Source: an uncultured Methanosarcinales archaeon | GTDB taxonomy: Archaea; Nanobdellota; Nanobdellia; Woesearchaeales; JACPBV01 | Length of the DNA stretch: 64,000 nucleotides | NCBI GenBank assembly: GCA_964577685.1 | Contig: CAZNZT010000001.1 | Location: 47,978-111,977 of the forward strand | Reading direction: 5' to 3' | Part shown: piece after piece, positions 1 through 64,000 of the stretch | Layout: each line of letters opens with the position of its first letter | Position numbering within the stretch: position 1 is the stretch's first letter | Position numbers and translations under genes: made by a program | The notes under the pieces: generated by a model | What the model was told of the DNA's origin: nothing | Database searches by the model: none | What the model saw: only the letters and a program-made list of their open reading frames with translations

Positions 1-537
1 ATTAACTTAAATGGAGAAACAGATATAAAAAATCTTTATGCAATAGGAGAGGTATCCTGCTCAGGATTACATGGGGCAGAAAGACTGGCTTCTAATTCTC
101 TAACAGAAGGCCTTGTTTTCAGTACAAGGTTAATAGAGTTTCTAGGGAAGGGTATAAGAAACAAGAGTATTAAATCAGTCAAAAACAAGACTATTGGGGT
201 TATAAAAGGAAGCAAAAAGGTAAATCAGCTAAAGAGTGAGATAAAGAAAATAATGTGGGACAAAGTTGGAATAATAAGGAAAAGAGAGGGAATGAAGAAA
301 GCATTGAAGAGGCTAGACAAAATTGAAAAGATTGTTAATAATATTTCAAGAAAAGGAATAAACAAGGAAATAGTAGAGCTAAGAAATCAAATTACAGTAG
401 CTAAATTAATAACAAAATCAGCATTAGCAAGAAAAGAAAGCAGGGGTTCTCATTTTGTTGAAGACTACCCCAAAAAAGATGATAAAAATTGGAGAAAACA
501 TTCAATAATAAACAAAAAAGGAGTTAGATTTTGTTAA
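1..537 (+). CDS. nadB: L-aspartate oxidase / fumarate-reductase-family FAD flavoprotein, C-terminal part. The 5' end lies outside the window; frame 1 is open from nt 1, and the ORF track starts only at an internal Met at 253.
   Basis: Seen: continuous frame 1 from position 1. Translation contains '...SGLHGAERLASNSLTEGLVFS...' and 'RKESRGSHFVEDYPKKD'. Knowledge: the 'GLHGANRLASNSL.EGLVFG' and 'ESRG.H.R.D.P' motifs mark the C-terminal capping domain of NadB/SdhA-family flavoproteins. Confidence 0.6.
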   Translation: MNLNGETDIKNLYAIGEVSCSGLHGAERLASNSLTEGLVFSTRLIEFLGKGIRNKSIKSVKNKTIGVIKGSKKVNQLKSEIKKIMWDKVGIIRKREGMKKALKRLDKIEKIVNNISRKGINKEIVELRNQITVAKLITKSALARKESRGSHFVEDYPKKDDKNWRKHSIINKKGVRFC

Positions 538-578
538 TACAAACATTTTTAAAGAAGACATAAGTTCTTTTTTGAATT

Positions 579-2789
579 ATGTATGAACTGATAATAACAG
601 AAAAGCCACAGGCAGCTCAGAAAATAGCATATGCTTTGGCTGAAGATAAGCCAATAAAAAGAAGTATAAAGGGAGTCCCGTATTATGAATTAAAGAGAAA
701 AGGGAAGCAGATTATTGTTGCTTGTGCTGTTGGACATCTTTATGGATTAGACCAAAAGGAAGGAACGAAAAAGTGGGATTTTCCTATCTTCGATGTTGAA
801 TGGCAACCAACCCATGAAACAAAAAAACAAGCAGATTTTACTAGGAAGTATCTAGAAGCAATAAAAAAACTATGCAAAAAAGCCAGCGAATTTACTGTTG
901 CATGCGATTATGATGCAGAAGGTTCTGTTATTGGGGCAAACATTATAAGATTTGCTTGTAAACAAAAAGATGCGGCTAGGATGAAGTTCTCTACCCTAAC
1001 CAAGGAAGATTTGATAGAAGCTTATGAAAACAAATCAAAAACTTTAGATTGGGAGCAGGTTAGGGTAGGTGAAACAAGGCATTACTTAGACTGGTTTTAT
1101 GGTATAAATTATTCTAGAGCATTAACATCTTCTATAAAAAAAGCAGGGGCTTTTAAGATTATGTCTACTGGTAGGGTGCAGGGACCTGCACTAAAAATAA
1201 TTGTAGATAGAGAGAAAGAAATAAAGGACTTTAAGGCTAAACCATTTTGGCAGATTCAATTACTTGGCAAGGTAAAGGGGGAAAAGATTGAGGCATGGCA
1301 CAAAGAAAATAAATTCTGGGAAAAAGAAAAAGCAGATAAGATAGTTGAAAGAACAAAGAGTAGCAAGGAAGGGAAAGTTGAAAGTCTAGAAAAGAAACAA
1401 TTTAACAACGCCCCTCCAATTCCATTTGATTTAACTACCCTACAGGTGGAAGCATACAGGTGTTTTGGAATACAACCAAGGGACACATTAGCAATTGCTC
1501 AAGACCTTTACACTGGAGGGTTTATTTCCTATCCCAGAACATCCTCACAACAATTGCCACCAAAAATAGGTTATAGCAAAATTCTTTCATTGCTAAAAAA
1601 ACAAGAGAAATATGCAGGTTTGTGTTCAGAGTTACTGAAGAAGCAATTAAGACCAAATAATGGAAAAAAGACAGATCCTGCTCATCCTGCTATTTATCCC
1701 ACAGGGGTTATTCCTAACCTAGGCAAAAAAGAGATGAAAATATATGACTTAATAGTAAGAAGGTTTATGGCTACCTTTGCTGAACCTGCGTTAAGAGAAT
1801 CAGCTATTATAAACATTAATGTGAATGATGAAATATTCATCGCGAAAGGAACAAGGACTATAAAAAGAGGATGGCATGTTTATTACGAGCCATACCTAAA
1901 GCTAGAGGAAGTTGAATTACCTAGTGTTAACAAAGGCGATACTGTAAAAATAGAAAAGATAAACCTATTAGAGAAAAAAACTCAACCTCCCAAGAGATAC
2001 ACTCCTGCCTCTATAATAAGGGAGCTTGAAAAGAGAGGATTAGGAACAAAAGCTACAAGGGCTCAGATAATTGATACTTTATTCCAAAGAGGTTACATAG
2101 AAGGAAGGTCTATTAAGGCTACTGAGCTGGGTATAAAGACTGCAGAGGCACTAGAAAAATATGTGCCCAAGATTGTTGATGAAGAGCTAACAAGACATTT
2201 TGAAAACGAAATGGAAGAGATCAGGGAAGGAAAAAAACAGGAAGATATTGTTCTAAAGGAAGCAAAAAATGAGATAATCAAAATCATTGAAGACTTTAAA
2301 AAGAAAGAAAAAGAGATAGGTAATGAATTACTTGAGGCGCATAAAGAAACAAGAGATAGGAGGAATAATCTTGGAAAATGCCCCCTATGTGATGATGGAA
2401 AACTCATGATAAAAAAAGGAAAGTTTGGTTATTTTGCTGCATGCACTAATTATCCAGAGTGCAAAATTGCGATATCTTTGCCTAATAATGCAAAAATTGT
2501 GGCGTCTGAAAAAAGATGCGATATTTGTGGTTATCCAATGGTAAAAAAGATACTAAAAAGAAGAAAAGCCCAAGAATTTTGTTTAAATCCTAATTGTGAT
2601 TCAAAAAAAGCTGATGATAAAGCTGAAAGTGAAGCAAGAGATGTTGCTGATGGCAAAATAGAAAAAATATGTCCAAAGTGTGGCGGAAAAATGGTTTTAA
2701 GAAGTTCTATTTACGGCAGATTCTTCGGTTGCTCTAATTATCCTAAATGCAAGCATACAGAGAAATTAGAAAACAATAAAAATAAATAA
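579..2789 (+). CDS. topA: DNA topoisomerase I (type IA) with four C-terminal Cys4 zinc ribbons
   Basis: 736 aa. A Toprim/type-IA core ('GVPYYELKRKGKQIIVACAVGHLYGL') is followed by repeated C-x2-C...C-x5-C zinc ribbons ('CPLCDDGKL...CTNYPECK', 'CDICGYPM', 'CPKCGGKM...CSNYPKCK'). Confidence 0.85.
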   Translation: MYELIITEKPQAAQKIAYALAEDKPIKRSIKGVPYYELKRKGKQIIVACAVGHLYGLDQKEGTKKWDFPIFDVEWQPTHETKKQADFTRKYLEAIKKLCKKASEFTVACDYDAEGSVIGANIIRFACKQKDAARMKFSTLTKEDLIEAYENKSKTLDWEQVRVGETRHYLDWFYGINYSRALTSSIKKAGAFKIMSTGRVQGPALKIIVDREKEIKDFKAKPFWQIQLLGKVKGEKIEAWHKENKFWEKEKADKIVERTKSSKEGKVESLEKKQFNNAPPIPFDLTTLQVEAYRCFGIQPRDTLAIAQDLYTGGFISYPRTSSQQLPPKIGYSKILSLLKKQEKYAGLCSELLKKQLRPNNGKKTDPAHPAIYPTGVIPNLGKKEMKIYDLIVRRFMATFAEPALRESAIININVNDEIFIAKGTRTIKRGWHVYYEPYLKLEEVELPSVNKGDTVKIEKINLLEKKTQPPKRYTPASIIRELEKRGLGTKATRAQIIDTLFQRGYIEGRSIKATELGIKTAEALEKYVPKIVDEELTRHFENEMEEIREGKKQEDIVLKEAKNEIIKIIEDFKKKEKEIGNELLEAHKETRDRRNNLGKCPLCDDGKLMIKKGKFGYFAACTNYPECKIAISLPNNAKIVASEKRCDICGYPMVKKILKRRKAQEFCLNPNCDSKKADDKAESEARDVADGKIEKICPKCGGKMVLRSSIYGRFFGCSNYPKCKHTEKLENNKNK

Positions 2790-2805
2790 AAATTTTTAAG
2801 TTTCT

Positions 2806-4638
2806 ATGAAGAAGCAGATTTGGTTTTTTTTATTTTTAATTTCTATGGGAAACGTACATGCTATGCAAGGACATATGAAACTCCTTGCTGTTAGAGACAC
2901 AGGCCTTGGTTATGAGGGAGCCAGTGCTGACTTATATCTTGAAATAAAACCTGGCTCCGGAAGAGTTTTTTTGGATACATTTCCGCTGACAAAAGTAGAT
3001 ACACAAATATCAACAAGATTAGCAAAAGAGGTAGCATGTAATTATTTGAATAAAAATTGTGATAAGTATGATTTCATCTATACAATAAGGTCCGATTCTT
3101 CAATTGTGGCTGGGCCTAGTGCAGGTGCAGCGATTGCTATATTAACTATATCCCTATTAGATGGTTTTAAACTAAATGAGTCAATTAGCATAACGGGAAC
3201 AATAAATTCTGGGGGTGTTATTGGTAGTGTTGGGGGGATAAAAGAAAAAATAGATGCTGCAAGAAGAATCAGGCTCAAAAAAGTTCTAATCCCAAGAGGG
3301 GAAAGATTCATAAGAGAAGAGAGAATGGGAAAAAATGGTAGTAATGACACTAATACTACTAATGATATTTCTAATGAAACGCTTGACATTGTTGAGTACG
3401 GAAAAAAGATGGGGATTAACATTATAGAAGTATCAGATTTGGGAGAGGCATTATATGAATTTACAGGGAAGAGATTTGAAGAAAACAACTATAGCTTAAT
3501 TATTGACGAAGGCTATAAAAAGATAATGAGAGGACTTGCTATTGAATTGTGCAATAGAAGTAAAAAATTATTTAACAAAATAACTGAGCAAGGATTGAAT
3601 AAGAGTATTTATAACAGCAGCATTAGTGTAGCATTAAATTTAAGCAGAAGAGGGGACTCTGCTATAGCTAAAGGAAGATATTATTCTGCTGCTTCATATT
3701 GCTTTGGTTCAAATGTTAGATTAACCGAAGTTTTATTTAGAAACCTCACAAGTAAGGAAATAGAGAATAAGATTTCTTTAATAGAAAGGAATATAGAAAG
3801 ATTGGATGGAGTTGTGAATAAAAAGAAAAAGAAAACAATAACAGATTTAGAATCTTATATGGTAGTAGAAGAGAGACTAATAGAAGCAAAGGAGTATAAA
3901 AAAGAGATAAAAGAAAAAAATATTGAGAATGTTAGCAATAAGGATATATACAGATTAGCATATTCCTATGAAAGAGTATATTCTGCATTTTCATGGTATA
4001 AATTTTTTGTTCATATTGGCAGAGAGATAAATCTAGATAAAAATTCCCTTAGAAAATCCTGTGAAAAAAAGCTTTCTGAGGCCGAAGAGCGCCGCCAGTA
4101 TGTTATTTTCTTTTATCCAAGTCTTAAGGAGACCAGTACAAAAAGAGAGATAGAATATGCTTATAAGGATTTAAAGGATGGTAGATATGAGCTTTGTCTT
4201 TTCAAGGCAACAAAGGCAAAAGCAGAATCTGATATAGTGCTTAGTGTAAGTGGCATTACTAAAAACAAACTAGATGTACTAATAAAAAAGAAATTGGAAA
4301 TAGCCAAGAAGAATATTGTAAAACAAATCAGGAAAGGAAATTTTCCAATATTGGGTTACTCTTATTATGAATATGCAAATGATTTGAAAGATTCTGACAA
4401 GTATTCTGCACTCCTCTATGCAGAATATGCTCTAGAACTTAGTAATTTGGACGTATATTTCAAGCAGGAAGGTATCTCTTATCTGGATTACATCAAACAA
4501 AAAGCAGTATATCTTCAGCCGATTTACCTAATTGTACTAGGGATAGTAATTGGGTTTCTAGCTGCTGGAATTATGGTTAGGAGAGAATATTCCTACAAAA
4601 AAAGAAAAACAAAAAAGAGAAAAAGAACATATTTTTGA
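2806..4638 (+). CDS. Extracytoplasmic Lon-protease-domain (S16) protein with an N-terminal signal peptide and a single C-terminal TM anchor. No AAA+ domain.
   Basis: N-terminus 'MKKQIWFFLFLISMGNVHA'. Lon proteolytic-domain motifs 'SIVAGPSAGAAIAILTISLL' and 'GGIKEKIDAARRIRLKKVLIP' (catalytic Ser/Lys). C-terminal hydrophobic stretch 'IYLIVLGIVIGFLAAGIMV' followed by KKRK. Confidence 0.6.
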   Translation: MKKQIWFFLFLISMGNVHAMQGHMKLLAVRDTGLGYEGASADLYLEIKPGSGRVFLDTFPLTKVDTQISTRLAKEVACNYLNKNCDKYDFIYTIRSDSSIVAGPSAGAAIAILTISLLDGFKLNESISITGTINSGGVIGSVGGIKEKIDAARRIRLKKVLIPRGERFIREERMGKNGSNDTNTTNDISNETLDIVEYGKKMGINIIEVSDLGEALYEFTGKRFEENNYSLIIDEGYKKIMRGLAIELCNRSKKLFNKITEQGLNKSIYNSSISVALNLSRRGDSAIAKGRYYSAASYCFGSNVRLTEVLFRNLTSKEIENKISLIERNIERLDGVVNKKKKKTITDLESYMVVEERLIEAKEYKKEIKEKNIENVSNKDIYRLAYSYERVYSAFSWYKFFVHIGREINLDKNSLRKSCEKKLSEAEERRQYVIFFYPSLKETSTKREIEYAYKDLKDGRYELCLFKATKAKAESDIVLSVSGITKNKLDVLIKKKLEIAKKNIVKQIRKGNFPILGYSYYEYANDLKDSDKYSALLYAEYALELSNLDVYFKQEGISYLDYIKQKAVYLQPIYLIVLGIVIGFLAAGIMVRREYSYKKRKTKKRKRTYF

Positions 4639-4779
4639 AGATTGATTATTAAAACCCGGCAGAGCTTTTTTAGGAAAGCCCTGCTGGGAAAAAGAGGTGA
4701 TAGATTACTATCTATTTATACTGAAAATAACTTATATATAAACTTTTCTTTTTTGTATTATCCTAGAGTAGTGACAAAA

Positions 4780-5757
4780 ATGATGGGTTTAATGAAATTA
4801 ACTTTGATTGTTGGACTCATAGGGGTTATTGTCTTTGGATGCAGCAATGACATAAAAGAAAGCACAAAGGAAATACCAAGTGAGATTAATAAAGGGATTT
4901 ATGTGTACTTCTCACCAAGAGATAATTGTGAATCTGTTTTCTTAGATTTGATTAATTCTTCAAGAAGGTATATACACTGTGCATTTTTTGATGTTAATCT
5001 AAAATCTATAATTAAAGCTATAAGCAAAAAGAGTAAATCTATTGATGTTAAGGTTGTTATTGATGACGAAAATTGTTGTAAAATAAAGGGGCAAGGTGTT
5101 AGACAAGATACTAGAAAACAATATTCTCACAATAAGTTTTGTATTATTGATGGAGAAATTGTGATAACAGGCTCTATGAATCCTACATACGATGGGTTAT
5201 TTAAAAATAATAACAACTTACTTGTAATCTACTCTAGATATCTAGCAAGAAATTACGAAGATGAATTTATGGAGTTATGGAATGGATTGTTTGGGAGTGG
5301 AGAAAAGGTAAGATACCCCATTATCTATTTGAATGGTTATAAGGTTGAGAATTATTTTTGTCCTGAAGACAAGTGTTCTGAGCATATCATTAGAGAGATA
5401 AGTAATGCAAATAGAAGCATATACTTTATGGTTTTTTCCTTTACGAATGAAGAAATCGCAGATGCTATTCTTTTTAATGAAATAGTAGATGTAAAGGGGA
5501 TATTTGAAAAGAAAAACGCATTTAATAGATACTCGCAATACAAAAGAATGAAAGGTTTTGGATATGATTTAAGATTAAGTAATAGCAGAGGTATAATGCA
5601 CCACAAGGTTTTTATAATTGATAATAAAACGATAATCACTGGTTCTATGAATCCTACAAAAAGTGGCGATACAAAAAATGATGAAAATATTTTAATTATA
5701 CATAATGAAAAAATAGCAAAAAAATATGTTAAAGAATTTATAGAGCTGTTCAAATGA
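4780..5757 (+). CDS. Phospholipase D-like (two HKD motifs) secreted/lipoprotein. The ORF track extends to 4642, but the likely start is the Met at 4780, which precedes a signal/lipobox.
   Basis: Two HxK(x)4D motifs: 'HNKFCIIDGEIVITGSMNPT' and 'HHKVFIIDNKTIITGSMNPT'. N-terminus 'MMGLMKLTLIVGLIGVIVFGCSN' has a signal peptide plus a lipobox-like VFGC. Confidence 0.65.
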   Translation: MMGLMKLTLIVGLIGVIVFGCSNDIKESTKEIPSEINKGIYVYFSPRDNCESVFLDLINSSRRYIHCAFFDVNLKSIIKAISKKSKSIDVKVVIDDENCCKIKGQGVRQDTRKQYSHNKFCIIDGEIVITGSMNPTYDGLFKNNNNLLVIYSRYLARNYEDEFMELWNGLFGSGEKVRYPIIYLNGYKVENYFCPEDKCSEHIIREISNANRSIYFMVFSFTNEEIADAILFNEIVDVKGIFEKKNAFNRYSQYKRMKGFGYDLRLSNSRGIMHHKVFIIDNKTIITGSMNPTKSGDTKNDENILIIHNEKIAKKYVKEFIELFK

Positions 5758-6149
5758 GTTATTCTTTTTTGGCCTGGGGTCATAAGAATATAACTGGAAC
5801 CCATAGAAGAACACTTGAATTTACTAAAGATTCTGAGCTTAGCCTTAGAGGGAACTGTATTATTGGTGTGAGTGCTAATTTTGATTTGAATGAATTAAAG
5901 AAATTACTAAAAAACGGAAAGACCCTAAAAGCAGAGATAAAAGCAGATGGTATTTATGATACGGTAGTGTTTGAACCAAATAAGGAGTTTAATGATGAAA
6001 GAGAAATAGTAATAAGAAAAGGAGATTTTATATCTGAAAGAACTTTTGGTATTAAGGCTGATAAAGCATGCATAGACCTAAAGAGAGATTTGATAGAAAA
6101 GATTAGGAATCCAAATCAGAAAATTGAGGTAAAGATAATTATGTTGTGA
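5754..6149 (+). CDS. Small conserved archaeal protein, DUF371-like
   Basis: 131 aa. 'ITGTHRRTLEFTKDSELSLRGNCIIGV' matches my recollection of the DUF371 'THxTT.E.TKD...GDCI.GV' signature. No function inferred. Confidence 0.4.
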   Translation: MSYSFLAWGHKNITGTHRRTLEFTKDSELSLRGNCIIGVSANFDLNELKKLLKNGKTLKAEIKADGIYDTVVFEPNKEFNDEREIVIRKGDFISERTFGIKADKACIDLKRDLIEKIRNPNQKIEVKIIML

Positions 6150-6594
6150 TTCTTCTTATCTTTGGAAAAAAATTCAGAATCTTATCCTCTTTTATTTTAC
6201 CACAACCAAGATAATCATTTCCAGATTTGACGATAACAAAGCCGGTTAGGTTTTTTATGCTTTTGTCTTTCGGAATATCTTCTCCACTTAACCATTTTTT
6301 TAGATTTTCTTTATTTATATTAATTATGTTTCTTTTTGATTTTGGACCGATTATTTGGCTTCCTTCAATAGACAGTCGTACTCCTTCTTCTCTTAATTCA
6401 GCTATATACAAGCCGAGAGAATTTATTTTTATTTTATTTAAATCAAGCTGGGCTATATCTTTATTTATTATAAAAACCTTATTTTTATTGTTGATTAGGA
6501 ATACATAATCCAATTTATCTTCAAACCCAAATTGTTTTTTTAGTATATCAAAGAATTTTCTTTTTTCTTTCTTTTTTAGTTGCCTTAGTGACAT
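6139..6594 (-). CDS. Nip7-like pre-PUA/PUA RNA-binding protein (ribosome biogenesis)
   Basis: 151 aa. 'NSLGLYIAELREEGVRLSIEGSQIIG' (pre-PUA) and 'GFVIVKSGNDYLGCGKIKEDKILNFFPK' (PUA-like). Knowledge of archaeal Nip7 architecture. Confidence 0.45.
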   Translation of the reverse strand: MSLRQLKKKEKRKFFDILKKQFGFEDKLDYVFLINNKNKVFIINKDIAQLDLNKIKINSLGLYIAELREEGVRLSIEGSQIIGPKSKRNIININKENLKKWLSGEDIPKDKSIKNLTGFVIVKSGNDYLGCGKIKEDKILNFFPKIRRITT

Positions 6595-6613
6595 CTTTTA
6601 TGTTTTATTTCTT

Positions 6614-8377
6614 CTAAATGCCCCAAAGTGGGTTTGACTTTCTTTTTATTTGTGCTATCTCTTTAAGTACTTGTTTTTCATCCTCAGTTAAATATTCCTT
6701 AAGTGTTTTTAACTTTCTAAAGTCATTTTCAGGAACATCAGAATACAAAATATCTTGCTCATTAATATGCCTTCCAATGGTAACATTATCTACAGCTATT
6801 GCTGCCTGTTTGCCTTTCTCTATTTTTTCTATATTTTCTTGTTCTATTTGGATGCTCTTTACTTTATCTAGCCTCTTTCCATCAGATTTCATAAGCGGGG
6901 TAGCTACTCTTAGAGTCCCTGCTAGAACATCAACTCCAAAAATAGCTGGATTGCTTTGTCTGAATATATATCCCTTCAATATCTGTATTTTGCATGGGGT
7001 AACTAAAAGCTCCAACTCTCTTTTCTCTAATTCTTTTTTTCTTTCTGATTGCCATTTTTCTAAATCTTCTATTAATCTATAGATAACATTATTAGTAATT
7101 ATCTTTACATTTTCTTTACATATTCCAGATTCGTCAGCTACATTGAATCCTAAGACCACTGATTTTAGAGGATCCTTCTCGTAATTTGCTTCTGCATCAT
7201 AAAGGTCCTTCTTGGTTATATTGCCTATAGAGGCTTTTTTTATGGGAATGCCTTTCTCCCTTATTAAGCTAGAGAGGGCTTCTAATGAGCCTAAGGTATC
7301 GGCTTTTAGAACAACCCCTTCATTATCTGTCTCCATTAAAACCTCTGATAGCTCGGATCTTATTTCCGCCTTTACTTTTTCTATGTCTTCTTTAGAGCAA
7401 GACCTAATAGGCATACCTGCTATTGCTCCTTCAATGTCTGGTGCTGAGACTCTAACACCAGTAGCTGCATGTACTTCTTTTACTGATTTGAACTTGCTCT
7501 TTTTATCCCTCATTTCTTTTAATGGCATTGGTTCAAAAAGGCCCTTTACTTTAGTAACAATTGGTTCTGTTAATGTGCCTATGATTATTGTATCATTTCT
7601 TTTTAGAGAACCATCATATAGGATTACATCAATACATTTCCCTAGACCCCTTTCTTCTTTTACCTCAACTATTGTTCCTTTTGCGTACCCTTCAACATCA
7701 CATTTCAAACAACCTTCAAGAAATTTCTGGGCTAATCCAGTTATAACCATTAATAGTTCAGGTATTCCCTCACCCGTTTTAGCGGAAGTAGGAATTATTG
7801 CTATCACCCTAGTAAAATCTTCTATCCTATCAAACCTATCACTATCAAAACCAAGTTCTGATATCTTACCTACTAACCCATATATCTTTTTCTCTAGTAG
7901 CTCTTGAACCTTTTGAGATTGTTTCTGGATGCTAGAAATAAGAGTAGATTCAATATGTGTTTGCCACCCAGCAATTAAATCAATCTTATTGGCTGCAATT
8001 ACAAAAGGAGTTTTATAGCTTTTCAGTATTTCTATTGACTCTATCGTTTGGGGCTTTACTCCTTCATTTATGTCAATAACCAAGATAGCTATATCAGCTA
8101 AGTTGCCTCCCCTTTTTCTGAGGTTTGTAAAGGCAGCATGGCCTGGTGTATCAATAAAGAGAAGACCCGGAATTGTAAACTTCATCTTTAAGGCATCCAA
8201 TAAAGGCCCACATATCTTTTTTATTGTCTCTATAGGGATAATAGATGCTCCAATTGCTTGTGTTATTCCGCCTGCTTCATTAGCAGCAATAGAGCTACCT
8301 CTAATTTTGTCTAATATTGATGTTTTTCCATGATCCACATGAGCCAAAATAGAGCAGATTGGACTTCTTATTGCCAT
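6614..8377 (-). CDS. infB: Translation initiation factor aIF5B (IF2 homolog), no intein
   Basis: 587 aa. GTPase G1 'AHVDHGKTSILDKIRG', 'FIDTPGH', 'NKIDL'. Domain order and length are typical for aIF5B. Confidence 0.85.
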   Translation of the reverse strand: MAIRSPICSILAHVDHGKTSILDKIRGSSIAANEAGGITQAIGASIIPIETIKKICGPLLDALKMKFTIPGLLFIDTPGHAAFTNLRKRGGNLADIAILVIDINEGVKPQTIESIEILKSYKTPFVIAANKIDLIAGWQTHIESTLISSIQKQSQKVQELLEKKIYGLVGKISELGFDSDRFDRIEDFTRVIAIIPTSAKTGEGIPELLMVITGLAQKFLEGCLKCDVEGYAKGTIVEVKEERGLGKCIDVILYDGSLKRNDTIIIGTLTEPIVTKVKGLFEPMPLKEMRDKKSKFKSVKEVHAATGVRVSAPDIEGAIAGMPIRSCSKEDIEKVKAEIRSELSEVLMETDNEGVVLKADTLGSLEALSSLIREKGIPIKKASIGNITKKDLYDAEANYEKDPLKSVVLGFNVADESGICKENVKIITNNVIYRLIEDLEKWQSERKKELEKRELELLVTPCKIQILKGYIFRQSNPAIFGVDVLAGTLRVATPLMKSDGKRLDKVKSIQIEQENIEKIEKGKQAAIAVDNVTIGRHINEQDILYSDVPENDFRKLKTLKEYLTEDEKQVLKEIAQIKRKSNPLWGI

Positions 8378-8509
8378 TTTATTTTTAGTTTTTTGTTTTT
8401 TGGGAGCTTACCTCCTGAGGAATCATATATCATTTTTAAACATTATGATTGAGTAAATAAATCTTTAAATATCAGTGAGTATTCTACAATAGTAAATATT
8501 GGGGGCAAA

Positions 8510-8869
8510 ATGAGATTGTATAGCATATTTTTTGGTTTTTTATTGTTTATGGGTTTTGTTAGTTTTAATCCTATTGGAAAATTCTATATAGAAGAACCAT
8601 TAGAGAGAGGAAAAATCTCACTAAGTTATATTAATATAAAGAATAATCTTGATATTGAATTAGAAAAGGTTAGCACAAAGTTGTTTATTTATGATTTGGG
8701 ATTATTATATTATTCCATACCCCAGGACATAGAAGAAAGGGATAGTACCACTTCCGTATTAGTCATGCCCATACCTGAAGATGTTACTCCTGGGATTTAT
8801 TTAGCTAGGATTAGTGTGGGTAATGATAACTTTAGAGACATAAGGCATGTATATGTGAGGATAAGATGA
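8510..8869 (+). CDS. Small secreted/membrane protein, unknown function
   Basis: 119 aa with N-terminal hydrophobic signal 'MRLYSIFFGFLLFMGFVSF'. The stop overlaps the next start (ATGA). Confidence 0.4.
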   Translation: MRLYSIFFGFLLFMGFVSFNPIGKFYIEEPLERGKISLSYINIKNNLDIELEKVSTKLFIYDLGLLYYSIPQDIEERDSTTSVLVMPIPEDVTPGIYLARISVGNDNFRDIRHVYVRIR

Positions 8870-9144
8870 AAATGAGATTATTTCAGTTATTGGTTGTATC
8901 TATTTTTGTTCTATGTGGAGTGGTTGCTCTCTGTGAGGAATCCAAAAGAATAGTCGAGTTAAGGGTAATAGAAAAAGAAAAGGTATGCTGGTTTAATGAT
9001 GTAAAAATCCCTTTGAATCTTGATGAGAACCTTATAGTAAATATAAGATGTAATGATGACTACGATTGTTACAGGTACATAGAGGGTCTTTATGATTTTC
9101 GTGGTTTGAGTTATGAGTTCAACCCGAATGTTTATTGCGAGTGA
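8866..9144 (+). CDS. Small secreted Cys-containing protein, unknown function
   Basis: 92 aa. Signal 'MKMRLFQLLVVSIFVLCGVVALC' and 6 Cys. Translationally coupled to the previous ORF. Confidence 0.4.
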   Translation: MKMRLFQLLVVSIFVLCGVVALCEESKRIVELRVIEKEKVCWFNDVKIPLNLDENLIVNIRCNDDYDCYRYIEGLYDFRGLSYEFNPNVYCE

Positions 9145-9269
9145 GCATAAGTAAGATAAAAGTTTATTTCATGAATCAATTGTTTTAACACTACCTGTTT
9201 AACTTATTCTAACTAAAAAATGTTTGCAAAACAAAAGATATTTAAAGCAATTCTGCTATAAAAATAAAG

Positions 9270-10142
9270 ATGGTAGACAATATAGGGGAGCTTAGTAGTC
9301 TGATTGTAAAACTTACTCCAATAATAAGAACAATAGTGGCTGTTGTTGTTGCATATGTTATCTTTAGTCTTGTTTTGGGAATCATAAAGAAAGCATTGCT
9401 AAAAAGGGTAAAGAAAAAAAGACAGAGATCAAATGTGGAGATTTTCTCTAAGGTGTTAAAATATGTTTTCTTTTTAATCCTTATACTACTTGCTGTATCT
9501 TCCTATTCTGGCTCTTGGGCTGGGTTGGGCCTTGGGGTTGGTTTGTTTTCTGCTGCATTAGGTTGGGCCTTACAAAAACCAATTACTGGTGTTGCTGCTT
9601 GGATAATGATTGTCACGAAAAGACCTTTTGAAATAGGGGACAGAATTATAATAGGAAATGTGAGGGGTGATGTAAAAGACATTACACTTACCCATATATA
9701 CATCAGAGAAATAGGTGGGATTGTAGCAGGAGAAGAGAATTCAGGGAGGATAATAATGGTCCCAAATTCAACACTGTTTGAGAAGAACATAATAAACTAT
9801 ACCTCGGAAGATGAATATATATTAGATCAGGTTTCTTTTAATATAACCTATGAAAGCAACTTGGATAAAGCAATAGATATCGCAATAAAAGTAGCAGAAA
9901 AAGAAACAAAAGATATTATAAAGAAAACAAAAAAGAGACCATATGTCAGGACTTATTTTAAACCAAGTGGTATAGCTGTAAATGTAAGGTACTTTGCACC
10001 AGCAAAGAACCTTCAAGAACTTTCTAGCAGGATAACGCAAAGTATATTAAGGATGGTAAAAAGAGAAAAAGAGGTTAGGATAGCTTATCCACATACAGAG
10101 GTATTGTTGAAAGAAAAAGCTAAAAAATCGTTAGATTTATAA
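9270..10142 (+). CDS. Small-conductance mechanosensitive channel (MscS family)
   Basis: 290 aa. TM helices followed by 'ITGVAAWIMIVTKRPFEIGDRIIIGNVRGDVKDITLTHIYIRE', the MscS beta-domain signature. Confidence 0.75.
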   Translation: MVDNIGELSSLIVKLTPIIRTIVAVVVAYVIFSLVLGIIKKALLKRVKKKRQRSNVEIFSKVLKYVFFLILILLAVSSYSGSWAGLGLGVGLFSAALGWALQKPITGVAAWIMIVTKRPFEIGDRIIIGNVRGDVKDITLTHIYIREIGGIVAGEENSGRIIMVPNSTLFEKNIINYTSEDEYILDQVSFNITYESNLDKAIDIAIKVAEKETKDIIKKTKKRPYVRTYFKPSGIAVNVRYFAPAKNLQELSSRITQSILRMVKREKEVRIAYPHTEVLLKEKAKKSLDL

Positions 10143-10210
10143 ATGAATTAGAGTTTCTTATAGCAAATCAGCAAAACCCGGTTTTACTACTCTGAGAGTA
10201 GGAGGGTCGA

Positions 10211-10897
10211 ATGAATAAAGAACAAGTAATAAAAGCACTAAATGAATTAAAGAAGATTTCTAAGAAAAGGAATTTTATCCAGACCTATGATTTAATAATT
10301 AATATGAAAGGTATAGAATTAAATAAGACTCCTGTTGATTTATTTGTAACACTACATCATACAAAGGGGAAGAAAATAAAGGTCTGTGCCTTAGTTGGAC
10401 CAGAATTATTGGAGGAGGCAAAGAAGGTCTGTGATTTGGTTATTTCTGTTGATGATTTCCCAAAATACCAGAATAAGAAGGAAGCAAAAAAACTAGCCTC
10501 TTCATATGATTATTTTATTGCTCAAGCAACAATTATGCCAAAGGTAGCTACTAGTTTTGGGCGAGTATTTGGACCAAGAGGGAAGATGCCAAATCCAAAG
10601 GTAGGTTGTGTTGTTCCACCGAATGTAAATCTAAAGGGGCTATATGAAAAGCTACAAAAAACTGTGAGGTTACAAGCAAAGAATAGTCCAGTAGTACAGG
10701 TAGGTATTGGAAACGAATCAATGAAGGATGAGGAGGTTGTTGATAATATTTTAACAGCCTATGATAGTCTTATACATCATTTACCAAATGGAGAAAACAA
10801 CATCAAGAGTGTTTTTTTAAAGCTCACTATGAGCAAACCAGTGATGATAGGCGAAGAAACAAGAAAGAAAGGAAAAGATAAGGCTAATAAAGTTTAA
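10211..10897 (+). CDS. rpl1: 50S ribosomal protein L1
   Basis: 228 aa, 'MNKEQVIKALNELKKISKKRNF...DLFVTL'. A GGAGGG Shine-Dalgarno-like sequence sits 6 nt upstream inside a small hairpin (ctactctgagagtag). Confidence 0.8.
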   Translation: MNKEQVIKALNELKKISKKRNFIQTYDLIINMKGIELNKTPVDLFVTLHHTKGKKIKVCALVGPELLEEAKKVCDLVISVDDFPKYQNKKEAKKLASSYDYFIAQATIMPKVATSFGRVFGPRGKMPNPKVGCVVPPNVNLKGLYEKLQKTVRLQAKNSPVVQVGIGNESMKDEEVVDNILTAYDSLIHHLPNGENNIKSVFLKLTMSKPVMIGEETRKKGKDKANKV

Positions 10898-10898
10898 A

Positions 10899-12104
10899 AT
10901 GGAAAAAAAGGAAACAAGGGCATCTGAAAAAAAGAAAAGGATAGTTGCAGAATTAGAGAAGTTATTAGTTGAATATCCTGTTATAGCAGCAATAAATATG
11001 GAAAATATGCCAGCACCACAACTCCAACAAATGAGAGCCAAATTGGTTGATAGAATATATCTAAAGATGGCAAAAAAGAGATTGATAAGAATTGCTTTGA
11101 ACAATGTTAAAAATAAAAAGAAAAATATTGAGAAACTTGCTGAATACCTGCGGGGAATGCCTGCCCTTATATTCACAAAAGAAAATCCGTTTTCATTATT
11201 TAAACTACTAAAGAAAAATAAAACTAATGCTCCAGCAAAGCCAAACCAATTAGCGCCTACAGACATTAAAGTCCAGAAGGGTCCAACAGGGTTTGCGCCA
11301 GGACCAATTATAGGAGAATTGGCCCAGATTGGTATAAAGGCTGGTGTTGAAAATGGGAAAGTGGTTATTAAAGAAGACAGCATAGTAGTTAAGGAAGGTG
11401 AAAAGATATCTGCAAAATTAGCTGAGATATTGACTAGGCTAGGGATTGAGCCAATGGAGATAGGATTAAATATTAATGCTATTTACGAAAATGAGACAAT
11501 ATACACCAAAGATATATTAGATATAGATGAAGATAAATTCAGGAAAGACTTAGAAGATGCTGCTAGGTTTGCTTATTATCTTGCTATTGACATAGCATAT
11601 CCAACAAAAGGAACCATAGAAAGACTAATAATTGACGCATTTAATAACGCCAAGCTATTAGGAATAAGCCAAAAGATAATAGATGATGAAGTAATAAACG
11701 AATTATTATGTGAAGCTGAAAAATCAGCATTAAGTATAAAGGATACAGCAAAGATAGAAATTCCTGAAAAGCACAAGAGGGACGAGGAAAAACCTGAAAA
11801 AAAAGAAGTGGCAAAGGAACCTGAAAAAAGAAATGAAAAATCAGATACAGAAAAAAAGATTGAAAAGATGGTAGAAGAAACAAAAAAATTTGTTAAAGGT
11901 GAGGTACCCTCCGCAGATAAGCTTATTGAAGAGGCAAGCAAACTATCAGCAAAAGAGATTCCAAAAGAAGATAAAAAGAAAAAAGAAGACGTACCTTCTG
12001 CTCATCAGTTAAAGGAAAAAATAGAAAAAAAGAAAAAGGAACAAAAGGAAATTGAAAAGCTAACACAAGAATTGATTAAAAAAGGAACATTGAGAAAATC
12101 ATAG
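10899..12104 (+). CDS. rplP0: 50S ribosomal stalk protein P0 (L10) with an unusually long Lys/Glu-rich C-terminal extension
   Basis: 401 aa. Starts 1 nt after the L1 stop. Core 'IAAINMENMPAPQLQQMRAKL...' is followed by a 120-aa K/E-rich tail. Confidence 0.75.
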   Translation: MEKKETRASEKKKRIVAELEKLLVEYPVIAAINMENMPAPQLQQMRAKLVDRIYLKMAKKRLIRIALNNVKNKKKNIEKLAEYLRGMPALIFTKENPFSLFKLLKKNKTNAPAKPNQLAPTDIKVQKGPTGFAPGPIIGELAQIGIKAGVENGKVVIKEDSIVVKEGEKISAKLAEILTRLGIEPMEIGLNINAIYENETIYTKDILDIDEDKFRKDLEDAARFAYYLAIDIAYPTKGTIERLIIDAFNNAKLLGISQKIIDDEVINELLCEAEKSALSIKDTAKIEIPEKHKRDEEKPEKKEVAKEPEKRNEKSDTEKKIEKMVEETKKFVKGEVPSADKLIEEASKLSAKEIPKEDKKKKEDVPSAHQLKEKIEKKKKEQKEIEKLTQELIKKGTLRKS

Positions 12105-12152
12105 TCCAAAAAAGAGAAATATTTATAATAATAAAAATAGGAGGTAGAAAAA

Positions 12153-12467
12153 ATGGAATATATCTATGCGGCTATGTTACTGCATAAGGCTGGTAAAAAA
12201 ATAAATGAGGAAAGTATAAAGAAGGTTTTAGAAGCAGCAGAGGTTAAGGTAGATGATGCTAGGGTTAAGGCTTTGGTGGCTAGTCTAGAAGGTGTAAATA
12301 TTGATGAAGCAATAGAAAAAGCATCTGCTATGCAGGTAACCGCAGTACAGCCAGCAGCAGAACAGGCAACAGAGAAGAAAGAAGAGAAAGCAAAGGAAGA
12401 GAAGAAAGAGGAAGAGAAGAAAAGTGAAGAGCAAGCAGCAGCCGGACTCGGTGCCTTGTTTGGCTAG
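12153..12467 (+). CDS. rpl12: 50S ribosomal stalk protein P1 (L12)
   Basis: 104 aa, '[31 protein letters not shown]'. An acidic hinge precedes the conserved C-terminal 'GLGALFG'. Confidence 0.85.
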
Positions 12468-12531
12468 ATTTAATTTTTAATATTCCAACTAATAATAAGA
12501 ATGAAAATAAAAACAGTGAACGTGACACACT

Positions 12532-13434
12532 ATGCAAGAGGAAAAACCGGGAGAGCTATTTAAAAAGCTAAATGAGCTAAAGAAGGAGGTAACACATTTA
12601 AGAAAAGAGCTCAATCAAATAGATGCTCAAAAGGAATCTTGGTTCAAAAAGAAAGAAAACTATAGTAACCAGATAAAAGAACTAATAAAGAAGATAAAAG
12701 AAAATAAAGAAAAGAGGGATTCTCTTACCTCTAAGGTAAAAGAGGATAAAAAGGTAAGGGATGAACTAAATAATAAGGTAAAGGAAATTATTCTGGAACT
12801 AAAAGAGCTTGAGAAAAAGAAGATAGAAATTTCTAAAAAGCATAAAATAAAAGAAGATCCATCAAAGATTAAAGAGAGGATAGAAGAGTTGGAATTCAGA
12901 ATAGAAACAGAAGGGCTTTCTTTTGAAAAAGAAAAAAAATTAATGCAGAAAATAAAGGAGTTAAAAGAAAAATACAATAAATCAAGGTTGATTAGTGATG
13001 TTTGGGAAAAGATAAACCAAGAATCAGAAAAGATAAGAGAAACAAAAAAGAAGGCAGAAGAGATTCATAAGAGAATACAAAACAGGGCAAATGAAAGCCA
13101 GAAATATCATGAAGAAATCATAAAGCTTTCAAAAGAAATTGATGAGCTAAAGAAAAAAGAAGAAGAAGCTTTTAGCAGATTTATTGAATTTAAGAAAAAA
13201 TTTAATGAGATTAATAGTAAGCTAAAAGAGAGATTAGTAGAATTAAACAGAGTAAAGCAGGATGTAGATAAGATAAAAGAAAAATCAAAAAGAGAGAGAG
13301 AACTAAAGGACATTGAATTAATAAAAACCAAGGCACTGGATATTAAGGACAAAATAAAGAAAGGAAAAAAACTAACAACAGAGGACTTATTAATATTTCA
13401 GAAGATGGAAAAAAGCAACATTAATGAGAAATGA
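12532..13434 (+). CDS. Lys/Glu-rich coiled-coil protein, unknown function
   Basis: 300 aa with heptad-like K/E/L periodicity throughout. The long ORF in an AT-rich genome argues it is real. Confidence 0.4.
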
Positions 13435-13603
13435 ATTCTGTATAGTGACAGTTCCCACAGGTATATCTATCTTTATGCTTTGCCATAAAAACGCCTGGGC
13501 CACATTTAGGGCAAAACTTGTTTTTTCTAGTTAAGCCTTTACTTAAGTCGTATAATTTCCATCTCTTATTGCTTTCCTTTGATTTCTTTTGTTTTTTTGC
13601 CAT
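13421..13603 (-). CDS. rps27ae: 30S ribosomal protein S27ae (zinc ribbon)
   Basis: 60 aa, '[27 protein letters not shown]'. Confidence 0.8.
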
Positions 13604-13620
13604 TTTAGTTTATAAGAAAT

Positions 13621-13947
13621 TTATTTGGTTTCCTTGTTCTTTTCTTCTGTTTTTTCTTGGCTTTTTTCCGCTTCTTTTGTTTCCTTTGTCTTTCTTTTAG
13701 GCTCCAGCTCGTTTAGAATTTCAATATTTTCATATATGTAGGCTATAACGCTTGCCTTTGGTTCTCCAAATCTAGTATGAATACTCTTAACTATTACTAA
13801 TTCCTCATTGACTTTCTCTGTCTCAGCTATCTTTTTCTTTACCTCTTCTTTTTTTGGTGTTGATTCTCCAAAAAATGATAGCTCTGCTTCTATTTCCTTT
13901 CTAAGCAGTGCTCTATTCTCTTTCTTCTCCAGTATTTTTAGCTCCAT
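13621..13947 (-). CDS. rps24e: 30S ribosomal protein S24e with a K/E-rich C-terminal tail
   Basis: 108 aa, 'MELKILEKKENRALLRKEIEAEL...ELVIVKSIHTRFG'. Confidence 0.75.
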   Translation of the reverse strand: MELKILEKKENRALLRKEIEAELSFFGESTPKKEEVKKKIAETEKVNEELVIVKSIHTRFGEPKASVIAYIYENIEILNELEPKRKTKETKEAEKSQEKTEEKNKETK

Positions 13948-13965
13948 GTTTAAGTCACCAAAGTT

Positions 13966-14151
13966 TTATTTTACTTTTATGGCGTATTCTCCTTTTGCTT
14001 TAATTTGGAGTTTTTTTGCAATTATTGATTTGTTTGGATCAAGGATCGCTAGCCTACCTTGCCAGTTTGTACTAAACTGATTTCCTTTGCATATAGGACA
14101 TTCATTCCCTTCAACAAATAACTTACACTTCTTACATACCTTTTTTTTCAT
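13966..14151 (-). CDS. spt4: Transcription elongation factor Spt4 (RpoE'')
   Basis: 61 aa zinc ribbon 'CKKCKLFVEGNECPICKG'. Position between rpoE' and S24e is the conserved archaeal order. Confidence 0.75.
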   Translation of the reverse strand: MKKKVCKKCKLFVEGNECPICKGNQFSTNWQGRLAILDPNKSIIAKKLQIKAKGEYAIKVK

Positions 14152-14738
14152 TTTTTAGTACCTTTATTTTCTTTTTCTGTTTTAGTTTCTTTTTTCTCTT
14201 TAGCTTTTTGCTCTTCTTCTATCCAGTCCAATCTGCCTAAATAAGGTTGTCTCATTGTCAAGCCTAGCTTAGGATTGTTTATATCTTTAAAAGAAACAGC
14301 GATTATCCTAGCCCTACACTTATCTCCAACCTTTAATGTTTTCTTTGTTTCTTTCCCAGCAAGTGTTTTATCCTTAGAAAAGCTTACAAAATCATCCATT
14401 GTTTGTGATATATGAATCATTCCCTCTATAGGTCCAAGATTAATAAATGCTCCAAAATCTGCAATATCACTTATCCTACCGAGAATAACTTCCTGTAACT
14501 CTGGTTTGAATGTTAAAAGTTCAAAAGAAGTATCATAATAAGCAGCACCATCCCCTGGCAGAATGACCCCTTCTCCTATTTTTTTTACATCAGTTACATC
14601 TATAACTATGCCTAGGTCTTTTGAAATAAAGCCTTCATATTTCTTCTTGATTCTTTTGATAATTGCCTCATTTAAGGGTAGATCAAAAAAGTTAGGTGGT
14701 ACCCTTATGTGGTCTCTTACTTCTGTCTTGTAAAACAT
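14148..14738 (-). CDS. rpoE: DNA-directed RNA polymerase subunit E' (Rpb7 homolog, S1 domain)
   Basis: 196 aa, 'MFYKTEVRDHIRVPPNFF...' with an S1-like segment 'KVGDKCRARIIAVSFKD'. Confidence 0.8.
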   Translation of the reverse strand: MFYKTEVRDHIRVPPNFFDLPLNEAIIKRIKKKYEGFISKDLGIVIDVTDVKKIGEGVILPGDGAAYYDTSFELLTFKPELQEVILGRISDIADFGAFINLGPIEGMIHISQTMDDFVSFSKDKTLAGKETKKTLKVGDKCRARIIAVSFKDINNPKLGLTMRQPYLGRLDWIEEEQKAKEKKETKTEKENKGTKK

Positions 14739-14781
14739 TTTATTCTTTATAATGGATTTCTAATTTGTTTTTTAAAGCTTT

Positions 14782-15177
14782 CTATTTCTCCTCTAAGATG
14801 AGGTATCTCTTCTGCCTCATTGTTATGGTAAGGATGCCCTTGCCCTTAAGTCTTTTTTTTAGTTCTTTATCAAGGGTTGCAACGATGGTATCCTTGTCTG
14901 CAATATCATATAGCAAATTGTCCACACCGTCCTCCTTTGTCTTAAGCAGAGGTATTTTCTTCTTTCTGATTAATAAAAAAGCCAGCTTTGCAGCTTGTTT
15001 ATTTTTTCCTTTCTCTTTTTTTATTAGGTTTTCTAATTCATTTATGGTCTTATCCAAAATAAACAGTGAATATGGAAAATGACAGATTCTATCAATCTCA
15101 GAGAAAATATCAAGATTAAACTGCCCACACGCCATCAAAAAGTTTGTATCAAGGATTATTCTTTTTTGTTTAACCAT
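14782..15177 (-). CDS. PIN-domain protein
   Basis: 131 aa, 'RIILDTNFLMACGQFNLDIFSEIDRI' (PIN acidic residues). Confidence 0.55.
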   Translation of the reverse strand: MVKQKRIILDTNFLMACGQFNLDIFSEIDRICHFPYSLFILDKTINELENLIKKEKGKNKQAAKLAFLLIRKKKIPLLKTKEDGVDNLLYDIADKDTIVATLDKELKKRLKGKGILTITMRQKRYLILEEK

Positions 15178-15202
15178 TTTTTATATCTAAATATAAAGAA
15201 AC

Positions 15203-15982
15203 TTATTTTAGTTTTTCTAATATCTTTTTCATCTTATAAGCATCCCCAATAGGATCCGGGCTTTCATTTATTATTGTTATATCAAGGTTTTTATTGATAA
15301 TCTCCTTTAGTAAATCCCTCATCTCTTTTTCTGGAGTTAGAACATGCCTTTTTTCTCCTTTTTCAGTCCATTCAATCCCAGAAAAGTGAGAGTGAATATG
15401 CCTAAAGTGTTTTACCTCGTCTAACATTTCACCATAGCTTAGCTTGCCTTGACTTCTTGCTTTTAGATGTGCAAAATCTATTGTCAAAGAACATTTTGTT
15501 TCTTTAGTTAAATCAAGTAATTCATGCAAATCACCAAAGGCAGAATGTTTTCCTGTTGTTTCTATGGCTAGTTTGACATCCCATTTTTTATCTTTGATTG
15601 TCTTCATTAAGTCTTGTATCTCATTTTTAATGATATTATATGTCTCTTCTTTTGTTCTTTTTTGATAAAAGCCAGGATGAAAAACAACATATTTTGCATT
15701 TAATTTACTTGCTCTTTCACAACTCTGAAGGATTCTTCTCCTAGATGCAATCAATTTTTGTTTTTCATTAGAAGCAAGATTAATATAGTATGGGGCATGA
15801 CAGCTCAAGCTTATGTTTAGTTTTTCTGCTATTTTTCCTACTTTTTCCGCTGTTTTATTGGTCATATTAATTCCATATGTAAACTCTATTTCCAAGGCTG
15901 TTAAGCCAAGTTCCTTAATCTTACTGAGGCCTTCTTCATAACCTAATCCTGCAGTCCCTCCAGGCCCTATTTTTATATTCAT
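15203..15982 (-). CDS. nfo: Endonuclease IV (AP endonuclease, TIM-barrel)
   Basis: 259 aa, 'LSCHAPYYINLAS', 'YVVFHPGFY', 'IETTG', 'TIDFAHL' (Endo IV metal-binding blocks). Confidence 0.75.
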   Translation of the reverse strand: MNIKIGPGGTAGLGYEEGLSKIKELGLTALEIEFTYGINMTNKTAEKVGKIAEKLNISLSCHAPYYINLASNEKQKLIASRRRILQSCERASKLNAKYVVFHPGFYQKRTKEETYNIIKNEIQDLMKTIKDKKWDVKLAIETTGKHSAFGDLHELLDLTKETKCSLTIDFAHLKARSQGKLSYGEMLDEVKHFRHIHSHFSGIEWTEKGEKRHVLTPEKEMRDLLKEIINKNLDITIINESPDPIGDAYKMKKILEKLK

Positions 15983-17163
15983 TTTACATCAAAACCCACA
16001 AAATATTTAGAAAATTTCAATGCAAATGTAGATAAGATTATAGAATAGAGCATAAAAAGAAGAGTAAGGTTCAAAATTGTTTGTAGACCAAATAAATTTA
16101 TTGTTGTTAAGCTGAAAGCTACTACTGCCACAGCAATTCCTTTCTGAGCATTTAGAGTAATAAATATCTTCTCTCTAAGAGACAAATCTAAACTTTTTAG
16201 TGACCATGTTACAGAAATATAACGAACTATGAGATAAGTCATAAAAAGGAGTAAAGATTTTAGTATGAAATAATAATTCAACGGGAACTTTATTATTATC
16301 CCTATAAGAACAAATACAAGTATCTCAAGAGAATTAACAAAGAAGGATGAAATTTCTTTCAGTTGCAGTTTATGAGTAAAGTAGACATTCCCAAAGAAAA
16401 GTCCAAGTGTTGTAACAGCTAAGACACCATTGCCTCCAAGATTTTCTGCTAGTATGTATGCCATAATAACAGATGTGATTATAGCCAGAGGAGAAAGAGT
16501 TTCTGAGTACTTTTTTTTCATTATCTTAAATATAATCAAGGCTATAAGAATACCTGAACCTATCCCTGTGACAAACTGCTGCAAGAAAGGACCTATTTGT
16601 TCAATAAAGCCAGATAATATATAATTGAGATTAACTCTTCTTATAAAATCAAGTATTATAAAGGGCAACAATACAACTAAGGGTGTATTTATGATAGACT
16701 CAATCTCAAGTAGCTGTGATATTTTTGGCTTAGTGGACTTTAACATAAACATTACTGCATCTGGTGATGTGCCACTCATTAGGGTAGCAAAAATCAAAGC
16801 TACAGAAACAGGGATAATCTGGAAAAGTTTTATTGTAAATATGGTTAAGAACACTATATTCAGGAACAAGAATATTAAAGAAAGTTTTATAGCGTAGGTA
16901 GATAGTGCGTCAAATTGACTTAGCTTAAATCTAGAACTAGCATCAAAGACAATCAAAGCTAAAGCAAGAATTGCTATTGTGGTGAGAAATATTTGTGGGA
17001 ACCATATTAGAGGTTGACTTTTATAGCTTATATTCCCGATGATTATTCCCGCAAAAAGCAAAAATAAGATGTTTGGGATTTTGAATTTTCTGCTTATTAA
17101 TGTGGAAACTATACCAATCAATAATATGACAGATAGGTAGGTTAAGAATGTTATTGGTCCCAT
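15979..17163 (-). CDS. Cation/proton antiporter (CPA/NhaP-type) integral membrane protein
   Basis: 394 aa with 10-12 predicted TM helices. 'ENLGGNGVLAVTTLGLFFGN' resembles Na+/H+ exchanger family proteins. Confidence 0.55.
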   Translation of the reverse strand: MGPITFLTYLSVILLIGIVSTLISRKFKIPNILFLLFAGIIIGNISYKSQPLIWFPQIFLTTIAILALALIVFDASSRFKLSQFDALSTYAIKLSLIFLFLNIVFLTIFTIKLFQIIPVSVALIFATLMSGTSPDAVMFMLKSTKPKISQLLEIESIINTPLVVLLPFIILDFIRRVNLNYILSGFIEQIGPFLQQFVTGIGSGILIALIIFKIMKKKYSETLSPLAIITSVIMAYILAENLGGNGVLAVTTLGLFFGNVYFTHKLQLKEISSFFVNSLEILVFVLIGIIIKFPLNYYFILKSLLLFMTYLIVRYISVTWSLKSLDLSLREKIFITLNAQKGIAVAVVAFSLTTINLFGLQTILNLTLLFMLYSIILSTFALKFSKYFVGFDVK

Positions 17164-17298
17164 AGCCGCACCTCTTTTTGAATATCTATAAGAGGATATG
17201 TTTAAATAGTTTATGGTTAACTTTGCTTGGAAATAAAAACCGCAAAGAATTTAAATAAGTAGTGCTTGCTTTTTTATATAATTGAGGGGGTGTCTCTT

Positions 17299-18036
17299 AT
17301 GAGATTAACACTAGCAGAACCGAGTTATATCAAGGAAAGTATAAGCATAATATCAGATCTTGTTAGCGAAGGAAGATTTAAAATAAATAAAAATGCTTTG
17401 GAACTTGTGGCTATGGATCCTGCCAATGTTGCCATGGTAATTTTTAAGCTTCTAAGTTCTACATTCACAGAGTATGATGTAAAAGAGGAAACAGAGATAG
17501 GTATAAATCTCGGTGACCTAAAAAAAATATTGAAAAGAGCTAGTCCAAATGATATGCTAACCCTAGAACTAGATGGGAGTAAACTAAAAATCCAGTTAAA
17601 GGGAAATACCACAAGGACATTCCATATATCTCTGATAGATATTGAAGAAAAAGAACAAAAGATACCTGAATTAGAATTTCCCATTAAAATAAAGATACCA
17701 TCAAACATCTTATCAAATGCCATAGAAGATGCTGATATTGTTGCTGAATCTGTTACATTTGAGGTAGAACCAAAAAAGTTTACAATAAGCGCAAGTGGAG
17801 ATTTATCAAATGCAAATATTGAGATTAAAGAAGGAGAGGGGATAGAAATAGAGACTAAAGAGAAATTAAGGGCAAAGTATAGTATAGAATATCTAAAAAA
17901 GATGATAGGTGCATCTAAACTAAGTGACGAGGTTATTATTAGATTTAATAAGGATTACCCGCTAAAGCTAGATTTTAAGATTATAGACAAGCTAATATTA
18001 AGCTTTATTTTGGCTCCTAGGGTTGAGAATGAGTAA
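17299..18036 (+). CDS. pcn: DNA polymerase sliding clamp PCNA. The likely start is the Met at 17299; the ORF track begins at 17266.
   Basis: 'MRLTLAEPSYIKESISIISDLVSEGRFKINKNALELVAMDPANVAMVIF' is a typical archaeal PCNA N-terminus, about 245 aa. Confidence 0.8.
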   Translation: MRLTLAEPSYIKESISIISDLVSEGRFKINKNALELVAMDPANVAMVIFKLLSSTFTEYDVKEETEIGINLGDLKKILKRASPNDMLTLELDGSKLKIQLKGNTTRTFHISLIDIEEKEQKIPELEFPIKIKIPSNILSNAIEDADIVAESVTFEVEPKKFTISASGDLSNANIEIKEGEGIEIETKEKLRAKYSIEYLKKMIGASKLSDEVIIRFNKDYPLKLDFKIIDKLILSFILAPRVENE

Positions 18037-18037
18037 A

Positions 18038-19822
18038 CTACCATAAGAATATTTTTTTTATCCAACTAAGTATTTTACTAAAAAGATTCTTCTCTTCTTT
18101 TTTAGTTTTTGATGGTTTATCTGTTTCATTTGTTTTTTTGGTTTTATTTGTTGTCTTATTAGTAGATAATTGATTAACTTCCTCAATCATCTCTTCGAGG
18201 GGTTTTTTCCCCAATACATTTATCTTCTCTGTCTTCTTGAGAATAATAAGTTGGCCATTTAATCTAACATTAACATTCGTTGTAAATTCTAATTCTGCTT
18301 CACCATAATCTTTTGGTATTGTTACGGAGTAAGAATATGCTTCTTTTTCTTCCAATGGTTCAAGTCTTTCTATAAAAGCAGTTATATTCCCCTTCAAAGT
18401 GGCACGTATCGTTTTTGGAAAAATATCAACAACATCAATCCCTTCTAGCACCGTATTTTTTCTATTTTTTAAACTTACCTTGACTTCAATTTTTTCTCCT
18501 TCATAGACATTTTTCTTGGTGGTTTCCCTTATTATCTCTATTACTTTGTTCACAGCTTCGACTTTTATTCTCTGTGATTTTTTAAATGTATAGAGCTTCC
18601 CCGAAGATGAAGTATAAGAACCAGTAATAATTATATTAAAGAACTTATCTTCTTCAGTATAAGGTGCTGTTAGGGTCTTTTTGTAGATGTCTATTGTTTG
18701 ACCTGCTGCAATATTCTTTGTTTCTGTTATGTTGTTGAAAAGATCGCTAATAACGCTAATCTTAACATTGTTTATTTTTTTCTCAGCCCAATTTTTGATG
18801 CCTATATATAAATCATAAGCTGAATTCGATTTTACAATTGGGGTTACATTAAGTATCGGAACTACACTTGAAAGACCAACTGTAAATTGTTTCTCTAGGT
18901 TCTCTTCATACTTTCTTCTTGAGATTTCTAATACAGCAGATGTCTTTATTTTGAACCTACCAACGCGGCTTGGTTTGAGCTTTATAGTGAAATTTTTAGT
19001 TTCTTGCTCTTCCAGTTCACCTTCAAATATCAGTCTATTATCTTCTCTCTTAAAGCCAACTGGTATATTAAGGATAGATATAGACTCTGGTATCGATATC
19101 TCCAGATTTTCTATTTCCAATTTGTTTGAGCTATGCCTATTCCCTATTTTTAGAGTATAGTTTATTATGTCACCCCTGTCTGCTGCTTCTGTAGATATAG
19201 TGTCATTAAGGTAAAATGGTTTTTGTACACTTATTGTTACAATATCTGATTCAGTGGTTATATCATCTCCATTATATTTATAAGAAACCTCTGCTTGGGA
19301 ATCAAACGAAATAAGTTCTTTTGCTCTTATAGTGTAGGTAAAGGATTTCTCCTGTCCTGCACTAAGACTTCCCTCCCAGCTTCCTGCACCGCCATAAACC
19401 AATAAGCCCTCTGGATAAACATCAAGATACTTTATATTGTAGGCTTTTGCTTCTCCATTGTTTTTTATCGTAACACTTACTGTAATTAAATCATCTATAC
19501 TAGGTTTTACTGTAGAAAAAGACCTTGTAATTTCTATCTCTGGTTCTAATTCTGTAACCTTAATTTTTATCTCATTCCCATCTATATCTTCAAAGCAGTA
19601 TTTTATCTTTTCTTTTTTTTCACACTCCCCAATCTCCATTAGTCTTCCCAAACCATTAACCTTAAGAAGTAGTTTACCACTAGATTCAAAGTATTCAGCA
19701 TAGAAATAATCATCCCCTACCTTGAATGTCTCTCTATTAGTAACCCAATCATCAAATATAACTGCAGCTGACGAAAATGGGATAAGTAAAAGCAGAATAG
19801 GAAATATTGCCAAAAATCTCAT
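18038..19822 (-). CDS. Secreted repeat-containing cell-surface protein (DUF11/CARDB-like beta-sandwich repeats)
   Basis: 594 aa. Signal 'MRFLAIFPILLLLIPFSSAA'. Repeated 'V..V.NNGEA' units. C-terminal K/T-rich tail 'KTTNKTKKTNETDKPSKTKKEEK' followed by the amphipathic 'LFSKILSWIKKIFLW'. Confidence 0.55.
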   Translation of the reverse strand: MRFLAIFPILLLLIPFSSAAVIFDDWVTNRETFKVGDDYFYAEYFESSGKLLLKVNGLGRLMEIGECEKKEKIKYCFEDIDGNEIKIKVTELEPEIEITRSFSTVKPSIDDLITVSVTIKNNGEAKAYNIKYLDVYPEGLLVYGGAGSWEGSLSAGQEKSFTYTIRAKELISFDSQAEVSYKYNGDDITTESDIVTISVQKPFYLNDTISTEAADRGDIINYTLKIGNRHSSNKLEIENLEISIPESISILNIPVGFKREDNRLIFEGELEEQETKNFTIKLKPSRVGRFKIKTSAVLEISRRKYEENLEKQFTVGLSSVVPILNVTPIVKSNSAYDLYIGIKNWAEKKINNVKISVISDLFNNITETKNIAAGQTIDIYKKTLTAPYTEEDKFFNIIITGSYTSSSGKLYTFKKSQRIKVEAVNKVIEIIRETTKKNVYEGEKIEVKVSLKNRKNTVLEGIDVVDIFPKTIRATLKGNITAFIERLEPLEEKEAYSYSVTIPKDYGEAELEFTTNVNVRLNGQLIILKKTEKINVLGKKPLEEMIEEVNQLSTNKTTNKTKKTNETDKPSKTKKEEKNLFSKILSWIKKIFLW

Positions 19823-20147
19823 TTTTGGTTAGTATAATATACTATTGATTTATATTTTTATTGATTTTGTTATGCGAGTTATTTAAACTCGCCGTAAGTT
19901 TGTTGATACCTGCGCAAATAGATAGATTTGGATTTTAAAAAATAAAAGGACAAGCACTACAAACTAAAATCTTTTTTTGGAGTAAATCCAAAATAAAAGA
20001 TAAATTTAAATAGGGGTTTTTTTATTCATTTTTTATTACAGAACAAGACAAAAGGGGCTCACCTATAACAAGGGTCTATGACCACTTAGTTTTGTGGCCT
20101 TGTGTCTTGTGTAAAAATCTGGGCATCCCATTATCTAAACCTTAAAT

Positions 20148-20729
20148 CTAAAGAAAAAGGGTTATTATCTCGCCTACAAATCCAGAAAAAAGAGGAACAA
20201 ACAAGTTATCTTCCAATTCACTGAGAAAAGTTTCTACAATAGTTGCTGTTAGAGCCATTCCAATGATTGTATATATGTTTGTAATCAGAAAAATACCAAC
20301 AACTAGGTTTACTACTAACTCTGTAAGGCAACCAACAAGGGTTTTATTCTTGAATATTAATGTTTCTCCAAATTTTGTCCCTATAATAGCAGCCGACATA
20401 TCTCCTAGGGCCGTCATTAAAAGAGCAGCTAAAGCTATTCTAAAATCAAAAACAGCTAAACAAATAATTGTGGCTGTTAAGAAATATATTGCAGCACTCA
20501 TCCTAGTCGCTTCTTTTGCTCTGATAAGTTGTTTTACTATCGGAAGTTCTATATTTAATTCTAATCTGATATATTCTATTATTAGTAGAATTAAAAGCAA
20601 AAAAACAAGGCTGATTAAGGCTATTTGCTTTGAAAAAGTTTTTTCTATAATTGAGTAGAAAATTAACACAAAAATGATTGTCATATGAAATGCCTTTCTT
20701 CTAATCTCATGTAGTAATGTCCATGCCAT
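20148..20729 (-). CDS. Polyprenol/dolichol-kinase-like integral membrane protein (COG0170-like)
   Basis: 193 aa, 6 TM helices. 'ALGDMSAAIIGTKFG' fits the D..A...G...G(K) CTP-dependent kinase motif. Confidence 0.4.
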   Translation of the reverse strand: MAWTLLHEIRRKAFHMTIIFVLIFYSIIEKTFSKQIALISLVFLLLILLIIEYIRLELNIELPIVKQLIRAKEATRMSAAIYFLTATIICLAVFDFRIALAALLMTALGDMSAAIIGTKFGETLIFKNKTLVGCLTELVVNLVVGIFLITNIYTIIGMALTATIVETFLSELEDNLFVPLFSGFVGEIITLFL

Positions 20730-20866
20730 AGTATTCCTAAGTATTTGGTCTGAGTTTATAAAATTTCTGATTTGGATTTAAATGTGCATTGCCTATTATT
20801 TTACAACAAGGTTACTAAAATGACAAATAGAAAGTTTTATATATTAATAATATCAGATTAGGGAAT

Positions 20867-21424
20867 ATGGTTAATCAATTTAGGGAAGTTATAGACTTTT
20901 TTGGAGAGATAGGATTATATGATGTTGTATTGCCATTTTTGTTGGTATTCACAATTGTTTTTGCTATTTTAGAAAAAACAAGAGTCTTTGGTACAGAAAC
21001 AATTGATGGAAAACAATATCCAAAAAAAAACTTAGATGCCATGGCTTCTTTTGTTATAGCATTTTTTGTTGTTGCTTCTTCAAAGCTTGTTGAGATAATA
21101 ACTACTGTATCTTCCTATACTGTGTTGTTATTGATGCTTTCTGTTTTGTTTTTATTGTTAGTTGGGTCTTTTATGAAAGAAGGAGAGGGTGTTTTCTTAC
21201 AAGGTGGTTGGAATACACTCTTCATGATTATTATGTTTGTTGGTATAATATTAATTTTTACATATGCAATAGGGTGGTGGGATACATTCTGGGATTATCT
21301 TAGATTCGGAAAGGGGACAGAGGTAACGGGTTCTATTATTTTACTTGTAATCATAATTATTTGTGTTTGGTATATCGTCCAAGGTGAAGGGAGTAAAGAA
21401 ACAAAAAAAGAAGAATCTAAATAA
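20867..21424 (+). CDS. Membrane protein, paralog 1 of a tandem triplet
   Basis: 185 aa. Conserved N-terminal 'DVVLPFLLVFTIVFAILEKTRVFG'. 4 TM helices and a Trp-rich segment 'GWWDTFWDY'. Confidence 0.5.
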   Translation: MVNQFREVIDFFGEIGLYDVVLPFLLVFTIVFAILEKTRVFGTETIDGKQYPKKNLDAMASFVIAFFVVASSKLVEIITTVSSYTVLLLMLSVLFLLLVGSFMKEGEGVFLQGGWNTLFMIIMFVGIILIFTYAIGWWDTFWDYLRFGKGTEVTGSIILLVIIIICVWYIVQGEGSKETKKEESK

Positions 21425-21436
21425 TGAGGTGTTAAA

Positions 21437-22039
21437 ATGGCTACTAGAGCGTATAATCTTGAAGAATTTATTAGGATATTAGATAGTTGGGGATTGACTG
21501 ATGTAATGTTGCCTTTTTTGCTGATATTTGTAGTGATATTTGCATTAATGGCAAAAACTAGGATATTAGGGGAGGATAAAAAGAAATATAATCTGGTTGT
21601 TGCTTTGGTGATATCTCTGTTAGTTGTTATACCCCATGTCTTGGATGTATATCCAGAAGGGGCAGATGTTGTAGAGATAATGAATGAAGCTTTGCCACAG
21701 GTTTCTCTTATTGCAGTAGCTGTTATAATGCTGCTTATATTGATAGGACTGTTTGGTGGAGAGGCTAGATGGATGGGCTCAAGCCTTAGTGGTTGGATTG
21801 CAATAGTTTCTTTTATAATAATCCTAGTAATTTTTGGAGGAGCAGCTGGATGGTGGGGAGACTGGAGTTGGTTTTATAATTTCTTTGGTGAAGAAACAGT
21901 TGCAATAGTAATAATGATATTGGTTTTTGCTATAATAGTTTGGTGGATAACTAGAGGGGAAGGTAAAGAAAAAGAATTAAACGCCTTATCACAGCTTGGC
22001 AAGTGGGTTGGAGATATGTTTGGTGGTAGTAAAAAGTAA
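21437..22039 (+). CDS. Membrane protein, paralog 2 of a tandem triplet
   Basis: 200 aa, 'DVMLPFLLIFVVIFALMAKTRILG', 'GWWGDWSWFYNFFG'. Confidence 0.5.
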   Translation: MATRAYNLEEFIRILDSWGLTDVMLPFLLIFVVIFALMAKTRILGEDKKKYNLVVALVISLLVVIPHVLDVYPEGADVVEIMNEALPQVSLIAVAVIMLLILIGLFGGEARWMGSSLSGWIAIVSFIIILVIFGGAAGWWGDWSWFYNFFGEETVAIVIMILVFAIIVWWITRGEGKEKELNALSQLGKWVGDMFGGSKK

Positions 22040-22041
22040 AA

Positions 22042-22551
22042 ATGGCTACCTTTTTAGATATAACAGCTTTAGAGCATTTTTCTAGTCTTTTTGTTTTTAT
22101 ATTTGTTTGGTTAGTTATTTTCGCAATTCTCTCCTATACAAAAATCTTAGGTGAGAATGTAGGTATTCAAATAGTTATTGGACTGATAATAGCTATTCTT
22201 ACTTTGTTTTCCCCTCTTGCTACAAAGATAATAGAAAATATCGCACCTTGGATAGCAGTTGTCTTTGTCTTTGCAATATTTGCTATAATTGCCGCAAAAA
22301 TGTTTGGTGTGAGTGAGGCAGAAGAGTTGGGTTCTTTAAAATTGATAACATTAATAGTGGTAATGCTTATTATTGTTGTTGGTGTATTAAGCTACATAAG
22401 AGGAGAAATATCTGTGCCTGAAGAAGAAGGAGATATAGATTACAGCAAACCGAGCATTATATTATTTCATCCTAAGGTGATGGGTGCTTTGTTTATTCTA
22501 ATCGTAGCTATATTTGCTATTGTACTTATGGCTGGAAAGCAGTATGTTTAA
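22042..22551 (+). CDS. Membrane protein, paralog 3 of a tandem triplet
   Basis: 169 aa, 'LFVFIFVWLVIFAILSYTKILG'. Starts 3 nt after the paralog 2 stop. Confidence 0.45.
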   Translation: MATFLDITALEHFSSLFVFIFVWLVIFAILSYTKILGENVGIQIVIGLIIAILTLFSPLATKIIENIAPWIAVVFVFAIFAIIAAKMFGVSEAEELGSLKLITLIVVMLIIVVGVLSYIRGEISVPEEEGDIDYSKPSIILFHPKVMGALFILIVAIFAIVLMAGKQYV

Positions 22552-22553
22552 GT

Positions 22554-23177
22554 TCACTTTTTCTTTGTCTTTTGATTAGACTTTATCTTTTGGTCAGACA
22601 TCCTTTGTAGTTTATTGACAGAATCCGTTAAAGAAGGTAGAATCTTAGAAAAAACCTGTTCCATTGCCTTTATCTCTGTCCCAACATTAGTAAGGTGCTC
22701 GTCATATTCCGATATCTTCCCAAGTACGCCTTTATGTAAAGAGTCAAAGTTTGATTTTAGATTGTTTATTTGTTCTTGAATTTTGGTTATTTCAGTAGCA
22801 ACTTGTTCCTTCCATTCAAGAAGTTTATCAATTTCCTTTTTTGCCTCATTCCATTTTTCCTCTACTATTGCCTCTGTCACCTCTTGAATCTCTTCTCTTC
22901 CTACTCCTGTCCCTGGTTGCTGTTGAGGTGGGTACTCTGACGGAACTTCCTGTTCTACTGCTATATTTGCCTGTGGCGGATATTGGAATTGAGGTTGTGG
23001 CTGCTGAGGAAATGGTTGGTACGGCTGTTCTGGAGGATAATCCTGATAATTACCTGGCGGGGTTCCAGAAGTCGGTGGAGGGGTCCCAGAACCAGCAGGA
23101 GGATAATCAAATGACGGGGGTGGTGGCTCTTGAGGAGTATCTGTTGTTTTCTTTTTGCCAAACCCCAAAAAGGCCAT
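22554..23177 (-). CDS. Pro/Gln-rich N-terminal low-complexity plus C-terminal coiled-coil protein
   Basis: 207 aa. 'PPPPSFDYPPAGSGTPPPTSGTPPGNYQDYPPEQPYQPFPQQPQPQFQYPPQ' is followed by the heptad coiled coil 'EKWNEAKKEIDKLLEWKEQVATEITKIQEQINNLK'. The encoding DNA is locally GC-rich. Confidence 0.5.
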   Translation of the reverse strand: MAFLGFGKKKTTDTPQEPPPPSFDYPPAGSGTPPPTSGTPPGNYQDYPPEQPYQPFPQQPQPQFQYPPQANIAVEQEVPSEYPPQQQPGTGVGREEIQEVTEAIVEEKWNEAKKEIDKLLEWKEQVATEITKIQEQINNLKSNFDSLHKGVLGKISEYDEHLTNVGTEIKAMEQVFSKILPSLTDSVNKLQRMSDQKIKSNQKTKKK

Positions 23178-23241
23178 TCTAGCACCTCTTTTTTATATTC
23201 TTACTTTTATATTTTTAATAATCCCCTTTATATAAATATTT

Positions 23242-23676
23242 CTATTTATCTTTTTCTAGTTTTGCTCCTATTGTTTCTTGGATTACTTCTTGAAGCTCAT
23301 TATGCGTAACAAAATTTAAGGGCTGCCACAATTCAATGTATCTCTGTAAGGTTTTAACATCTTCTTTTTTTGCGAATGAGCCAAGCTCCTTTATTATTAA
23401 TATTATCTTATCCTTGAGTTCTTCTACATCTCTTTTCAATTCGCTTATATCTGATAAGATGGTTTTTATTTCTGTACTCAGAGTTTTATTCTTTCTTATC
23501 ATGTTTTCCTCTGTTATTTTTGTTGCTGTTCGTAAATTTGTATATCTCTCTTCTAGTATCCTTATCCTATCTATTAGACTATTTAATCGTTCTGAAAAAT
23601 CAGAACTCCCTACACCGGGTTTTTTGTTTTTTGATATTAATTTTTTTTGTGGAGGTTTAATTGAAAATTGAACCAT
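23242..23676 (-). CDS. Coiled-coil protein, unknown function
   Basis: 144 aa with heptad repeats ('LIDRIRILEERYTNLRTATK', 'ISELKRDVEELKDKIILIIKEL'). Confidence 0.4.
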   Translation of the reverse strand: MVQFSIKPPQKKLISKNKKPGVGSSDFSERLNSLIDRIRILEERYTNLRTATKITEENMIRKNKTLSTEIKTILSDISELKRDVEELKDKIILIIKELGSFAKKEDVKTLQRYIELWQPLNFVTHNELQEVIQETIGAKLEKDK

Positions 23677-23732
23677 ACAGATATTGAAAAAAGATGTTAA
23701 TATAAAGTTATGTTAGTATTCCCTAGTAGTCT

Positions 23733-24047
23733 TTATCTCAGACGCTGACCACAAAAGTAACAGAAATTCTCATTCCCTCTTAAGGGTGTCCTACACCTAG
23801 GACAATAGCCCAAATGGTTCTTAACGTTTTGGGGTTTATTACCAATATATCCTAGCTCACCTTTAGTTTCTTTTTTTCTATTTATAAACCAGATTAATAT
23901 TTTTGCTATCCCTATCACTAAAAAAAGATAACCAACGAGAACAAAAAACCTTAATCTTCCAGAACCAATTTTGTTTTCTACGTAGTGTGTATAGAATAAA
24001 ACAACAATACCAACTGTCAAGTAAAAAGCTCCATGTATCTTAACCAT
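23733..24047 (-). CDS. Membrane protein with C-terminal zinc ribbon
   Basis: 104 aa, two TM helices, then 'GYCPRCRTPLRGNENFCYFCGQRL'. Confidence 0.45.
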   Translation of the reverse strand: MVKIHGAFYLTVGIVVLFYTHYVENKIGSGRLRFFVLVGYLFLVIGIAKILIWFINRKKETKGELGYIGNKPQNVKNHLGYCPRCRTPLRGNENFCYFCGQRLR

Positions 24048-24048
24048 T

Positions 24049-25329
24049 TTATTTGCCGATAATTCGGATATTGCCCATGTATGGTTGTAATGCCTTCGGG
24101 ATGGCTATGCTGCCATCTTTCTGTTGATAGTTTTCTATAATTGCTTTGATTGTTCTTCCTGTTGCAATCGCTGTTGAATTTAAAGTATGAACATAGTCCT
24201 TTTCATTCCCTTTTTTATACCTTATATTTAATCTTACTGCCTGATAACTCGTACAATTTGAACAAGAAACTACTTCTTTGTAGGCTTTTTCTCTTGGCAT
24301 ATAAACTTCCAAATCATATTTTTTTGATGCTACAGTCCCTATATCACCTGTGCATATATTAACTACCCTATATGGTAATTTCAATTTTTGGAAAAGCACT
24401 TCCGCATTTTTTATTAGCTCTTCATGAAATTCCCAGCTTTCTTCTGGTTTACAAAAGATAAACTGCTCCACCTTATTGAATTGGTGAACACGGAAGAGTC
24501 CTTTCTCATCTATGCCATGGCTTCCGATTTCTTTTCTAAAACAGGAACTTACACCACAAAACTTTAAGGGAAGTTCTTCTTCATCAAATACCTTACCCAT
24601 CATCATTGCTCCGATTGGGTGCTCTGATGTGGCTATTAAAAAAAGGTCTTCATTTTCACCCTCTACCTTGTACATCATTGTCTCAAAATCCTTCAAATCT
24701 GTAACACCCTCATAAGGTTTGCGTCTTAACATAAGTGGAGGTTCAATTAGTTTATATCCTTTCTTTATTAGGGAATCTATAGCAAACCGTTGTAATGCTA
24801 AGTCCATTAAGGCCAACTCACCTAGTAGATAATAAAAACCCCTCCCAGATACCTTAACAGCGGAACTGAAGTTTGCTAGTCCTAGCTTCTCTATCAATTC
24901 ACCATGTGGTTTTAATTCAAAGTAAAATTTAGGGATCTCTCCCCATTTCCTTATTACCTTATTATCTGATTCATCTTTACCAACGGGAACAGAATCATGA
25001 AGAATATTGGGCAAACGCATTAAATAGAATGTTATCCTTTCCTTTAGTTTTGCTATCTTTTCCTCACATTCTTTAATTTTTTTTGGTAATTCTTTTGCCT
25101 CCTTTATTTTTTTTGTTATATCCCTTCCTTGTTTTTTTAATTGATTTATTTCCTCGGTTATTAGGTTTCTCTTATGCCTCAATTCCTGATTCACTTGCAA
25201 TAGTTTCCTGTATTCTTTATCTTTTTTTATCAAATCATTAAGCCATTGTACCTTCTCCCTGTCTTGTCTCTTTTCCAGATTTTTTCTTACAATTTCTGGA
25301 TTCTCCCTGACAAACTTTATGTCTAACAT
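24049..25329 (-). CDS. serS: Seryl-tRNA synthetase
   Basis: 426 aa. N-terminal coiled coil 'MLDIKFVRENPEIVRKNLEKRQD'. Class II motifs 'FRKEIGSHGIDEKGLFRVHQFNKVEQF' and 'GRTIKAIIENYQ'. Confidence 0.85.
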   Translation of the reverse strand: MLDIKFVRENPEIVRKNLEKRQDREKVQWLNDLIKKDKEYRKLLQVNQELRHKRNLITEEINQLKKQGRDITKKIKEAKELPKKIKECEEKIAKLKERITFYLMRLPNILHDSVPVGKDESDNKVIRKWGEIPKFYFELKPHGELIEKLGLANFSSAVKVSGRGFYYLLGELALMDLALQRFAIDSLIKKGYKLIEPPLMLRRKPYEGVTDLKDFETMMYKVEGENEDLFLIATSEHPIGAMMMGKVFDEEELPLKFCGVSSCFRKEIGSHGIDEKGLFRVHQFNKVEQFIFCKPEESWEFHEELIKNAEVLFQKLKLPYRVVNICTGDIGTVASKKYDLEVYMPREKAYKEVVSCSNCTSYQAVRLNIRYKKGNEKDYVHTLNSTAIATGRTIKAIIENYQQKDGSIAIPKALQPYMGNIRIIGK

Positions 25330-25443
25330 ATAAGCTGTTTAATTGGATTCTGTTTATATATTTTTCTTATATAAAAAGTACAATAGAAGAAAATAGAAAT
25401 ATTTAAATATATGTAATAGCAAGGGTTTATTACATATACAAAA

Positions 25444-26094
25444 ATGGATATTAGCTGTATAGTAGATAGATTAAACATAACACAGCATCCCTACACGAGG
25501 ATTAATGAATTCTTGAATGGGATATTAACAAGGATTACAGCTCCAATACAAGATGGGGGCTTAGGGTATGATATGGCTCTTTTCTTTTGGCACCAACCTG
25601 TAAGAACAGGCAGACTAAATACGGATGTGTTTGCTTACTATACAGGAAGAGCCCAGATTTGCTCACGAGGAGGAATTGAATCAGCAGAGGAATCCAATAC
25701 TAAAAGGAGATTGGATGAGGTATTAGGTGGTTTATATGTTACTGCAAGTGAGTCCCAGAGTATAAAAGATATAATGGGGTATTTAAAAATAGGGCTTTCT
25801 CCTGAAGAGGAAACATATATGCTTCGCCCTCAAGACCCTGTTCTCTCATTAATAGGAGAAAAAGTTCAGCTAGATGGGCTAGAGGGTGCTGTTGTTCCAT
25901 TTGGAGATGAGCATCCCCCATATGGTATTGTAATAGTAGTTAGTTATTCTGGAGGGAATGGGGTAAGGGGAAATTTAGGAAGCCTTGTTGGACTATTATA
26001 TAAAGCACAATCAATTATGCCTCATTTCAGAGATAGAAAAGAAATACCTCCAGAAATACTTGAACCTATTTTTCAGCCCCTAGGGGTTTCTTAG
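25444..26094 (+). CDS. Hypothetical protein with composition atypical for this window (Lys-poor, Gly/Leu/Pro-rich)
   Basis: 216-aa uninterrupted ORF. Codons still end mostly in A/T, as in the host. I recognise no motif. Confidence 0.35.
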   Translation: MDISCIVDRLNITQHPYTRINEFLNGILTRITAPIQDGGLGYDMALFFWHQPVRTGRLNTDVFAYYTGRAQICSRGGIESAEESNTKRRLDEVLGGLYVTASESQSIKDIMGYLKIGLSPEEETYMLRPQDPVLSLIGEKVQLDGLEGAVVPFGDEHPPYGIVIVVSYSGGNGVRGNLGSLVGLLYKAQSIMPHFRDRKEIPPEILEPIFQPLGVS

Positions 26095-26107
26095 CTTTTA
26101 GAAGTTT

Positions 26108-26323
26108 TTATCTTATTTCTACTAATTTTATTCTTGATTTTGGATTCTTAATTTTTATAGAGTTAGGTAATACATTAAAATATTTTGAAAGAAGGTTTAT
26201 AAGTTCTATATTTGCTCTGTTATTTTCTGCTTTTTCTTTTAGTCTAACCTCAAATTCAGTATTAGAAATCTTAGTAATGGTTGTTTTTTTAGACCTTGGC
26301 TTAACCTTTACTTTTATTATCAT
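26108..26323 (-). CDS. DUF167 (YggU-like) small protein
   Basis: 71 aa, 'MIIKVKVKPRSKKTTITKI...FEVRLKEKAENNRANIELINLLSKYFNV' matches the DUF167 pattern. Confidence 0.5.
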   Translation of the reverse strand: MIIKVKVKPRSKKTTITKISNTEFEVRLKEKAENNRANIELINLLSKYFNVLPNSIKIKNPKSRIKLVEIR

Positions 26324-26327
26324 TTAC

Positions 26328-28142
26328 TCACTGTGCTTTTAAAGTTATGTCTTCCCCATTATTATAGGCCATCACCAATGTTCTGCCTATAGGACTATTT
26401 TTTTTTATTTTTATTGTGCCAGTAGAACCTGCCTTGACTCTCACAAGAAATTCGTTATTTACATATATGCCTATGTCCTTATTTTGGTTCTCTATGTTTG
26501 TTGTAAATATTATTGAACTTTTTTTTATTCTAATATCAAAAGGAATAACTCTTGTCTCTTCTTTTTCTGTTCTGCTTCTTTCTAATGGTTGAATATCAAT
26601 CCCTATGTTAAGCTTTCTTTCAATTGTTTCAATTTTTCTACCATTTCTCCCTATTATCTTGGGTATATCCTTGTTGGGAATATAAACAATTGCCTTTGTA
26701 TCTGAGATTAGCTCTACTTTTACATTACTACAATACCTCATAAACTCCCTTTCAATAGAACTTGCTGCTAATTTATGCACCCCTGTTTTAGGTGTTTGCT
26801 GTACTGGAACAACAACAGTTTGCTCACCATAGGTATATATCTCATATTCAAGCTTATTTGTTTCAAAATCATTAACTACTACTACAGGTCTAGCTAAATC
26901 GGCTTCTGTCATTCCTGTTGGGACCTTCACAACAATCTTCAATGACAACACTTTTTCTATTTGACCATTCTTTATAAAGACAACAGTATCAATAACCTGA
27001 GGTATTACACCCATTTCTATCCTGCCGATGAATCTTTGTATTGCATCTATCGGATTTGTGGCATGAACCACTCCAACCATTCCAACCCCAGCAAGCCTCA
27101 TGTCTGCAAACAATTTAAAATCTTCTGTATTACGCATTTCATCAAAGATTGTATAATCCGGTCTTGATAACAGCAATATATCATGAATCTCCTGAGCATC
27201 TCCGTGAGAGATTGCATATTGAGTTATGGTGTCTGGCAGAATTAGGTCTCTTGGAGCCTCAACTGTTTTTATTGTTTTGTTTTTTGAAGCGTAATATTCT
27301 GCAAGTGCTTGTGCAAAGGTAGATTTTCCCATGCCGGGGGAACCAGCTACCAATATGCCCTCTGCTTGTTCTGCTATTCTTTTTTTGAGTTTTTCGCTTA
27401 GCTTGTAGTCATCAAGTATTAACCTCTTTATTGGCCTAACAGCTGTAATCTCCCAACCGTCTGAGAATGGTGGCTTTGTTATTACAATCCTATACTTTCC
27501 TAACTGCACAATAGTGGACCCTTCCCTTTCTATCTCTATAAACCCATCTTTCCTTAGTTTTGCATCTTCTATAATCTCCCTAGAAATCTCTTGGACTTCT
27601 TCTTGTTTTAATGGTTCATCTCTGAGTTTAGTAAATTCCCATGAGCCAGGAAATCCTCTTTTTGCGTATGGAACAACATTTTCTTTTAGATGGACAGACA
27701 TTGTTGTGTCATCAAAATATTCTTCTAACTTTAGTTTTCTGATTGCTGACTCTGGTTTGAAGTATATACATTTAATACCTCTTGCCAGTGCTACTTCTGC
27801 CTGAACTTTATCAGAAGTCATTAGTGTTGCATCTTCCTCATATGCGAGCTGTCTTATCAATGAATCTATCTCTCCTAAAGAGGCATTTCTTATTTCAATT
27901 GCTTTTGGTCTTTGGCCAGAAAATATCAATTCAATATTTTTTAGCTCTCTTAATCTTTTTATCTCATCCAAACCAAGAAATCCAATTGCTTTTCCTAAGT
28001 TCGCTTGATGCTCAAGCTCAGATAAGATTGCTTCATGGATTATTACTTGATTCGTCTTTAACTTTTTGGATTTTATTTTAGATGAAACAAGACCTTCTAT
28101 TATAACACTTGTGTCTGGAACAAGTTTTTCTATGAATTGCAT
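26328..28142 (-). CDS. PIN-domain / PilT-like ATPase / KH-domain protein (archaeal COG1855-type)
   Basis: 604 aa. N-terminal PIN ('VPDTSVIIEG'). P-loop 'VAGSPGMGKSTFAQALAEYYAS'. C-terminal KH 'KIIGRNGRKIETIERKLNIGIDI'. Confidence 0.7.
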   Translation of the reverse strand: MQFIEKLVPDTSVIIEGLVSSKIKSKKLKTNQVIIHEAILSELEHQANLGKAIGFLGLDEIKRLRELKNIELIFSGQRPKAIEIRNASLGEIDSLIRQLAYEEDATLMTSDKVQAEVALARGIKCIYFKPESAIRKLKLEEYFDDTTMSVHLKENVVPYAKRGFPGSWEFTKLRDEPLKQEEVQEISREIIEDAKLRKDGFIEIEREGSTIVQLGKYRIVITKPPFSDGWEITAVRPIKRLILDDYKLSEKLKKRIAEQAEGILVAGSPGMGKSTFAQALAEYYASKNKTIKTVEAPRDLILPDTITQYAISHGDAQEIHDILLLSRPDYTIFDEMRNTEDFKLFADMRLAGVGMVGVVHATNPIDAIQRFIGRIEMGVIPQVIDTVVFIKNGQIEKVLSLKIVVKVPTGMTEADLARPVVVVNDFETNKLEYEIYTYGEQTVVVPVQQTPKTGVHKLAASSIEREFMRYCSNVKVELISDTKAIVYIPNKDIPKIIGRNGRKIETIERKLNIGIDIQPLERSRTEKEETRVIPFDIRIKKSSIIFTTNIENQNKDIGIYVNNEFLVRVKAGSTGTIKIKKNSPIGRTLVMAYNNGEDITLKAQ

Positions 28143-28177
28143 AGGAAAATAGGAATATCTATTATTTTAAATAGGTT

Positions 28178-29296
28178 TTGATTAATTGCATAATATTTAA
28201 AAATATCAGGGGTTTAACTATAAATATGTCGCTCTTTAAGGACATGCTTGGTTCTGAGGAAAGCCTTTTTAAGGATGAGGTAGCTTTAGATTTTAGCTTC
28301 ATGCCCAAGATGATTCCATACAGGGAAGATTGCCAGAGAAGAATGGCTTATTGTATTAAACCGTTGTTCCAGAAAAGAAATGGAAAGAATCTTTTTATTT
28401 ATGGGGTTCCAGGGATAGGAAAGACCCTCGCATGTAGACATGTTCTTAAAGAACTAGAGGAAGAAACAGATGACATAATTCCAATATATATAAACTGCTG
28501 GCAGAAGAATACAACATTCAAGGTTATGATTGAGATATGTGAAATTCTTGGTTATAAACTAATCATGAATAAATCTTCTGATGAGTTGTTCAAAGATATA
28601 AGGAACATAATAAATAAGAAAGCAGCTGTTTTTGTCTTTGATGAAATAGACAAGGCAGATGACCTTGATTTTGTTTATTCTGTATTGGAGGAGATTTATA
28701 GGAAGACGATTTTTTTTGTAACAAACAGCAAAGAATGGTTGTACAATGTAGAAGAAAGGCTCAAGTCTAGATTAATGCTTGAAATGTTAGAATTCAAACC
28801 ATACAATTATGAAGAAACAAAGGGAATTCTAAGGCAAAGAATTGAGTATGCCTTTGTCCCAGGTGTTTTGAGTGATGAGGCTTTTAAATTAATATTAAAA
28901 AAGACAGTTGAGATAAAGGATATAAGATGTGGTTTATATATGCTAAGGGAAGCTGGCTTAAACGCAGAAAATAGGTCTTCCAAAAAGATAACTGCAGAAG
29001 ATGCAAGGATTGCTATAAAAAGGCTTGGAGATTATAATATATCAAAGGCTGAGAGATTAGAAGATGAATCGAAATTTATTCTTAATCTGATAAAGAATAA
29101 CAGCAATAAAAGGATGGGAGAGCTATACAAGATATATAAAGAGGTTGGTGGAAATTCATCCTACAGGACCTTTTTTAGAAAGATAAATAAATTGGCTGAC
29201 AATAACCTTGTTCTTCTTGAAAAAAAGAGTGGTGGAAAAGAAGGAAATACAACCATTGTAAGATATTTTGATAAATCTAAAGAGACCCAACATTAA
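28178..29296 (+). CDS. cdc6: Orc1/Cdc6 replication initiator (AAA+ plus winged helix). The true start may be the Met at 28226.
   Basis: 'LFKDEVALDFSFMPKMIPYREDCQRRMAYCIKP...LFIYGVPGIGKTLACRHVLKELEE' (Walker A) and 'VFVFDEID' (Walker B). C-terminal wH. Confidence 0.8.
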   Translation: MINCIIFKNIRGLTINMSLFKDMLGSEESLFKDEVALDFSFMPKMIPYREDCQRRMAYCIKPLFQKRNGKNLFIYGVPGIGKTLACRHVLKELEEETDDIIPIYINCWQKNTTFKVMIEICEILGYKLIMNKSSDELFKDIRNIINKKAAVFVFDEIDKADDLDFVYSVLEEIYRKTIFFVTNSKEWLYNVEERLKSRLMLEMLEFKPYNYEETKGILRQRIEYAFVPGVLSDEAFKLILKKTVEIKDIRCGLYMLREAGLNAENRSSKKITAEDARIAIKRLGDYNISKAERLEDESKFILNLIKNNSNKRMGELYKIYKEVGGNSSYRTFFRKINKLADNNLVLLEKKSGGKEGNTTIVRYFDKSKETQH

Positions 29297-29565
29297 TATC
29301 CTATCTCAAAATTAGAGAATTCATTTCTCGGTTCTTCATATTCTATCTTTATACCTATAACTTCAGCTGCTCTTGGTCCTATCTTGCAAAAATCTATTAG
29401 TTTATTTATCTTCTCTTCTTCACCTTCAGCAACAATCTCAACAGTTCCGTCAGGTAAATTTCTTACAAAACCACCCAATCCTAATTCGTTAGCTATCTTT
29501 TTCGTGTTATACCTAAAAAATACGCCCTGTACCCTACCAGAGATTATTATATGGACTCGTTTCAT
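29293..29565 (-). CDS. acyP: Acylphosphatase
   Basis: 90 aa, 'VHIIISGRVQGVFFRYNTKKIANELGLGGFVRNLPDGTVEIVAEG'. Confidence 0.8.
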   Translation of the reverse strand: MKRVHIIISGRVQGVFFRYNTKKIANELGLGGFVRNLPDGTVEIVAEGEEEKINKLIDFCKIGPRAAEVIGIKIEYEEPRNEFSNFEIGY

Positions 29566-29653
29566 TTATAATATTAGAAAAAATAATAACTTTTTAATTT
29601 TTTGTTTTTATTTTTAGAAAAATTATTTAATGGTCCAAAGATAACATAGGATT

Positions 29654-30196
29654 ATGACAAAAATAACAGAAAAAAAAGCAAAGAAGATTCTTGAAAGGTA
29701 TGCTCCAAACAATGAGACATACAAAAAGGTTCTAAGACACTCTGAAGAGGTTAAAGGGGTTGCTATTAAGATAGCAAAAAATATCAAGGGTATTGACATT
29801 AATTTTATAAGAACAGCAGCTATCCTCCATGATATAGGAAGGTTTAGATGTCCTCCAAATTCCAGAGAGAGTATAAAGCATGGTATAGAGGGGGCTAAGA
29901 TTTTAAGAAAAGAGGGGCTTAACAAACATGCTTTAGTAGCTGAAAGGCACCTTGGTGCTGGAATTACTAAAGAGGATATAATCAAACAAAAACTAGATTT
30001 GCCTCTTAAAGACTATGTACCAATAAGCAATGAAGAAAAGATTATATGCCACGCTGATAATCTAGTTTTTGGTGATAAAGAAGTGAATTTCAAGAGAGTG
30101 ATTGCAAGATACAAAAAAGAATTAGGAAAAAAATATGTTAGAAGGTTAAAAAGACTTAAAGATGAGATTGAAAAGATGGAATATAGGAATAAATAA
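29654..30196 (+). CDS. HD-domain phosphohydrolase
   Basis: 180 aa, 'VLRHSEEV...AAILHDIGR...ICHADNL' (H..HD...D pattern). Confidence 0.6.
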   Translation: MTKITEKKAKKILERYAPNNETYKKVLRHSEEVKGVAIKIAKNIKGIDINFIRTAAILHDIGRFRCPPNSRESIKHGIEGAKILRKEGLNKHALVAERHLGAGITKEDIIKQKLDLPLKDYVPISNEEKIICHADNLVFGDKEVNFKRVIARYKKELGKKYVRRLKRLKDEIEKMEYRNK

Positions 30197-30818
30197 AGAC
30201 AAAAGACTTCTGAATTTTAGAACAATACAGAGAGACATAGCTGAGAAGATAAGTTTGGAAGATAAATTCAAAAAGATAAGAAAGGTTGTAGGATTTGACT
30301 TGGCATTCAGTAAAGACAATGTTATCTGTGCTGCTATTGTAGTAGATTATAAAAGCCTAAAGGTACTTGAGAAAAGATATGTTATATGTAAAGAAACAAT
30401 TGGTTATATACCAACATTCCTGACATTTAGAGAAGGACCTCCGATACTAGAGGTATATAAAAGATTAGAGAATAAGCCAGACATACTTTTGTTTGATGGG
30501 AATGGAATCTTACATCCATTAAGGGTAGGAATAGCTTCTCATATAGGGGTTGTACTAAAAAAGCCCTCTATAGGTGTAGCTAAGTCGTTGCTTTGTGGGG
30601 AATTAAAGGGTGATTATATTTATATGGACAATGAGAAGGTAGGATATAGATTAAAAAATAAGAGATTCAAGCCAATCTATATATCTCCTGGGCATAGGAT
30701 TAGTCTAGAAAGTTCTGTAAGGATAGCTAGAAAGCTTATTAGGAATCACAGATTGCCTGAGCCATTAATCCTAGCACATAGATATGCAAATGAAACAAAA
30801 AATAGGTGTGATGGATGA
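30162..30818 (+). CDS. nfi: Endonuclease V (inosine-specific)
   Basis: 218 aa, 'VVGFDLAFSKD...YIPTFLTFREGPPILEVYKRLENKPDILLFDGNGILHPLRVGIASHIGVVL' (conserved Endo V catalytic D/E/D/H/K blocks). Overlaps the HD gene by 35 nt. Confidence 0.8.
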   Translation: MRLKRWNIGINKDKRLLNFRTIQRDIAEKISLEDKFKKIRKVVGFDLAFSKDNVICAAIVVDYKSLKVLEKRYVICKETIGYIPTFLTFREGPPILEVYKRLENKPDILLFDGNGILHPLRVGIASHIGVVLKKPSIGVAKSLLCGELKGDYIYMDNEKVGYRLKNKRFKPIYISPGHRISLESSVRIARKLIRNHRLPEPLILAHRYANETKNRCDG

Positions 30819-31700
30819 AGGATATAAACAAGGCGTTATCTGGGTATCTAAATATCCTAGAAAAAAAACAAAAACCAAAATTTAAGAAAATAAGTAAATA
30901 CGTTCTTAATAAAAAAATCAAAGGAGCATTTAAAATTCTTGAGGCATGTGTGCTGTGTGAAAGAAAATGCAGGGTTAATAGGAAAGATGGAAAAGTAGGT
31001 TGGTGTAAATGCAAGGAAATGGAGATTTCATCATTTTTTGAACACATTGGAGAAGAATATTTTTTTATTCCAAGCTTTACAATATTCTTTGTTGGGTGTA
31101 CATTTAGCTGTCAATATTGCCAAAATTGGACAATATCACAAAGGTTTGAGCATGGTAAAAGATATAAGGAAAATGAATTAGCAAAGATTATTGACAAGCA
31201 TAGCTATTGCAAAAATGTAAATTTTGTTGGTGGGGATCCTGTACCATATCTTCCTTTTATATTGAAAACAATAAGTTTTGTTAAAGCTGATATCCCAATA
31301 GTGTGGAATTCGAATTTTTATATGTCTAAAACTGCTATGGAACTTTTAAGTGGTGTTGTAGATGTTTATTTGTCTGATTTCAAGTATGGAAATAATAAAT
31401 GTGCAGAAAGATTAAGTAAAGTAAAAAACTATTTTGAGGTTGTTTCAAGAAACCATATTCTTGCTTTTAAAGACTCAGCGTTGGTAATTAGACTCTAATC
31501 TTACCAGGGCATATAGAATGTTGCACAAAGCCAATACTTAAGTTTATTAGAGATAACTTTAAAGATAAGGTAATAGTAAATATAATGGGACAGTATAGAC
31601 CTTGCTGGAATGCTTTTAGATATAGTGAAATAAAAAGATATGTAAACGAAAAGGAAATTAATGAAGCTATAGATTACGCCACAAAGCTTGGATTAAATTT
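30815..31700 (+). pseudogene. AmmeMemoRadiSam-type radical SAM enzyme (PflA-like) interrupted by an apparent 1-nt deletion near 31490
   Basis: Frame 2 (30815..31498) ends 'KDSALVIRL*'. Frame 1 continues at 31501 as 'LPGHIECCTKPILKFIRDNFKDKVIVNIMGQYRPCWNAFRY...KLGLNFII*' (stop 31700). 'CVLCERKCRVNRKDGKVGWCKC' and 'CTFSCQYCQNW' are the N-terminal and CxxxCxxC radical SAM motifs. 'IRHLVLPGHIECC' is the expected junction. Confidence 0.6.
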
Positions 31701-31730
31701 TATTATTTGAGTTTTTTATGAATTAGAAAC

Positions 31731-32162
31731 TTAATTAATAAACCTGACTAGTGTTGAGTTTAAAAATTTTTCAGCCTTCTGCAGTATTTTCTTTGATTCA
31801 TTATATGTTATTTGCTCTATGGCTCTGTCATAATTTAACCACTTATAACCTATATGTTCAAAAGATAATTTAATATGTTCTTCCTTTGTTTCTGCTAAAA
31901 GAAAAACAACCTTCTTTGAAACAAGATTTTTGTCTTTTTTATAAAAATAATGTATGAATTCCCTAAATCCCTTTATGAACCTCAGATTCCTGATTCCTGT
32001 TTCTTCTTCTATTTCTCTTCTTGCTGTTTCCTCTTCAGTTTCATTTTTTTCAATATTACCTTTTGGAAAGTCCCAATGCCCAGCTTCGTAGTGTAATAAT
32101 AGATACAACCTTTCTTTGTTTTGCCTAAATATTACTGCACCAGCGGATTTCTCATTTATCAT
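31731..32162 (-). CDS. Nudix hydrolase
   Basis: 143 aa, Nudix box 'GNIEKNETEEETARREIEEETGI'. Confidence 0.75.
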   Translation of the reverse strand: MINEKSAGAVIFRQNKERLYLLLHYEAGHWDFPKGNIEKNETEEETARREIEEETGIRNLRFIKGFREFIHYFYKKDKNLVSKKVVFLLAETKEEHIKLSFEHIGYKWLNYDRAIEQITYNESKKILQKAEKFLNSTLVRFIN

Positions 32163-32382
32163 TTGGTTCTTGATAGTTTTTCCTAAAGCCTATTCTTTTT
32201 CTTTAATTTTTTTATATGCTTCTCTTCTACAAATCTTTCATGCACTGGAATATCTGAATCATCTATTTCAATTTGATTATCTACCTCTTTCTTTATTTTT
32301 TTTCTTATATCTTCCATATTTAAAGATAATAATAAAAAACTTTATAAAGTTTATTTTTTAGGTCTTATTAGAGGTGGTGTAA

Positions 32383-32628
32383 ATGGCAGAGGAGGAATAT
32401 GATGATGTTTACTCAGAAGAAGGTAGAGAGAGCCTTGTAGAAGATGATGAAATTTCTCCAGAAGAAGAGGGATTTATGGAGGGTGCGAACGGAGGAGGGC
32501 AGGGAGCAAAGTGCAGAAGATGTGGAGCGATATTGGGGGATGACTTCATAGAGAAAGAGATTGATGGGGAAATATATAGGTTCTGCTCTGATGAATGTGC
32601 TGAAAAATATTCAAAGAAAAAAGGATAA
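32383..32628 (+). CDS. Small acidic protein with C-terminal zinc-ribbon/TRASH-like motif
   Basis: 81 aa. N-terminal D/E-rich, then 'KCRRCGAILGDD...YRFCSDECAEKY'. Confidence 0.45.
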   Translation: MAEEEYDDVYSEEGRESLVEDDEISPEEEGFMEGANGGGQGAKCRRCGAILGDDFIEKEIDGEIYRFCSDECAEKYSKKKG

Positions 32629-33370
32629 CTCTAGATGCTACAAGATAGGGTGCTGTGGATGGAGTTTTCTTAATACTAAAAGGTATTTCGGTGATAGGTG
32701 GAAGAAGAGATTTGATAGCGTTCTCCAATGTTATGCTAGCATGTTTGATATTGTTGAGGTAAACTCTTCTTTTTACCATATACCAAAGCTTGAAACAGCA
32801 GAAAAATGGAGAGAACAAGTAAATAAAATAAATAATAAGTTTGAATTTACATTAAAGGCGTCAAGGATAATAACACATACTGACAGATTTTCTTCAGAAA
32901 AATCAATAAGAATATTTGACATATACAGAAAAGTTGCAAAAAGATTGGATTCTAAGATTATATTACTACAATGCCCTGCTTCTTGGACCCCATCTGAAAC
33001 CAATATAAGAAACTTCAAAGGATTTCTAAAAAAAGTTAGATATGAATTAATCGCATGGGAACCCAGAGGAAAGTGGTGGGATAAGTTAGATTTAGTAAAG
33101 GAAATATGCAGTGAGTTTAATCTTATTCATTGTGTTGACCCACTTAGAATCCATCCTCAATACTTTTCTAGAAAGAATATTGCTTATTTCAGGCTACATG
33201 GATTTGGAAAACCATCGATGTATAATTACAGTTTTAATAGAGAAGAGTTATATAAAATAAAAAAAATTTTAATTAGCTTAAAAAAGAAAAGGAATTATGT
33301 CTTCTTCAACAATGCTACAATGTATGAAGATGCATTAAAATTTATAAGAGGAATTAAAAAGAACGATTAA
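32591..33370 (+). CDS. DUF72 family protein. The start is uncertain (32561 or 32591); either way it overlaps the upstream gene in another frame.
   Basis: 'YKIGCCGWSF...FYP' and 'YFRLHGF' are DUF72 hallmarks. Confidence 0.55.
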   Translation: MNVLKNIQRKKDNSRCYKIGCCGWSFLNTKRYFGDRWKKRFDSVLQCYASMFDIVEVNSSFYHIPKLETAEKWREQVNKINNKFEFTLKASRIITHTDRFSSEKSIRIFDIYRKVAKRLDSKIILLQCPASWTPSETNIRNFKGFLKKVRYELIAWEPRGKWWDKLDLVKEICSEFNLIHCVDPLRIHPQYFSRKNIAYFRLHGFGKPSMYNYSFNREELYKIKKILISLKKKRNYVFFNNATMYEDALKFIRGIKKND

Positions 33371-33402
33371 CTATTTAAATAAAGTAAGCTTTTCTATTTG
33401 AT

Positions 33403-34494
33403 ATGCAAAAAACTGGGATTGTCAATCTACCTTTGCATGGGGGGAAGGCTCCACCTTGGCTTTTTAGGAGAATGGTTAAGCTATCTGGGGCTATAACTGA
33501 GGTTTTGATTTACGAATTTGGAAAGAATGAGTTTATAAGAAGAATTGCGAATCCTTTTTGGTTTCAGGCATTAGCTTGCACTATTGGCTTTGATTGGCAT
33601 TCAAGTGGAACAACAACTACAACTCTAGGCGCTTTAAAGGAAGTGCTAAATAAATCTAACCTAGGCATAAAGATTGCGGGTGGGAAAGGTGCAATATCAA
33701 GAAAGGCTCCAAAAGAGATAGAAAGATTTGCAGAAGAATTTGACATGTCAACGAACAAGATAAAAAGACTGATTTATTCTTCAAAAATGAGTGCAAAGGT
33801 GGATAATTCTTGTATACAAGACAAATACCAACTTTACCACCATTGTTTTGTTTTTTCTGAAGATGGAAAATGGGCTGTTATACAACAAGGAATGTATGAG
33901 AGATATGCAAGAAGGTACCATTGGTTAAGTGACAATATTAATAGCTTTGTTAATGAGCCGCATGATGCTATATGTTGTGACAGAAAAGAAAACAAGGTCT
34001 TAGATATGACTGCAAATGAGAGTGAAGAGGTTAGAAATATTTCAGTTGATATTGTAAGAGACAACCCAAAACACATAGAAAAATATCTTAAAGAACCAGA
34101 GCAAAAAACATTACAGAGTTTTGAGACATTAAGTTTCAGGCCAAGGCATTCTATTATTAACCAAGAGAAGATAAATATTGAGATGCTAAAGAAAACATAT
34201 GAATTACAACCGAGGAACTATGAAGAGCTTGTTTCCATTAAAGGTATTGGACCAAAAACCATAAGAAGTCTTGCTCTAATTTCGGAGTTGATTTATGGCA
34301 AGAGAGCTTCATGGAAGGACCCTGTTAAATTTTCATTTGCACATGGTGGGAAGGATGGTTATCCATACAAGATAAGCAGACGGCACTATGATAAGTCAAT
34401 AAGTATATTGAGGTCTGCAATAGAAAACGCAAAAATAGGAATGAAGGACAGGCTCTATGCTATAAGAAGGCTAAATAAGTTTTACAGGGGTTAA
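33403..34494 (+). CDS. Conserved archaeal protein (DUF763-like)
   Basis: 363 aa, 'MQKTGIVNLPLHGGKAPPWLFRRMVKLSGAITEVL' resembles the DUF763 N-terminus from memory. Confidence 0.4.
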   Translation: MQKTGIVNLPLHGGKAPPWLFRRMVKLSGAITEVLIYEFGKNEFIRRIANPFWFQALACTIGFDWHSSGTTTTTLGALKEVLNKSNLGIKIAGGKGAISRKAPKEIERFAEEFDMSTNKIKRLIYSSKMSAKVDNSCIQDKYQLYHHCFVFSEDGKWAVIQQGMYERYARRYHWLSDNINSFVNEPHDAICCDRKENKVLDMTANESEEVRNISVDIVRDNPKHIEKYLKEPEQKTLQSFETLSFRPRHSIINQEKINIEMLKKTYELQPRNYEELVSIKGIGPKTIRSLALISELIYGKRASWKDPVKFSFAHGGKDGYPYKISRRHYDKSISILRSAIENAKIGMKDRLYAIRRLNKFYRG

Positions 34495-34503
34495 TTTATA
34501 ATA

Positions 34504-35541
34504 TTAATATGTTTTTATAATCTTTATTAGCCTTTTTAAGTCTATATCGCTTCTAATTGAAACTGGGTCAAAGTGAGTACACGATGCTTTGTGGTTTATT
34601 TTTTTTATTTTTTCTATTATTGTAGAAAGTTTTGGTATTTTTAATTTATTTCTTTTACAGATTTTGTGGATATTATAGAATCCTATTACATCTATTTTAG
34701 ATTCTTCTTTTATTAAGTTCAAAAATTTTTTATTTTCTTCAATCTTATTTTTTTCTAACATCTTACCTACCAATTCTTTATCCCATAAATGCCCTTTCCA
34801 CAATGGTCCAGCTTTTTTGTACATTCCATGTTGTTTCATTATTAAATCCGTTTTCTCCTTACTTTTTTCGCACCTAAAAAAGACTCTCATATAGTGGTCT
34901 TTGAAATATGAAAACATAGGAATTAACGCTTTGCCGTATTGAGAGCCTATTAGTTGTATTTTCCTTATTAATATTCTAAGCCCAATCTCATGCATTAGTT
35001 CGTTCCTCAAAGGAATAGCCCAATATTTCCTTAGGCATGCTTTTGGATAGGATCCAGCAAGTGCTGAGGTGTCTGTCGCTGTAACAGCCAATATTCCATT
35101 TCTTGATATCCTCTTTAGTGAAGAGTCAAGATATGGAGATGGATTGCCGAAGGGGTCTATGTCTATGTAATCAAACCCCTTTGATTTCAAAAGAAATAGA
35201 TTTGCATCTTCGTTATTTATGGAATGTTTCTTTATTTTTAATTTATTAAGTTTAAAGTTTCGCTTTATAATATTTATTGCTTTCTTTTTATAATCATTGA
35301 CTAGAATTTTATCAATTTTATTTTTTTCTAATTCTTTTAGAAACCTTATTGCTCTAATTCCAGTTCCAGCTAGAGGTAATGCTATTCTTAGTTTTTTCTT
35401 TTCAATTGAGTTTAATAGTAGAATTGAGATATCCCTATTGAATTTCATAACTGAGTTATAAAAAACATCCATCTTCTTTGAAATCTTATTTGTCTTAGGA
35501 ACATATATTAGGGCTTTACCTTCACTAATAATTTTGTACAT
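34504..35541 (-). CDS. trm1: tRNA (guanine26-N2)-dimethyltransferase Trm1
   Basis: 345 aa, 'EGKALIYVPK...DVFYNSVMKFNRDISILLL...ALPLAGTGIRAIRFLKE'. Confidence 0.75.
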   Translation of the reverse strand: MYKIISEGKALIYVPKTNKISKKMDVFYNSVMKFNRDISILLLNSIEKKKLRIALPLAGTGIRAIRFLKELEKNKIDKILVNDYKKKAINIIKRNFKLNKLKIKKHSINNEDANLFLLKSKGFDYIDIDPFGNPSPYLDSSLKRISRNGILAVTATDTSALAGSYPKACLRKYWAIPLRNELMHEIGLRILIRKIQLIGSQYGKALIPMFSYFKDHYMRVFFRCEKSKEKTDLIMKQHGMYKKAGPLWKGHLWDKELVGKMLEKNKIEENKKFLNLIKEESKIDVIGFYNIHKICKRNKLKIPKLSTIIEKIKKINHKASCTHFDPVSIRSDIDLKRLIKIIKTY

Positions 35542-35561
35542 TGTTTTATGGGAAAGAATTA

Positions 35562-35969
35562 TTAAATAAAAATATTGTTCTTTTTGATATCTAAAATCTC
35601 TATTTTGTCTCCTACTCTGGTCTTTGTTTGCCCTATTTTTCCTGCTGGCAATTCTATAATGTACTTTGCCTTATTCCTTGGCCTGTAGAATGTAAAGGGC
35701 CTAAGGTTTTCTTTTAGTTCTGTGACTTCTTTATGTTCATTTAAAAATAAAACATCTATTTGATAAAAAACAAAAAACATATGTAACAGAGTTATCTTTT
35801 CTTTTTTGAATGGGAATACTAAAGCTACATCCTTAATCTTCTTTGAGAACATTAATCCTATGGATTTCTTAAAGATATTTTTGCATATCTTCAATTTTTT
35901 CACTAGTATTTTTTTTCTTGTTTTATTTATTAGCATTTTTAAAGGATTATTACTAGAGAGAAGTTTCAA
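35562..35969 (-). CDS. DUF192 family protein
   Basis: 135 aa, 'KKSIGLMFSKK...PLHMFFV...DVLFLNE' matches the DUF192 (COG1430) pattern. Confidence 0.5.
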   Translation of the reverse strand: MKLLSSNNPLKMLINKTRKKILVKKLKICKNIFKKSIGLMFSKKIKDVALVFPFKKEKITLLHMFFVFYQIDVLFLNEHKEVTELKENLRPFTFYRPRNKAKYIIELPAGKIGQTKTRVGDKIEILDIKKNNIFI

Positions 35970-36063
35970 TAAATAGGAATATTTAAATATTTCCTATAGT
36001 TTTAATTCTTCAAGGGTTTTTTAGTCTAGTTGTTATATTTACTAAAAAAGGGGGGTAATATAA

Positions 36064-39000
36064 ATGGAAGGGTGTAATTTGAAGTCAAGGATTATTTCTA
36101 TTCTTATTTCTATGTTTTTATTGATTTTTGTTTCAAATGTTTTGGCTCAATCGAATATTTTTGATTTCTATGGGTATGTGAAAGACGCTAATGGAAACTA
36201 TGTAAGTGGAGCAAATGTTACATTAAGAGAAGAGCTTATGGGCCCTGGAGGGACGCCATTAATATTTTCCACTTTATCAGATGCTAATGGCTTTTTTAAT
36301 ATTTCAAGTGTAAATGGCAGTACACTATATTTGCTTTCAATAGTTAAGTATTCTAATGGAGTTGCACAGCTTGTTAATAAACCACTTCCCCCCCTTCCAT
36401 CAGATATGTATGAGTTTCAATTGATTAATCAAACATTTTATTTAAAAGATGCTGCTACAATAAACATAACAATGTATAACGAAAGTGGGGATGATGTAAG
36501 CTTTAATGGATTTGTCCTAGACACAAAATATAATTATCCAATAGCGAAATTTGAGGATGAGAATAATCCAGTAATTAGAAAAGAGGTTGTTATCCCTGCT
36601 GGGAGGTTTAACTATTCTGTTGTTGTCTGGAAATCTGGTTATGCTCCTCCAAGGTCATTCAATGCTATTGCATACAATACAAGTAGAGGAGATATAGTAA
36701 ATGTAAGAGAAAATATAACCACAAATATGTTTTATCTGACTGGTTATTTAAAATGGCCTAATGGAAGCAATGTCACAAATGTTAATTTTACAGATGTTGC
36801 TTCTTATTTTCCAATTAGTAATTTTTTACCCCTAGATGGAGAAATAAAGGGATTCCAAAAGTATGTTGGAAGCAAAGGTGGTTATGCATGGTATAATATT
36901 TCTGTACCAGGGCCAAACCTTGATATCTTCGTTATGGCATTCGCTAATGATTCAGAATATTATATGGGTACTGCAAGAGTAACCATAACTGGTAATAAAG
37001 AAGAAAATATAACAATATATCCGTTAGCAGGTAGTTATGATATAGCAACTAGTACAAGTGTAGTGAATGTAAATACTAGTAAGACTACAATTAATGTTTT
37101 CTATGATAATGGAACACAAAATGTAAGTGCTGGGGAGACCTTCTTTGATATTCTAGTGAATTATAATGGAACACAGATTAAATTCACAGCAAAAACAAAT
37201 CTTAGTGGTTCAGCTAAGATTCCATTAAGGAATGATACAGGTGCAACAATAGAGATATTCAATGATAGGTTTCCACCAAGAAAGTTTACTTATAGTGGAG
37301 CTGAGCTTGAATCAGATATTAATATTATACTGAAGGGATTTGATAGAATGGAGGATGTAGAAGGAAACATAATTCAAGATATAAAGTCAGAATTTTTTGT
37401 TTCAAACTCAAGTTGTGATGTTCCGAATCCACCTTCTGATTGTTTGGTATTTGAAATAAGTAATGCTTCAAATCCAAGAGAGGGAGTAAAACTCTTATTG
37501 TTGCCTGGGGATGTATCAGTAAGATTAACCCAACTTTCAACAAATATTGTTGTACATTATAAGAATACAGACCTAATAGCTTCTGGCCCACCAGACTTTG
37601 AACCAAGCACTAGGGCTAATAATACTGGTTCTGGAGCATCTTTGAGAGATATTTGGAGATTTGGAAGTTTAGGCCCTGAAATTTATGAAAGCCTTCTTGT
37701 TGGTGTCCCGTATAATAGTTCAAGGATTGATGAAACTTATGCACCATTACCAAGTATATTAATAGGTAATTTATATGATGTACAAAACAATTGGGTACCA
37801 ATATGGAATTCAACAGACGACCCAAATGCCTCAAATGTCCCATCCGCTTACAGTGATTTTGATAGCAGATGGTTTAATGCTAGCTATGGTGGAATGCCAT
37901 GTACTAATGACTTGGATGTTTTCAATTCACTAAGTCAGGGTTGTTATGTAGACAAAACAAATGACATGATATGGTTAAAGATACCCCATTTCTCTGGACT
38001 TGGAATAACTGTGCAGGCATATGCTAACTTAGGTAACATTACATCAGATAGGGCTTCTTATTCTTGCTATCCAAGCTGCTCTGCTTATATTAACTTGACT
38101 ATGAACAACTCAGACCTTGCAGGGGTGCAGAATATCTCTGTTAACAATACAGCAACAGTTACTGGGATAACTTACAAGATAGAATATAAGAACCTCTCAA
38201 ACGGAGAGTGGGTCTACTTAGGGACAGCAAACGACAATAATAGCTGGATATACGATTATGATTTAGTTTTATATAATAGCTCAAATGTAGATAATACAAC
38301 ACATCAGTTTAGAATCAATATAACACTTCCTAGTGCACTATCAACAAAATGGAATTTTAGTTTAGTAATTAATGGTAGCATATATACCCTTGATCCATGG
38401 TTAGATAGTATAAACCTAACAAGTCCAGCAGATGGTGCTTCTGTTGCTTCAGGTAGTAACAATTTTGTATTTACATTGTTTTCTGACAGCTATCCAACAC
38501 AAAATTGTACACTTTATGTTGATGGCAGTGCTGTTGCATCAAATGCTTCAACGGTTAATGGTTCAGCAACTACACTCACAGCCAGTGTAACAAGTTCTGG
38601 TAGTTGGTATGTGAGTTGCAATGAAACAGGAAACTCCGAAGTAAGAACATTTATAGTTGATACAACTGGGCCAAGCATAACCTCTCTAAATTATCCAGGG
38701 AATAATCTAAAAGTAGGTAGTAGTTCTATAAACTTCAACTGGACAGCTACTGATGATATAGATACAAGCTTTGAGTGTAATTTAACTCTAGATGGGTTAG
38801 TCAATGCAAGCAGCATAACTGTAAGTAATGGGACCCCAGCAAACTATACAGTAAATAATATTAATGACGGGACACATAACTGGAGTGTAATTTGCGAGGA
38901 TGGTGTGGGTAACACAGGAAGTTCGCAAACTTATACCTTCTATATAGACACAACAGCACCTACTGTAACTATGAACCAGCCAACGGATGGTATGAATACA

Positions 39001-41214
39001 AGTAGCAGGATTATTAATGTAACCATAGTAGACTCAATCGCAGGAATAGATAATGAGTCTATAATGGTTGATACATATATCTGGAATGGTTCGGCGTTTA
39101 TTAATCAAACGAGATACTTATTCCCTAATAATGTAAGTTGCACAAGCACAGCAATGAATAGTACAAGCACGACATGTACATTTAATGCCTCCAAATTACC
39201 TGATACTGCAAATAGTAGCATAAATATTAGCGTGTTTGTAAATGACTCTCTTGACAATCAAAAGGTATCATCAATAGTCTTTAACCTAGATACTGTAGTG
39301 CCAGTTATGAATTCTATTAGTTTATCTGATAGCTATATAAGTTCTGGACAAGCAATTACAGTTACTGTTAATAGTACAGATACCCCTGGTACAGGTATTA
39401 GTAGTGTAACTCTAACATACTCTGTTGATAGTGTCAATGATACTACTCTCACAAAGGGAACAGGGGATTTATGGTTGGATTCAATCCTCGTTACAGAATC
39501 AAGTGATGGAAGCTACAATATTAGTGCAACAAGTGTAGATTATGCAGGAAATAGCAATGCAATCTCTGCTATAATCAGGATAGACAATACAGCACCTACA
39601 ATATCTGGAGCCTACGCCGATAATAGCTTATTGAGTAATTCTCCGACAATTACTGATGCTGATGGAAATGTAACAATAAACTGGACAATTACAGATGTAA
39701 ACCTTTCGTCTACTAATTTGTCAATAGACTCAGGTGTTATAACCAACTCTTCAACTTCAGCTGTAAATTCGTTTACTACAAGCTTGTCTGCGGGAGAACA
39801 TAATGCCACTATAAGTGCTATTGATGAGGCAGGAAATAGTGTTACAACAACATATACATTCTATATGAATTCACAGGAGAATACCAGTGAAATACTAAGT
39901 AAAATACAAAACGCAATAGGCTCGGATACAGCATTAAGTTTATCTCTAAAAGAAAGTGATGGGACTGACTTATCAAGTAATTTAACATACCTAAATAAAA
40001 CATTAGTACTAGAGATACTCTTAAATGGAACAAATGGACAGAAGGCATGGGGTACAATAAGAGAATTCAGTGGTCTATATGCTAAATGGAATAACAGCGA
40101 TAAAATAAGAATAGAAAAGGATAGTTCATCAAGTATAGGAACAAGGATAACACAAAGAGCAGGAACAACTTTAGACAAGTTTATATTGTTTAGGAATGCA
40201 TCTTATTTCCTTGGTAGTAGCAGATTTTCCCAAGGTGCATCAATTATATTTAATCAGAGTTTACCATCTGGCTATGATGTATTGTATATAGAAGATGATG
40301 ATGGTGAAACAATCTATAAACTAAGTAGATGTACTACAGTCCCTACAACAATAACAACCGATAATATGTGCTATGTGAACACATCAAATAATGTAACACT
40401 GTATATACCTCATTTCTCTGGTGGGGGACTAGCGAATGACACAACAGCACCAATTATTAATATAACAGACCCAGTGAACAATACTATAAAGAACAACAGT
40501 TACTTTACACTTACATTTGATGTTTGGGAGGCAAATCCAAAAACAAACAATCAATTTTGTAGGTATAATCTTACAAACAGTACAAACAAGGAGATAGAAG
40601 TAGGTTATCTTACAACACCTACACCAACTGGAACAAAGTATACATTCACTAAGGCTATAAGTGGTCTAAAAAACGATACATACAATATAACTATAATTTG
40701 TGCTGACTTAAATAACCAAAGTAGAACAGTAGTTCATAATTTCACGGTCGCAGATTCAATAGCTCCAAGGATAACTTCCATAAGTACATCATCAAGTGGA
40801 ACAACAGAGGTAACAGTAACCTTATCTGTTACAACAGATGAAGCAGCAACATGTAGGTATAGCTCGGCTGATGTAGCATATTCTTCAATGAGTTTAATGT
40901 CAAGCACTGGAGGGACTTCCCATTCTTATAGTAATAAATTTTATTTAGATAGTTCAGGCAGGTATTATGTGAGATGCATGGATGAAATGGGAAATGCCAT
41001 GACAAGTTCAAACTCTACCTCATATAGCATATACATAACAGAAGAAACTACAACCAGTTCAGGCGGAGGTGGGGGAGGAATTGGATATAGGCTAGTAAAG
41101 AAAAAAACAACCGCCTTTGAGTTAATTGACATTATAAGAGAGTTCTATGAAGGGACTTCAAAACTTAGTGCTTTTGATATAATTGATAAGATAAGAGAAT
41201 TTTATGGAGGTTAA
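36064..41214 (+). CDS. Giant secreted surface (S-layer/adhesin-like) glycoprotein candidate with no TM anchor
   Basis: 1716 aa. Signal 'MEGCNLKSRIISILISMFLLIFVSNVLAQ'. Dozens of N-x-S/T sequons. Repeated Ig-like segments ('DTTAPTVTM', 'DNTAPTISG', 'DTTGPSITS', 'DSIAPRITS'). Ends with a Gly6 run followed by the tandem 'AFELIDIIREFYEG'/'AFDIIDKIREFYGG' repeat. Confidence 0.7.
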   Translation: MEGCNLKSRIISILISMFLLIFVSNVLAQSNIFDFYGYVKDANGNYVSGANVTLREELMGPGGTPLIFSTLSDANGFFNISSVNGSTLYLLSIVKYSNGVAQLVNKPLPPLPSDMYEFQLINQTFYLKDAATINITMYNESGDDVSFNGFVLDTKYNYPIAKFEDENNPVIRKEVVIPAGRFNYSVVVWKSGYAPPRSFNAIAYNTSRGDIVNVRENITTNMFYLTGYLKWPNGSNVTNVNFTDVASYFPISNFLPLDGEIKGFQKYVGSKGGYAWYNISVPGPNLDIFVMAFANDSEYYMGTARVTITGNKEENITIYPLAGSYDIATSTSVVNVNTSKTTINVFYDNGTQNVSAGETFFDILVNYNGTQIKFTAKTNLSGSAKIPLRNDTGATIEIFNDRFPPRKFTYSGAELESDINIILKGFDRMEDVEGNIIQDIKSEFFVSNSSCDVPNPPSDCLVFEISNASNPREGVKLLLLPGDVSVRLTQLSTNIVVHYKNTDLIASGPPDFEPSTRANNTGSGASLRDIWRFGSLGPEIYESLLVGVPYNSSRIDETYAPLPSILIGNLYDVQNNWVPIWNSTDDPNASNVPSAYSDFDSRWFNASYGGMPCTNDLDVFNSLSQGCYVDKTNDMIWLKIPHFSGLGITVQAYANLGNITSDRASYSCYPSCSAYINLTMNNSDLAGVQNISVNNTATVTGITYKIEYKNLSNGEWVYLGTANDNNSWIYDYDLVLYNSSNVDNTTHQFRINITLPSALSTKWNFSLVINGSIYTLDPWLDSINLTSPADGASVASGSNNFVFTLFSDSYPTQNCTLYVDGSAVASNASTVNGSATTLTASVTSSGSWYVSCNETGNSEVRTFIVDTTGPSITSLNYPGNNLKVGSSSINFNWTATDDIDTSFECNLTLDGLVNASSITVSNGTPANYTVNNINDGTHNWSVICEDGVGNTGSSQTYTFYIDTTAPTVTMNQPTDGMNTSSRIINVTIVDSIAGIDNESIMVDTYIWNGSAFINQTRYLFPNNVSCTSTAMNSTSTTCTFNASKLPDTANSSINISVFVNDSLDNQKVSSIVFNLDTVVPVMNSISLSDSYISSGQAITVTVNSTDTPGTGISSVTLTYSVDSVNDTTLTKGTGDLWLDSILVTESSDGSYNISATSVDYAGNSNAISAIIRIDNTAPTISGAYADNSLLSNSPTITDADGNVTINWTITDVNLSSTNLSIDSGVITNSSTSAVNSFTTSLSAGEHNATISAIDEAGNSVTTTYTFYMNSQENTSEILSKIQNAIGSDTALSLSLKESDGTDLSSNLTYLNKTLVLEILLNGTNGQKAWGTIREFSGLYAKWNNSDKIRIEKDSSSSIGTRITQRAGTTLDKFILFRNASYFLGSSRFSQGASIIFNQSLPSGYDVLYIEDDDGETIYKLSRCTTVPTTITTDNMCYVNTSNNVTLYIPHFSGGGLANDTTAPIINITDPVNNTIKNNSYFTLTFDVWEANPKTNNQFCRYNLTNSTNKEIEVGYLTTPTPTGTKYTFTKAISGLKNDTYNITIICADLNNQSRTVVHNFTVADSIAPRITSISTSSSGTTEVTVTLSVTTDEAATCRYSSADVAYSSMSLMSSTGGTSHSYSNKFYLDSSGRYYVRCMDEMGNAMTSSNSTSYSIYITEETTTSSGGGGGGIGYRLVKKKTTAFELIDIIREFYEGTSKLSAFDIIDKIREFYGG

Positions 41215-41869
41215 AATGAAAAAAAGCATAACTTATTTGGTGATGATATTACTAGCTATAAGCCTTGTTTCTGCAGTTTCAGTAACAAGAGTGTTACCAA
41301 AAAGAGCTAACCCAAATAGTGAATTGACAGTAAAACTAAAAATAACAAACGCTGATAGCACAGGCCTATTAACATTAGAAGAAGAATTGCCCAAGGGGAT
41401 TTCTATTAAGGATTGGAAAGTAATCGGTGCAAAGGAGCCAAAGGACAAAATTAATACGAGAGAGAAAGATAATAGGTTTGGTTGGTCATTCACGCCAAGT
41501 GGTTCATCTGCCACTGTTGAGTATAAGATAAAGTTAGGTAAGAGCGATGTAGATTTTGGTACGCTTATTTATTTTGATAAATCTGGATACGGAAAGGTTG
41601 ACCCTGAAAGCTTAAAGGTTGCTCCAATAACTTGTGGTGATGGTATTTGTGAAGGTAATGAAAACCCTGAAACCTGTGCAGCAGATTGTCCGAAGAAAGC
41701 CGAAACGCCAAAACCAGAAGAAACTCCTAAAGCAGAAGAAACGCCAAAAACACAAGTGAAAGAGGAGGAAGAAGAAGTTACAAAGATACCAACCATAGGA
41801 ATAGCAATCGCAGCTGTAGTGTTGGTGATAATAGTTATTTTGGTATATTTAGCAAAAAAGAAAAAATAA
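41204..41869 (+). CDS. Small secreted protein with Thr/Pro/Glu-rich stalk and C-terminal TM anchor; candidate membrane stalk for the giant protein
   Basis: 221 aa. The start overlaps the giant gene by 11 nt. Signal peptide. 'CGDGICEGNENPETCAADCP' Cys motif. 'ETPKPEETPKAEETPKTQ' repeats. C-terminal 'IGIAIAAVVLVIIVILVYLAKKKK'. Confidence 0.6.
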   Translation: MEVKMKKSITYLVMILLAISLVSAVSVTRVLPKRANPNSELTVKLKITNADSTGLLTLEEELPKGISIKDWKVIGAKEPKDKINTREKDNRFGWSFTPSGSSATVEYKIKLGKSDVDFGTLIYFDKSGYGKVDPESLKVAPITCGDGICEGNENPETCAADCPKKAETPKPEETPKAEETPKTQVKEEEEEVTKIPTIGIAIAAVVLVIIVILVYLAKKKK

Positions 41870-41898
41870 AGTTTTTTTATTTTAAAACTTTATTTATT

Positions 41899-42843
41899 TT
41901 AATTCTCTTTATCTATAGAAATAGCAGCATAGCCAACAGCGGAGCTATAGTCATTTATGATGTCTCCTGAGGTATAGTAGTTTAATAATCTTGATTTATT
42001 TGCACCTAAAATCTTTGATACTGCTATTGTGGTTGCTATTGGAACCCTCCCACAAATCGTAGCTCCTGTTTCAGTTATGTAATCAAGAAAACCATCTGCA
42101 TCTAGACTTTTTATCTTCTCTATTGCACCCTTATCAAGATTATACATATTTTCTTTTATATCTGAGTGAAATGGAAAGAAACCATAATTTATACCATAGT
42201 GGGTAAAATCGGAAGAGGCTATTATAATCGCTCTTTTTTTTGTCTCAATTATGGTCTTTGCTATTGATTCGGCTATTTTTTTATAGTTTCTATCTTCTGA
42301 AACAATTATAGGGGCTATCCTCATCTGTCTTAAGTAGTCTTTATTGACAAACTGAAGGAAAGGAAGTTGAACTTCTATTGAATGTTCTTGAGCATGAGCT
42401 TCCTCATTTTGCACCAATCCGGAGTTTTTCATCAAAAGCTGATTAAACTCTTTATCTACCTTTACCATACCAAACGGTGTTTCCCAGTCTTCTAAAGAAA
42501 CACAAGAAGGAAAACCGGAATGTGACAAGCCAATAAGAATATAAATATCTGCCAATTTGCTTTCTGCTATTTCTTTATATGCCCAAGCTGCACATGGCCC
42601 AGAGAACTGATATCCTGCATGCGGTGATATAATAGCAAGTATCTCTTTAGTTCTTTTTTTTATTGGCAATGCGCCGGGTCCAAGTCTTGAATGGAAACAA
42701 TCATTAATTTGGTTGCTTAGCTCATCAAAATCAGAAGAATAGAATATCCCGGCTACTGAAGGCTTTCTTGCCATATTAAAGTAATAATAGGGAAGGATAT
42801 AAAAATATTTATGTTTTTTACTTATTATGTTCCCTCCTGCCAA
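41899..42843 (-). CDS. Memo1-family protein (AmmeMemoRadiSam system protein B-like)
   Basis: 314 aa, 'ARKPSVAGIFYSSDFDELSNQINDCF...ISPHAGYQFSGPCAAWAYKEI'. Confidence 0.65.
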   Translation of the reverse strand: MAGGNIISKKHKYFYILPYYYFNMARKPSVAGIFYSSDFDELSNQINDCFHSRLGPGALPIKKRTKEILAIISPHAGYQFSGPCAAWAYKEIAESKLADIYILIGLSHSGFPSCVSLEDWETPFGMVKVDKEFNQLLMKNSGLVQNEEAHAQEHSIEVQLPFLQFVNKDYLRQMRIAPIIVSEDRNYKKIAESIAKTIIETKKRAIIIASSDFTHYGINYGFFPFHSDIKENMYNLDKGAIEKIKSLDADGFLDYITETGATICGRVPIATTIAVSKILGANKSRLLNYYTSGDIINDYSSAVGYAAISIDKEN

Positions 42844-44099
42844 GAAGTTAAATACTTTATCTGCTCTTTAGTCATCTCATCAATCTCTATACCCATGGCA
42901 TCTAATTGAAGTTTTGCTATTCTATTATCTATCTCATCTGGTAGTTTTATAACTTTCTTAGGTAGTTTGTCTTTGTTCTTAACAGCATATTCAGCAGCTA
43001 ATGCTTGTCCACAAAAGGACATCGCCATTATTGTTGATGGATGTCCTTCTGCTGCTGCTAGGTTAACGAGTCTGCCTTCGCTACAAAGATATATGTGCTT
43101 TCCATTTTTTAAAGTGTATCTCTCAAGAGAATCGCGTACCCTCTCCACTTTTTTTGTTATTTTTTTTAGGCTAAGAATATCTATCTCTATATCAAAGTGG
43201 CCAGCATTCGCTAAAATTGCTCCTTCTTTCATTTTATTGAAGTGTTCTTCCCTTATGACATGTTTATTACCAGTTACTGTTACGAAGATATCTCCTACTT
43301 TAGAAGCTTCTGATAGAGGCATAACTCTGAAGCCATCCATTACAGCCTGTAAAGCTTTAAATGGATCAACCTCAACTACAATAACTTCTGCATCCATACC
43401 TTTAGCTCTCTTTGCTACTCCTTTTCCACAGTTTCCATAACCACAGACAACAAACTTTCTTCCAGCAAGTAAGATACTTGTAGCTCTTAGTATTCCGTCT
43501 ATTGTACTTTGTCCTGTGCCTTTTATATTATCCATTAGATATTTTGTTTTTAAATCATTAACAGCAATAATAGGATACTTTAAAGAGCCCTCATTCTCCA
43601 TTGCCTTTAGCCTTATTATGCCGGTTGTTGTTTCTTCAGCGCCTGCTATTATATTTTGAATTAGTTCTGGATGCTTTGAATGGATTTCGCTAACTAAATC
43701 ACAACCATCATCTATTGTGTAGTTTGGTTTTGTGGCTATAACATTTTCCATAAACCTGTAGTAGTCTTCTCTTTTTTCACCCTTATAAGCCCATATTTTT
43801 ACTCCTTCTTCTGCTAAAGCAGCAGCAACATCATCTTGAGTGGAAAGTGGATTGCATGCACATATAGCTACTTCAGCTCCACCTGCAATTAAGGTTCTCA
43901 CAAGGACTGCCGTTTCTTTTGTAGGATGTAAAGCCATACCTACCCTTATCCCTTTTAACGGCTTTTCTTTTTTAAATCGTTCTCTTACCTTGAGTAATGC
44001 TCCCATCTGTGATTCTGCCCACTCAATATTTCTCCTTCCTTGCTCAGCTAGCCCTATATCTTTTATCTCATAGTTTTCTGATTTATCCATAACTATCAC
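42825..44099 (-). CDS. ahcY: Adenosylhomocysteinase
   Basis: 424 aa, 'YEIKDIGLAEQGRRNIEWAESQMGALL', NAD-binding 'VVCGYGNCGKGVA'. Confidence 0.85.
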   Translation of the reverse strand: MIVMDKSENYEIKDIGLAEQGRRNIEWAESQMGALLKVRERFKKEKPLKGIRVGMALHPTKETAVLVRTLIAGGAEVAICACNPLSTQDDVAAALAEEGVKIWAYKGEKREDYYRFMENVIATKPNYTIDDGCDLVSEIHSKHPELIQNIIAGAEETTTGIIRLKAMENEGSLKYPIIAVNDLKTKYLMDNIKGTGQSTIDGILRATSILLAGRKFVVCGYGNCGKGVAKRAKGMDAEVIVVEVDPFKALQAVMDGFRVMPLSEASKVGDIFVTVTGNKHVIREEHFNKMKEGAILANAGHFDIEIDILSLKKITKKVERVRDSLERYTLKNGKHIYLCSEGRLVNLAAAEGHPSTIMAMSFCGQALAAEYAVKNKDKLPKKVIKLPDEIDNRIAKLQLDAMGIEIDEMTKEQIKYLTSWQEGT

Positions 44100-44228
44100 C
44101 CATGTGACAGCTATTTTGTAATATTTATATATTTTTCTTATTTTTTTGTTTAAATTGTCTAATTTTTTTTTATTTTTTTAGACAAATAACGAAAAATTTA
44201 AATATTAGGTAGACAAATTTAAAAAGAA

Positions 44229-44654
44229 ATGGACCTTGATAGGAAGGATTTTGCTATTATCAGTGCATTAAAAGAAAACTCAAGGTTATCCATAAGAGAT
44301 ATTGCAAGAAAAACAGGATTGAGGCCTAGTACTGTTCATAAAAGAATACTAAGGCTGAGGGAAAGGGGGGTTATTGAGAAGTTTACGATAAAACTCAATA
44401 ATAGGGCGGTGGGTGAAGGATTTATTGTATTTGTCTTAATAAAAACAAAGCCAGCTGTAATGCTTGATAAGGTTGTAAGCAATAAACATGTGAAAGAATT
44501 TTTTGGTGTAACTGGAGAATATGATTTACTAATGAAACTGAAATTCAAGGATGTTGAGGAGTTTAATGATTTTATAATCAGGTTTAGGAAAGAACAGGCA
44601 ATTCAAACTACACATACAATGGTTGTTACTGCAAACATAAAAGAAGAAATTTGA
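44229..44654 (+). CDS. lrp: Lrp/AsnC-family transcriptional regulator
   Basis: 141 aa. HTH 'DFAIISALKENSRLSIRDIARKTGLRPSTVHKRILRL' followed by a RAM domain. Confidence 0.75.
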   Translation: MDLDRKDFAIISALKENSRLSIRDIARKTGLRPSTVHKRILRLRERGVIEKFTIKLNNRAVGEGFIVFVLIKTKPAVMLDKVVSNKHVKEFFGVTGEYDLLMKLKFKDVEEFNDFIIRFRKEQAIQTTHTMVVTANIKEEI

Positions 44655-44670
44655 ATCATATTTATTTTGG

Positions 44671-44755
44671 ACTGGGATATTGTTTTTAACACCCCCAACT
44701 TTTTTAAATTAAGGAGGAGTTCTCCAAATATCCCAGTTCTTTTTTTATTTTTTTC
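44671..44755 (+). terminator. Inverted repeat (actgggatat / atatcccagt, 47-nt loop) followed by a T-run, between convergent lrp and yggS
   Basis: Seen: arms at 44671-44680 and 44728-44737, then 'tctttttttatttttttc'. Archaeal termination at oligo-T is established. Confidence 0.35.
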
Positions 44756-45410
44756 TTGGGCCAAAAAGTTTTGTGCCTATCCTAACCATGTTTGCTCCTT
44801 CTTCTATTGCAACCTTATAAGAATCTGACATACCCATGGATAAAATATCCATATCCACATTTTCTATATTTAGATTTTTAATTTTGTCAAACAATTTTTT
44901 TGTGTTTCTAAAATAAAGCCTATAGTCCTCTGGATCCTCAAAATAAGGCGCCATTGTCATTAGCCCTTTTACCTTAATGTTATCCAAAAAAGATATGGAT
45001 TCTATTAGAGATTCTAATTCCTCTGGAATACACCCTGTTTTGGTTTCTTCTCTGGCAATATTTATTTCTACAAGAACAGGCATTACTTTACCAATAGTCC
45101 TGCACCTTTTATCAATCTCTTCAGCTACTTTTATTGAATCTACGGTCTGTATCATATCAAATATCTTAACAGCCTTCTTTACCTTATTCCTTTGCAAATG
45201 CCCAATACAATGAAATTTTACTTTTTCTTTGAGTACTTGAAATTTTTTTTCTGCCTCTTGTACATAGTTTTCCCCTATAATCTCGATACCAGCGTCTATT
45301 GCTTCCTTAATTTCCTCAATTGTCCGTGTTTTTGTTGCCGCAACTAGCGTTACATAAGTGGGCAATTCACTTTTTATTCTCATAACATTTTCTTTTATTG
45401 ACATTTTCAT
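44745..45410 (-). CDS. yggS: YggS-family PLP-binding protein (PLP homeostasis)
   Basis: 221 aa, 'VTLVAATKTRTIEEIKEAIDAGIEIIGENYVQE...HCIGHLQRNKVK'. Confidence 0.75.
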   Translation of the reverse strand: MKMSIKENVMRIKSELPTYVTLVAATKTRTIEEIKEAIDAGIEIIGENYVQEAEKKFQVLKEKVKFHCIGHLQRNKVKKAVKIFDMIQTVDSIKVAEEIDKRCRTIGKVMPVLVEINIAREETKTGCIPEELESLIESISFLDNIKVKGLMTMAPYFEDPEDYRLYFRNTKKLFDKIKNLNIENVDMDILSMGMSDSYKVAIEEGANMVRIGTKLFGPRKK

Positions 45411-45416
45411 AAGCTT

Positions 45417-45980
45417 TTATTTTGAAAGCAAAACATTTAGTTTACGAAATATTCTCTTTGCTGCATCTAATGGTTTTACTTCGTTTGAATTAATTATTAT
45501 CTCGCTGGATTTATTCTCTTCAAACGGAACATCAACTCCTATGACTTGTCCCAGACCATCAAATTTTTTCCTATGCATCTTCCTTTCAAGTGCTTTTTTG
45601 TAGATTCTAGCCATAACCAAGCTTTCTTTCCTATTAGTTTCTCTTTTGATACAGATATCTAAAGGACATTTTATATAAACTTCAATGAAATTATTTACTT
45701 TTTTTCTTACATAATCCCTATATAACTTCTTATGTGCTGTCGCATCAATTAATACATTATTGTTTTTTGATAACTCTATTGCATAATCTCCCAATTTTCT
45801 ATAAACAAAATCTCTCTCCTCTTCTGTATATTTTGGATTTGGCACTATTTTTTTTCTAAATTTGTCTAGTCTTAGATATTTTATTGATATTTTATTGTCC
45901 TTTAGTAGTTTTAATAGTTTCTTTGCAATTGTTGATTTGCCAGAACCAGGTAATCCTGTAATCCAAATTACAAAAGTCAT
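45417..45980 (-). CDS. Adenylylsulfate (APS) kinase-like P-loop kinase
   Basis: 187 aa, 'IWITGLPGSGKSTIAKKL...LRLDKFRKK...FIEVYIKCPLDICIKRE...GVDVPFEE' parallels APS-kinase blocks. Confidence 0.5.
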   Translation of the reverse strand: MTFVIWITGLPGSGKSTIAKKLLKLLKDNKISIKYLRLDKFRKKIVPNPKYTEEERDFVYRKLGDYAIELSKNNNVLIDATAHKKLYRDYVRKKVNNFIEVYIKCPLDICIKRETNRKESLVMARIYKKALERKMHRKKFDGLGQVIGVDVPFEENKSSEIIINSNEVKPLDAAKRIFRKLNVLLSK

Positions 45981-47053
45981 TTTAGATAATCATTTAACTT
46001 GTTAATGTTAAATTCTTTATCCTTAAGAATATTTTTTATGAATTTGAATATCTTCTTTCTTGTTTCATTGCTTTGATTTGGGTAGAACAGTGGGTGTGCT
46101 ACCACTACGCCCCTAAACGCAAAAAAGATTGGAGCAATGTGGCTAATAGCTTTATCATTTGTCTTTCTAAGATAATTATTCCAAAATAGATTAAATAGCT
46201 CTATAAAAATGCCTGAAAACCTATTGTTCTGCTGCAAGGCATACCAGAGATAGTTTATTGATAATGCTGTCAAATCATCCGTAGGATCCCCGAACTCTTC
46301 TCTAGAAGCATCTAGGACTGTAAATTTATCTTTGTAGAATAAGATATTTCCAGGATGGAAGTCTCCATGAATCCTACATAGCCTATAACTCATATGTTTT
46401 ATCTCCTCCCTAAGTTCCACAGCCCTTGTTATTATTTCAGTAATCTCTTTTATATTAGTCCATTTTAATCTTTCTGGATATGTATCTAAGACACCCATCA
46501 GCATCTCCCCACCACCAACACAATCCCTCAGATGCCTTCTATAGAGTGAATCCGCTATTTCTTTTTTACCTCTAAATTTATTTTTGTGTAAGTTCACAAG
46601 ATAATTCGATAACAAAAGTGCTTTTTTCCTATCTTCTTTGCTGAGTTTCCCTCTTTCTTTGATTTCATTTATATAGTCAAAGTATTCCCTTCCTTCTGCG
46701 ACCTCAACTATCTGGAAAAACTCTTCGCAATTGCCTAAAGAAACAAGAGAACCATGCTTAGTGTAGCCTCCAACATCTAGTGATTTTATGTGAAGCGGAA
46801 TCTTCTTGCTTAGCTCATGTTGCAGTATAAAGACTTTTGCTCTATCTGCTTTATAATCATGAGAAAAGCCCTCAGGTCTTATAGTTCTTAATATAACTTT
46901 TTTTTCCTTTTTACCCACAATATAAACAATGCTATAACCAGTTCCATGCCATCCGGAACCAAGCCTTTTATAAGTCTTAATTTTGATAGGTTTATTTTCT
47001 ATTTTTTCAAGATATTTCTGCATTATATGCCTTGGTATTTTTATTTCTTTCAC
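45977..47053 (-). CDS. Aminoglycoside/choline-kinase-type phosphotransferase (APH fold)
   Basis: 358 aa, 'RIHGDFHPGNILFYKDKFTVLDASREEFGDPTDDL' (HGD..N catalytic loop plus D). Its stop overlaps the upstream kinase start (ATGA). Confidence 0.5.
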   Translation of the reverse strand: MKEIKIPRHIMQKYLEKIENKPIKIKTYKRLGSGWHGTGYSIVYIVGKKEKKVILRTIRPEGFSHDYKADRAKVFILQHELSKKIPLHIKSLDVGGYTKHGSLVSLGNCEEFFQIVEVAEGREYFDYINEIKERGKLSKEDRKKALLLSNYLVNLHKNKFRGKKEIADSLYRRHLRDCVGGGEMLMGVLDTYPERLKWTNIKEITEIITRAVELREEIKHMSYRLCRIHGDFHPGNILFYKDKFTVLDASREEFGDPTDDLTALSINYLWYALQQNNRFSGIFIELFNLFWNNYLRKTNDKAISHIAPIFFAFRGVVVAHPLFYPNQSNETRKKIFKFIKNILKDKEFNINKLNDYLK

Positions 47054-47092
47054 AGGAAAAAGAAGCTAGAGATTATATATAAAACTTTTTGA

Positions 47093-47368
47093 TTACCTTA
47101 ATATGTCCTCTATTGGTTTTTTCTTAGGTTTTTCTTTTTCATTAACCTTTTTCTTTACTTCCTTTGCTGCTGCTTCTAGATCAACTCCTAATTGCTTCAA
47201 AGAAGCTATATGCATTTTCATTAGCTGTTCTACTATTTGAAGGATTTTCAACATCTCTTCTCTTTCCTTTGCAAGTGTTGAAAGGGCACCCTTGTGGAAC
47301 CCGATTTGTTCTTCCTTGCTTATGTTTTCATCAGTTTCTTTATTGTTTTTCTTTACCATAAAAATCAC
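47093..47368 (-). CDS. Small coiled-coil protein, unknown function
   Basis: 91-aa ORF on the same strand as, and upstream of, the DRG GTPase gene. Confidence 0.3.
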   Translation of the reverse strand: MIFMVKKNNKETDENISKEEQIGFHKGALSTLAKEREEMLKILQIVEQLMKMHIASLKQLGVDLEAAAKEVKKKVNEKEKPKKKPIEDILR

Positions 47369-47417
47369 CTTTATTACCCTAGTGGAGGGGCTATTTAAAT
47401 AATTATCTATATATTCT

Positions 47418-48380
47418 TCATCTCAGATGCAGTTCAACTATATCATCGTCTTCAAGTTTGTGTTTTAAACCTACTCTTTGTGAGCTAAATTTAGCAGAAC
47501 TACCCCATATCCTTGCGAATCTGAACTTTTTTATAAAGTCCTTATGTATGTAAACAGCTAGGTCTTCTATCGTAGAGCCTTTTTTTAAACATAAAGGCTC
47601 ATCCTTTTTAACCTTCTTCCCAGGCTCTTTAGTATAAACCTTTATAAGATTCAGATGCTTCCATATCTTATCTTTCAAGTCTTCTATTTCATTAGTATCC
47701 AAGAATGAAATAGATATCTCATCAAAATCGGGATATCTTGTAGATTCCGGAATTTTGGTGTTAATCCCTTTTTTGTTTATTACAATCATGCCTCTTAAAC
47801 AGGTTATTGAACTATTACTTGCAGGTCTGTTTATAAGAATATTTGCTTTTTTTAACTCATCAAATAGAAAATCTAATTCTTGATCTTCAGTGACTATTAA
47901 AACTAAATCTGCTTGCCTTAGAACTGACAAAAACTGAGGTCCTTTTTCACTATCAGAGTAACCTTCAAATATGGCTGGAATTTCTATTACTTGTATTTTT
48001 AGTCCTTTGTACTTCATAATGCCTACTTCTGGTTTTTCTGTTGTAAATGGATAGTCTGCAACTTTAACTTTTGAATTAGTTAATTTATTTAATAAAAAGC
48101 TCTTACCAGAATTTGGTGGACCTATTAGGCATATTGTTGCTGCCCCTTCCTTCTTTATGGATACTCCTTTGCCCTTAGTCTTTTTCTCTGTTTCTTTAGC
48201 TTTTTTCTCCTTTAATTTTGCAAGTCTTTTTTTTATGTCTTGCCTTAGCTTTTCACATCCCTTATGGTCTGGACATTTAGAAAGCATATCCTTAAGTGCT
48301 AATATTTTCTCATCTATAGTCCTCGCTTTTTTATATTTTTCTTCAGCTGCTATATATTCTGCGGTTACATTTGTTGGCAT
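47418..48380 (-). CDS. DRG-family GTPase with C-terminal TGS domain
   Basis: 320 aa. 'ICLIGPPNSGKSFLLNKLTNSKVKVADYPFTTEKPEVG' (G1 plus the Obg/DRG 'YPFTT' motif). C-terminal TGS-like 'LCLKKGSTIEDLAVYIHKDF'. Confidence 0.7.
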   Translation of the reverse strand: MPTNVTAEYIAAEEKYKKARTIDEKILALKDMLSKCPDHKGCEKLRQDIKKRLAKLKEKKAKETEKKTKGKGVSIKKEGAATICLIGPPNSGKSFLLNKLTNSKVKVADYPFTTEKPEVGIMKYKGLKIQVIEIPAIFEGYSDSEKGPQFLSVLRQADLVLIVTEDQELDFLFDELKKANILINRPASNSSITCLRGMIVINKKGINTKIPESTRYPDFDEISISFLDTNEIEDLKDKIWKHLNLIKVYTKEPGKKVKKDEPLCLKKGSTIEDLAVYIHKDFIKKFRFARIWGSSAKFSSQRVGLKHKLEDDDIVELHLR

Positions 48381-48475
48381 TTTTTTAATATTATTTTTGA
48401 TAAATAATTTATAAAATTAACCGTTATTAGCAAAAAACCGAAGAGTTTAAATAAGCAAATTAATAAAAAGATGAT

Positions 48476-50326
48476 ATGATAGTCAAGCCAAAGGGAAGAT
48501 ACCTTATAGAGATATCTCAAGAGGTAATGAATCCTATCGGTGGAGTGTACACTGTCATAAGGTCTAAAGTTAAAGAGATGGTTAGATACTATGGTAAAAA
48601 CTACTTTTTGATAGGTCCTTGTTCCTCATTGTATCCAGTAGAATTTAAGGAAGAAAAGCCACCTAGAGATATCAAGGCTGTTTTTGATGGGTTATCAAGA
48701 CTAGGGATTATATGTTATTATGGGAGATGGATTGTTGAAGGTAGACCACAGGTGTTTCTGGTTGATTCTTCCAAACGAATAAATGAGTTAAATGAAATAA
48801 AAGACAATTTAACAAAAAAATATAATATTGACTTTAGATTATCAAATAATGAGAAAACAAACAAAGAAATAGACGAGCTTATTGTTTGGGGAGATTCAAC
48901 AACAATCTTAATTGAAAAATTAATACAATTGAATAGATTCAAAAATAAGATAGGTGTAATCCACCTTCATAATTCAGGTATTCCCGTTCTACCTTTAATT
49001 GCCAAGTTAAGAGACAAAAATGCGAAAGTTGGTTTAGTACTAACCTTACATGCTACCAGCCTTGGGAGAAAGATACTCATGAATAAAGAAAACCTTTACT
49101 CTGAGATAAAAAAAGGACTCAAAAATAAATGTGAGGTAAGTAAAAATAGAGTATCTCTTTACGGACAACCAAGCATATTTCTTCATCAATTAGAAAAACT
49201 AGGTGCTAAAAGAGCTGATGTTGTAACTGCCGTTAGTGGATTAACATCAAAAGAAGCAAGATATATTCTTGGTAGGGAGGCTGATGTTGTAACGCCGAAT
49301 GGTGTTGACCTTAGTTTTTTTCCTACTCTTGAAGATAGAGCCATAATCCACAGTATTTCAAAAGAAAAAATACATAAATTCCTAAATGCTTATTTTTTAC
49401 CATATTATCCAGTTGATGTCAAGGATTCATTATTGTTTTTTAGTTCTGGAAGATATGAATTGATAACAAAGGGATATGAGATTTTTCTTGAGGCGTTAGG
49501 AAAACTCAATAATATTCTAAAGAAAAAAAATAGTAAGAAGAATATATTCGTTTTTTTGTTTATTATGAAAAAAAACAAAGAACCAAAAGAAGAAGTGATA
49601 AGAAATCTTTCTTTATATTGGACTATTGAACAAGAGGTTAATAAGGAGATGCTATATATAAAGAACAAAGTAATGGGGGCGTTAATCCATGGTTATGATT
49701 TAAAATATAAGCATATATTTGATGATGCATTCTTGATAAATACAAAAAAGATTATCCAAAAACTATTCAATAAAAAAAATAAATTACCACCTGTCTGCGC
49801 CCATAGGGGATTGGATAAAGGGGATTCTTTATTGGAGTTGTTGAAAAAAAACAAACTTGAAAACAAAAAGAGTGATAAGGTCAAAGTTATATTTTATCCT
49901 GCTCCGGTTTCTGTATCTGATGGTCTATTGTCAATGGACTATTTTTCCGTTATTTCTGGTATGCAACTTGGGGTATTTCCTTCGCTATATGAACCATGGG
50001 GATATACAGCACTAGAAACTGCCCTGCACGGTGTTATGGGTATTACAACAGACGCAGCAGGATTTGGAAGGTTTATTCAGAAGATAAACAAAGGAAAAAA
50101 AGAAGGAGTGTTTGTATTAAAAGTGCTAAATAGAAAAGAAAAAGATATTACTAATGAATTAGTTAAAATGATGTACAAGATAACAAAGCTTTCTAGAGAG
50201 GAAAGGATAAAAAATAAGATAAAGGCATATGAGCTTGCTACTCTTACAGATTGGAAGAGATTTGCTAAATATTATATAAGGGCGCATAATTTGGCAATTG
50301 AAAGATGCAAAAAAAGATTACATTAA
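48476..50326 (+). CDS. GT3-type glycogen(starch)-synthase-like glycosyltransferase, paralog A
   Basis: 616 aa. 'YLIEISQEVMNPIGGVYTVIRSKVKEM' matches the GT3 'EVANKVGGIYTV' N-terminal signature. 'FPSLYEPWGYTALE' matches the GT-B catalytic E. Confidence 0.6.
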   Translation: MIVKPKGRYLIEISQEVMNPIGGVYTVIRSKVKEMVRYYGKNYFLIGPCSSLYPVEFKEEKPPRDIKAVFDGLSRLGIICYYGRWIVEGRPQVFLVDSSKRINELNEIKDNLTKKYNIDFRLSNNEKTNKEIDELIVWGDSTTILIEKLIQLNRFKNKIGVIHLHNSGIPVLPLIAKLRDKNAKVGLVLTLHATSLGRKILMNKENLYSEIKKGLKNKCEVSKNRVSLYGQPSIFLHQLEKLGAKRADVVTAVSGLTSKEARYILGREADVVTPNGVDLSFFPTLEDRAIIHSISKEKIHKFLNAYFLPYYPVDVKDSLLFFSSGRYELITKGYEIFLEALGKLNNILKKKNSKKNIFVFLFIMKKNKEPKEEVIRNLSLYWTIEQEVNKEMLYIKNKVMGALIHGYDLKYKHIFDDAFLINTKKIIQKLFNKKNKLPPVCAHRGLDKGDSLLELLKKNKLENKKSDKVKVIFYPAPVSVSDGLLSMDYFSVISGMQLGVFPSLYEPWGYTALETALHGVMGITTDAAGFGRFIQKINKGKKEGVFVLKVLNRKEKDITNELVKMMYKITKLSREERIKNKIKAYELATLTDWKRFAKYYIRAHNLAIERCKKRLH

Positions 50327-50382
50327 CCATATTCTTAAATCGGCGAAAGTCTTATAAAGACAAATAAATACATAGCAGATGT

Positions 50383-51381
50383 GTGGAAATGAATGTCGAA
50401 GAATGGTTTAATAAATATAAGTTCAAATGTCAAAGTTTTTCAAATATAAAAAGACTAGTTGAACTTAAAAATAAACAAAAGTTGAAGATAAGTTTGTGTA
50501 TTCCTACCTATAACGAAGAGGCAACTATAGAGAAGATTGTTAGTATTATAAAATCAAAGTTTATAGACAGATATAAACTATTAGATGAGCTTGCAGTTAT
50601 AGATTCTGGCTCTAGTGACAAAACAAGAGAATTAGCAAAAAGGGCTGGTGCTGATGTTTATCTTGCATCTGAAATCCTAAAAAAAGAGGGGCATCACAGA
50701 GGTAAAGGTGAAAACCTATGGAAGGCTCTTTATGTGCTTAGTGGAGATATAATATGTTGGATTGACGGAGACATAAAAAATATACATCCTAGGTTTGTCT
50801 ATGGTTTAGTCGGTCCATTGCTTACACATCCAAAGATTGGATTTGTAAAACCATTCTATAAAAGACCCCTTAAGATAGGAGACAGACTACAACCGCTTGG
50901 GGGAGGCAGAGTAACTGAATTAACGATAAGACCTTTATTCAATCTCTTTTTTCCTAGGCTAAGCGGATTTATACAACCACTTAGTGGGGAAGGAGCCGGG
51001 AGGAGAAGCATTCTTGAAAGAATCCCGTACTTCACTGGCTATGGCGTTGAAACTGGAATGTTGATTGATATAGTAAAAAAATTCGGTTTAAGATCAATAG
51101 CTCAAGTAGATTTACTAACTAGGGTACACAGGAATCAAGAGCTTTCTAGCCTAAGCAATATGGCTTTTGCTATTTTACAGGTTTTTTCAAAGAGGGCAAA
51201 TACACTTGGAAAACTTGTTCTTGTTAGAGGGATAAGAAAGAAATACAGAATAATTGAAAGAAGGAATGGGGAATATATCTTAAAGAAAAAGATTATATCT
51301 GAAGTGCAGAGACCACCGATGATAACTTTAAAACAATACAGAAAAAAATTCAAAAAAGATCCAGTATGGTTATATGTATAG
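50383..51381 (+). CDS. GT2/GT81-like glucosyl- or mannosyl-3-phosphoglycerate synthase candidate
   Basis: 332 aa, 'ISLCIPTYNEEATIEKIV...LAVIDSGSSDKTRELAKRAGADVY...WIDGDI' (DxD). Pairing with an MpgP-like phosphatase supports the call. Confidence 0.5.
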   Translation: MEMNVEEWFNKYKFKCQSFSNIKRLVELKNKQKLKISLCIPTYNEEATIEKIVSIIKSKFIDRYKLLDELAVIDSGSSDKTRELAKRAGADVYLASEILKKEGHHRGKGENLWKALYVLSGDIICWIDGDIKNIHPRFVYGLVGPLLTHPKIGFVKPFYKRPLKIGDRLQPLGGGRVTELTIRPLFNLFFPRLSGFIQPLSGEGAGRRSILERIPYFTGYGVETGMLIDIVKKFGLRSIAQVDLLTRVHRNQELSSLSNMAFAILQVFSKRANTLGKLVLVRGIRKKYRIIERRNGEYILKKKIISEVQRPPMITLKQYRKKFKKDPVWLYV

Positions 51382-52180
51382 AAAATTTGTTATTTTTACA
51401 GATGTAGATGGGACTTTAATAGACTCAGAAAGATATTCCTGGAAGGATGCTAGTCAGGCGGTTTCGTTAATAAGGAAAAGAAAGATTCCTTTAGTGTTAT
51501 GTTCAAGTAAAACAAAGAGAGAAATAGAGGTTCTGAGAAAAGAGATAAAAAATAAAAACCCATTTATAGTAGAGAATGGAAGTGCTATATTTATTCCAAA
51601 AAACTATTTTGATTTTGACTTCGATTATAGTTACAAAAAAGGAAGATATTATGTTATTCAACTGGGAGAGAAGTACAATAGAATAATAAAAGCATTATGG
51701 AAAATAAAGAAACTAAAAGGGATAAAGGTAAGTGGTTTTAAGGATATGTCTGTTAAGGATTTAAGCAAAGATTGTGGGTTGACTATAAAAAAAGCTCGTT
51801 TGGCCAAGAAAAGAGAATTTAGTGAACCTTTTATATTGAAAAGAGGAAATATAGAGGATATAAAAAAAGCTATGAATAAGATGGGATTAACATATATGAA
51901 AGGCAGAAGGTATCATTATATAATGGGGGATTGTGATAAAGGGGAAGCAACAAAAATACTTATAGGCCTTTTTAAAAGAAAGTATAAAAACATTGTTTCT
52001 GTTGCCTTAGGAGATAGTTTTAGTGACCTACCTATGCTAAAAAGCACAGATATAGCGATTATAGTTAAGATGCAAAAAGATAAGTATGATAGTAAATTAC
52101 TGAAATATGGTTTTTTAAAAAAAGCGAAAGGAATAGGTCCAAAGGGATGGAATTCGACTATTCTTGATTTAATTAAATAG
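51374..52180 (+). CDS. Mannosyl/glucosyl-3-phosphoglycerate phosphatase (HAD-IIB, YedP/MpgP family)
   Basis: 268 aa, 'VIFTDVDGTLIDSERYSWKDASQAVSLIRKRKIPLVLCSSKTKREIE' closely matches the MpgP N-terminus. Overlaps the synthase by 8 nt. Confidence 0.6.
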   Translation: MYRKFVIFTDVDGTLIDSERYSWKDASQAVSLIRKRKIPLVLCSSKTKREIEVLRKEIKNKNPFIVENGSAIFIPKNYFDFDFDYSYKKGRYYVIQLGEKYNRIIKALWKIKKLKGIKVSGFKDMSVKDLSKDCGLTIKKARLAKKREFSEPFILKRGNIEDIKKAMNKMGLTYMKGRRYHYIMGDCDKGEATKILIGLFKRKYKNIVSVALGDSFSDLPMLKSTDIAIIVKMQKDKYDSKLLKYGFLKKAKGIGPKGWNSTILDLIK

Positions 52181-52189
52181 CAGGTCATT

Positions 52190-53902
52190 ATGAAAAAAAT
52201 AAAAGCAAAGGCAGATTTCCTGATTGAAGTATCCTATGAGATAGTTAAACAACTCGGTGGAATTCATACTGTTATTAAAACAAAAGCACCTTTTATAAAG
52301 AAATATTATGGAGAAAATTACCTAGTCATTGGGGTTTATACTAAAGAAGGGATTAAAAAAAGATTTAAAGCGAGAAAACCAAGTAAGGAGATAAGAAAAC
52401 TTTTTTTGGAATTAAAAAATGAGAAGATACTAGCGCGCTATGGTACTTGGCTTGTAAAGTCTAATCCAAAGGCGATTCTTATTGATACTAGAAAATTAAG
52501 AAAAGACAAAAAAATAAAGAGTATTATAAAAAAGGAATATGGCATTGGACTTTCTAGTAAGGACTATTATCAAAGAGATTCCTTTCTTTTCGGATATGCT
52601 GCCGGGAGATTGATATATGAATTAAGAAAACTAAATTTTCTTAAGAACAAAAAGATAGTCGTTAATGCTCACGAATATATGAGTGGTCTATGTTTATTAT
52701 ATTTAAGAAAACATAAAGCAAATTTGCCATTGGTTTTTACAACCCATGCTACTGTTCTTGGAAGAACTATTAGTTATAAGGGTGAAAATATACAAAAGAC
52801 GATACTAAGACTAAGCAAAAAAGGAAAACATGAGCATGAAAAAAAAGTTAAGGAATATATAAAAAAGATAAACAAAATAACATATACGAAGCATTTAGTT
52901 GAGAAAGCTTGTTCAAAAAAAGCTGATGTTTTTACTACGGTTAGCGAAACAACATCAAAGGAAGCGGCTTTTTTGTTAGGAAAAAAAGCAGACATCATAA
53001 CACCGAATGGATTAGAAATTATAAAACATCCTAGTATAGATGAACAGCTGGCAATAAACTACAAATCAAAACAAAAAATTTATAGATTCCTTGAAGCATA
53101 TTTTTATCCGTATTATTGGATAAACACAAAAGACTCCTTATTATTTTATACCTCTGGGAGAAACGAGATATATACGAAAGGATATGACCTATTTTTTGAG
53201 GCTTTGAACAAACTAAACTCAAGACTAAAAAGAGAGAAGTATGAAGGAAACATATTTGTATTCTTATTTATAATGATCAGAAAAAAAAGAATAAAGAAAA
53301 TCATTAAGAAAACATTATATGCTTACAGAAAGAACAAAAAGCTATTAAAAAAGATAAAACTTACTAAAAATCCTCCAAACTGTGCATTTGATACTAGAGG
53401 TGATAATACTGTTTTGATGTATCTTAAAAAAAATAAACTTGAAAACAAAAAGAGTGATAAGGTCAAAGTTATATTTTATCCGGCACCTGTGGAGGAGAAT
53501 GATGGATTACTTTCAATGAGTTACAAAGAGATAATCTCTGGAATGGACTTAGGCATTTTCCCGTCTCTATATGAACCATGGGGGTACACCCCGCTTGAAT
53601 CTGCTGCTATGAGTACAATCACCATAACAACAGACATAGCAGGATTTGGAAGGTTCATAAAGGAAAAAAGTGATCAAAGAAAAAGACAGGGAATAATTGT
53701 TTTAAGGACCAAGAGAAAAACTAGATTGGAGATTATTGAAAATTTGGCTAAGACAATGCAGGAAATTGTTAATATGCCAAAAGAAAAAAGGCTAAAAATG
53801 AGGATTGATGCCAATAAACTATCAGGCTTCGCAAATTGGGAGGAGTTCTCTAAGAATTATATAAAAGCCCATAACCTTGCTCTTGAGAAACATAAGAAAT
53901 AA
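52190..53902 (+). CDS. GT3-type glycogen-synthase-like glycosyltransferase, paralog B
   Basis: 570 aa, 'FLIEVSYEIVKQLGGIHTVIKTKAP', 'FPSLYEPWGYTPLE'. Shares an identical 23-aa / 47-nt patch with paralog A. Confidence 0.6.
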   Translation: MKKIKAKADFLIEVSYEIVKQLGGIHTVIKTKAPFIKKYYGENYLVIGVYTKEGIKKRFKARKPSKEIRKLFLELKNEKILARYGTWLVKSNPKAILIDTRKLRKDKKIKSIIKKEYGIGLSSKDYYQRDSFLFGYAAGRLIYELRKLNFLKNKKIVVNAHEYMSGLCLLYLRKHKANLPLVFTTHATVLGRTISYKGENIQKTILRLSKKGKHEHEKKVKEYIKKINKITYTKHLVEKACSKKADVFTTVSETTSKEAAFLLGKKADIITPNGLEIIKHPSIDEQLAINYKSKQKIYRFLEAYFYPYYWINTKDSLLFYTSGRNEIYTKGYDLFFEALNKLNSRLKREKYEGNIFVFLFIMIRKKRIKKIIKKTLYAYRKNKKLLKKIKLTKNPPNCAFDTRGDNTVLMYLKKNKLENKKSDKVKVIFYPAPVEENDGLLSMSYKEIISGMDLGIFPSLYEPWGYTPLESAAMSTITITTDIAGFGRFIKEKSDQRKRQGIIVLRTKRKTRLEIIENLAKTMQEIVNMPKEKRLKMRIDANKLSGFANWEEFSKNYIKAHNLALEKHKK

Positions 53903-53908
53903 TTTTTG

Positions 53909-54679
53909 TTATATTCTCCTACAAAAGGTTAAAAAACCTGTGTGTACTGTCTGTGTAGTAACAGGTCTTACCCTTCTTTCTTCTACTTCCCAATCCCTTT
54001 TAATTATTTCAAGAGTTCTTAGATGAATAAAAGAACTGCTATTATTTACGACTCTAACAAAATCCATTACTTGAGGTATTGTTGGGGAATAAGACACAAG
54101 AAAACCCCCTATTTTAAGTGCTTTCCCCACACTTTTTAGGGCGTTCCAAGGGGAGGGTAGGTCCAAGACAACGAGATCAACATCCTTTTCGTCTATGCCT
54201 TTGAATACATCCTTTTTTTTCACTTTTATGTTTTTTAATCCTAAAAATCTTATATTATCCTTAACAAGTTTATAAAAATCATCTCTTATCTCATAGGTTA
54301 CTACCTCTTTACAGATATTAGCTAGAAAACATGCTAGAGCTCCTGAGCCAGCACCAGCATCAACCACCTTGCTGTTCTTATTAACTCCTGTAAATGCAAT
54401 GATAATGCCTATGTCCTTTAAAGATACAATTTGTGCTCCTCTTTTTATCCTCATATAATCATCAACAAAGCTTGGGGATATAAGGATGAACTCTTTTTTT
54501 ATGTTACTAAGAATTCTAGAACCATCCTTCCTCTTTAAATCGCTTTTTTTTATCACACCATCAGAACAATGATAATCTTTAGAGATATCATTTACATAGT
54601 ATGTCTTTATCTTTGTTGATTTAAACTTATTACTTAATTTCTCTTTATTACTTTCTTTTCTGACTAATATTTTTGGCAT
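53909..54679 (-). CDS. trmI: tRNA (adenine57/58-N1)-methyltransferase TrmI
   Basis: 256 aa, 'GAQIVSLKDIGIIIAFTGVNKNSKVVDAGAGSGALACFLA'. Confidence 0.7.
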   Translation of the reverse strand: MPKILVRKESNKEKLSNKFKSTKIKTYYVNDISKDYHCSDGVIKKSDLKRKDGSRILSNIKKEFILISPSFVDDYMRIKRGAQIVSLKDIGIIIAFTGVNKNSKVVDAGAGSGALACFLANICKEVVTYEIRDDFYKLVKDNIRFLGLKNIKVKKKDVFKGIDEKDVDLVVLDLPSPWNALKSVGKALKIGGFLVSYSPTIPQVMDFVRVVNNSSSFIHLRTLEIIKRDWEVEERRVRPVTTQTVHTGFLTFCRRI

Positions 54680-54693
54680 TGTAATGAATTAAA

Positions 54694-54830
54694 TGGGCCT
54701 AGGAGGATTCGAACCCCCGACCTTAAGCCAATCTAGGTTCTCACCTAAGATTTTCAGCTGACCTCCTATTTAATAGAAGGCTGCCGCTCTTTTTGGCAAA
54801 CCCATTGTGTCCAAACTGAGCTATAGGCCC
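54694..54830 (-). tRNA. Intron-containing tRNA gene (137-nt precursor). Probable tRNA-Arg with anticodon UCU. Three non-exonic inserts are inferred.
   Basis: The minus-strand read is GGGCCTA-TA-GCTC-AGTTTGG[20 nt]A-GAGC-G-GCAGC-CTTCTA[14 nt]A-GCTGA-[35 nt including about 30 extra]-GGGGG-TTCGAAT-CCTCC-TAGGCCC-A. The acceptor stem is a perfect 7 bp and the T-arm is canonical. Exons sum to 73 nt. Confidence 0.6.
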
Positions 54831-54890
54831 ATTTAATTTCGATTGATCTAAATTTGAATGATTTATTATTTTGAAGAAAAAGATTTTTAT

Positions 54891-55034
54891 TTATAAATTT
54901 TGTTGTAGATCCAGATCCTCAACTTTCTCAACCCTCTGTGTGCATTCTTTCTTGAGGTCCCAGTAAACCCAGCAGTTCTTTCCAAATTTCTCCCATTTTA
55001 TACATCCTTTGCAGCACTCTGGAATCTTTGCCAT
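54891..55034 (-). CDS. Small Cys-rich protein (47 aa), absent from the ORF track because of the length cutoff
   Basis: Translated by hand: MAKIPECCKGCIKWEKFGKNCWVYWDLKKECTQRVEKVEDLDLQQNL. Six Cys in a CC..GC / C / C arrangement. Same strand as the top6BA genes and the tRNA. Confidence 0.4.
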   Translation of the reverse strand: MAKIPECCKGCIKWEKFGKNCWVYWDLKKECTQRVEKVEDLDLQQNL

Positions 55035-55069
55035 TGTATACTAAAGGAAAATCAATTACTATAAAAACT

Positions 55070-56158
55070 TTATGGCAACCAAGTCTTTGGGTTTTTTAAT
55101 TTTTGAGGCAAATATTTCTCAATAACATAGTTTAATCCCCATTTAGCTAGGGCTTGCTGCTCTGCTCTTACTTTCATTTGCGTTATTAGTTTTATTGCTC
55201 TTTTCCATTCTTTATAGTGATGCACAAAAGGGTCATTCTTTAAGGCATCTTTTGCCCTCTTGATATCAACATCCTTCAATGGATGTGTTGGAAGCTTGTA
55301 ATCAACAATATCCTGGGGTGTCACTCCAATAAACCTTGCTTTTGGCACACAAAAATATTTGTTTATATGTGCTGCATTTCCAGAGCCAACCTTAAGTGTC
55401 CTATAAATATTAAAGTATCCATATGGATCACCGTCAGTGAAAACATAGACCGGAAGTTTCTTTTCATCACTAAGTTTTCTTATGAATCTCCTACATGCTC
55501 TTGTAGGAACCCCACCCATACTAACCAATATACAATTTGCCTTTTTCCAATATTTATGTTTTACAAGTCTCTGAAACATACCTGCTGTTTCTATGGCTAA
55601 TATAAATTTCGCTTTTGTCTCAAACTTTAGATGTTCTACAGAAATAGGAATAGAGTAGGCACCAGAACCAAATTTAGTACAATCTATCCTTATTGGCTTC
55701 TTTGTCTCTGGGTCCCTATCAATAACAACCAATTTACCAGCTACTTCTCCTCCTTTCTCTTCTGGAATGAACCCCAATTGCTCCCTATTAACCATCATCA
55801 TGGCTTCTACATCATCAATTATAGAATCAGAATCTTGTTGCGTCTTAAACATCGCTTCTCCCCAATTCTTTGAAACATAATAGGCTTCTCTTTTTGTTGC
55901 TAGGTCATCCTCCTGGATTAGCTCCTTCGAGAGAGCCATCATCCGAAGTGTTTGGGCAAATGTTTTTATAGTGGAGACAGTCAGAGTTCTATTCTTCTTT
56001 TTCCCCAATATCTCAAAGTAACCCTCTTTTTCATCATATTTAACATTTGAGAGGCTTCTCAAAGGTAGTTCTAATTCAGGTGTCTTTTTTTTGATTATGC
56101 TTTTGTAAATACTAGTTGCTTTTTCTTTTAGGGCTTTAAGCACATTAGTTTTTGTCAT
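55070..56158 (-). CDS. top6A: DNA topoisomerase VI subunit A (Spo11-like)
   Basis: 362 aa, 'SKNWGEAMFKTQQDSDSIIDD', Toprim 'FTDGDPYG'. Confidence 0.8.
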   Translation of the reverse strand: MTKTNVLKALKEKATSIYKSIIKKKTPELELPLRSLSNVKYDEKEGYFEILGKKKNRTLTVSTIKTFAQTLRMMALSKELIQEDDLATKREAYYVSKNWGEAMFKTQQDSDSIIDDVEAMMMVNREQLGFIPEEKGGEVAGKLVVIDRDPETKKPIRIDCTKFGSGAYSIPISVEHLKFETKAKFILAIETAGMFQRLVKHKYWKKANCILVSMGGVPTRACRRFIRKLSDEKKLPVYVFTDGDPYGYFNIYRTLKVGSGNAAHINKYFCVPKARFIGVTPQDIVDYKLPTHPLKDVDIKRAKDALKNDPFVHHYKEWKRAIKLITQMKVRAEQQALAKWGLNYVIEKYLPQKLKNPKTWLP

Positions 56159-56161
56159 TTT

Positions 56162-57796
56162 TTATCTAGTACTTGATGTGTTGCCAATCTTAGCTATTTC
56201 CTCATCATAATCTGGATTATCAATCTTTATTTCCTCAAGCCTCCCTCTTTTCTCTTCTAAGATTTGTTTTAATAACTTTTTTATCTTTTCTTCATCCTGT
56301 TTGCTATAACCAACAAGTTCTTTGAGGGCTTCTGCAACATGAGGTATGTATTTTTCTAGATAAGACCTCTTTGCTCCTTCCATTTGTATTTTTCTTTTTT
56401 TATGGATATAAATAGAAAGTCTTCTTCCTATTTCTTGTAAGGCTAATTTTATCTCTTTTATAATCTCAGGATAATGGGCTATTGCTTCTTTGCTCTCTGA
56501 TGTGAATGGAACCCACACAGAATTTATAGAGACTACAATAGTGACAGGACCTACTGGTAAAGCACCCTTACTTTGGCTTAAACCATAATTACGCCAGCTC
56601 GTGTTTATTATAGACTTTGTAATTGCACAGGCACTCTGTTGATATAATAATGGAACCCTATTAGCATATCTATAAATCCTAGCTGTGCCCTCTGGGTCTT
56701 GTTCTCCACCATATGCTAGTCCAGCCTCAATAACAAAAGGATTTCCCCTATACACTGATGGTGTTCTTGTTGTTGCACAATAGAATTCTGCGTTTATTTC
56801 TTTTCTTAAACCCTTTTCCAATAATTCTTGGCCTATCGGAGAGATACAGTCAGAAGGAGGTGAAATAATTTTTGTTTTATTTATTCCCTGTAACAGTCTT
56901 TCAGCCATTTCCCTATTTATGTCTTTGGGCTTTGTTGTAGGTAAGAGAGCAGCATTTCTACAGATTTCCTTTGCTGTCCCGCTACCAACTCTAGAGAATT
57001 CGTTCATTAGAAAACTTTGTAATGTTCTAGACTCTGTAAGACTCAACATTCTAACAAGCACACCAAGTTCAACTCCATAAGGATGGGGTTTTATTTCTAC
57101 TGGTTTTTTTGGTAGTTCATTTGTTACTCTAGCAAATATTAATTGTTCTGCCTTTGGGTTAGTGTATATTATTGTAACATGGGGGTTCACAATTGCTGTT
57201 TGTTTTAGATATTGGTCTATAGATTGGTAACCTCCTTGATAAGAGCCCTCTAAGTCTAGTTCTACCCTAGTTCCGTGCTCTTTTTTCCATTCTACTATGT
57301 CTTCCTTTGCGATTATTGGTTTATTTTTTTGAGTATCAATATGTAGCTCATAATAATGTGCTGGTGAGTTTTTGGATATTCTTGATGTTATCTTTGCTGG
57401 TTTACCCGTTGTTAGCTGTGCATAAAGAACCGAAGCACTTATACCTATCCCTTGTTGGCCTCTGCTTTGGCTGAGCTTAAAGAACTTGCTACCATAGAGT
57501 AGCCTAGCAAATATGTGGGGTATTTGTTTTTTAACTATTCCTGGGCCGTTATCTTCTACTATAACTCTAAATCTATTATTACCAATGTCAATAACCTCAA
57601 CACTTATTTCTGGCAATATGCCTGCTTCTTCACATGCATCAAGGCTGTTGTCAACAGCTTCTTTTATGGTAGTCATCAATGCCTTCCTTTTATTATCAAA
57701 ACCAAGAAGATGCCTATTCCTAGCAAAAAACTCTGCTACACCTATTTCTCTTTGCTTTTTGGCTAATTCTAGGGCAATAGGAATATCTTCTGCCAT
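56162..57796 (-). CDS. top6B: DNA topoisomerase VI subunit B (GHKL ATPase)
   Basis: 544 aa, Bergerat fold '[14 protein letters not shown]', 'EDNGPGI', 'GQQGIGIS'. Confidence 0.8.
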
Positions 57797-57839
57797 CCTA
57801 ACAAAACCCAGAAACCACTCATTATTAAAGCTTTTGCTT

Positions 57840-58403
57840 TTAGATATTGGTTAGTCTCCCTATCTTAAGGCTTTTTTTCTTTTTTTCTAAGAATTTGTAA
57901 ACACTTGAGTGAGGGCTTCCTTTTAATAGTTTTTCAATAGCTTGTCTTGCCATTGAAACTTCTTCTGGTAGGCCAATGATACCTATTGTTTTTCCATAGA
58001 CACATACATAAGCTCCAGATAGCTCTTCTATCCTCCTCCTAGATTTTCCTTCTTTTCCAATAACCCTGCCTTTAACCCTTATCAAAGAATTCTTTGATTT
58101 ACCAACATACTCTTTTAGGTCAACTATCTCAAAGCAATAATCTGGTTTCAGTAATAGCTTCGCTATATCCGGATTAAATCCCCTTCCTATTGCTTCTATA
58201 ACCTCCTTTACAGTATAAAGATTTATGGCGTCTGTTCCCTCTATATTAATATCTCCTTCATTGCTATCAATATTAATCTTTATGTTTGTAGATTGTTCTA
58301 TCTCTTTTTTTGTTTCTCCCTTTTTACCAATTAAAACTGCAATCCTTTCTTTAGGTATTTTTAGTTCATAAATAAATGAATCCATATAAGATGGGAGTAT
58401 CAT
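57840..58403 (-). CDS. KH-domain RNA-binding protein (archaeal Dim2/Pno1-like, two KH domains)
   Basis: 187 aa, '[16 protein letters not shown]' and '[19 protein letters not shown]' (GxxG KH loops). Confidence 0.65.
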
Positions 58404-58472
58404 TATTATTTTTAAGGCTTTTCATAAAGTTTATATAATAATTAACTTGGAGGCTAAAGCCACCAGAGCTGC

Positions 58473-59180
58473 CTAGCCCTTGATTTGCTTGATTATTTTT
58501 TCTTCATCAACTTTCAATCCCAGTTTCCTAAAGAATAAACAAATATTTGAGATGTCCCTAACTAAAAATTCCTCTGCTCTCGGATTCCTTAAAGTTGTAG
58601 CTTGTGAGAAATCAATAAAAACAGGATTCTCTTGATGGTTTAATATGTTAAAGGCTGAGAGGTCTGCATGAACCAAGCCCGCCCTGTATAATCTTTTTAT
58701 ATTTTTGATTATCTTATCAAAGAAGTCTTTAGGGTTTTTTGGTTTTTCTACTATTAGTCTTGGTGCAATCTTATTGCCGGTACCTATGAATTCCATTACT
58801 AAGATATTGTTTTTGAAGGTTATTGGCAGGGGTATACTAACATTAGCCTCTCTGGCCTTAATAAGGTTTCTATACTCCCTTTGAACCCACATAAATATAA
58901 TCTTTCTTCTCTTCCCTTTTATTTCTGCGTACCTTGGGTCTTCTTTTAAGTAATCATACATCTTATGGAAGTCGCAAGTTTCTAAACGATATATTTTTAC
59001 CATAACCCTGCTAAGGTCGTTTCTAATGGCAGAAAAAATGTTTGCTTCCTTTCCTACAGATATCGGGCTTTCTAGACCCTCAAAATAACCTTCAGACATT
59101 AACTTAAAGATTGTTCTATTTGTAAATTCATCAAATACATCATGCATTGTTTTGAATTTTTCCTTTGGTTTTTTACCCAT
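58473..59180 (-). CDS. rio1: RIO-type serine protein kinase (Rio1-like)
   Basis: 235 aa, 'ISVGKEANIFSA', 'LVHADLSAFNIL', 'FIDFSQA'. Confidence 0.75.
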   Translation of the reverse strand: MGKKPKEKFKTMHDVFDEFTNRTIFKLMSEGYFEGLESPISVGKEANIFSAIRNDLSRVMVKIYRLETCDFHKMYDYLKEDPRYAEIKGKRRKIIFMWVQREYRNLIKAREANVSIPLPITFKNNILVMEFIGTGNKIAPRLIVEKPKNPKDFFDKIIKNIKRLYRAGLVHADLSAFNILNHQENPVFIDFSQATTLRNPRAEEFLVRDISNICLFFRKLGLKVDEEKIIKQIKG

Positions 59181-59525
59181 CTTGGTTCTTGATTAAAGAT
59201 GATTCTCTATAAAAAGATTTTTGATTTGCTCTAGATACCACCCTATAATAGTTACAAAAACAAAAGATTTAAATATTAGTTCTACTATACAATAGTTACA
59301 AAAATTTGGAAGTTTAGATGCTAAATCAAAATAGTTAAGACACAAAAAAACCATGGTGCTGCCTAAACACCTCCTTCAAAGCTCAAATGTCTAGGATAAG
59401 ACATTTGAGATTATTTTTTTATTAGATAAGCTCAAAATCACCTCTTTTTCCCTAGCAGGGGCCTCTAAATGAGGCTCTTGTTAGGGTTTTATGTTTCTTG
59501 TTGACTATCCCTAAAACGGCAAAGG

Positions 59526-59533
59526 TTTATAAA
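59526..59533 (+). promoter_or_regulatory. TATA-box-like 'tttataaa' about 25 nt upstream of the GTG/ATG start of the ChlI-like gene (probably a leaderless transcript)
   Basis: Seen in sequence. The archaeal TATA position of about -26 is established knowledge. Confidence 0.3.
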
Positions 59534-59555
59534 GCCGTGGTACTTCTTTTTTTAT

Positions 59556-60599
59556 GTGATTATGGTGAGAAAGGATATACTAAGCGAAATAAAGGGACTC
59601 CTAGTAAAGAATAATATCTTTAACGACATCATAGGTCAAAACAAGGTAAAGGAACAACTAAAGTCAGCTTTATTGATGAATAGACATGTTATCATAGTTG
59701 GTCCTCCAGGAGTTGGAAAGACTACTTTATCTAAAAATCTGGCTAAATTGTTACCAGAAATAGATGTTGTAGAAGGATGCCCATATAACTGTGACCCAAA
59801 TGCTCCGATATGTCCAGCATGCAAGGGTAAAGAAGTTAGAAAGGCTAAAAGAATCAAAGGTATTGATAGGTTCGTAAGGGTTCAAGGAAGTCCCGACTTA
59901 ACAGCAGAAGATTTACTCGGAGATATTGACCCATTAAAAGCCCTGAAGTTTGGTCCAATGAGTATTGAGGCATTTACTCCAGGAAAGATATTCAAAGCCA
60001 ACAGAGGGATTTTATTCTTTGATGAGATTAACAGATGTCCAGAGAAACTACAAAATGCTCTATTACAGGTCCTAGAAGAGGGAAAGGCCACACTAAGTAG
60101 TTATTATGTAGAAATACCTGCCAATTTTATATTAATAGCAACAATGAACCCTGAGGATAGCTCTACAGAGAGGCTTAGTGATGTTTTCATAGACAGATTT
60201 GATATAATATATATGAATTATCCTGAAACAATAGATATTGAAAAAGAAATTGTGGTAAAAAATGGCAAAAAATTGGATGTTTCTTTTTCAGATGATTTAT
60301 TAAGATTTGCGGTAGGTTTTGTTAGGTCTCTCAGAGAGGATGAAAATCTAGAAAAGAAACCATCTGTTAGGGCATCTATTGGCTTGTATGAAAGGGCACA
60401 AAGTAATGCTTTGATTAAAGGAAGAAAAAGAGTGAAAATAGATGATATCGAAGATGTTGTTATATCTGTCTTAGCACATAGAATAAGATTGAAGCCATCT
60501 ATCAGATATCTACAAACACCAGAAGCCTATATTGAGGAGGCATTTGGTAGGTTTATGCAAGAAAAAAAAGAAATAACCGAATCGGGTGGTTGTCGGTAG
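59556..60599 (+). CDS. AAA+ ATPase of the Mg-chelatase ChlI/BchI / MoxR-like family with a Cys-rich insert
   Basis: 347 aa (GTG start). 'VIIVGPPGVGKTTLSKNLAKLL', insert 'CPYNCDPNAPICPACKG', 'GILFFDEINRCPEKLQNALLQVLEEG'. Confidence 0.65.
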   Translation: MIMVRKDILSEIKGLLVKNNIFNDIIGQNKVKEQLKSALLMNRHVIIVGPPGVGKTTLSKNLAKLLPEIDVVEGCPYNCDPNAPICPACKGKEVRKAKRIKGIDRFVRVQGSPDLTAEDLLGDIDPLKALKFGPMSIEAFTPGKIFKANRGILFFDEINRCPEKLQNALLQVLEEGKATLSSYYVEIPANFILIATMNPEDSSTERLSDVFIDRFDIIYMNYPETIDIEKEIVVKNGKKLDVSFSDDLLRFAVGFVRSLREDENLEKKPSVRASIGLYERAQSNALIKGRKRVKIDDIEDVVISVLAHRIRLKPSIRYLQTPEAYIEEAFGRFMQEKKEITESGGCR

Positions 60600-61794
60600 C
60601 ATAGAACAAAAAAGAAAAGAGATAAAAAAAATTTCTAATAGGAAGAAGCACAAAATAAGAGACGAATCATGTAAATCTAGGGAAAACAAGCTGATTGTGT
60701 CAATTATTAGGGGAGATAAGAAAACTATAGAAGACGGCAGGATAATCAATGACGCCATAAATCGAGGAATTATGTCTTTTACACCTGAGTTGATATTTGA
60801 ACAGCTCGTGGAGAGATATTCTATTGCAAAAAATATTTATGGTCCTTCAATAATTAGAATTCTAACTAATTATGATGAGGAATATGTTAGGAGGAACATC
60901 AATATCCCTGAGTTTAAGGTCAAAATTAAAGAAAATATTGAGTCAAATATTGAGAGATTAAAGGATAGGGGGCTTATAGAAAAGGATGGTAAAATAACTA
61001 AGGAAGGAATAAAGCTAGCTTCTTTGATTTTGTATATGGAAGAACTGAATAATCTTGTGCCAAGAGGTATATTGGGTGAGAAGCTACATAAAAGAATGTT
61101 TGTATATGGCGATAAAAAGAATACAAAGGAATATAAGAGAGGAGACCTGTACAAAGACATTGATATAAGAAAGTCGATAAGACTAGCTATAAGAAGAAAC
61201 CATCACGAGATAAAAGAAACCGACTTAAGAGCCTTTGAAAAAGAGGGTAGGGGTCAGATATATGTAATCTATGGGTTAGACGCGTCTGGCTCAATGAAGG
61301 GAAAGAAGATTGAAACATGCAAAAAAGCAGGTATAGCATTAGCATATAAAGCGATTGAGAAAAAAGACAAGGTTGGCTTGATTGTTTTTGGTTCTGAAAT
61401 AAAACAGACTGTAGAACCTACAGGAGACTTTAGGAAGATTATATATGAGATTGCTAAGGTAAGGGCTTCAAAAAAAACAAATATTGCTTTGACTATAAAA
61501 AAGGCTATAGAATTATTTCCAAATAAAGAGGTTACAAAGCACTTGATTCTGCTAACGGACGCTCTACCAACGGAAGGAAAAGAACCTGATAAAGAAACGC
61601 TAGAGGCAAGCAGTATAGCAAAGAGTAAAGGGATAACTATATCTGTTGTCGGGATTAAACTAGACAGTAAAGGTGAAAACTTAGCAAAAAAGATTGTAAG
61701 TTTAGGTGATGGAAGATTGTATATTGTTAAGGACATAAAAAACATAGATAAGATTATATTAGAAGATTATTATAGTCTTCAAAACAAATTGTAG
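60586..61794 (+). CDS. von Willebrand factor A (VWA) domain protein, partner of the ChlI-like ATPase
   Basis: 402 aa. MIDAS 'VIYGLDASGSMKG...VGLIVFGSE...LLTDALPT'. Overlaps the ATPase gene by 14 nt. Confidence 0.65.
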   Translation: MVVGSIEQKRKEIKKISNRKKHKIRDESCKSRENKLIVSIIRGDKKTIEDGRIINDAINRGIMSFTPELIFEQLVERYSIAKNIYGPSIIRILTNYDEEYVRRNINIPEFKVKIKENIESNIERLKDRGLIEKDGKITKEGIKLASLILYMEELNNLVPRGILGEKLHKRMFVYGDKKNTKEYKRGDLYKDIDIRKSIRLAIRRNHHEIKETDLRAFEKEGRGQIYVIYGLDASGSMKGKKIETCKKAGIALAYKAIEKKDKVGLIVFGSEIKQTVEPTGDFRKIIYEIAKVRASKKTNIALTIKKAIELFPNKEVTKHLILLTDALPTEGKEPDKETLEASSIAKSKGITISVVGIKLDSKGENLAKKIVSLGDGRLYIVKDIKNIDKIILEDYYSLQNKL

Positions 61795-61876
61795 TTTAAC
61801 TAAAAAATACAAATCAAGGTTCAATAATCAAATGTATATTCAAGTATTCTTAATTATACAAAGAAGAGATTATAGT

Positions 61877-62305
61877 TTATCGCACCTCAGCATCGGTTCC
61901 AGAGGCAGGATATGGTGAGATAATAAAACAATCCCCATTAGGTATAAATGAAACACAAGAAGTTTTTTCATATTCTGGTGGGAGAGATATCCTCCCAAGA
62001 GTGTTTATTGCTGTTTTTTTTGCTGTAAAGTAAGCAATCCTAGCACTATCCTCCTTTGGCAGTTTTAAGAATTCTTCTAGTCTTCCGTAATAATCTGCTG
62101 CTGCGTAACAAGTATATCTCGGTGGTATTCTAGAATCAGATGGTTGTTGCCTTACCAGAAATATTATACTCCTCATAGTCTCATCTAGACTTTTATTTCT
62201 ATTTAAGATTATATCCCTTATGGGTTTGGGGACACATACTCTTCTCTTCCTATCTACTTTTCTTTGTTTTGGTTCTCCAAAGAATATAGAATCTATGCTC
62301 TCCAT
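61877..62305 (-). CDS. Hypothetical protein with AbrB/MazE-like N-terminal segment
   Basis: 142 aa, 'RRVCVPKPIRDIILNRNKSL' resembles a swapped-hairpin beta-barrel DNA-binding motif. Weak. Confidence 0.3.
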   Translation of the reverse strand: MESIDSIFFGEPKQRKVDRKRRVCVPKPIRDIILNRNKSLDETMRSIIFLVRQQPSDSRIPPRYTCYAAADYYGRLEEFLKLPKEDSARIAYFTAKKTAINTLGRISLPPEYEKTSCVSFIPNGDCFIISPYPASGTDAEVR

Positions 62306-62407
62306 AAAAACTATTGATTATAAGTCTATTTATAAATTTTACTTATTTTTACTATAATTTAGTAATCACAATTAACTTTAAATACATAACCGAAACCCCA
62401 TAATAGC

Positions 62408-63016
62408 ATGAAACTACTTGCATTCGTTGATATGCATGGAAGCCTAAGGGCTATGGAAAAACTTAAAGAGAAAGGTAAAAGAGCAAATGTTATTTTGTGT
62501 GCAGGGGATATATCTATTTTTGAGCAAAGGATTGAGTATTTCCTTAAAGAATTTAACAAGCTAAAAAAGCCATTCTTAATTATTCCTGGTAATCATGAAG
62601 ATGATGAGCATATTGATAGCATTTCAACTCTTTTCGGACATGTATATAATATTCATAAAAAAACCAAGATTATTGGAGATTATTTATTTCTTGGGTATGG
62701 TTCCGGTGGTTTTTCTGTTTTAGACAGAGAATTTGAGAGAGTAGCAAAGAGGTTTAGAAAAGAGATAACAAAGCTAAAGAAAAAAAATCCAAAGCTAAAA
62801 ACAATATTAGTTACCCATGCTCCTCCATATAAAACAAAGCTTGATGTAATAGAAGGCAGTCATGTAGGAAATAAATCAATACGATTGTTTATTAAAGAAA
62901 CAAAGATAGATATGGTAGTGTGTGGACACCTACACGAGAATGCTGGTAAAGAAGAGAAGATTGGCAAAACAAGGATTATCAATCCTGGAATGTTTGGTAG
63001 GTTAATAACTATGTAA
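62408..63016 (+). CDS. Calcineurin-like metallophosphoesterase (YfcE-like)
   Basis: 202 aa, 'LAFVDMHG', 'CAGDIS', 'IPGNHED', 'VTHAPP', 'CGHLHE'. Confidence 0.7.
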   Translation: MKLLAFVDMHGSLRAMEKLKEKGKRANVILCAGDISIFEQRIEYFLKEFNKLKKPFLIIPGNHEDDEHIDSISTLFGHVYNIHKKTKIIGDYLFLGYGSGGFSVLDREFERVAKRFRKEITKLKKKNPKLKTILVTHAPPYKTKLDVIEGSHVGNKSIRLFIKETKIDMVVCGHLHENAGKEEKIGKTRIINPGMFGRLITM

Positions 63017-63051
63017 TTACTCTACAATAACAAAATATTTAAATAGTTGTT

Positions 63052-63642
63052 GTGTTATTCTTTCTTCAAGTGGTTATTTTGGAAAGCAACCAGAATACGA
63101 GAGAAGAAACTAAAAAGCCTGATTTAGAAGGGGTAGTAACCAAGCTAGAAAATCAAGTTACTTCCCTCCTAGCTGGCAATTTCCGTGGAAGTGGGCCAGT
63201 AGATGAACCAATAGTTATAGGTGGGATAAGAAATACTTTGGACTGGTTGAGAGAAAAATATCCCGGCAGCCACATAGAAAGAATAAATAAACTAGAAGAA
63301 GGATTTAGAAGATATGTTACAAAAAACCACCCAGATATAGCTGAGAGATTAGGATATAGGAAAGAGGATGGAGAAGGCTTAAGCTTTGTTATGCCCGAGA
63401 AATATACCAAATTGGAGGGAATGATTAAAGATAAATTGAGGGAAATAGCCAGTAAATTGAACCCAAAATATAAATTATTTGTCGTTGGTGTGAAAAAAGA
63501 TGAGATGGGAAATAGACTTGTCTTTGGTGCTGGTAGGAATCCTAAAGAATTAAGGAGGGCAATGAAAGAAGGAGTACACTATTTTGCTATGTACGAAAAA
63601 ACAGAAACTGGCTTTGAGCTTTGTAATACAAGAGTAGAATAA
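63052..63642 (+). CDS. Hypothetical protein
   Basis: 196-aa ORF with no recognised motif. The true start is possibly internal. Confidence 0.3.
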   Translation: MLFFLQVVILESNQNTREETKKPDLEGVVTKLENQVTSLLAGNFRGSGPVDEPIVIGGIRNTLDWLREKYPGSHIERINKLEEGFRRYVTKNHPDIAERLGYRKEDGEGLSFVMPEKYTKLEGMIKDKLREIASKLNPKYKLFVVGVKKDEMGNRLVFGAGRNPKELRRAMKEGVHYFAMYEKTETGFELCNTRVE

Positions 63643-64000
63643 TCATAATTTTATTTTTATCTTGCTGTTTTTTACTAACAAAACAACCCTACTATTTTCT
63701 TTTTCATCTGTTATTATATAGTTAGAATATTTGGCTATTTTCTTTGCAAATTCTTTTACTTCAGTATGGGAAGGCATATTATCTTGTTTAAGTCTTTCCC
63801 TACTATAACCAACCCACATATACGCCTTACACTCAACAAAGCTTGGTGAAGAAACCCTAATTAGTTCTGCATATTCTTTTGGATTTAACATGTTCTTATT
63901 TTTTACTAGTGTTAACCTCATAACGCTCCTTTTGAAATCTTTTAAGAGCATTAATGATTTAAGAATATTTTTCCAATTATCTCTTGATAAAGGTCTACAA
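63643..64000 (-). CDS. C-terminal part of a TYW1/Taw1-like radical SAM tRNA-wyosine enzyme. The gene runs off the window end; the frame is open upstream of the Met at 63951.
   Basis: 'ECKAYMWVGYSRERLKQDNMPSHTEVKEFAKKI' resembles the Taw1 C-terminus. No in-frame stop between 63951 and 64000. Confidence 0.4.
   Translation of the reverse strand, partial: CRPLSRDNWKNILKSLMLLKDFKRSVMRLTLVKNKNMLNPKEYAELIRVSSPSFVECKAYMWVGYSRERLKQDNMPSHTEVKEFAKKIAKYSNYIITDEKENSRVVLLVKNSKIKIKL

Follow-up and report, generated by a model that had tools for sequence, protein, structure and literature searches.

The tRNA gene and its neighborhood

At positions 54694–54830 on the minus strand of the window, by which we mean the whole 64-kb stretch of DNA that was analyzed, lies a tRNA-Arg(UCU) gene of 137 nt, counted from G1 to the discriminator A73 (GGGCCUAUAGCUCAGUUUGGACACAAUGGGUUUGCCAAAAAGAGCGGCAGCCUUCUAUUAAAUAGGAGGUCAGCUGAAAAUCUUAGGUGAGAACCUAGAUUGGCUUAAGGUCGGGGGUUCGAAUCCUCCUAGGCCCA, the reverse complement of 54694–54830). 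The Rfam tRNA model (RF00005) matches exactly this interval, with 40.1 bits where the gathering score is 29, and spans the full model (1–71 of 71), which places the gene in the family and bears out the minus-strand tRNA that a first-pass annotation had proposed here. CCA is absent from the gene, and TTT directly follows the discriminator. Even at E < 0.5, this tRNA was the sole Rfam hit in the 64-kb window, with no other hidden RNAs, and an ARAGORN scan of the window called no tRNA. Run with the -i option on the unspliced gene, ARAGORN proposed a tRNA-Gly(gcc) with a 54-nt intron; we rejected it because its D-stem has 1 bp, its anticodon falls inside intron 1 as defined below, and the orthologs give it no support.

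The tRNA is followed, 14 nt downstream and on the same strand, by the start of a gene for a TrmI/GCD14-family tRNA m1A methyltransferase (53909–54679, minus strand; Pfam GCD14, 1.3e-23), whose homologs are named tRNA (adenine57-N1/adenine58-N1)-methyltransferase in JGI. Top6A, Top6B, a KH protein and a RIO kinase lie upstream, again on the same strand, so that the order first read at this locus, with top6BA before and trmI directly after the tRNA, is correct; the arrangement is conserved. Topo VI A/B, RIO kinase, PCNA, an aIF5B-type GTPase and L10/L12, all encoded in the window, mark the host as archaeal. The 54 genome loci that we retrieved via TrmI are Woesearchaeota/Nanoarchaeia metagenome-assembled genomes. 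Several third-party annotation records carry the title 'Methanosarcinales' and look mislabelled. Apart from identical copies, the closest TrmI shares only about 70% identity, the protein database containing no TrmI relatives between 70% and 100%. The G+C content of the window is 32.9%.

The 137-nt gene and its flanks, and likewise the TrmI protein, are identical on four contigs of independent assembly, whose sources are ENA, JGI and two Logan runs; the samples in which the gene occurs are ERZ27248458, JGI 3300021468, SRR7051284 and SRR7051285. Because the gene is the same in four independent assemblies, the three-insert structure described below is not an assembly artifact.

Exons, introns and the spliced product

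We divided the gene, read along the minus strand, into four exons and three introns. Exon 1 (54809–54830, RNA nt 1–22) comprises the acceptor 5′ strand GGGCCUA, U8 and A9, the D-stem 5′ strand GCUC and the D-loop through position 20a (AGUUUGGAC), the exon being assigned by enumeration of bulge-helix-bulge (BHB) motifs, by colinearity with intron-less orthologs and by the ARAGORN cloverleaf. Intron 1 (54791–54808; 18 nt, ACAAUGGGUUUGCCAAAA) interrupts the D-loop at 20a/21. Exon 2 (54774–54790, RNA nt 41–57) holds A21, the D-stem 3′ strand GAGC, G26, the anticodon-stem 5′ strand GCAGC and the loop CUUCUA, which includes the anticodon UCU and A37. Intron 2 (54760–54773; 14 nt, UUAAAUAGGAGGUC, or TTAAATAGGAGGTC in the other notation) sits at the canonical position 37/38, and exon 3 (54754–54759), of only 6 nt, contributes AGCUGA, that is, A38 and the anticodon-stem 3′ strand 39–43. 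Intron 3 (54724–54753; 30 nt, AAAUCUUAGGUGAGAACCUAGAUUGGCUUA) falls at 43/44. Exon 4 (54694–54723, RNA nt 108–137) supplies the variable loop AGGUC, the T-arm GGGGG-UUCGAAU-CCUCC, the acceptor 3′ strand UAGGCCC and the discriminator A.

Joining the four exons (22 + 17 + 6 + 30 nt) yields a 75-nt cloverleaf, which aligns base for base with intron-less orthologs at Top6A–tRNA–TrmI loci. ARAGORN, which fails on the unspliced gene, reads this product as tRNA-Arg(tct) with a clean cloverleaf, confirming the anticodon UCU and the D-stem GCUC/GAGC seen at the outset. The acceptor stem GGGCCUA/UAGGCCC pairs perfectly over 7 bp and the T-arm is as first described, its 5-bp stem including one G·U pair; the D-stem has 4 bp, and the anticodon stem has 4 bp plus a G·A mismatch at 27:43, which we counted against the model. 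The stretch ...CUUCUAAGCUGAAGGUC... of the product agrees with orthologs L013, L014, L055 and L062, and once the D-loop and 43/44 inserts are removed ARAGORN -i locates the 14-nt canonical intron unaided. The predicted mature junctions are C20a–A21, A37–A38 and A43–A44, for a tRNA of 75 nt, or 78 nt with CCA.

These boundaries refine those drawn in the first-pass annotation. The 14-nt insert at 54760–54773, whose GAGG pairs with C32–C35, was recovered unchanged by BHB enumeration. The third insert had been placed at 54719–54753 in the variable region, with some 30 nt forming a strong hairpin after the anticodon stem. The hairpin and the length of 30 nt hold, but only 54724–54753 is intron; 54719–54723 is the exonic 5-nt variable loop AGGUC. 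It does lie on the variable side, but its precise position is 43/44, where the anticodon stem ends and the variable loop begins.

Other kinds of interrupted tRNA gene fit poorly. All four exons lie together and in colinear order within 137 nt, so the gene is neither split nor permuted. Group I introns are recognized by covariance models through their ribozyme core, which measures about 200 nt or more; the inserts here measure 14–30 nt, and the Rfam search found no family besides tRNA at the threshold given above.

BHB motifs at the three junctions

In the BHB rule that we applied, exon nucleotides −6 to −3 of the 5′ cut pair with intron nucleotides n−5 to n−2 of the 3′ cut, so that a 4-bp helix separates two 3-nt bulges, and the cut follows the second bulge nucleotide. 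Taken alone the 4-bp rule is permissive, allowing 236 candidate sites in 137 nt, and because it does not discriminate by itself we added flank scoring, product matching and shuffles. All sets of up to three non-overlapping BHB-compatible introns were enumerated, and the set whose product came closest to the intron-less orthologs was kept. For the window gene this choice was 20a/21 (18 nt), 37/38 (14 nt) and 43/44 (30 nt), with a product of 75 nt.

The central helix is paired 4/4 in the exact register at each of the three junctions, which thus all fit BHB-compatible folds. Intron 1 (UUGG AC|A ... CCAA AA|A) has the central helix UUGG/CCAA; its 5′ bulge AC|A is closed by a 3-bp inner helix, and its 3′ site AA|A falls within an internal loop adjoining the D-stem, giving a motif of the relaxed HBh′ type. 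Its outer helix consists of 1 bp, a point counted against it. For intron 2 (CUUC UA|U ... GAGG UC|A), the anticodon stem serves as outer helix, followed by the 3′ bulge UC|A and the central helix CUUC/GAGG, while a terminal loop holds the 5′ site UA|U. The motif is of the relaxed hBH, or bulge-helix-loop (BHL), type, essentially lacking an inner helix, and that too was counted against it. Intron 3 (AGCU GA|A ... GGCU UA|A) presents a full, strict hBHBh′ motif with bulges GA|A and UA|A: its outer helix GGUC/GGUC pairs the final 4 nt of intron 2 with the variable loop, its central helix AGCU/GGCU uses tRNA nucleotides 38–41, and its inner helix of 5 + 4 bp ends in a GAGA cap. Each exon–intron boundary is therefore bordered by a BHB or by an accepted relaxed form of it (HBh′, hBH/BHL), the minimum free energy (MFE) fold preferring a shifted intron-2 helix.

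When the intron sequences were shuffled 20,000 times, the three core helices all occurred together in the product-preserving register in 0.025% (2.5e-4) of the shuffles. None of the 20,000 reproduced intron 3 along with its outer helix of 4 bp and its inner helix of 5 bp.

Orthologs and the registers of the inserts

Our 47 tRNA-Arg(UCU) orthologs come from TrmI-syntenic loci and a single metagenome pattern scan, and synteny is kept in that many of them lie directly upstream of TrmI. The scan selected for genes whose anticodon stem has an insert on its 3′ side, which inflates the frequency of this site in the collection; among the unbiased syntenic loci such an insert occurs in the window gene, L015 and L084. 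Each ortholog has from 0 to 3 introns, and all intermediate combinations were found. Seven are intron-less (75 nt) and keep the exon sequence, which shows that the introns are dispensable. The inserts fall at four hot spots, namely 19/20 or 20a/21, 28/29 or 29/30, 37/38, and 42/43 or 43/44, and L055 and L058 likewise have three introns (29/30, 37/38 and 43/44 or 42/43). ARAGORN gives wrong anticodons (Pyl, Stop, Asn, His) for intron-bearing orthologs. Placement of inserts by alignment alone was dropped in favor of enumeration, since several boundaries came out 1–2 nt off and neighboring introns were merged; for L058, L072 and L073 the registers are likewise those of the enumeration, as a motif-anchored derivation gave the wrong register. 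The enumerated products measure 75 nt, and once 76 nt, except in four genes that are poorly resolved by this approach (L008, L060, L064 and L069).

Complementarity across the cuts is retained as the sequences change. Introns at 20a/21, of 14–40 nt, occur also in L001, L002 and L010, where the complementary tetramer co-varies, with exon/intron pairs TTGG/CCAA, CTGG/CTGG and GCCT/AGGC at the D-loop site. At 28/29 and 29/30 the tetramers are GCGG/CCGC, GCGG/CCGT, AGCG/CGCT, GGCG/CGCT and GGCG/CGCC, perfect in 13 of 13 cases, and at 37/38, 17 orthologs have a tetramer of the GARG/GGAG type (GAGG, GAAG or GGAG) separated from the 3′ cut by exactly 2 nt. Five genes (the window gene, L062, L055, L067 and L084) have the 43/44 register in common; in this small sample of five sequences, 93% of cells of the BHB pair as against 16–63% in slid registers, and in the same five genes the inner helix shows double-sided compensatory changes at 4 of 5 pairs. 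The hairpin of the insert at 42/43–43/44 varies freely in sequence and in length (22–33 nt), whereas the bulge signature is conserved. Relatives at 67–70% TrmI identity have no intron, one at 28/29 only, one at 37/38 only, or introns at 37/38 and 43/44; since relatives at equal TrmI distance differ in their intron sets, intron turnover must be fast.

The series also bears on the length of the D-loop insert. The first-pass annotation had given 20 nt (54791–54810), which would leave an 8-nt D-loop (AGUUUGGA), a mature tRNA of 73 nt and the expected sequence ...UUUGGAGAGC..., as opposed to ...UUUGGACAGAGC... in a tRNA of 75 nt. ARAGORN accepts the 73-nt product, too, as tRNA-Arg(tct), and the equivalent 20-nt placement (22|...41|) has a 4-bp helix, TTTG/CAAA. 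We nevertheless consider this reading quite improbable, given that all seven intron-less orthologs have a 10-nt D-loop (AGYYUGGAYA) and that every resolved spliced product shares this loop and the length of 75 nt. In addition, flanking helices accompany the 18-nt placement (h 1, h′ 3) but not the 20-nt one (h 0, h′ 0), and the introns of L001, L002 and L010 occupy the same 20a/21 register. The D-loop intron is accordingly set at 18 nt (54791–54808).

Is the gene functional?

In the 47 ORFs of the window, AGA accounts for 61% of Arg codons (464/762; 30.7 per 1000 codons), and AGA and AGG together for 96%. A tRNA that decodes AGA is thus indispensable, and this codon use, with the intact exons, argues that the gene is functional and not a pseudogene. 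The putative promoter is a TATA-box-like TTTATAA on the minus strand (54891–54897), 67 nt upstream of the mature 5′ end. TTTAWAW occurs at −32 to −34 in about 40 of the 47 orthologs, as against −67 in the window gene and −59 in L082; if TTTATAA is the archaeal promoter, as we infer from its sequence, its position at −67 would imply a longer 5′ leader of roughly 35 nt or more.

Alternatively, the locus might be a decaying pseudogene that has accumulated insertions and goes unprocessed, an intact copy elsewhere doing the decoding. That ARAGORN does not recognize the gene, that its Rfam score is a modest 40 bits and that its TATA box is displaced from the usual −32 to −34 would all suit such a gene. 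They have to be set against exons that are intact and stems that are perfect, inserts that are each bounded by a BHB in the correct register, as random insertions would not be, and insert sites and compensatory changes that recur in dozens of orthologs. The conserved place upstream of TrmI and the dominance of AGA among Arg codons also count against decay, as does the fact that archaeal genomes usually have one gene per isoacceptor (PMC4307357), and overall we find a pseudogene highly improbable.

It might also be asked whether the third insert is an intron at all, or is retained as a long variable arm in a class-II-like tRNA of about 105 nt, for it forms a stable 9-bp hairpin with a GAGA cap roughly where long variable arms emerge. 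Class II tRNAs have Leu or Ser (also Tyr or Sec) identity and retain an extra arm that emerges within positions 44–48. Here, the anticodon is UCU and the insert starts after nucleotide 43 in the window gene and after nucleotide 42, inside the anticodon stem, in most relatives; moreover, its ends form two 3-nt bulges exactly 4 bp apart, which is the signature of the endonuclease. Close orthologs without the insert have a normal 5-nt variable loop, and ARAGORN rejects the 105-nt form as a tRNA unless an intron is invoked. Retention of the arm therefore seems highly unlikely to us.

Scarcely credible is a structure with only two inserts, in which a D-loop insert is followed by a second of about 45 nt beyond the anticodon, although it is the alignment picked by the covariance model (which leaves 25 nt of the D-loop unaligned and another 46 nt past the anticodon): taking GCUUA (54724–54728) as the anticodon-stem 3′ strand costs two mismatches in the form of two non-canonical pairs, the resulting 57|...102| intron has no BHB, ARAGORN types its product as undetermined, with an anticodon of 2 bases, and orthologs read ...CUUCUAAGCUGAAGGUC... 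at this place. The misreading arises because AGCU is palindromic, so that its intron partner GGCU mimics the exon.

Taken together, the BHB fits, the in-silico splicing and the syntenic orthologs support one tRNA-Arg(UCU) gene with three introns of the endonuclease type, as had been proposed at first reading. We consider it very likely that this is a functional gene of a Woesearchaeota-type DPANN archaeon (class Nanoarchaeia) and that its three introns are removed by protein enzymes, the splicing itself being predicted from the motifs.

Folding of the precursor and a possible order of splicing

In the MFE fold of the precursor (−54.5 kcal/mol, z = −4.2), the acceptor, D and T arms are preserved, as are the intron-1 helix (as UUUGG/CCAAA) and the intron-3 hairpin. 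This fold also forms a 9-bp helix, nt 50–58/62–70, that pairs intron 2 with the anticodon stem-loop, one register shifted. A conformer combining this 9-bp helix with the intron-3 core (H + h′) reaches −52.2 kcal/mol, and the segment around intron 3, folded in isolation, gives H, a 3-nt bulge and h′. The cloverleaf with the BHBs of introns 1 and 2 has −45.3 kcal/mol, about 9 kcal/mol above the MFE; thermodynamic folding thus does not favor the intron-2 BHB, and we counted this against it. The BHB of intron 3 draws on the anticodon-stem 3′ strand and the last nucleotides of intron 2, so that it and the intron-2 BHB are mutually exclusive, and the precursor must therefore refold between cuts.

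By analogy with established archaeal tRNA biology, the precursor would be transcribed from the upstream TATA box, EndA would cut six sites at the BHB bulges, an RtcB-type ligase would join the exons, and RNase P and 3′ processing would trim the ends. CCA would be added afterwards, because it is not encoded. The most economical order would be removal of intron 3 first and of intron 2 after refolding, and the computed folding energies suggest that intron 3 may be presented first, with intron 2 following once the RNA has refolded. With a broad-specificity enzyme, the opposite order, intron 2 before intron 3, could also be followed.

Broad specificity is in any case required of the host EndA by the relaxed motifs of introns 1 and 2 (HBh′ and hBH). 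No ORF of the tRNA_int_endo (EndA) or RtcB families was matched within the 64-kb window. Candidates for an EndA of this kind are the (αβ)2 and ε2 enzymes and the L3-loop α4 enzymes of DPANN archaea (PMC5829648, PMC3239211). By comparison with known systems, the host enzyme is most likely the L3-loop α4 type described for DPANN, and the expectation of a heterotetrameric or ε2 EndA voiced in the first-pass annotation is probably too narrow, given the L3-insert α4 EndAs in DPANN (PMC5829648).

A more far-reaching interpretation, which we put forward as tentative and on balance unlikely, is that the canonical intron acts as the folding partner of the 43/44 intron and thereby enforces the order 43/44 then 37/38, a programmed conformational switch at a previously uncatalogued insertion site, 42/43–43/44. 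The last 4 nt of intron 2 would then form the outer helix of the 43/44 BHB, and the end of intron 2, as GGUC, GGCC or AGCC, does pair with GGUC in a conserved manner in five genes. The 9-bp alternative pairing would free the anticodon 3′ stem strand for the 43/44 central helix. On such a reading, the 42/43–43/44 BHB would be built at the expense of the anticodon stem, in a family that may be widespread in Woesearchaeota tRNA-Arg(UCU) genes.

Comparison with known systems and implications

Archaeal tRNA genes have been reported with one to a maximum of three introns (PMC3239211), and their non-canonical intron sites include 20/21, 29/30 and 45/46, D-loop sites among them being known (PMC4090602). 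Pyrobaculum islandicum tRNA-Pro(UGG), according to the account of Sugahara et al. (2007) in PMC4090602, has introns at 25/26, 37/38 and 56/57. Like such three-intron genes of Thermoproteales, the gene described here combines one canonical with two non-canonical BHB or relaxed-BHB introns and is overlooked by standard tRNA finders. It differs in that its host is a Woesearchaeota-type DPANN archaeon and not a crenarchaeote, in that its non-canonical sites are 20a/21 and 43/44 in place of 25/26 and 56/57, and in that its intron-3 BHB is built from the anticodon-stem 3′ strand and the intron-2 end, which makes two of its motifs mutually exclusive.

The pre-tRNA-Glu(UUC) of Methanopyrus kandleri has a relaxed HBh′ D-loop intron together with a canonical intron, of which the canonical one is cut faster and the D-loop one needs a broad-specificity enzyme (PMC5829648). 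Our gene resembles it in having both a relaxed D-loop intron and a canonical one at 37/38, but differs in its third intron at 43/44, its tRNA identity and its lineage. In ARMAN-2 and other DPANN archaea, disrupted tRNAs are processed by ε2 or L3-loop α4 EndA (PMC3239211, PMC5829648). Kaneta et al. (2018), who included a Woesearchaeota genome, linked DPANN tRNA disruption to α4-type EndAs with an 'L3' insert and held that disrupted tRNAs remain undetected in DPANN (PMC5829648). As in ARMAN-2 and other ultrasmall DPANN archaea, where many tRNAs are disrupted in this way, the window gene has BHB introns of strict and relaxed form outside the canonical position, although its sites (20a/21, 37/38 and 43/44) are not those of the published ARMAN-2 examples (T-loop, 53/54 and 59/60). 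Our literature search, outside which lie the surveys of Sugahara 2007/2008, found no record of a 42/43 or 43/44 tRNA intron or of this gene. Multi-intron archaeal tRNAs and disrupted DPANN tRNAs are already published, and the 43/44 site is not claimed as new.

Under automated annotation this organism would appear to lack a tRNA for AGA, the Arg codon it uses most, and genes of this kind probably underlie some of the reports of incomplete tRNA sets in DPANN genomes (PMC5829648). With 0–3 introns at four hot spots of one syntenic orthologous gene in about 47 genomes, the family offers a series in which the gain, loss and movement of introns can be followed, and the overlapping BHBs of introns 2 and 3 provide a concrete, testable case of refolding between EndA cuts.

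Folding and Sequence Likeness of the Introns

A perfect 9-bp helix can be drawn between intron 2, the canonical intron of the tRNA-Arg(UCU) gene, and the anticodon stem-loop (GCCUUCUAU/AUAGGAGGU; window positions 54761-54781 (-), RNA nt 50-58 paired with 62-70). This helix lies one register off the bulge-helix-bulge (BHB) motif, and it dominates the predicted MFE structure of the tRNA-Arg precursor. If formed, it would mask the 5′ splice site of intron 2. Such a pairing could represent a folding switch or could merely reflect a limit of the energy model.

We also compared introns across the orthologous genes by local alignment. The sequence CAGTCTT..GTTGGTTTT is common to the D-loop intron of one relative (locus L010) and the 43/44 intron of another (L055), and thus to two sites in two genomes. 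This match had a z-score of 7.7, the highest of 1277 cross-site comparisons. Values of z > 4 were reached by only 5 of these 1277 cross-site pairs, compared to 33 of 433 within-site pairs. Intron transposition between sites has been proposed for Thermoproteales, and the likeness of the L010 and L055 introns hints at a similar movement from site to site here.

Candidate Promoter and Genomic Context

When upstream regions (the window gene and loci L001-L087) were compared, a TTTAWAW TATA box was found to begin exactly 32-34 nt upstream of the mature 5′ end in approximately 40 of the 47 orthologous tRNA-Arg genes. The TATA box of the window gene is located at -67 (54891-54897 (-)), which implies either an unusually long 5′ leader or the use of a weaker A/T-rich element closer to the gene; that of the orthologue at L082 is located at -59. 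Among relatives, L014 carries tRNA-Arg(UCU) and, after a gap of 3 nt, tRNA-Cys(GCA), both immediately 5′ of TrmI (2833-2983). At L017 (2843-2953), the place 5′ of TrmI is occupied by a tRNA-Cys(GCA) gene, which a canonical intron of 38 nt interrupts.

Elsewhere in the window, several genes for tRNA/RNA modification or RNA handling were observed: Trm1 (m2,2G), TrmI (m1A), an ORF with a wyosine-formation domain, a PUA-domain protein and endonuclease V (34504-35541 (-), 53909-54679 (-; TrmI), 63643-63951 (-), 6139-6594 (-) and 30162-30818 (+)). At 48476-53902 (+), this small-genome archaeon has a sugar-polymer cluster, in which a GT2 glycosyltransferase and a HAD phosphatase sit between two paralogous glycogen synthase genes of the eukaryote/archaeal type (616 and 570 aa). 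A 1716-aa ORF (36064-41214 (+)), whose sole match was a sub-threshold one to bacterial Ig-like Big_13, may encode a large surface protein of a kind common in DPANN. Adjoining seryl-tRNA synthetase are seven consecutive ORFs of 104-207 aa on both strands (20148-24047), for which a Pfam search at E < 1e-5 returned no match.

Record Titles and tRNA Annotation

The title "uncultured Methanosarcinales archaeon" is borne by many TPA assemblies (the source records of L001, L004-L006, L009, L011, L012, L017, L018 and others) in which TrmI, up to 71% identical, occurs together with the syntenic tRNA-Arg typical of Woesearchaeota/Nanoarchaeia. These titles are probably taxonomic mislabels. When ARAGORN was run with intron search, orthologues of tRNA-Arg(UCU) that contain introns (loci L013, L011, L031, L007, L006 and L008) were misnamed tRNA-Pyl(cta), tRNA-Stop(tta), tRNA-Asn(att) or tRNA-His(atg). 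In DPANN annotations, tRNA-Arg(UCU) genes misnamed in this way could pass for recoding or suppressor tRNAs.
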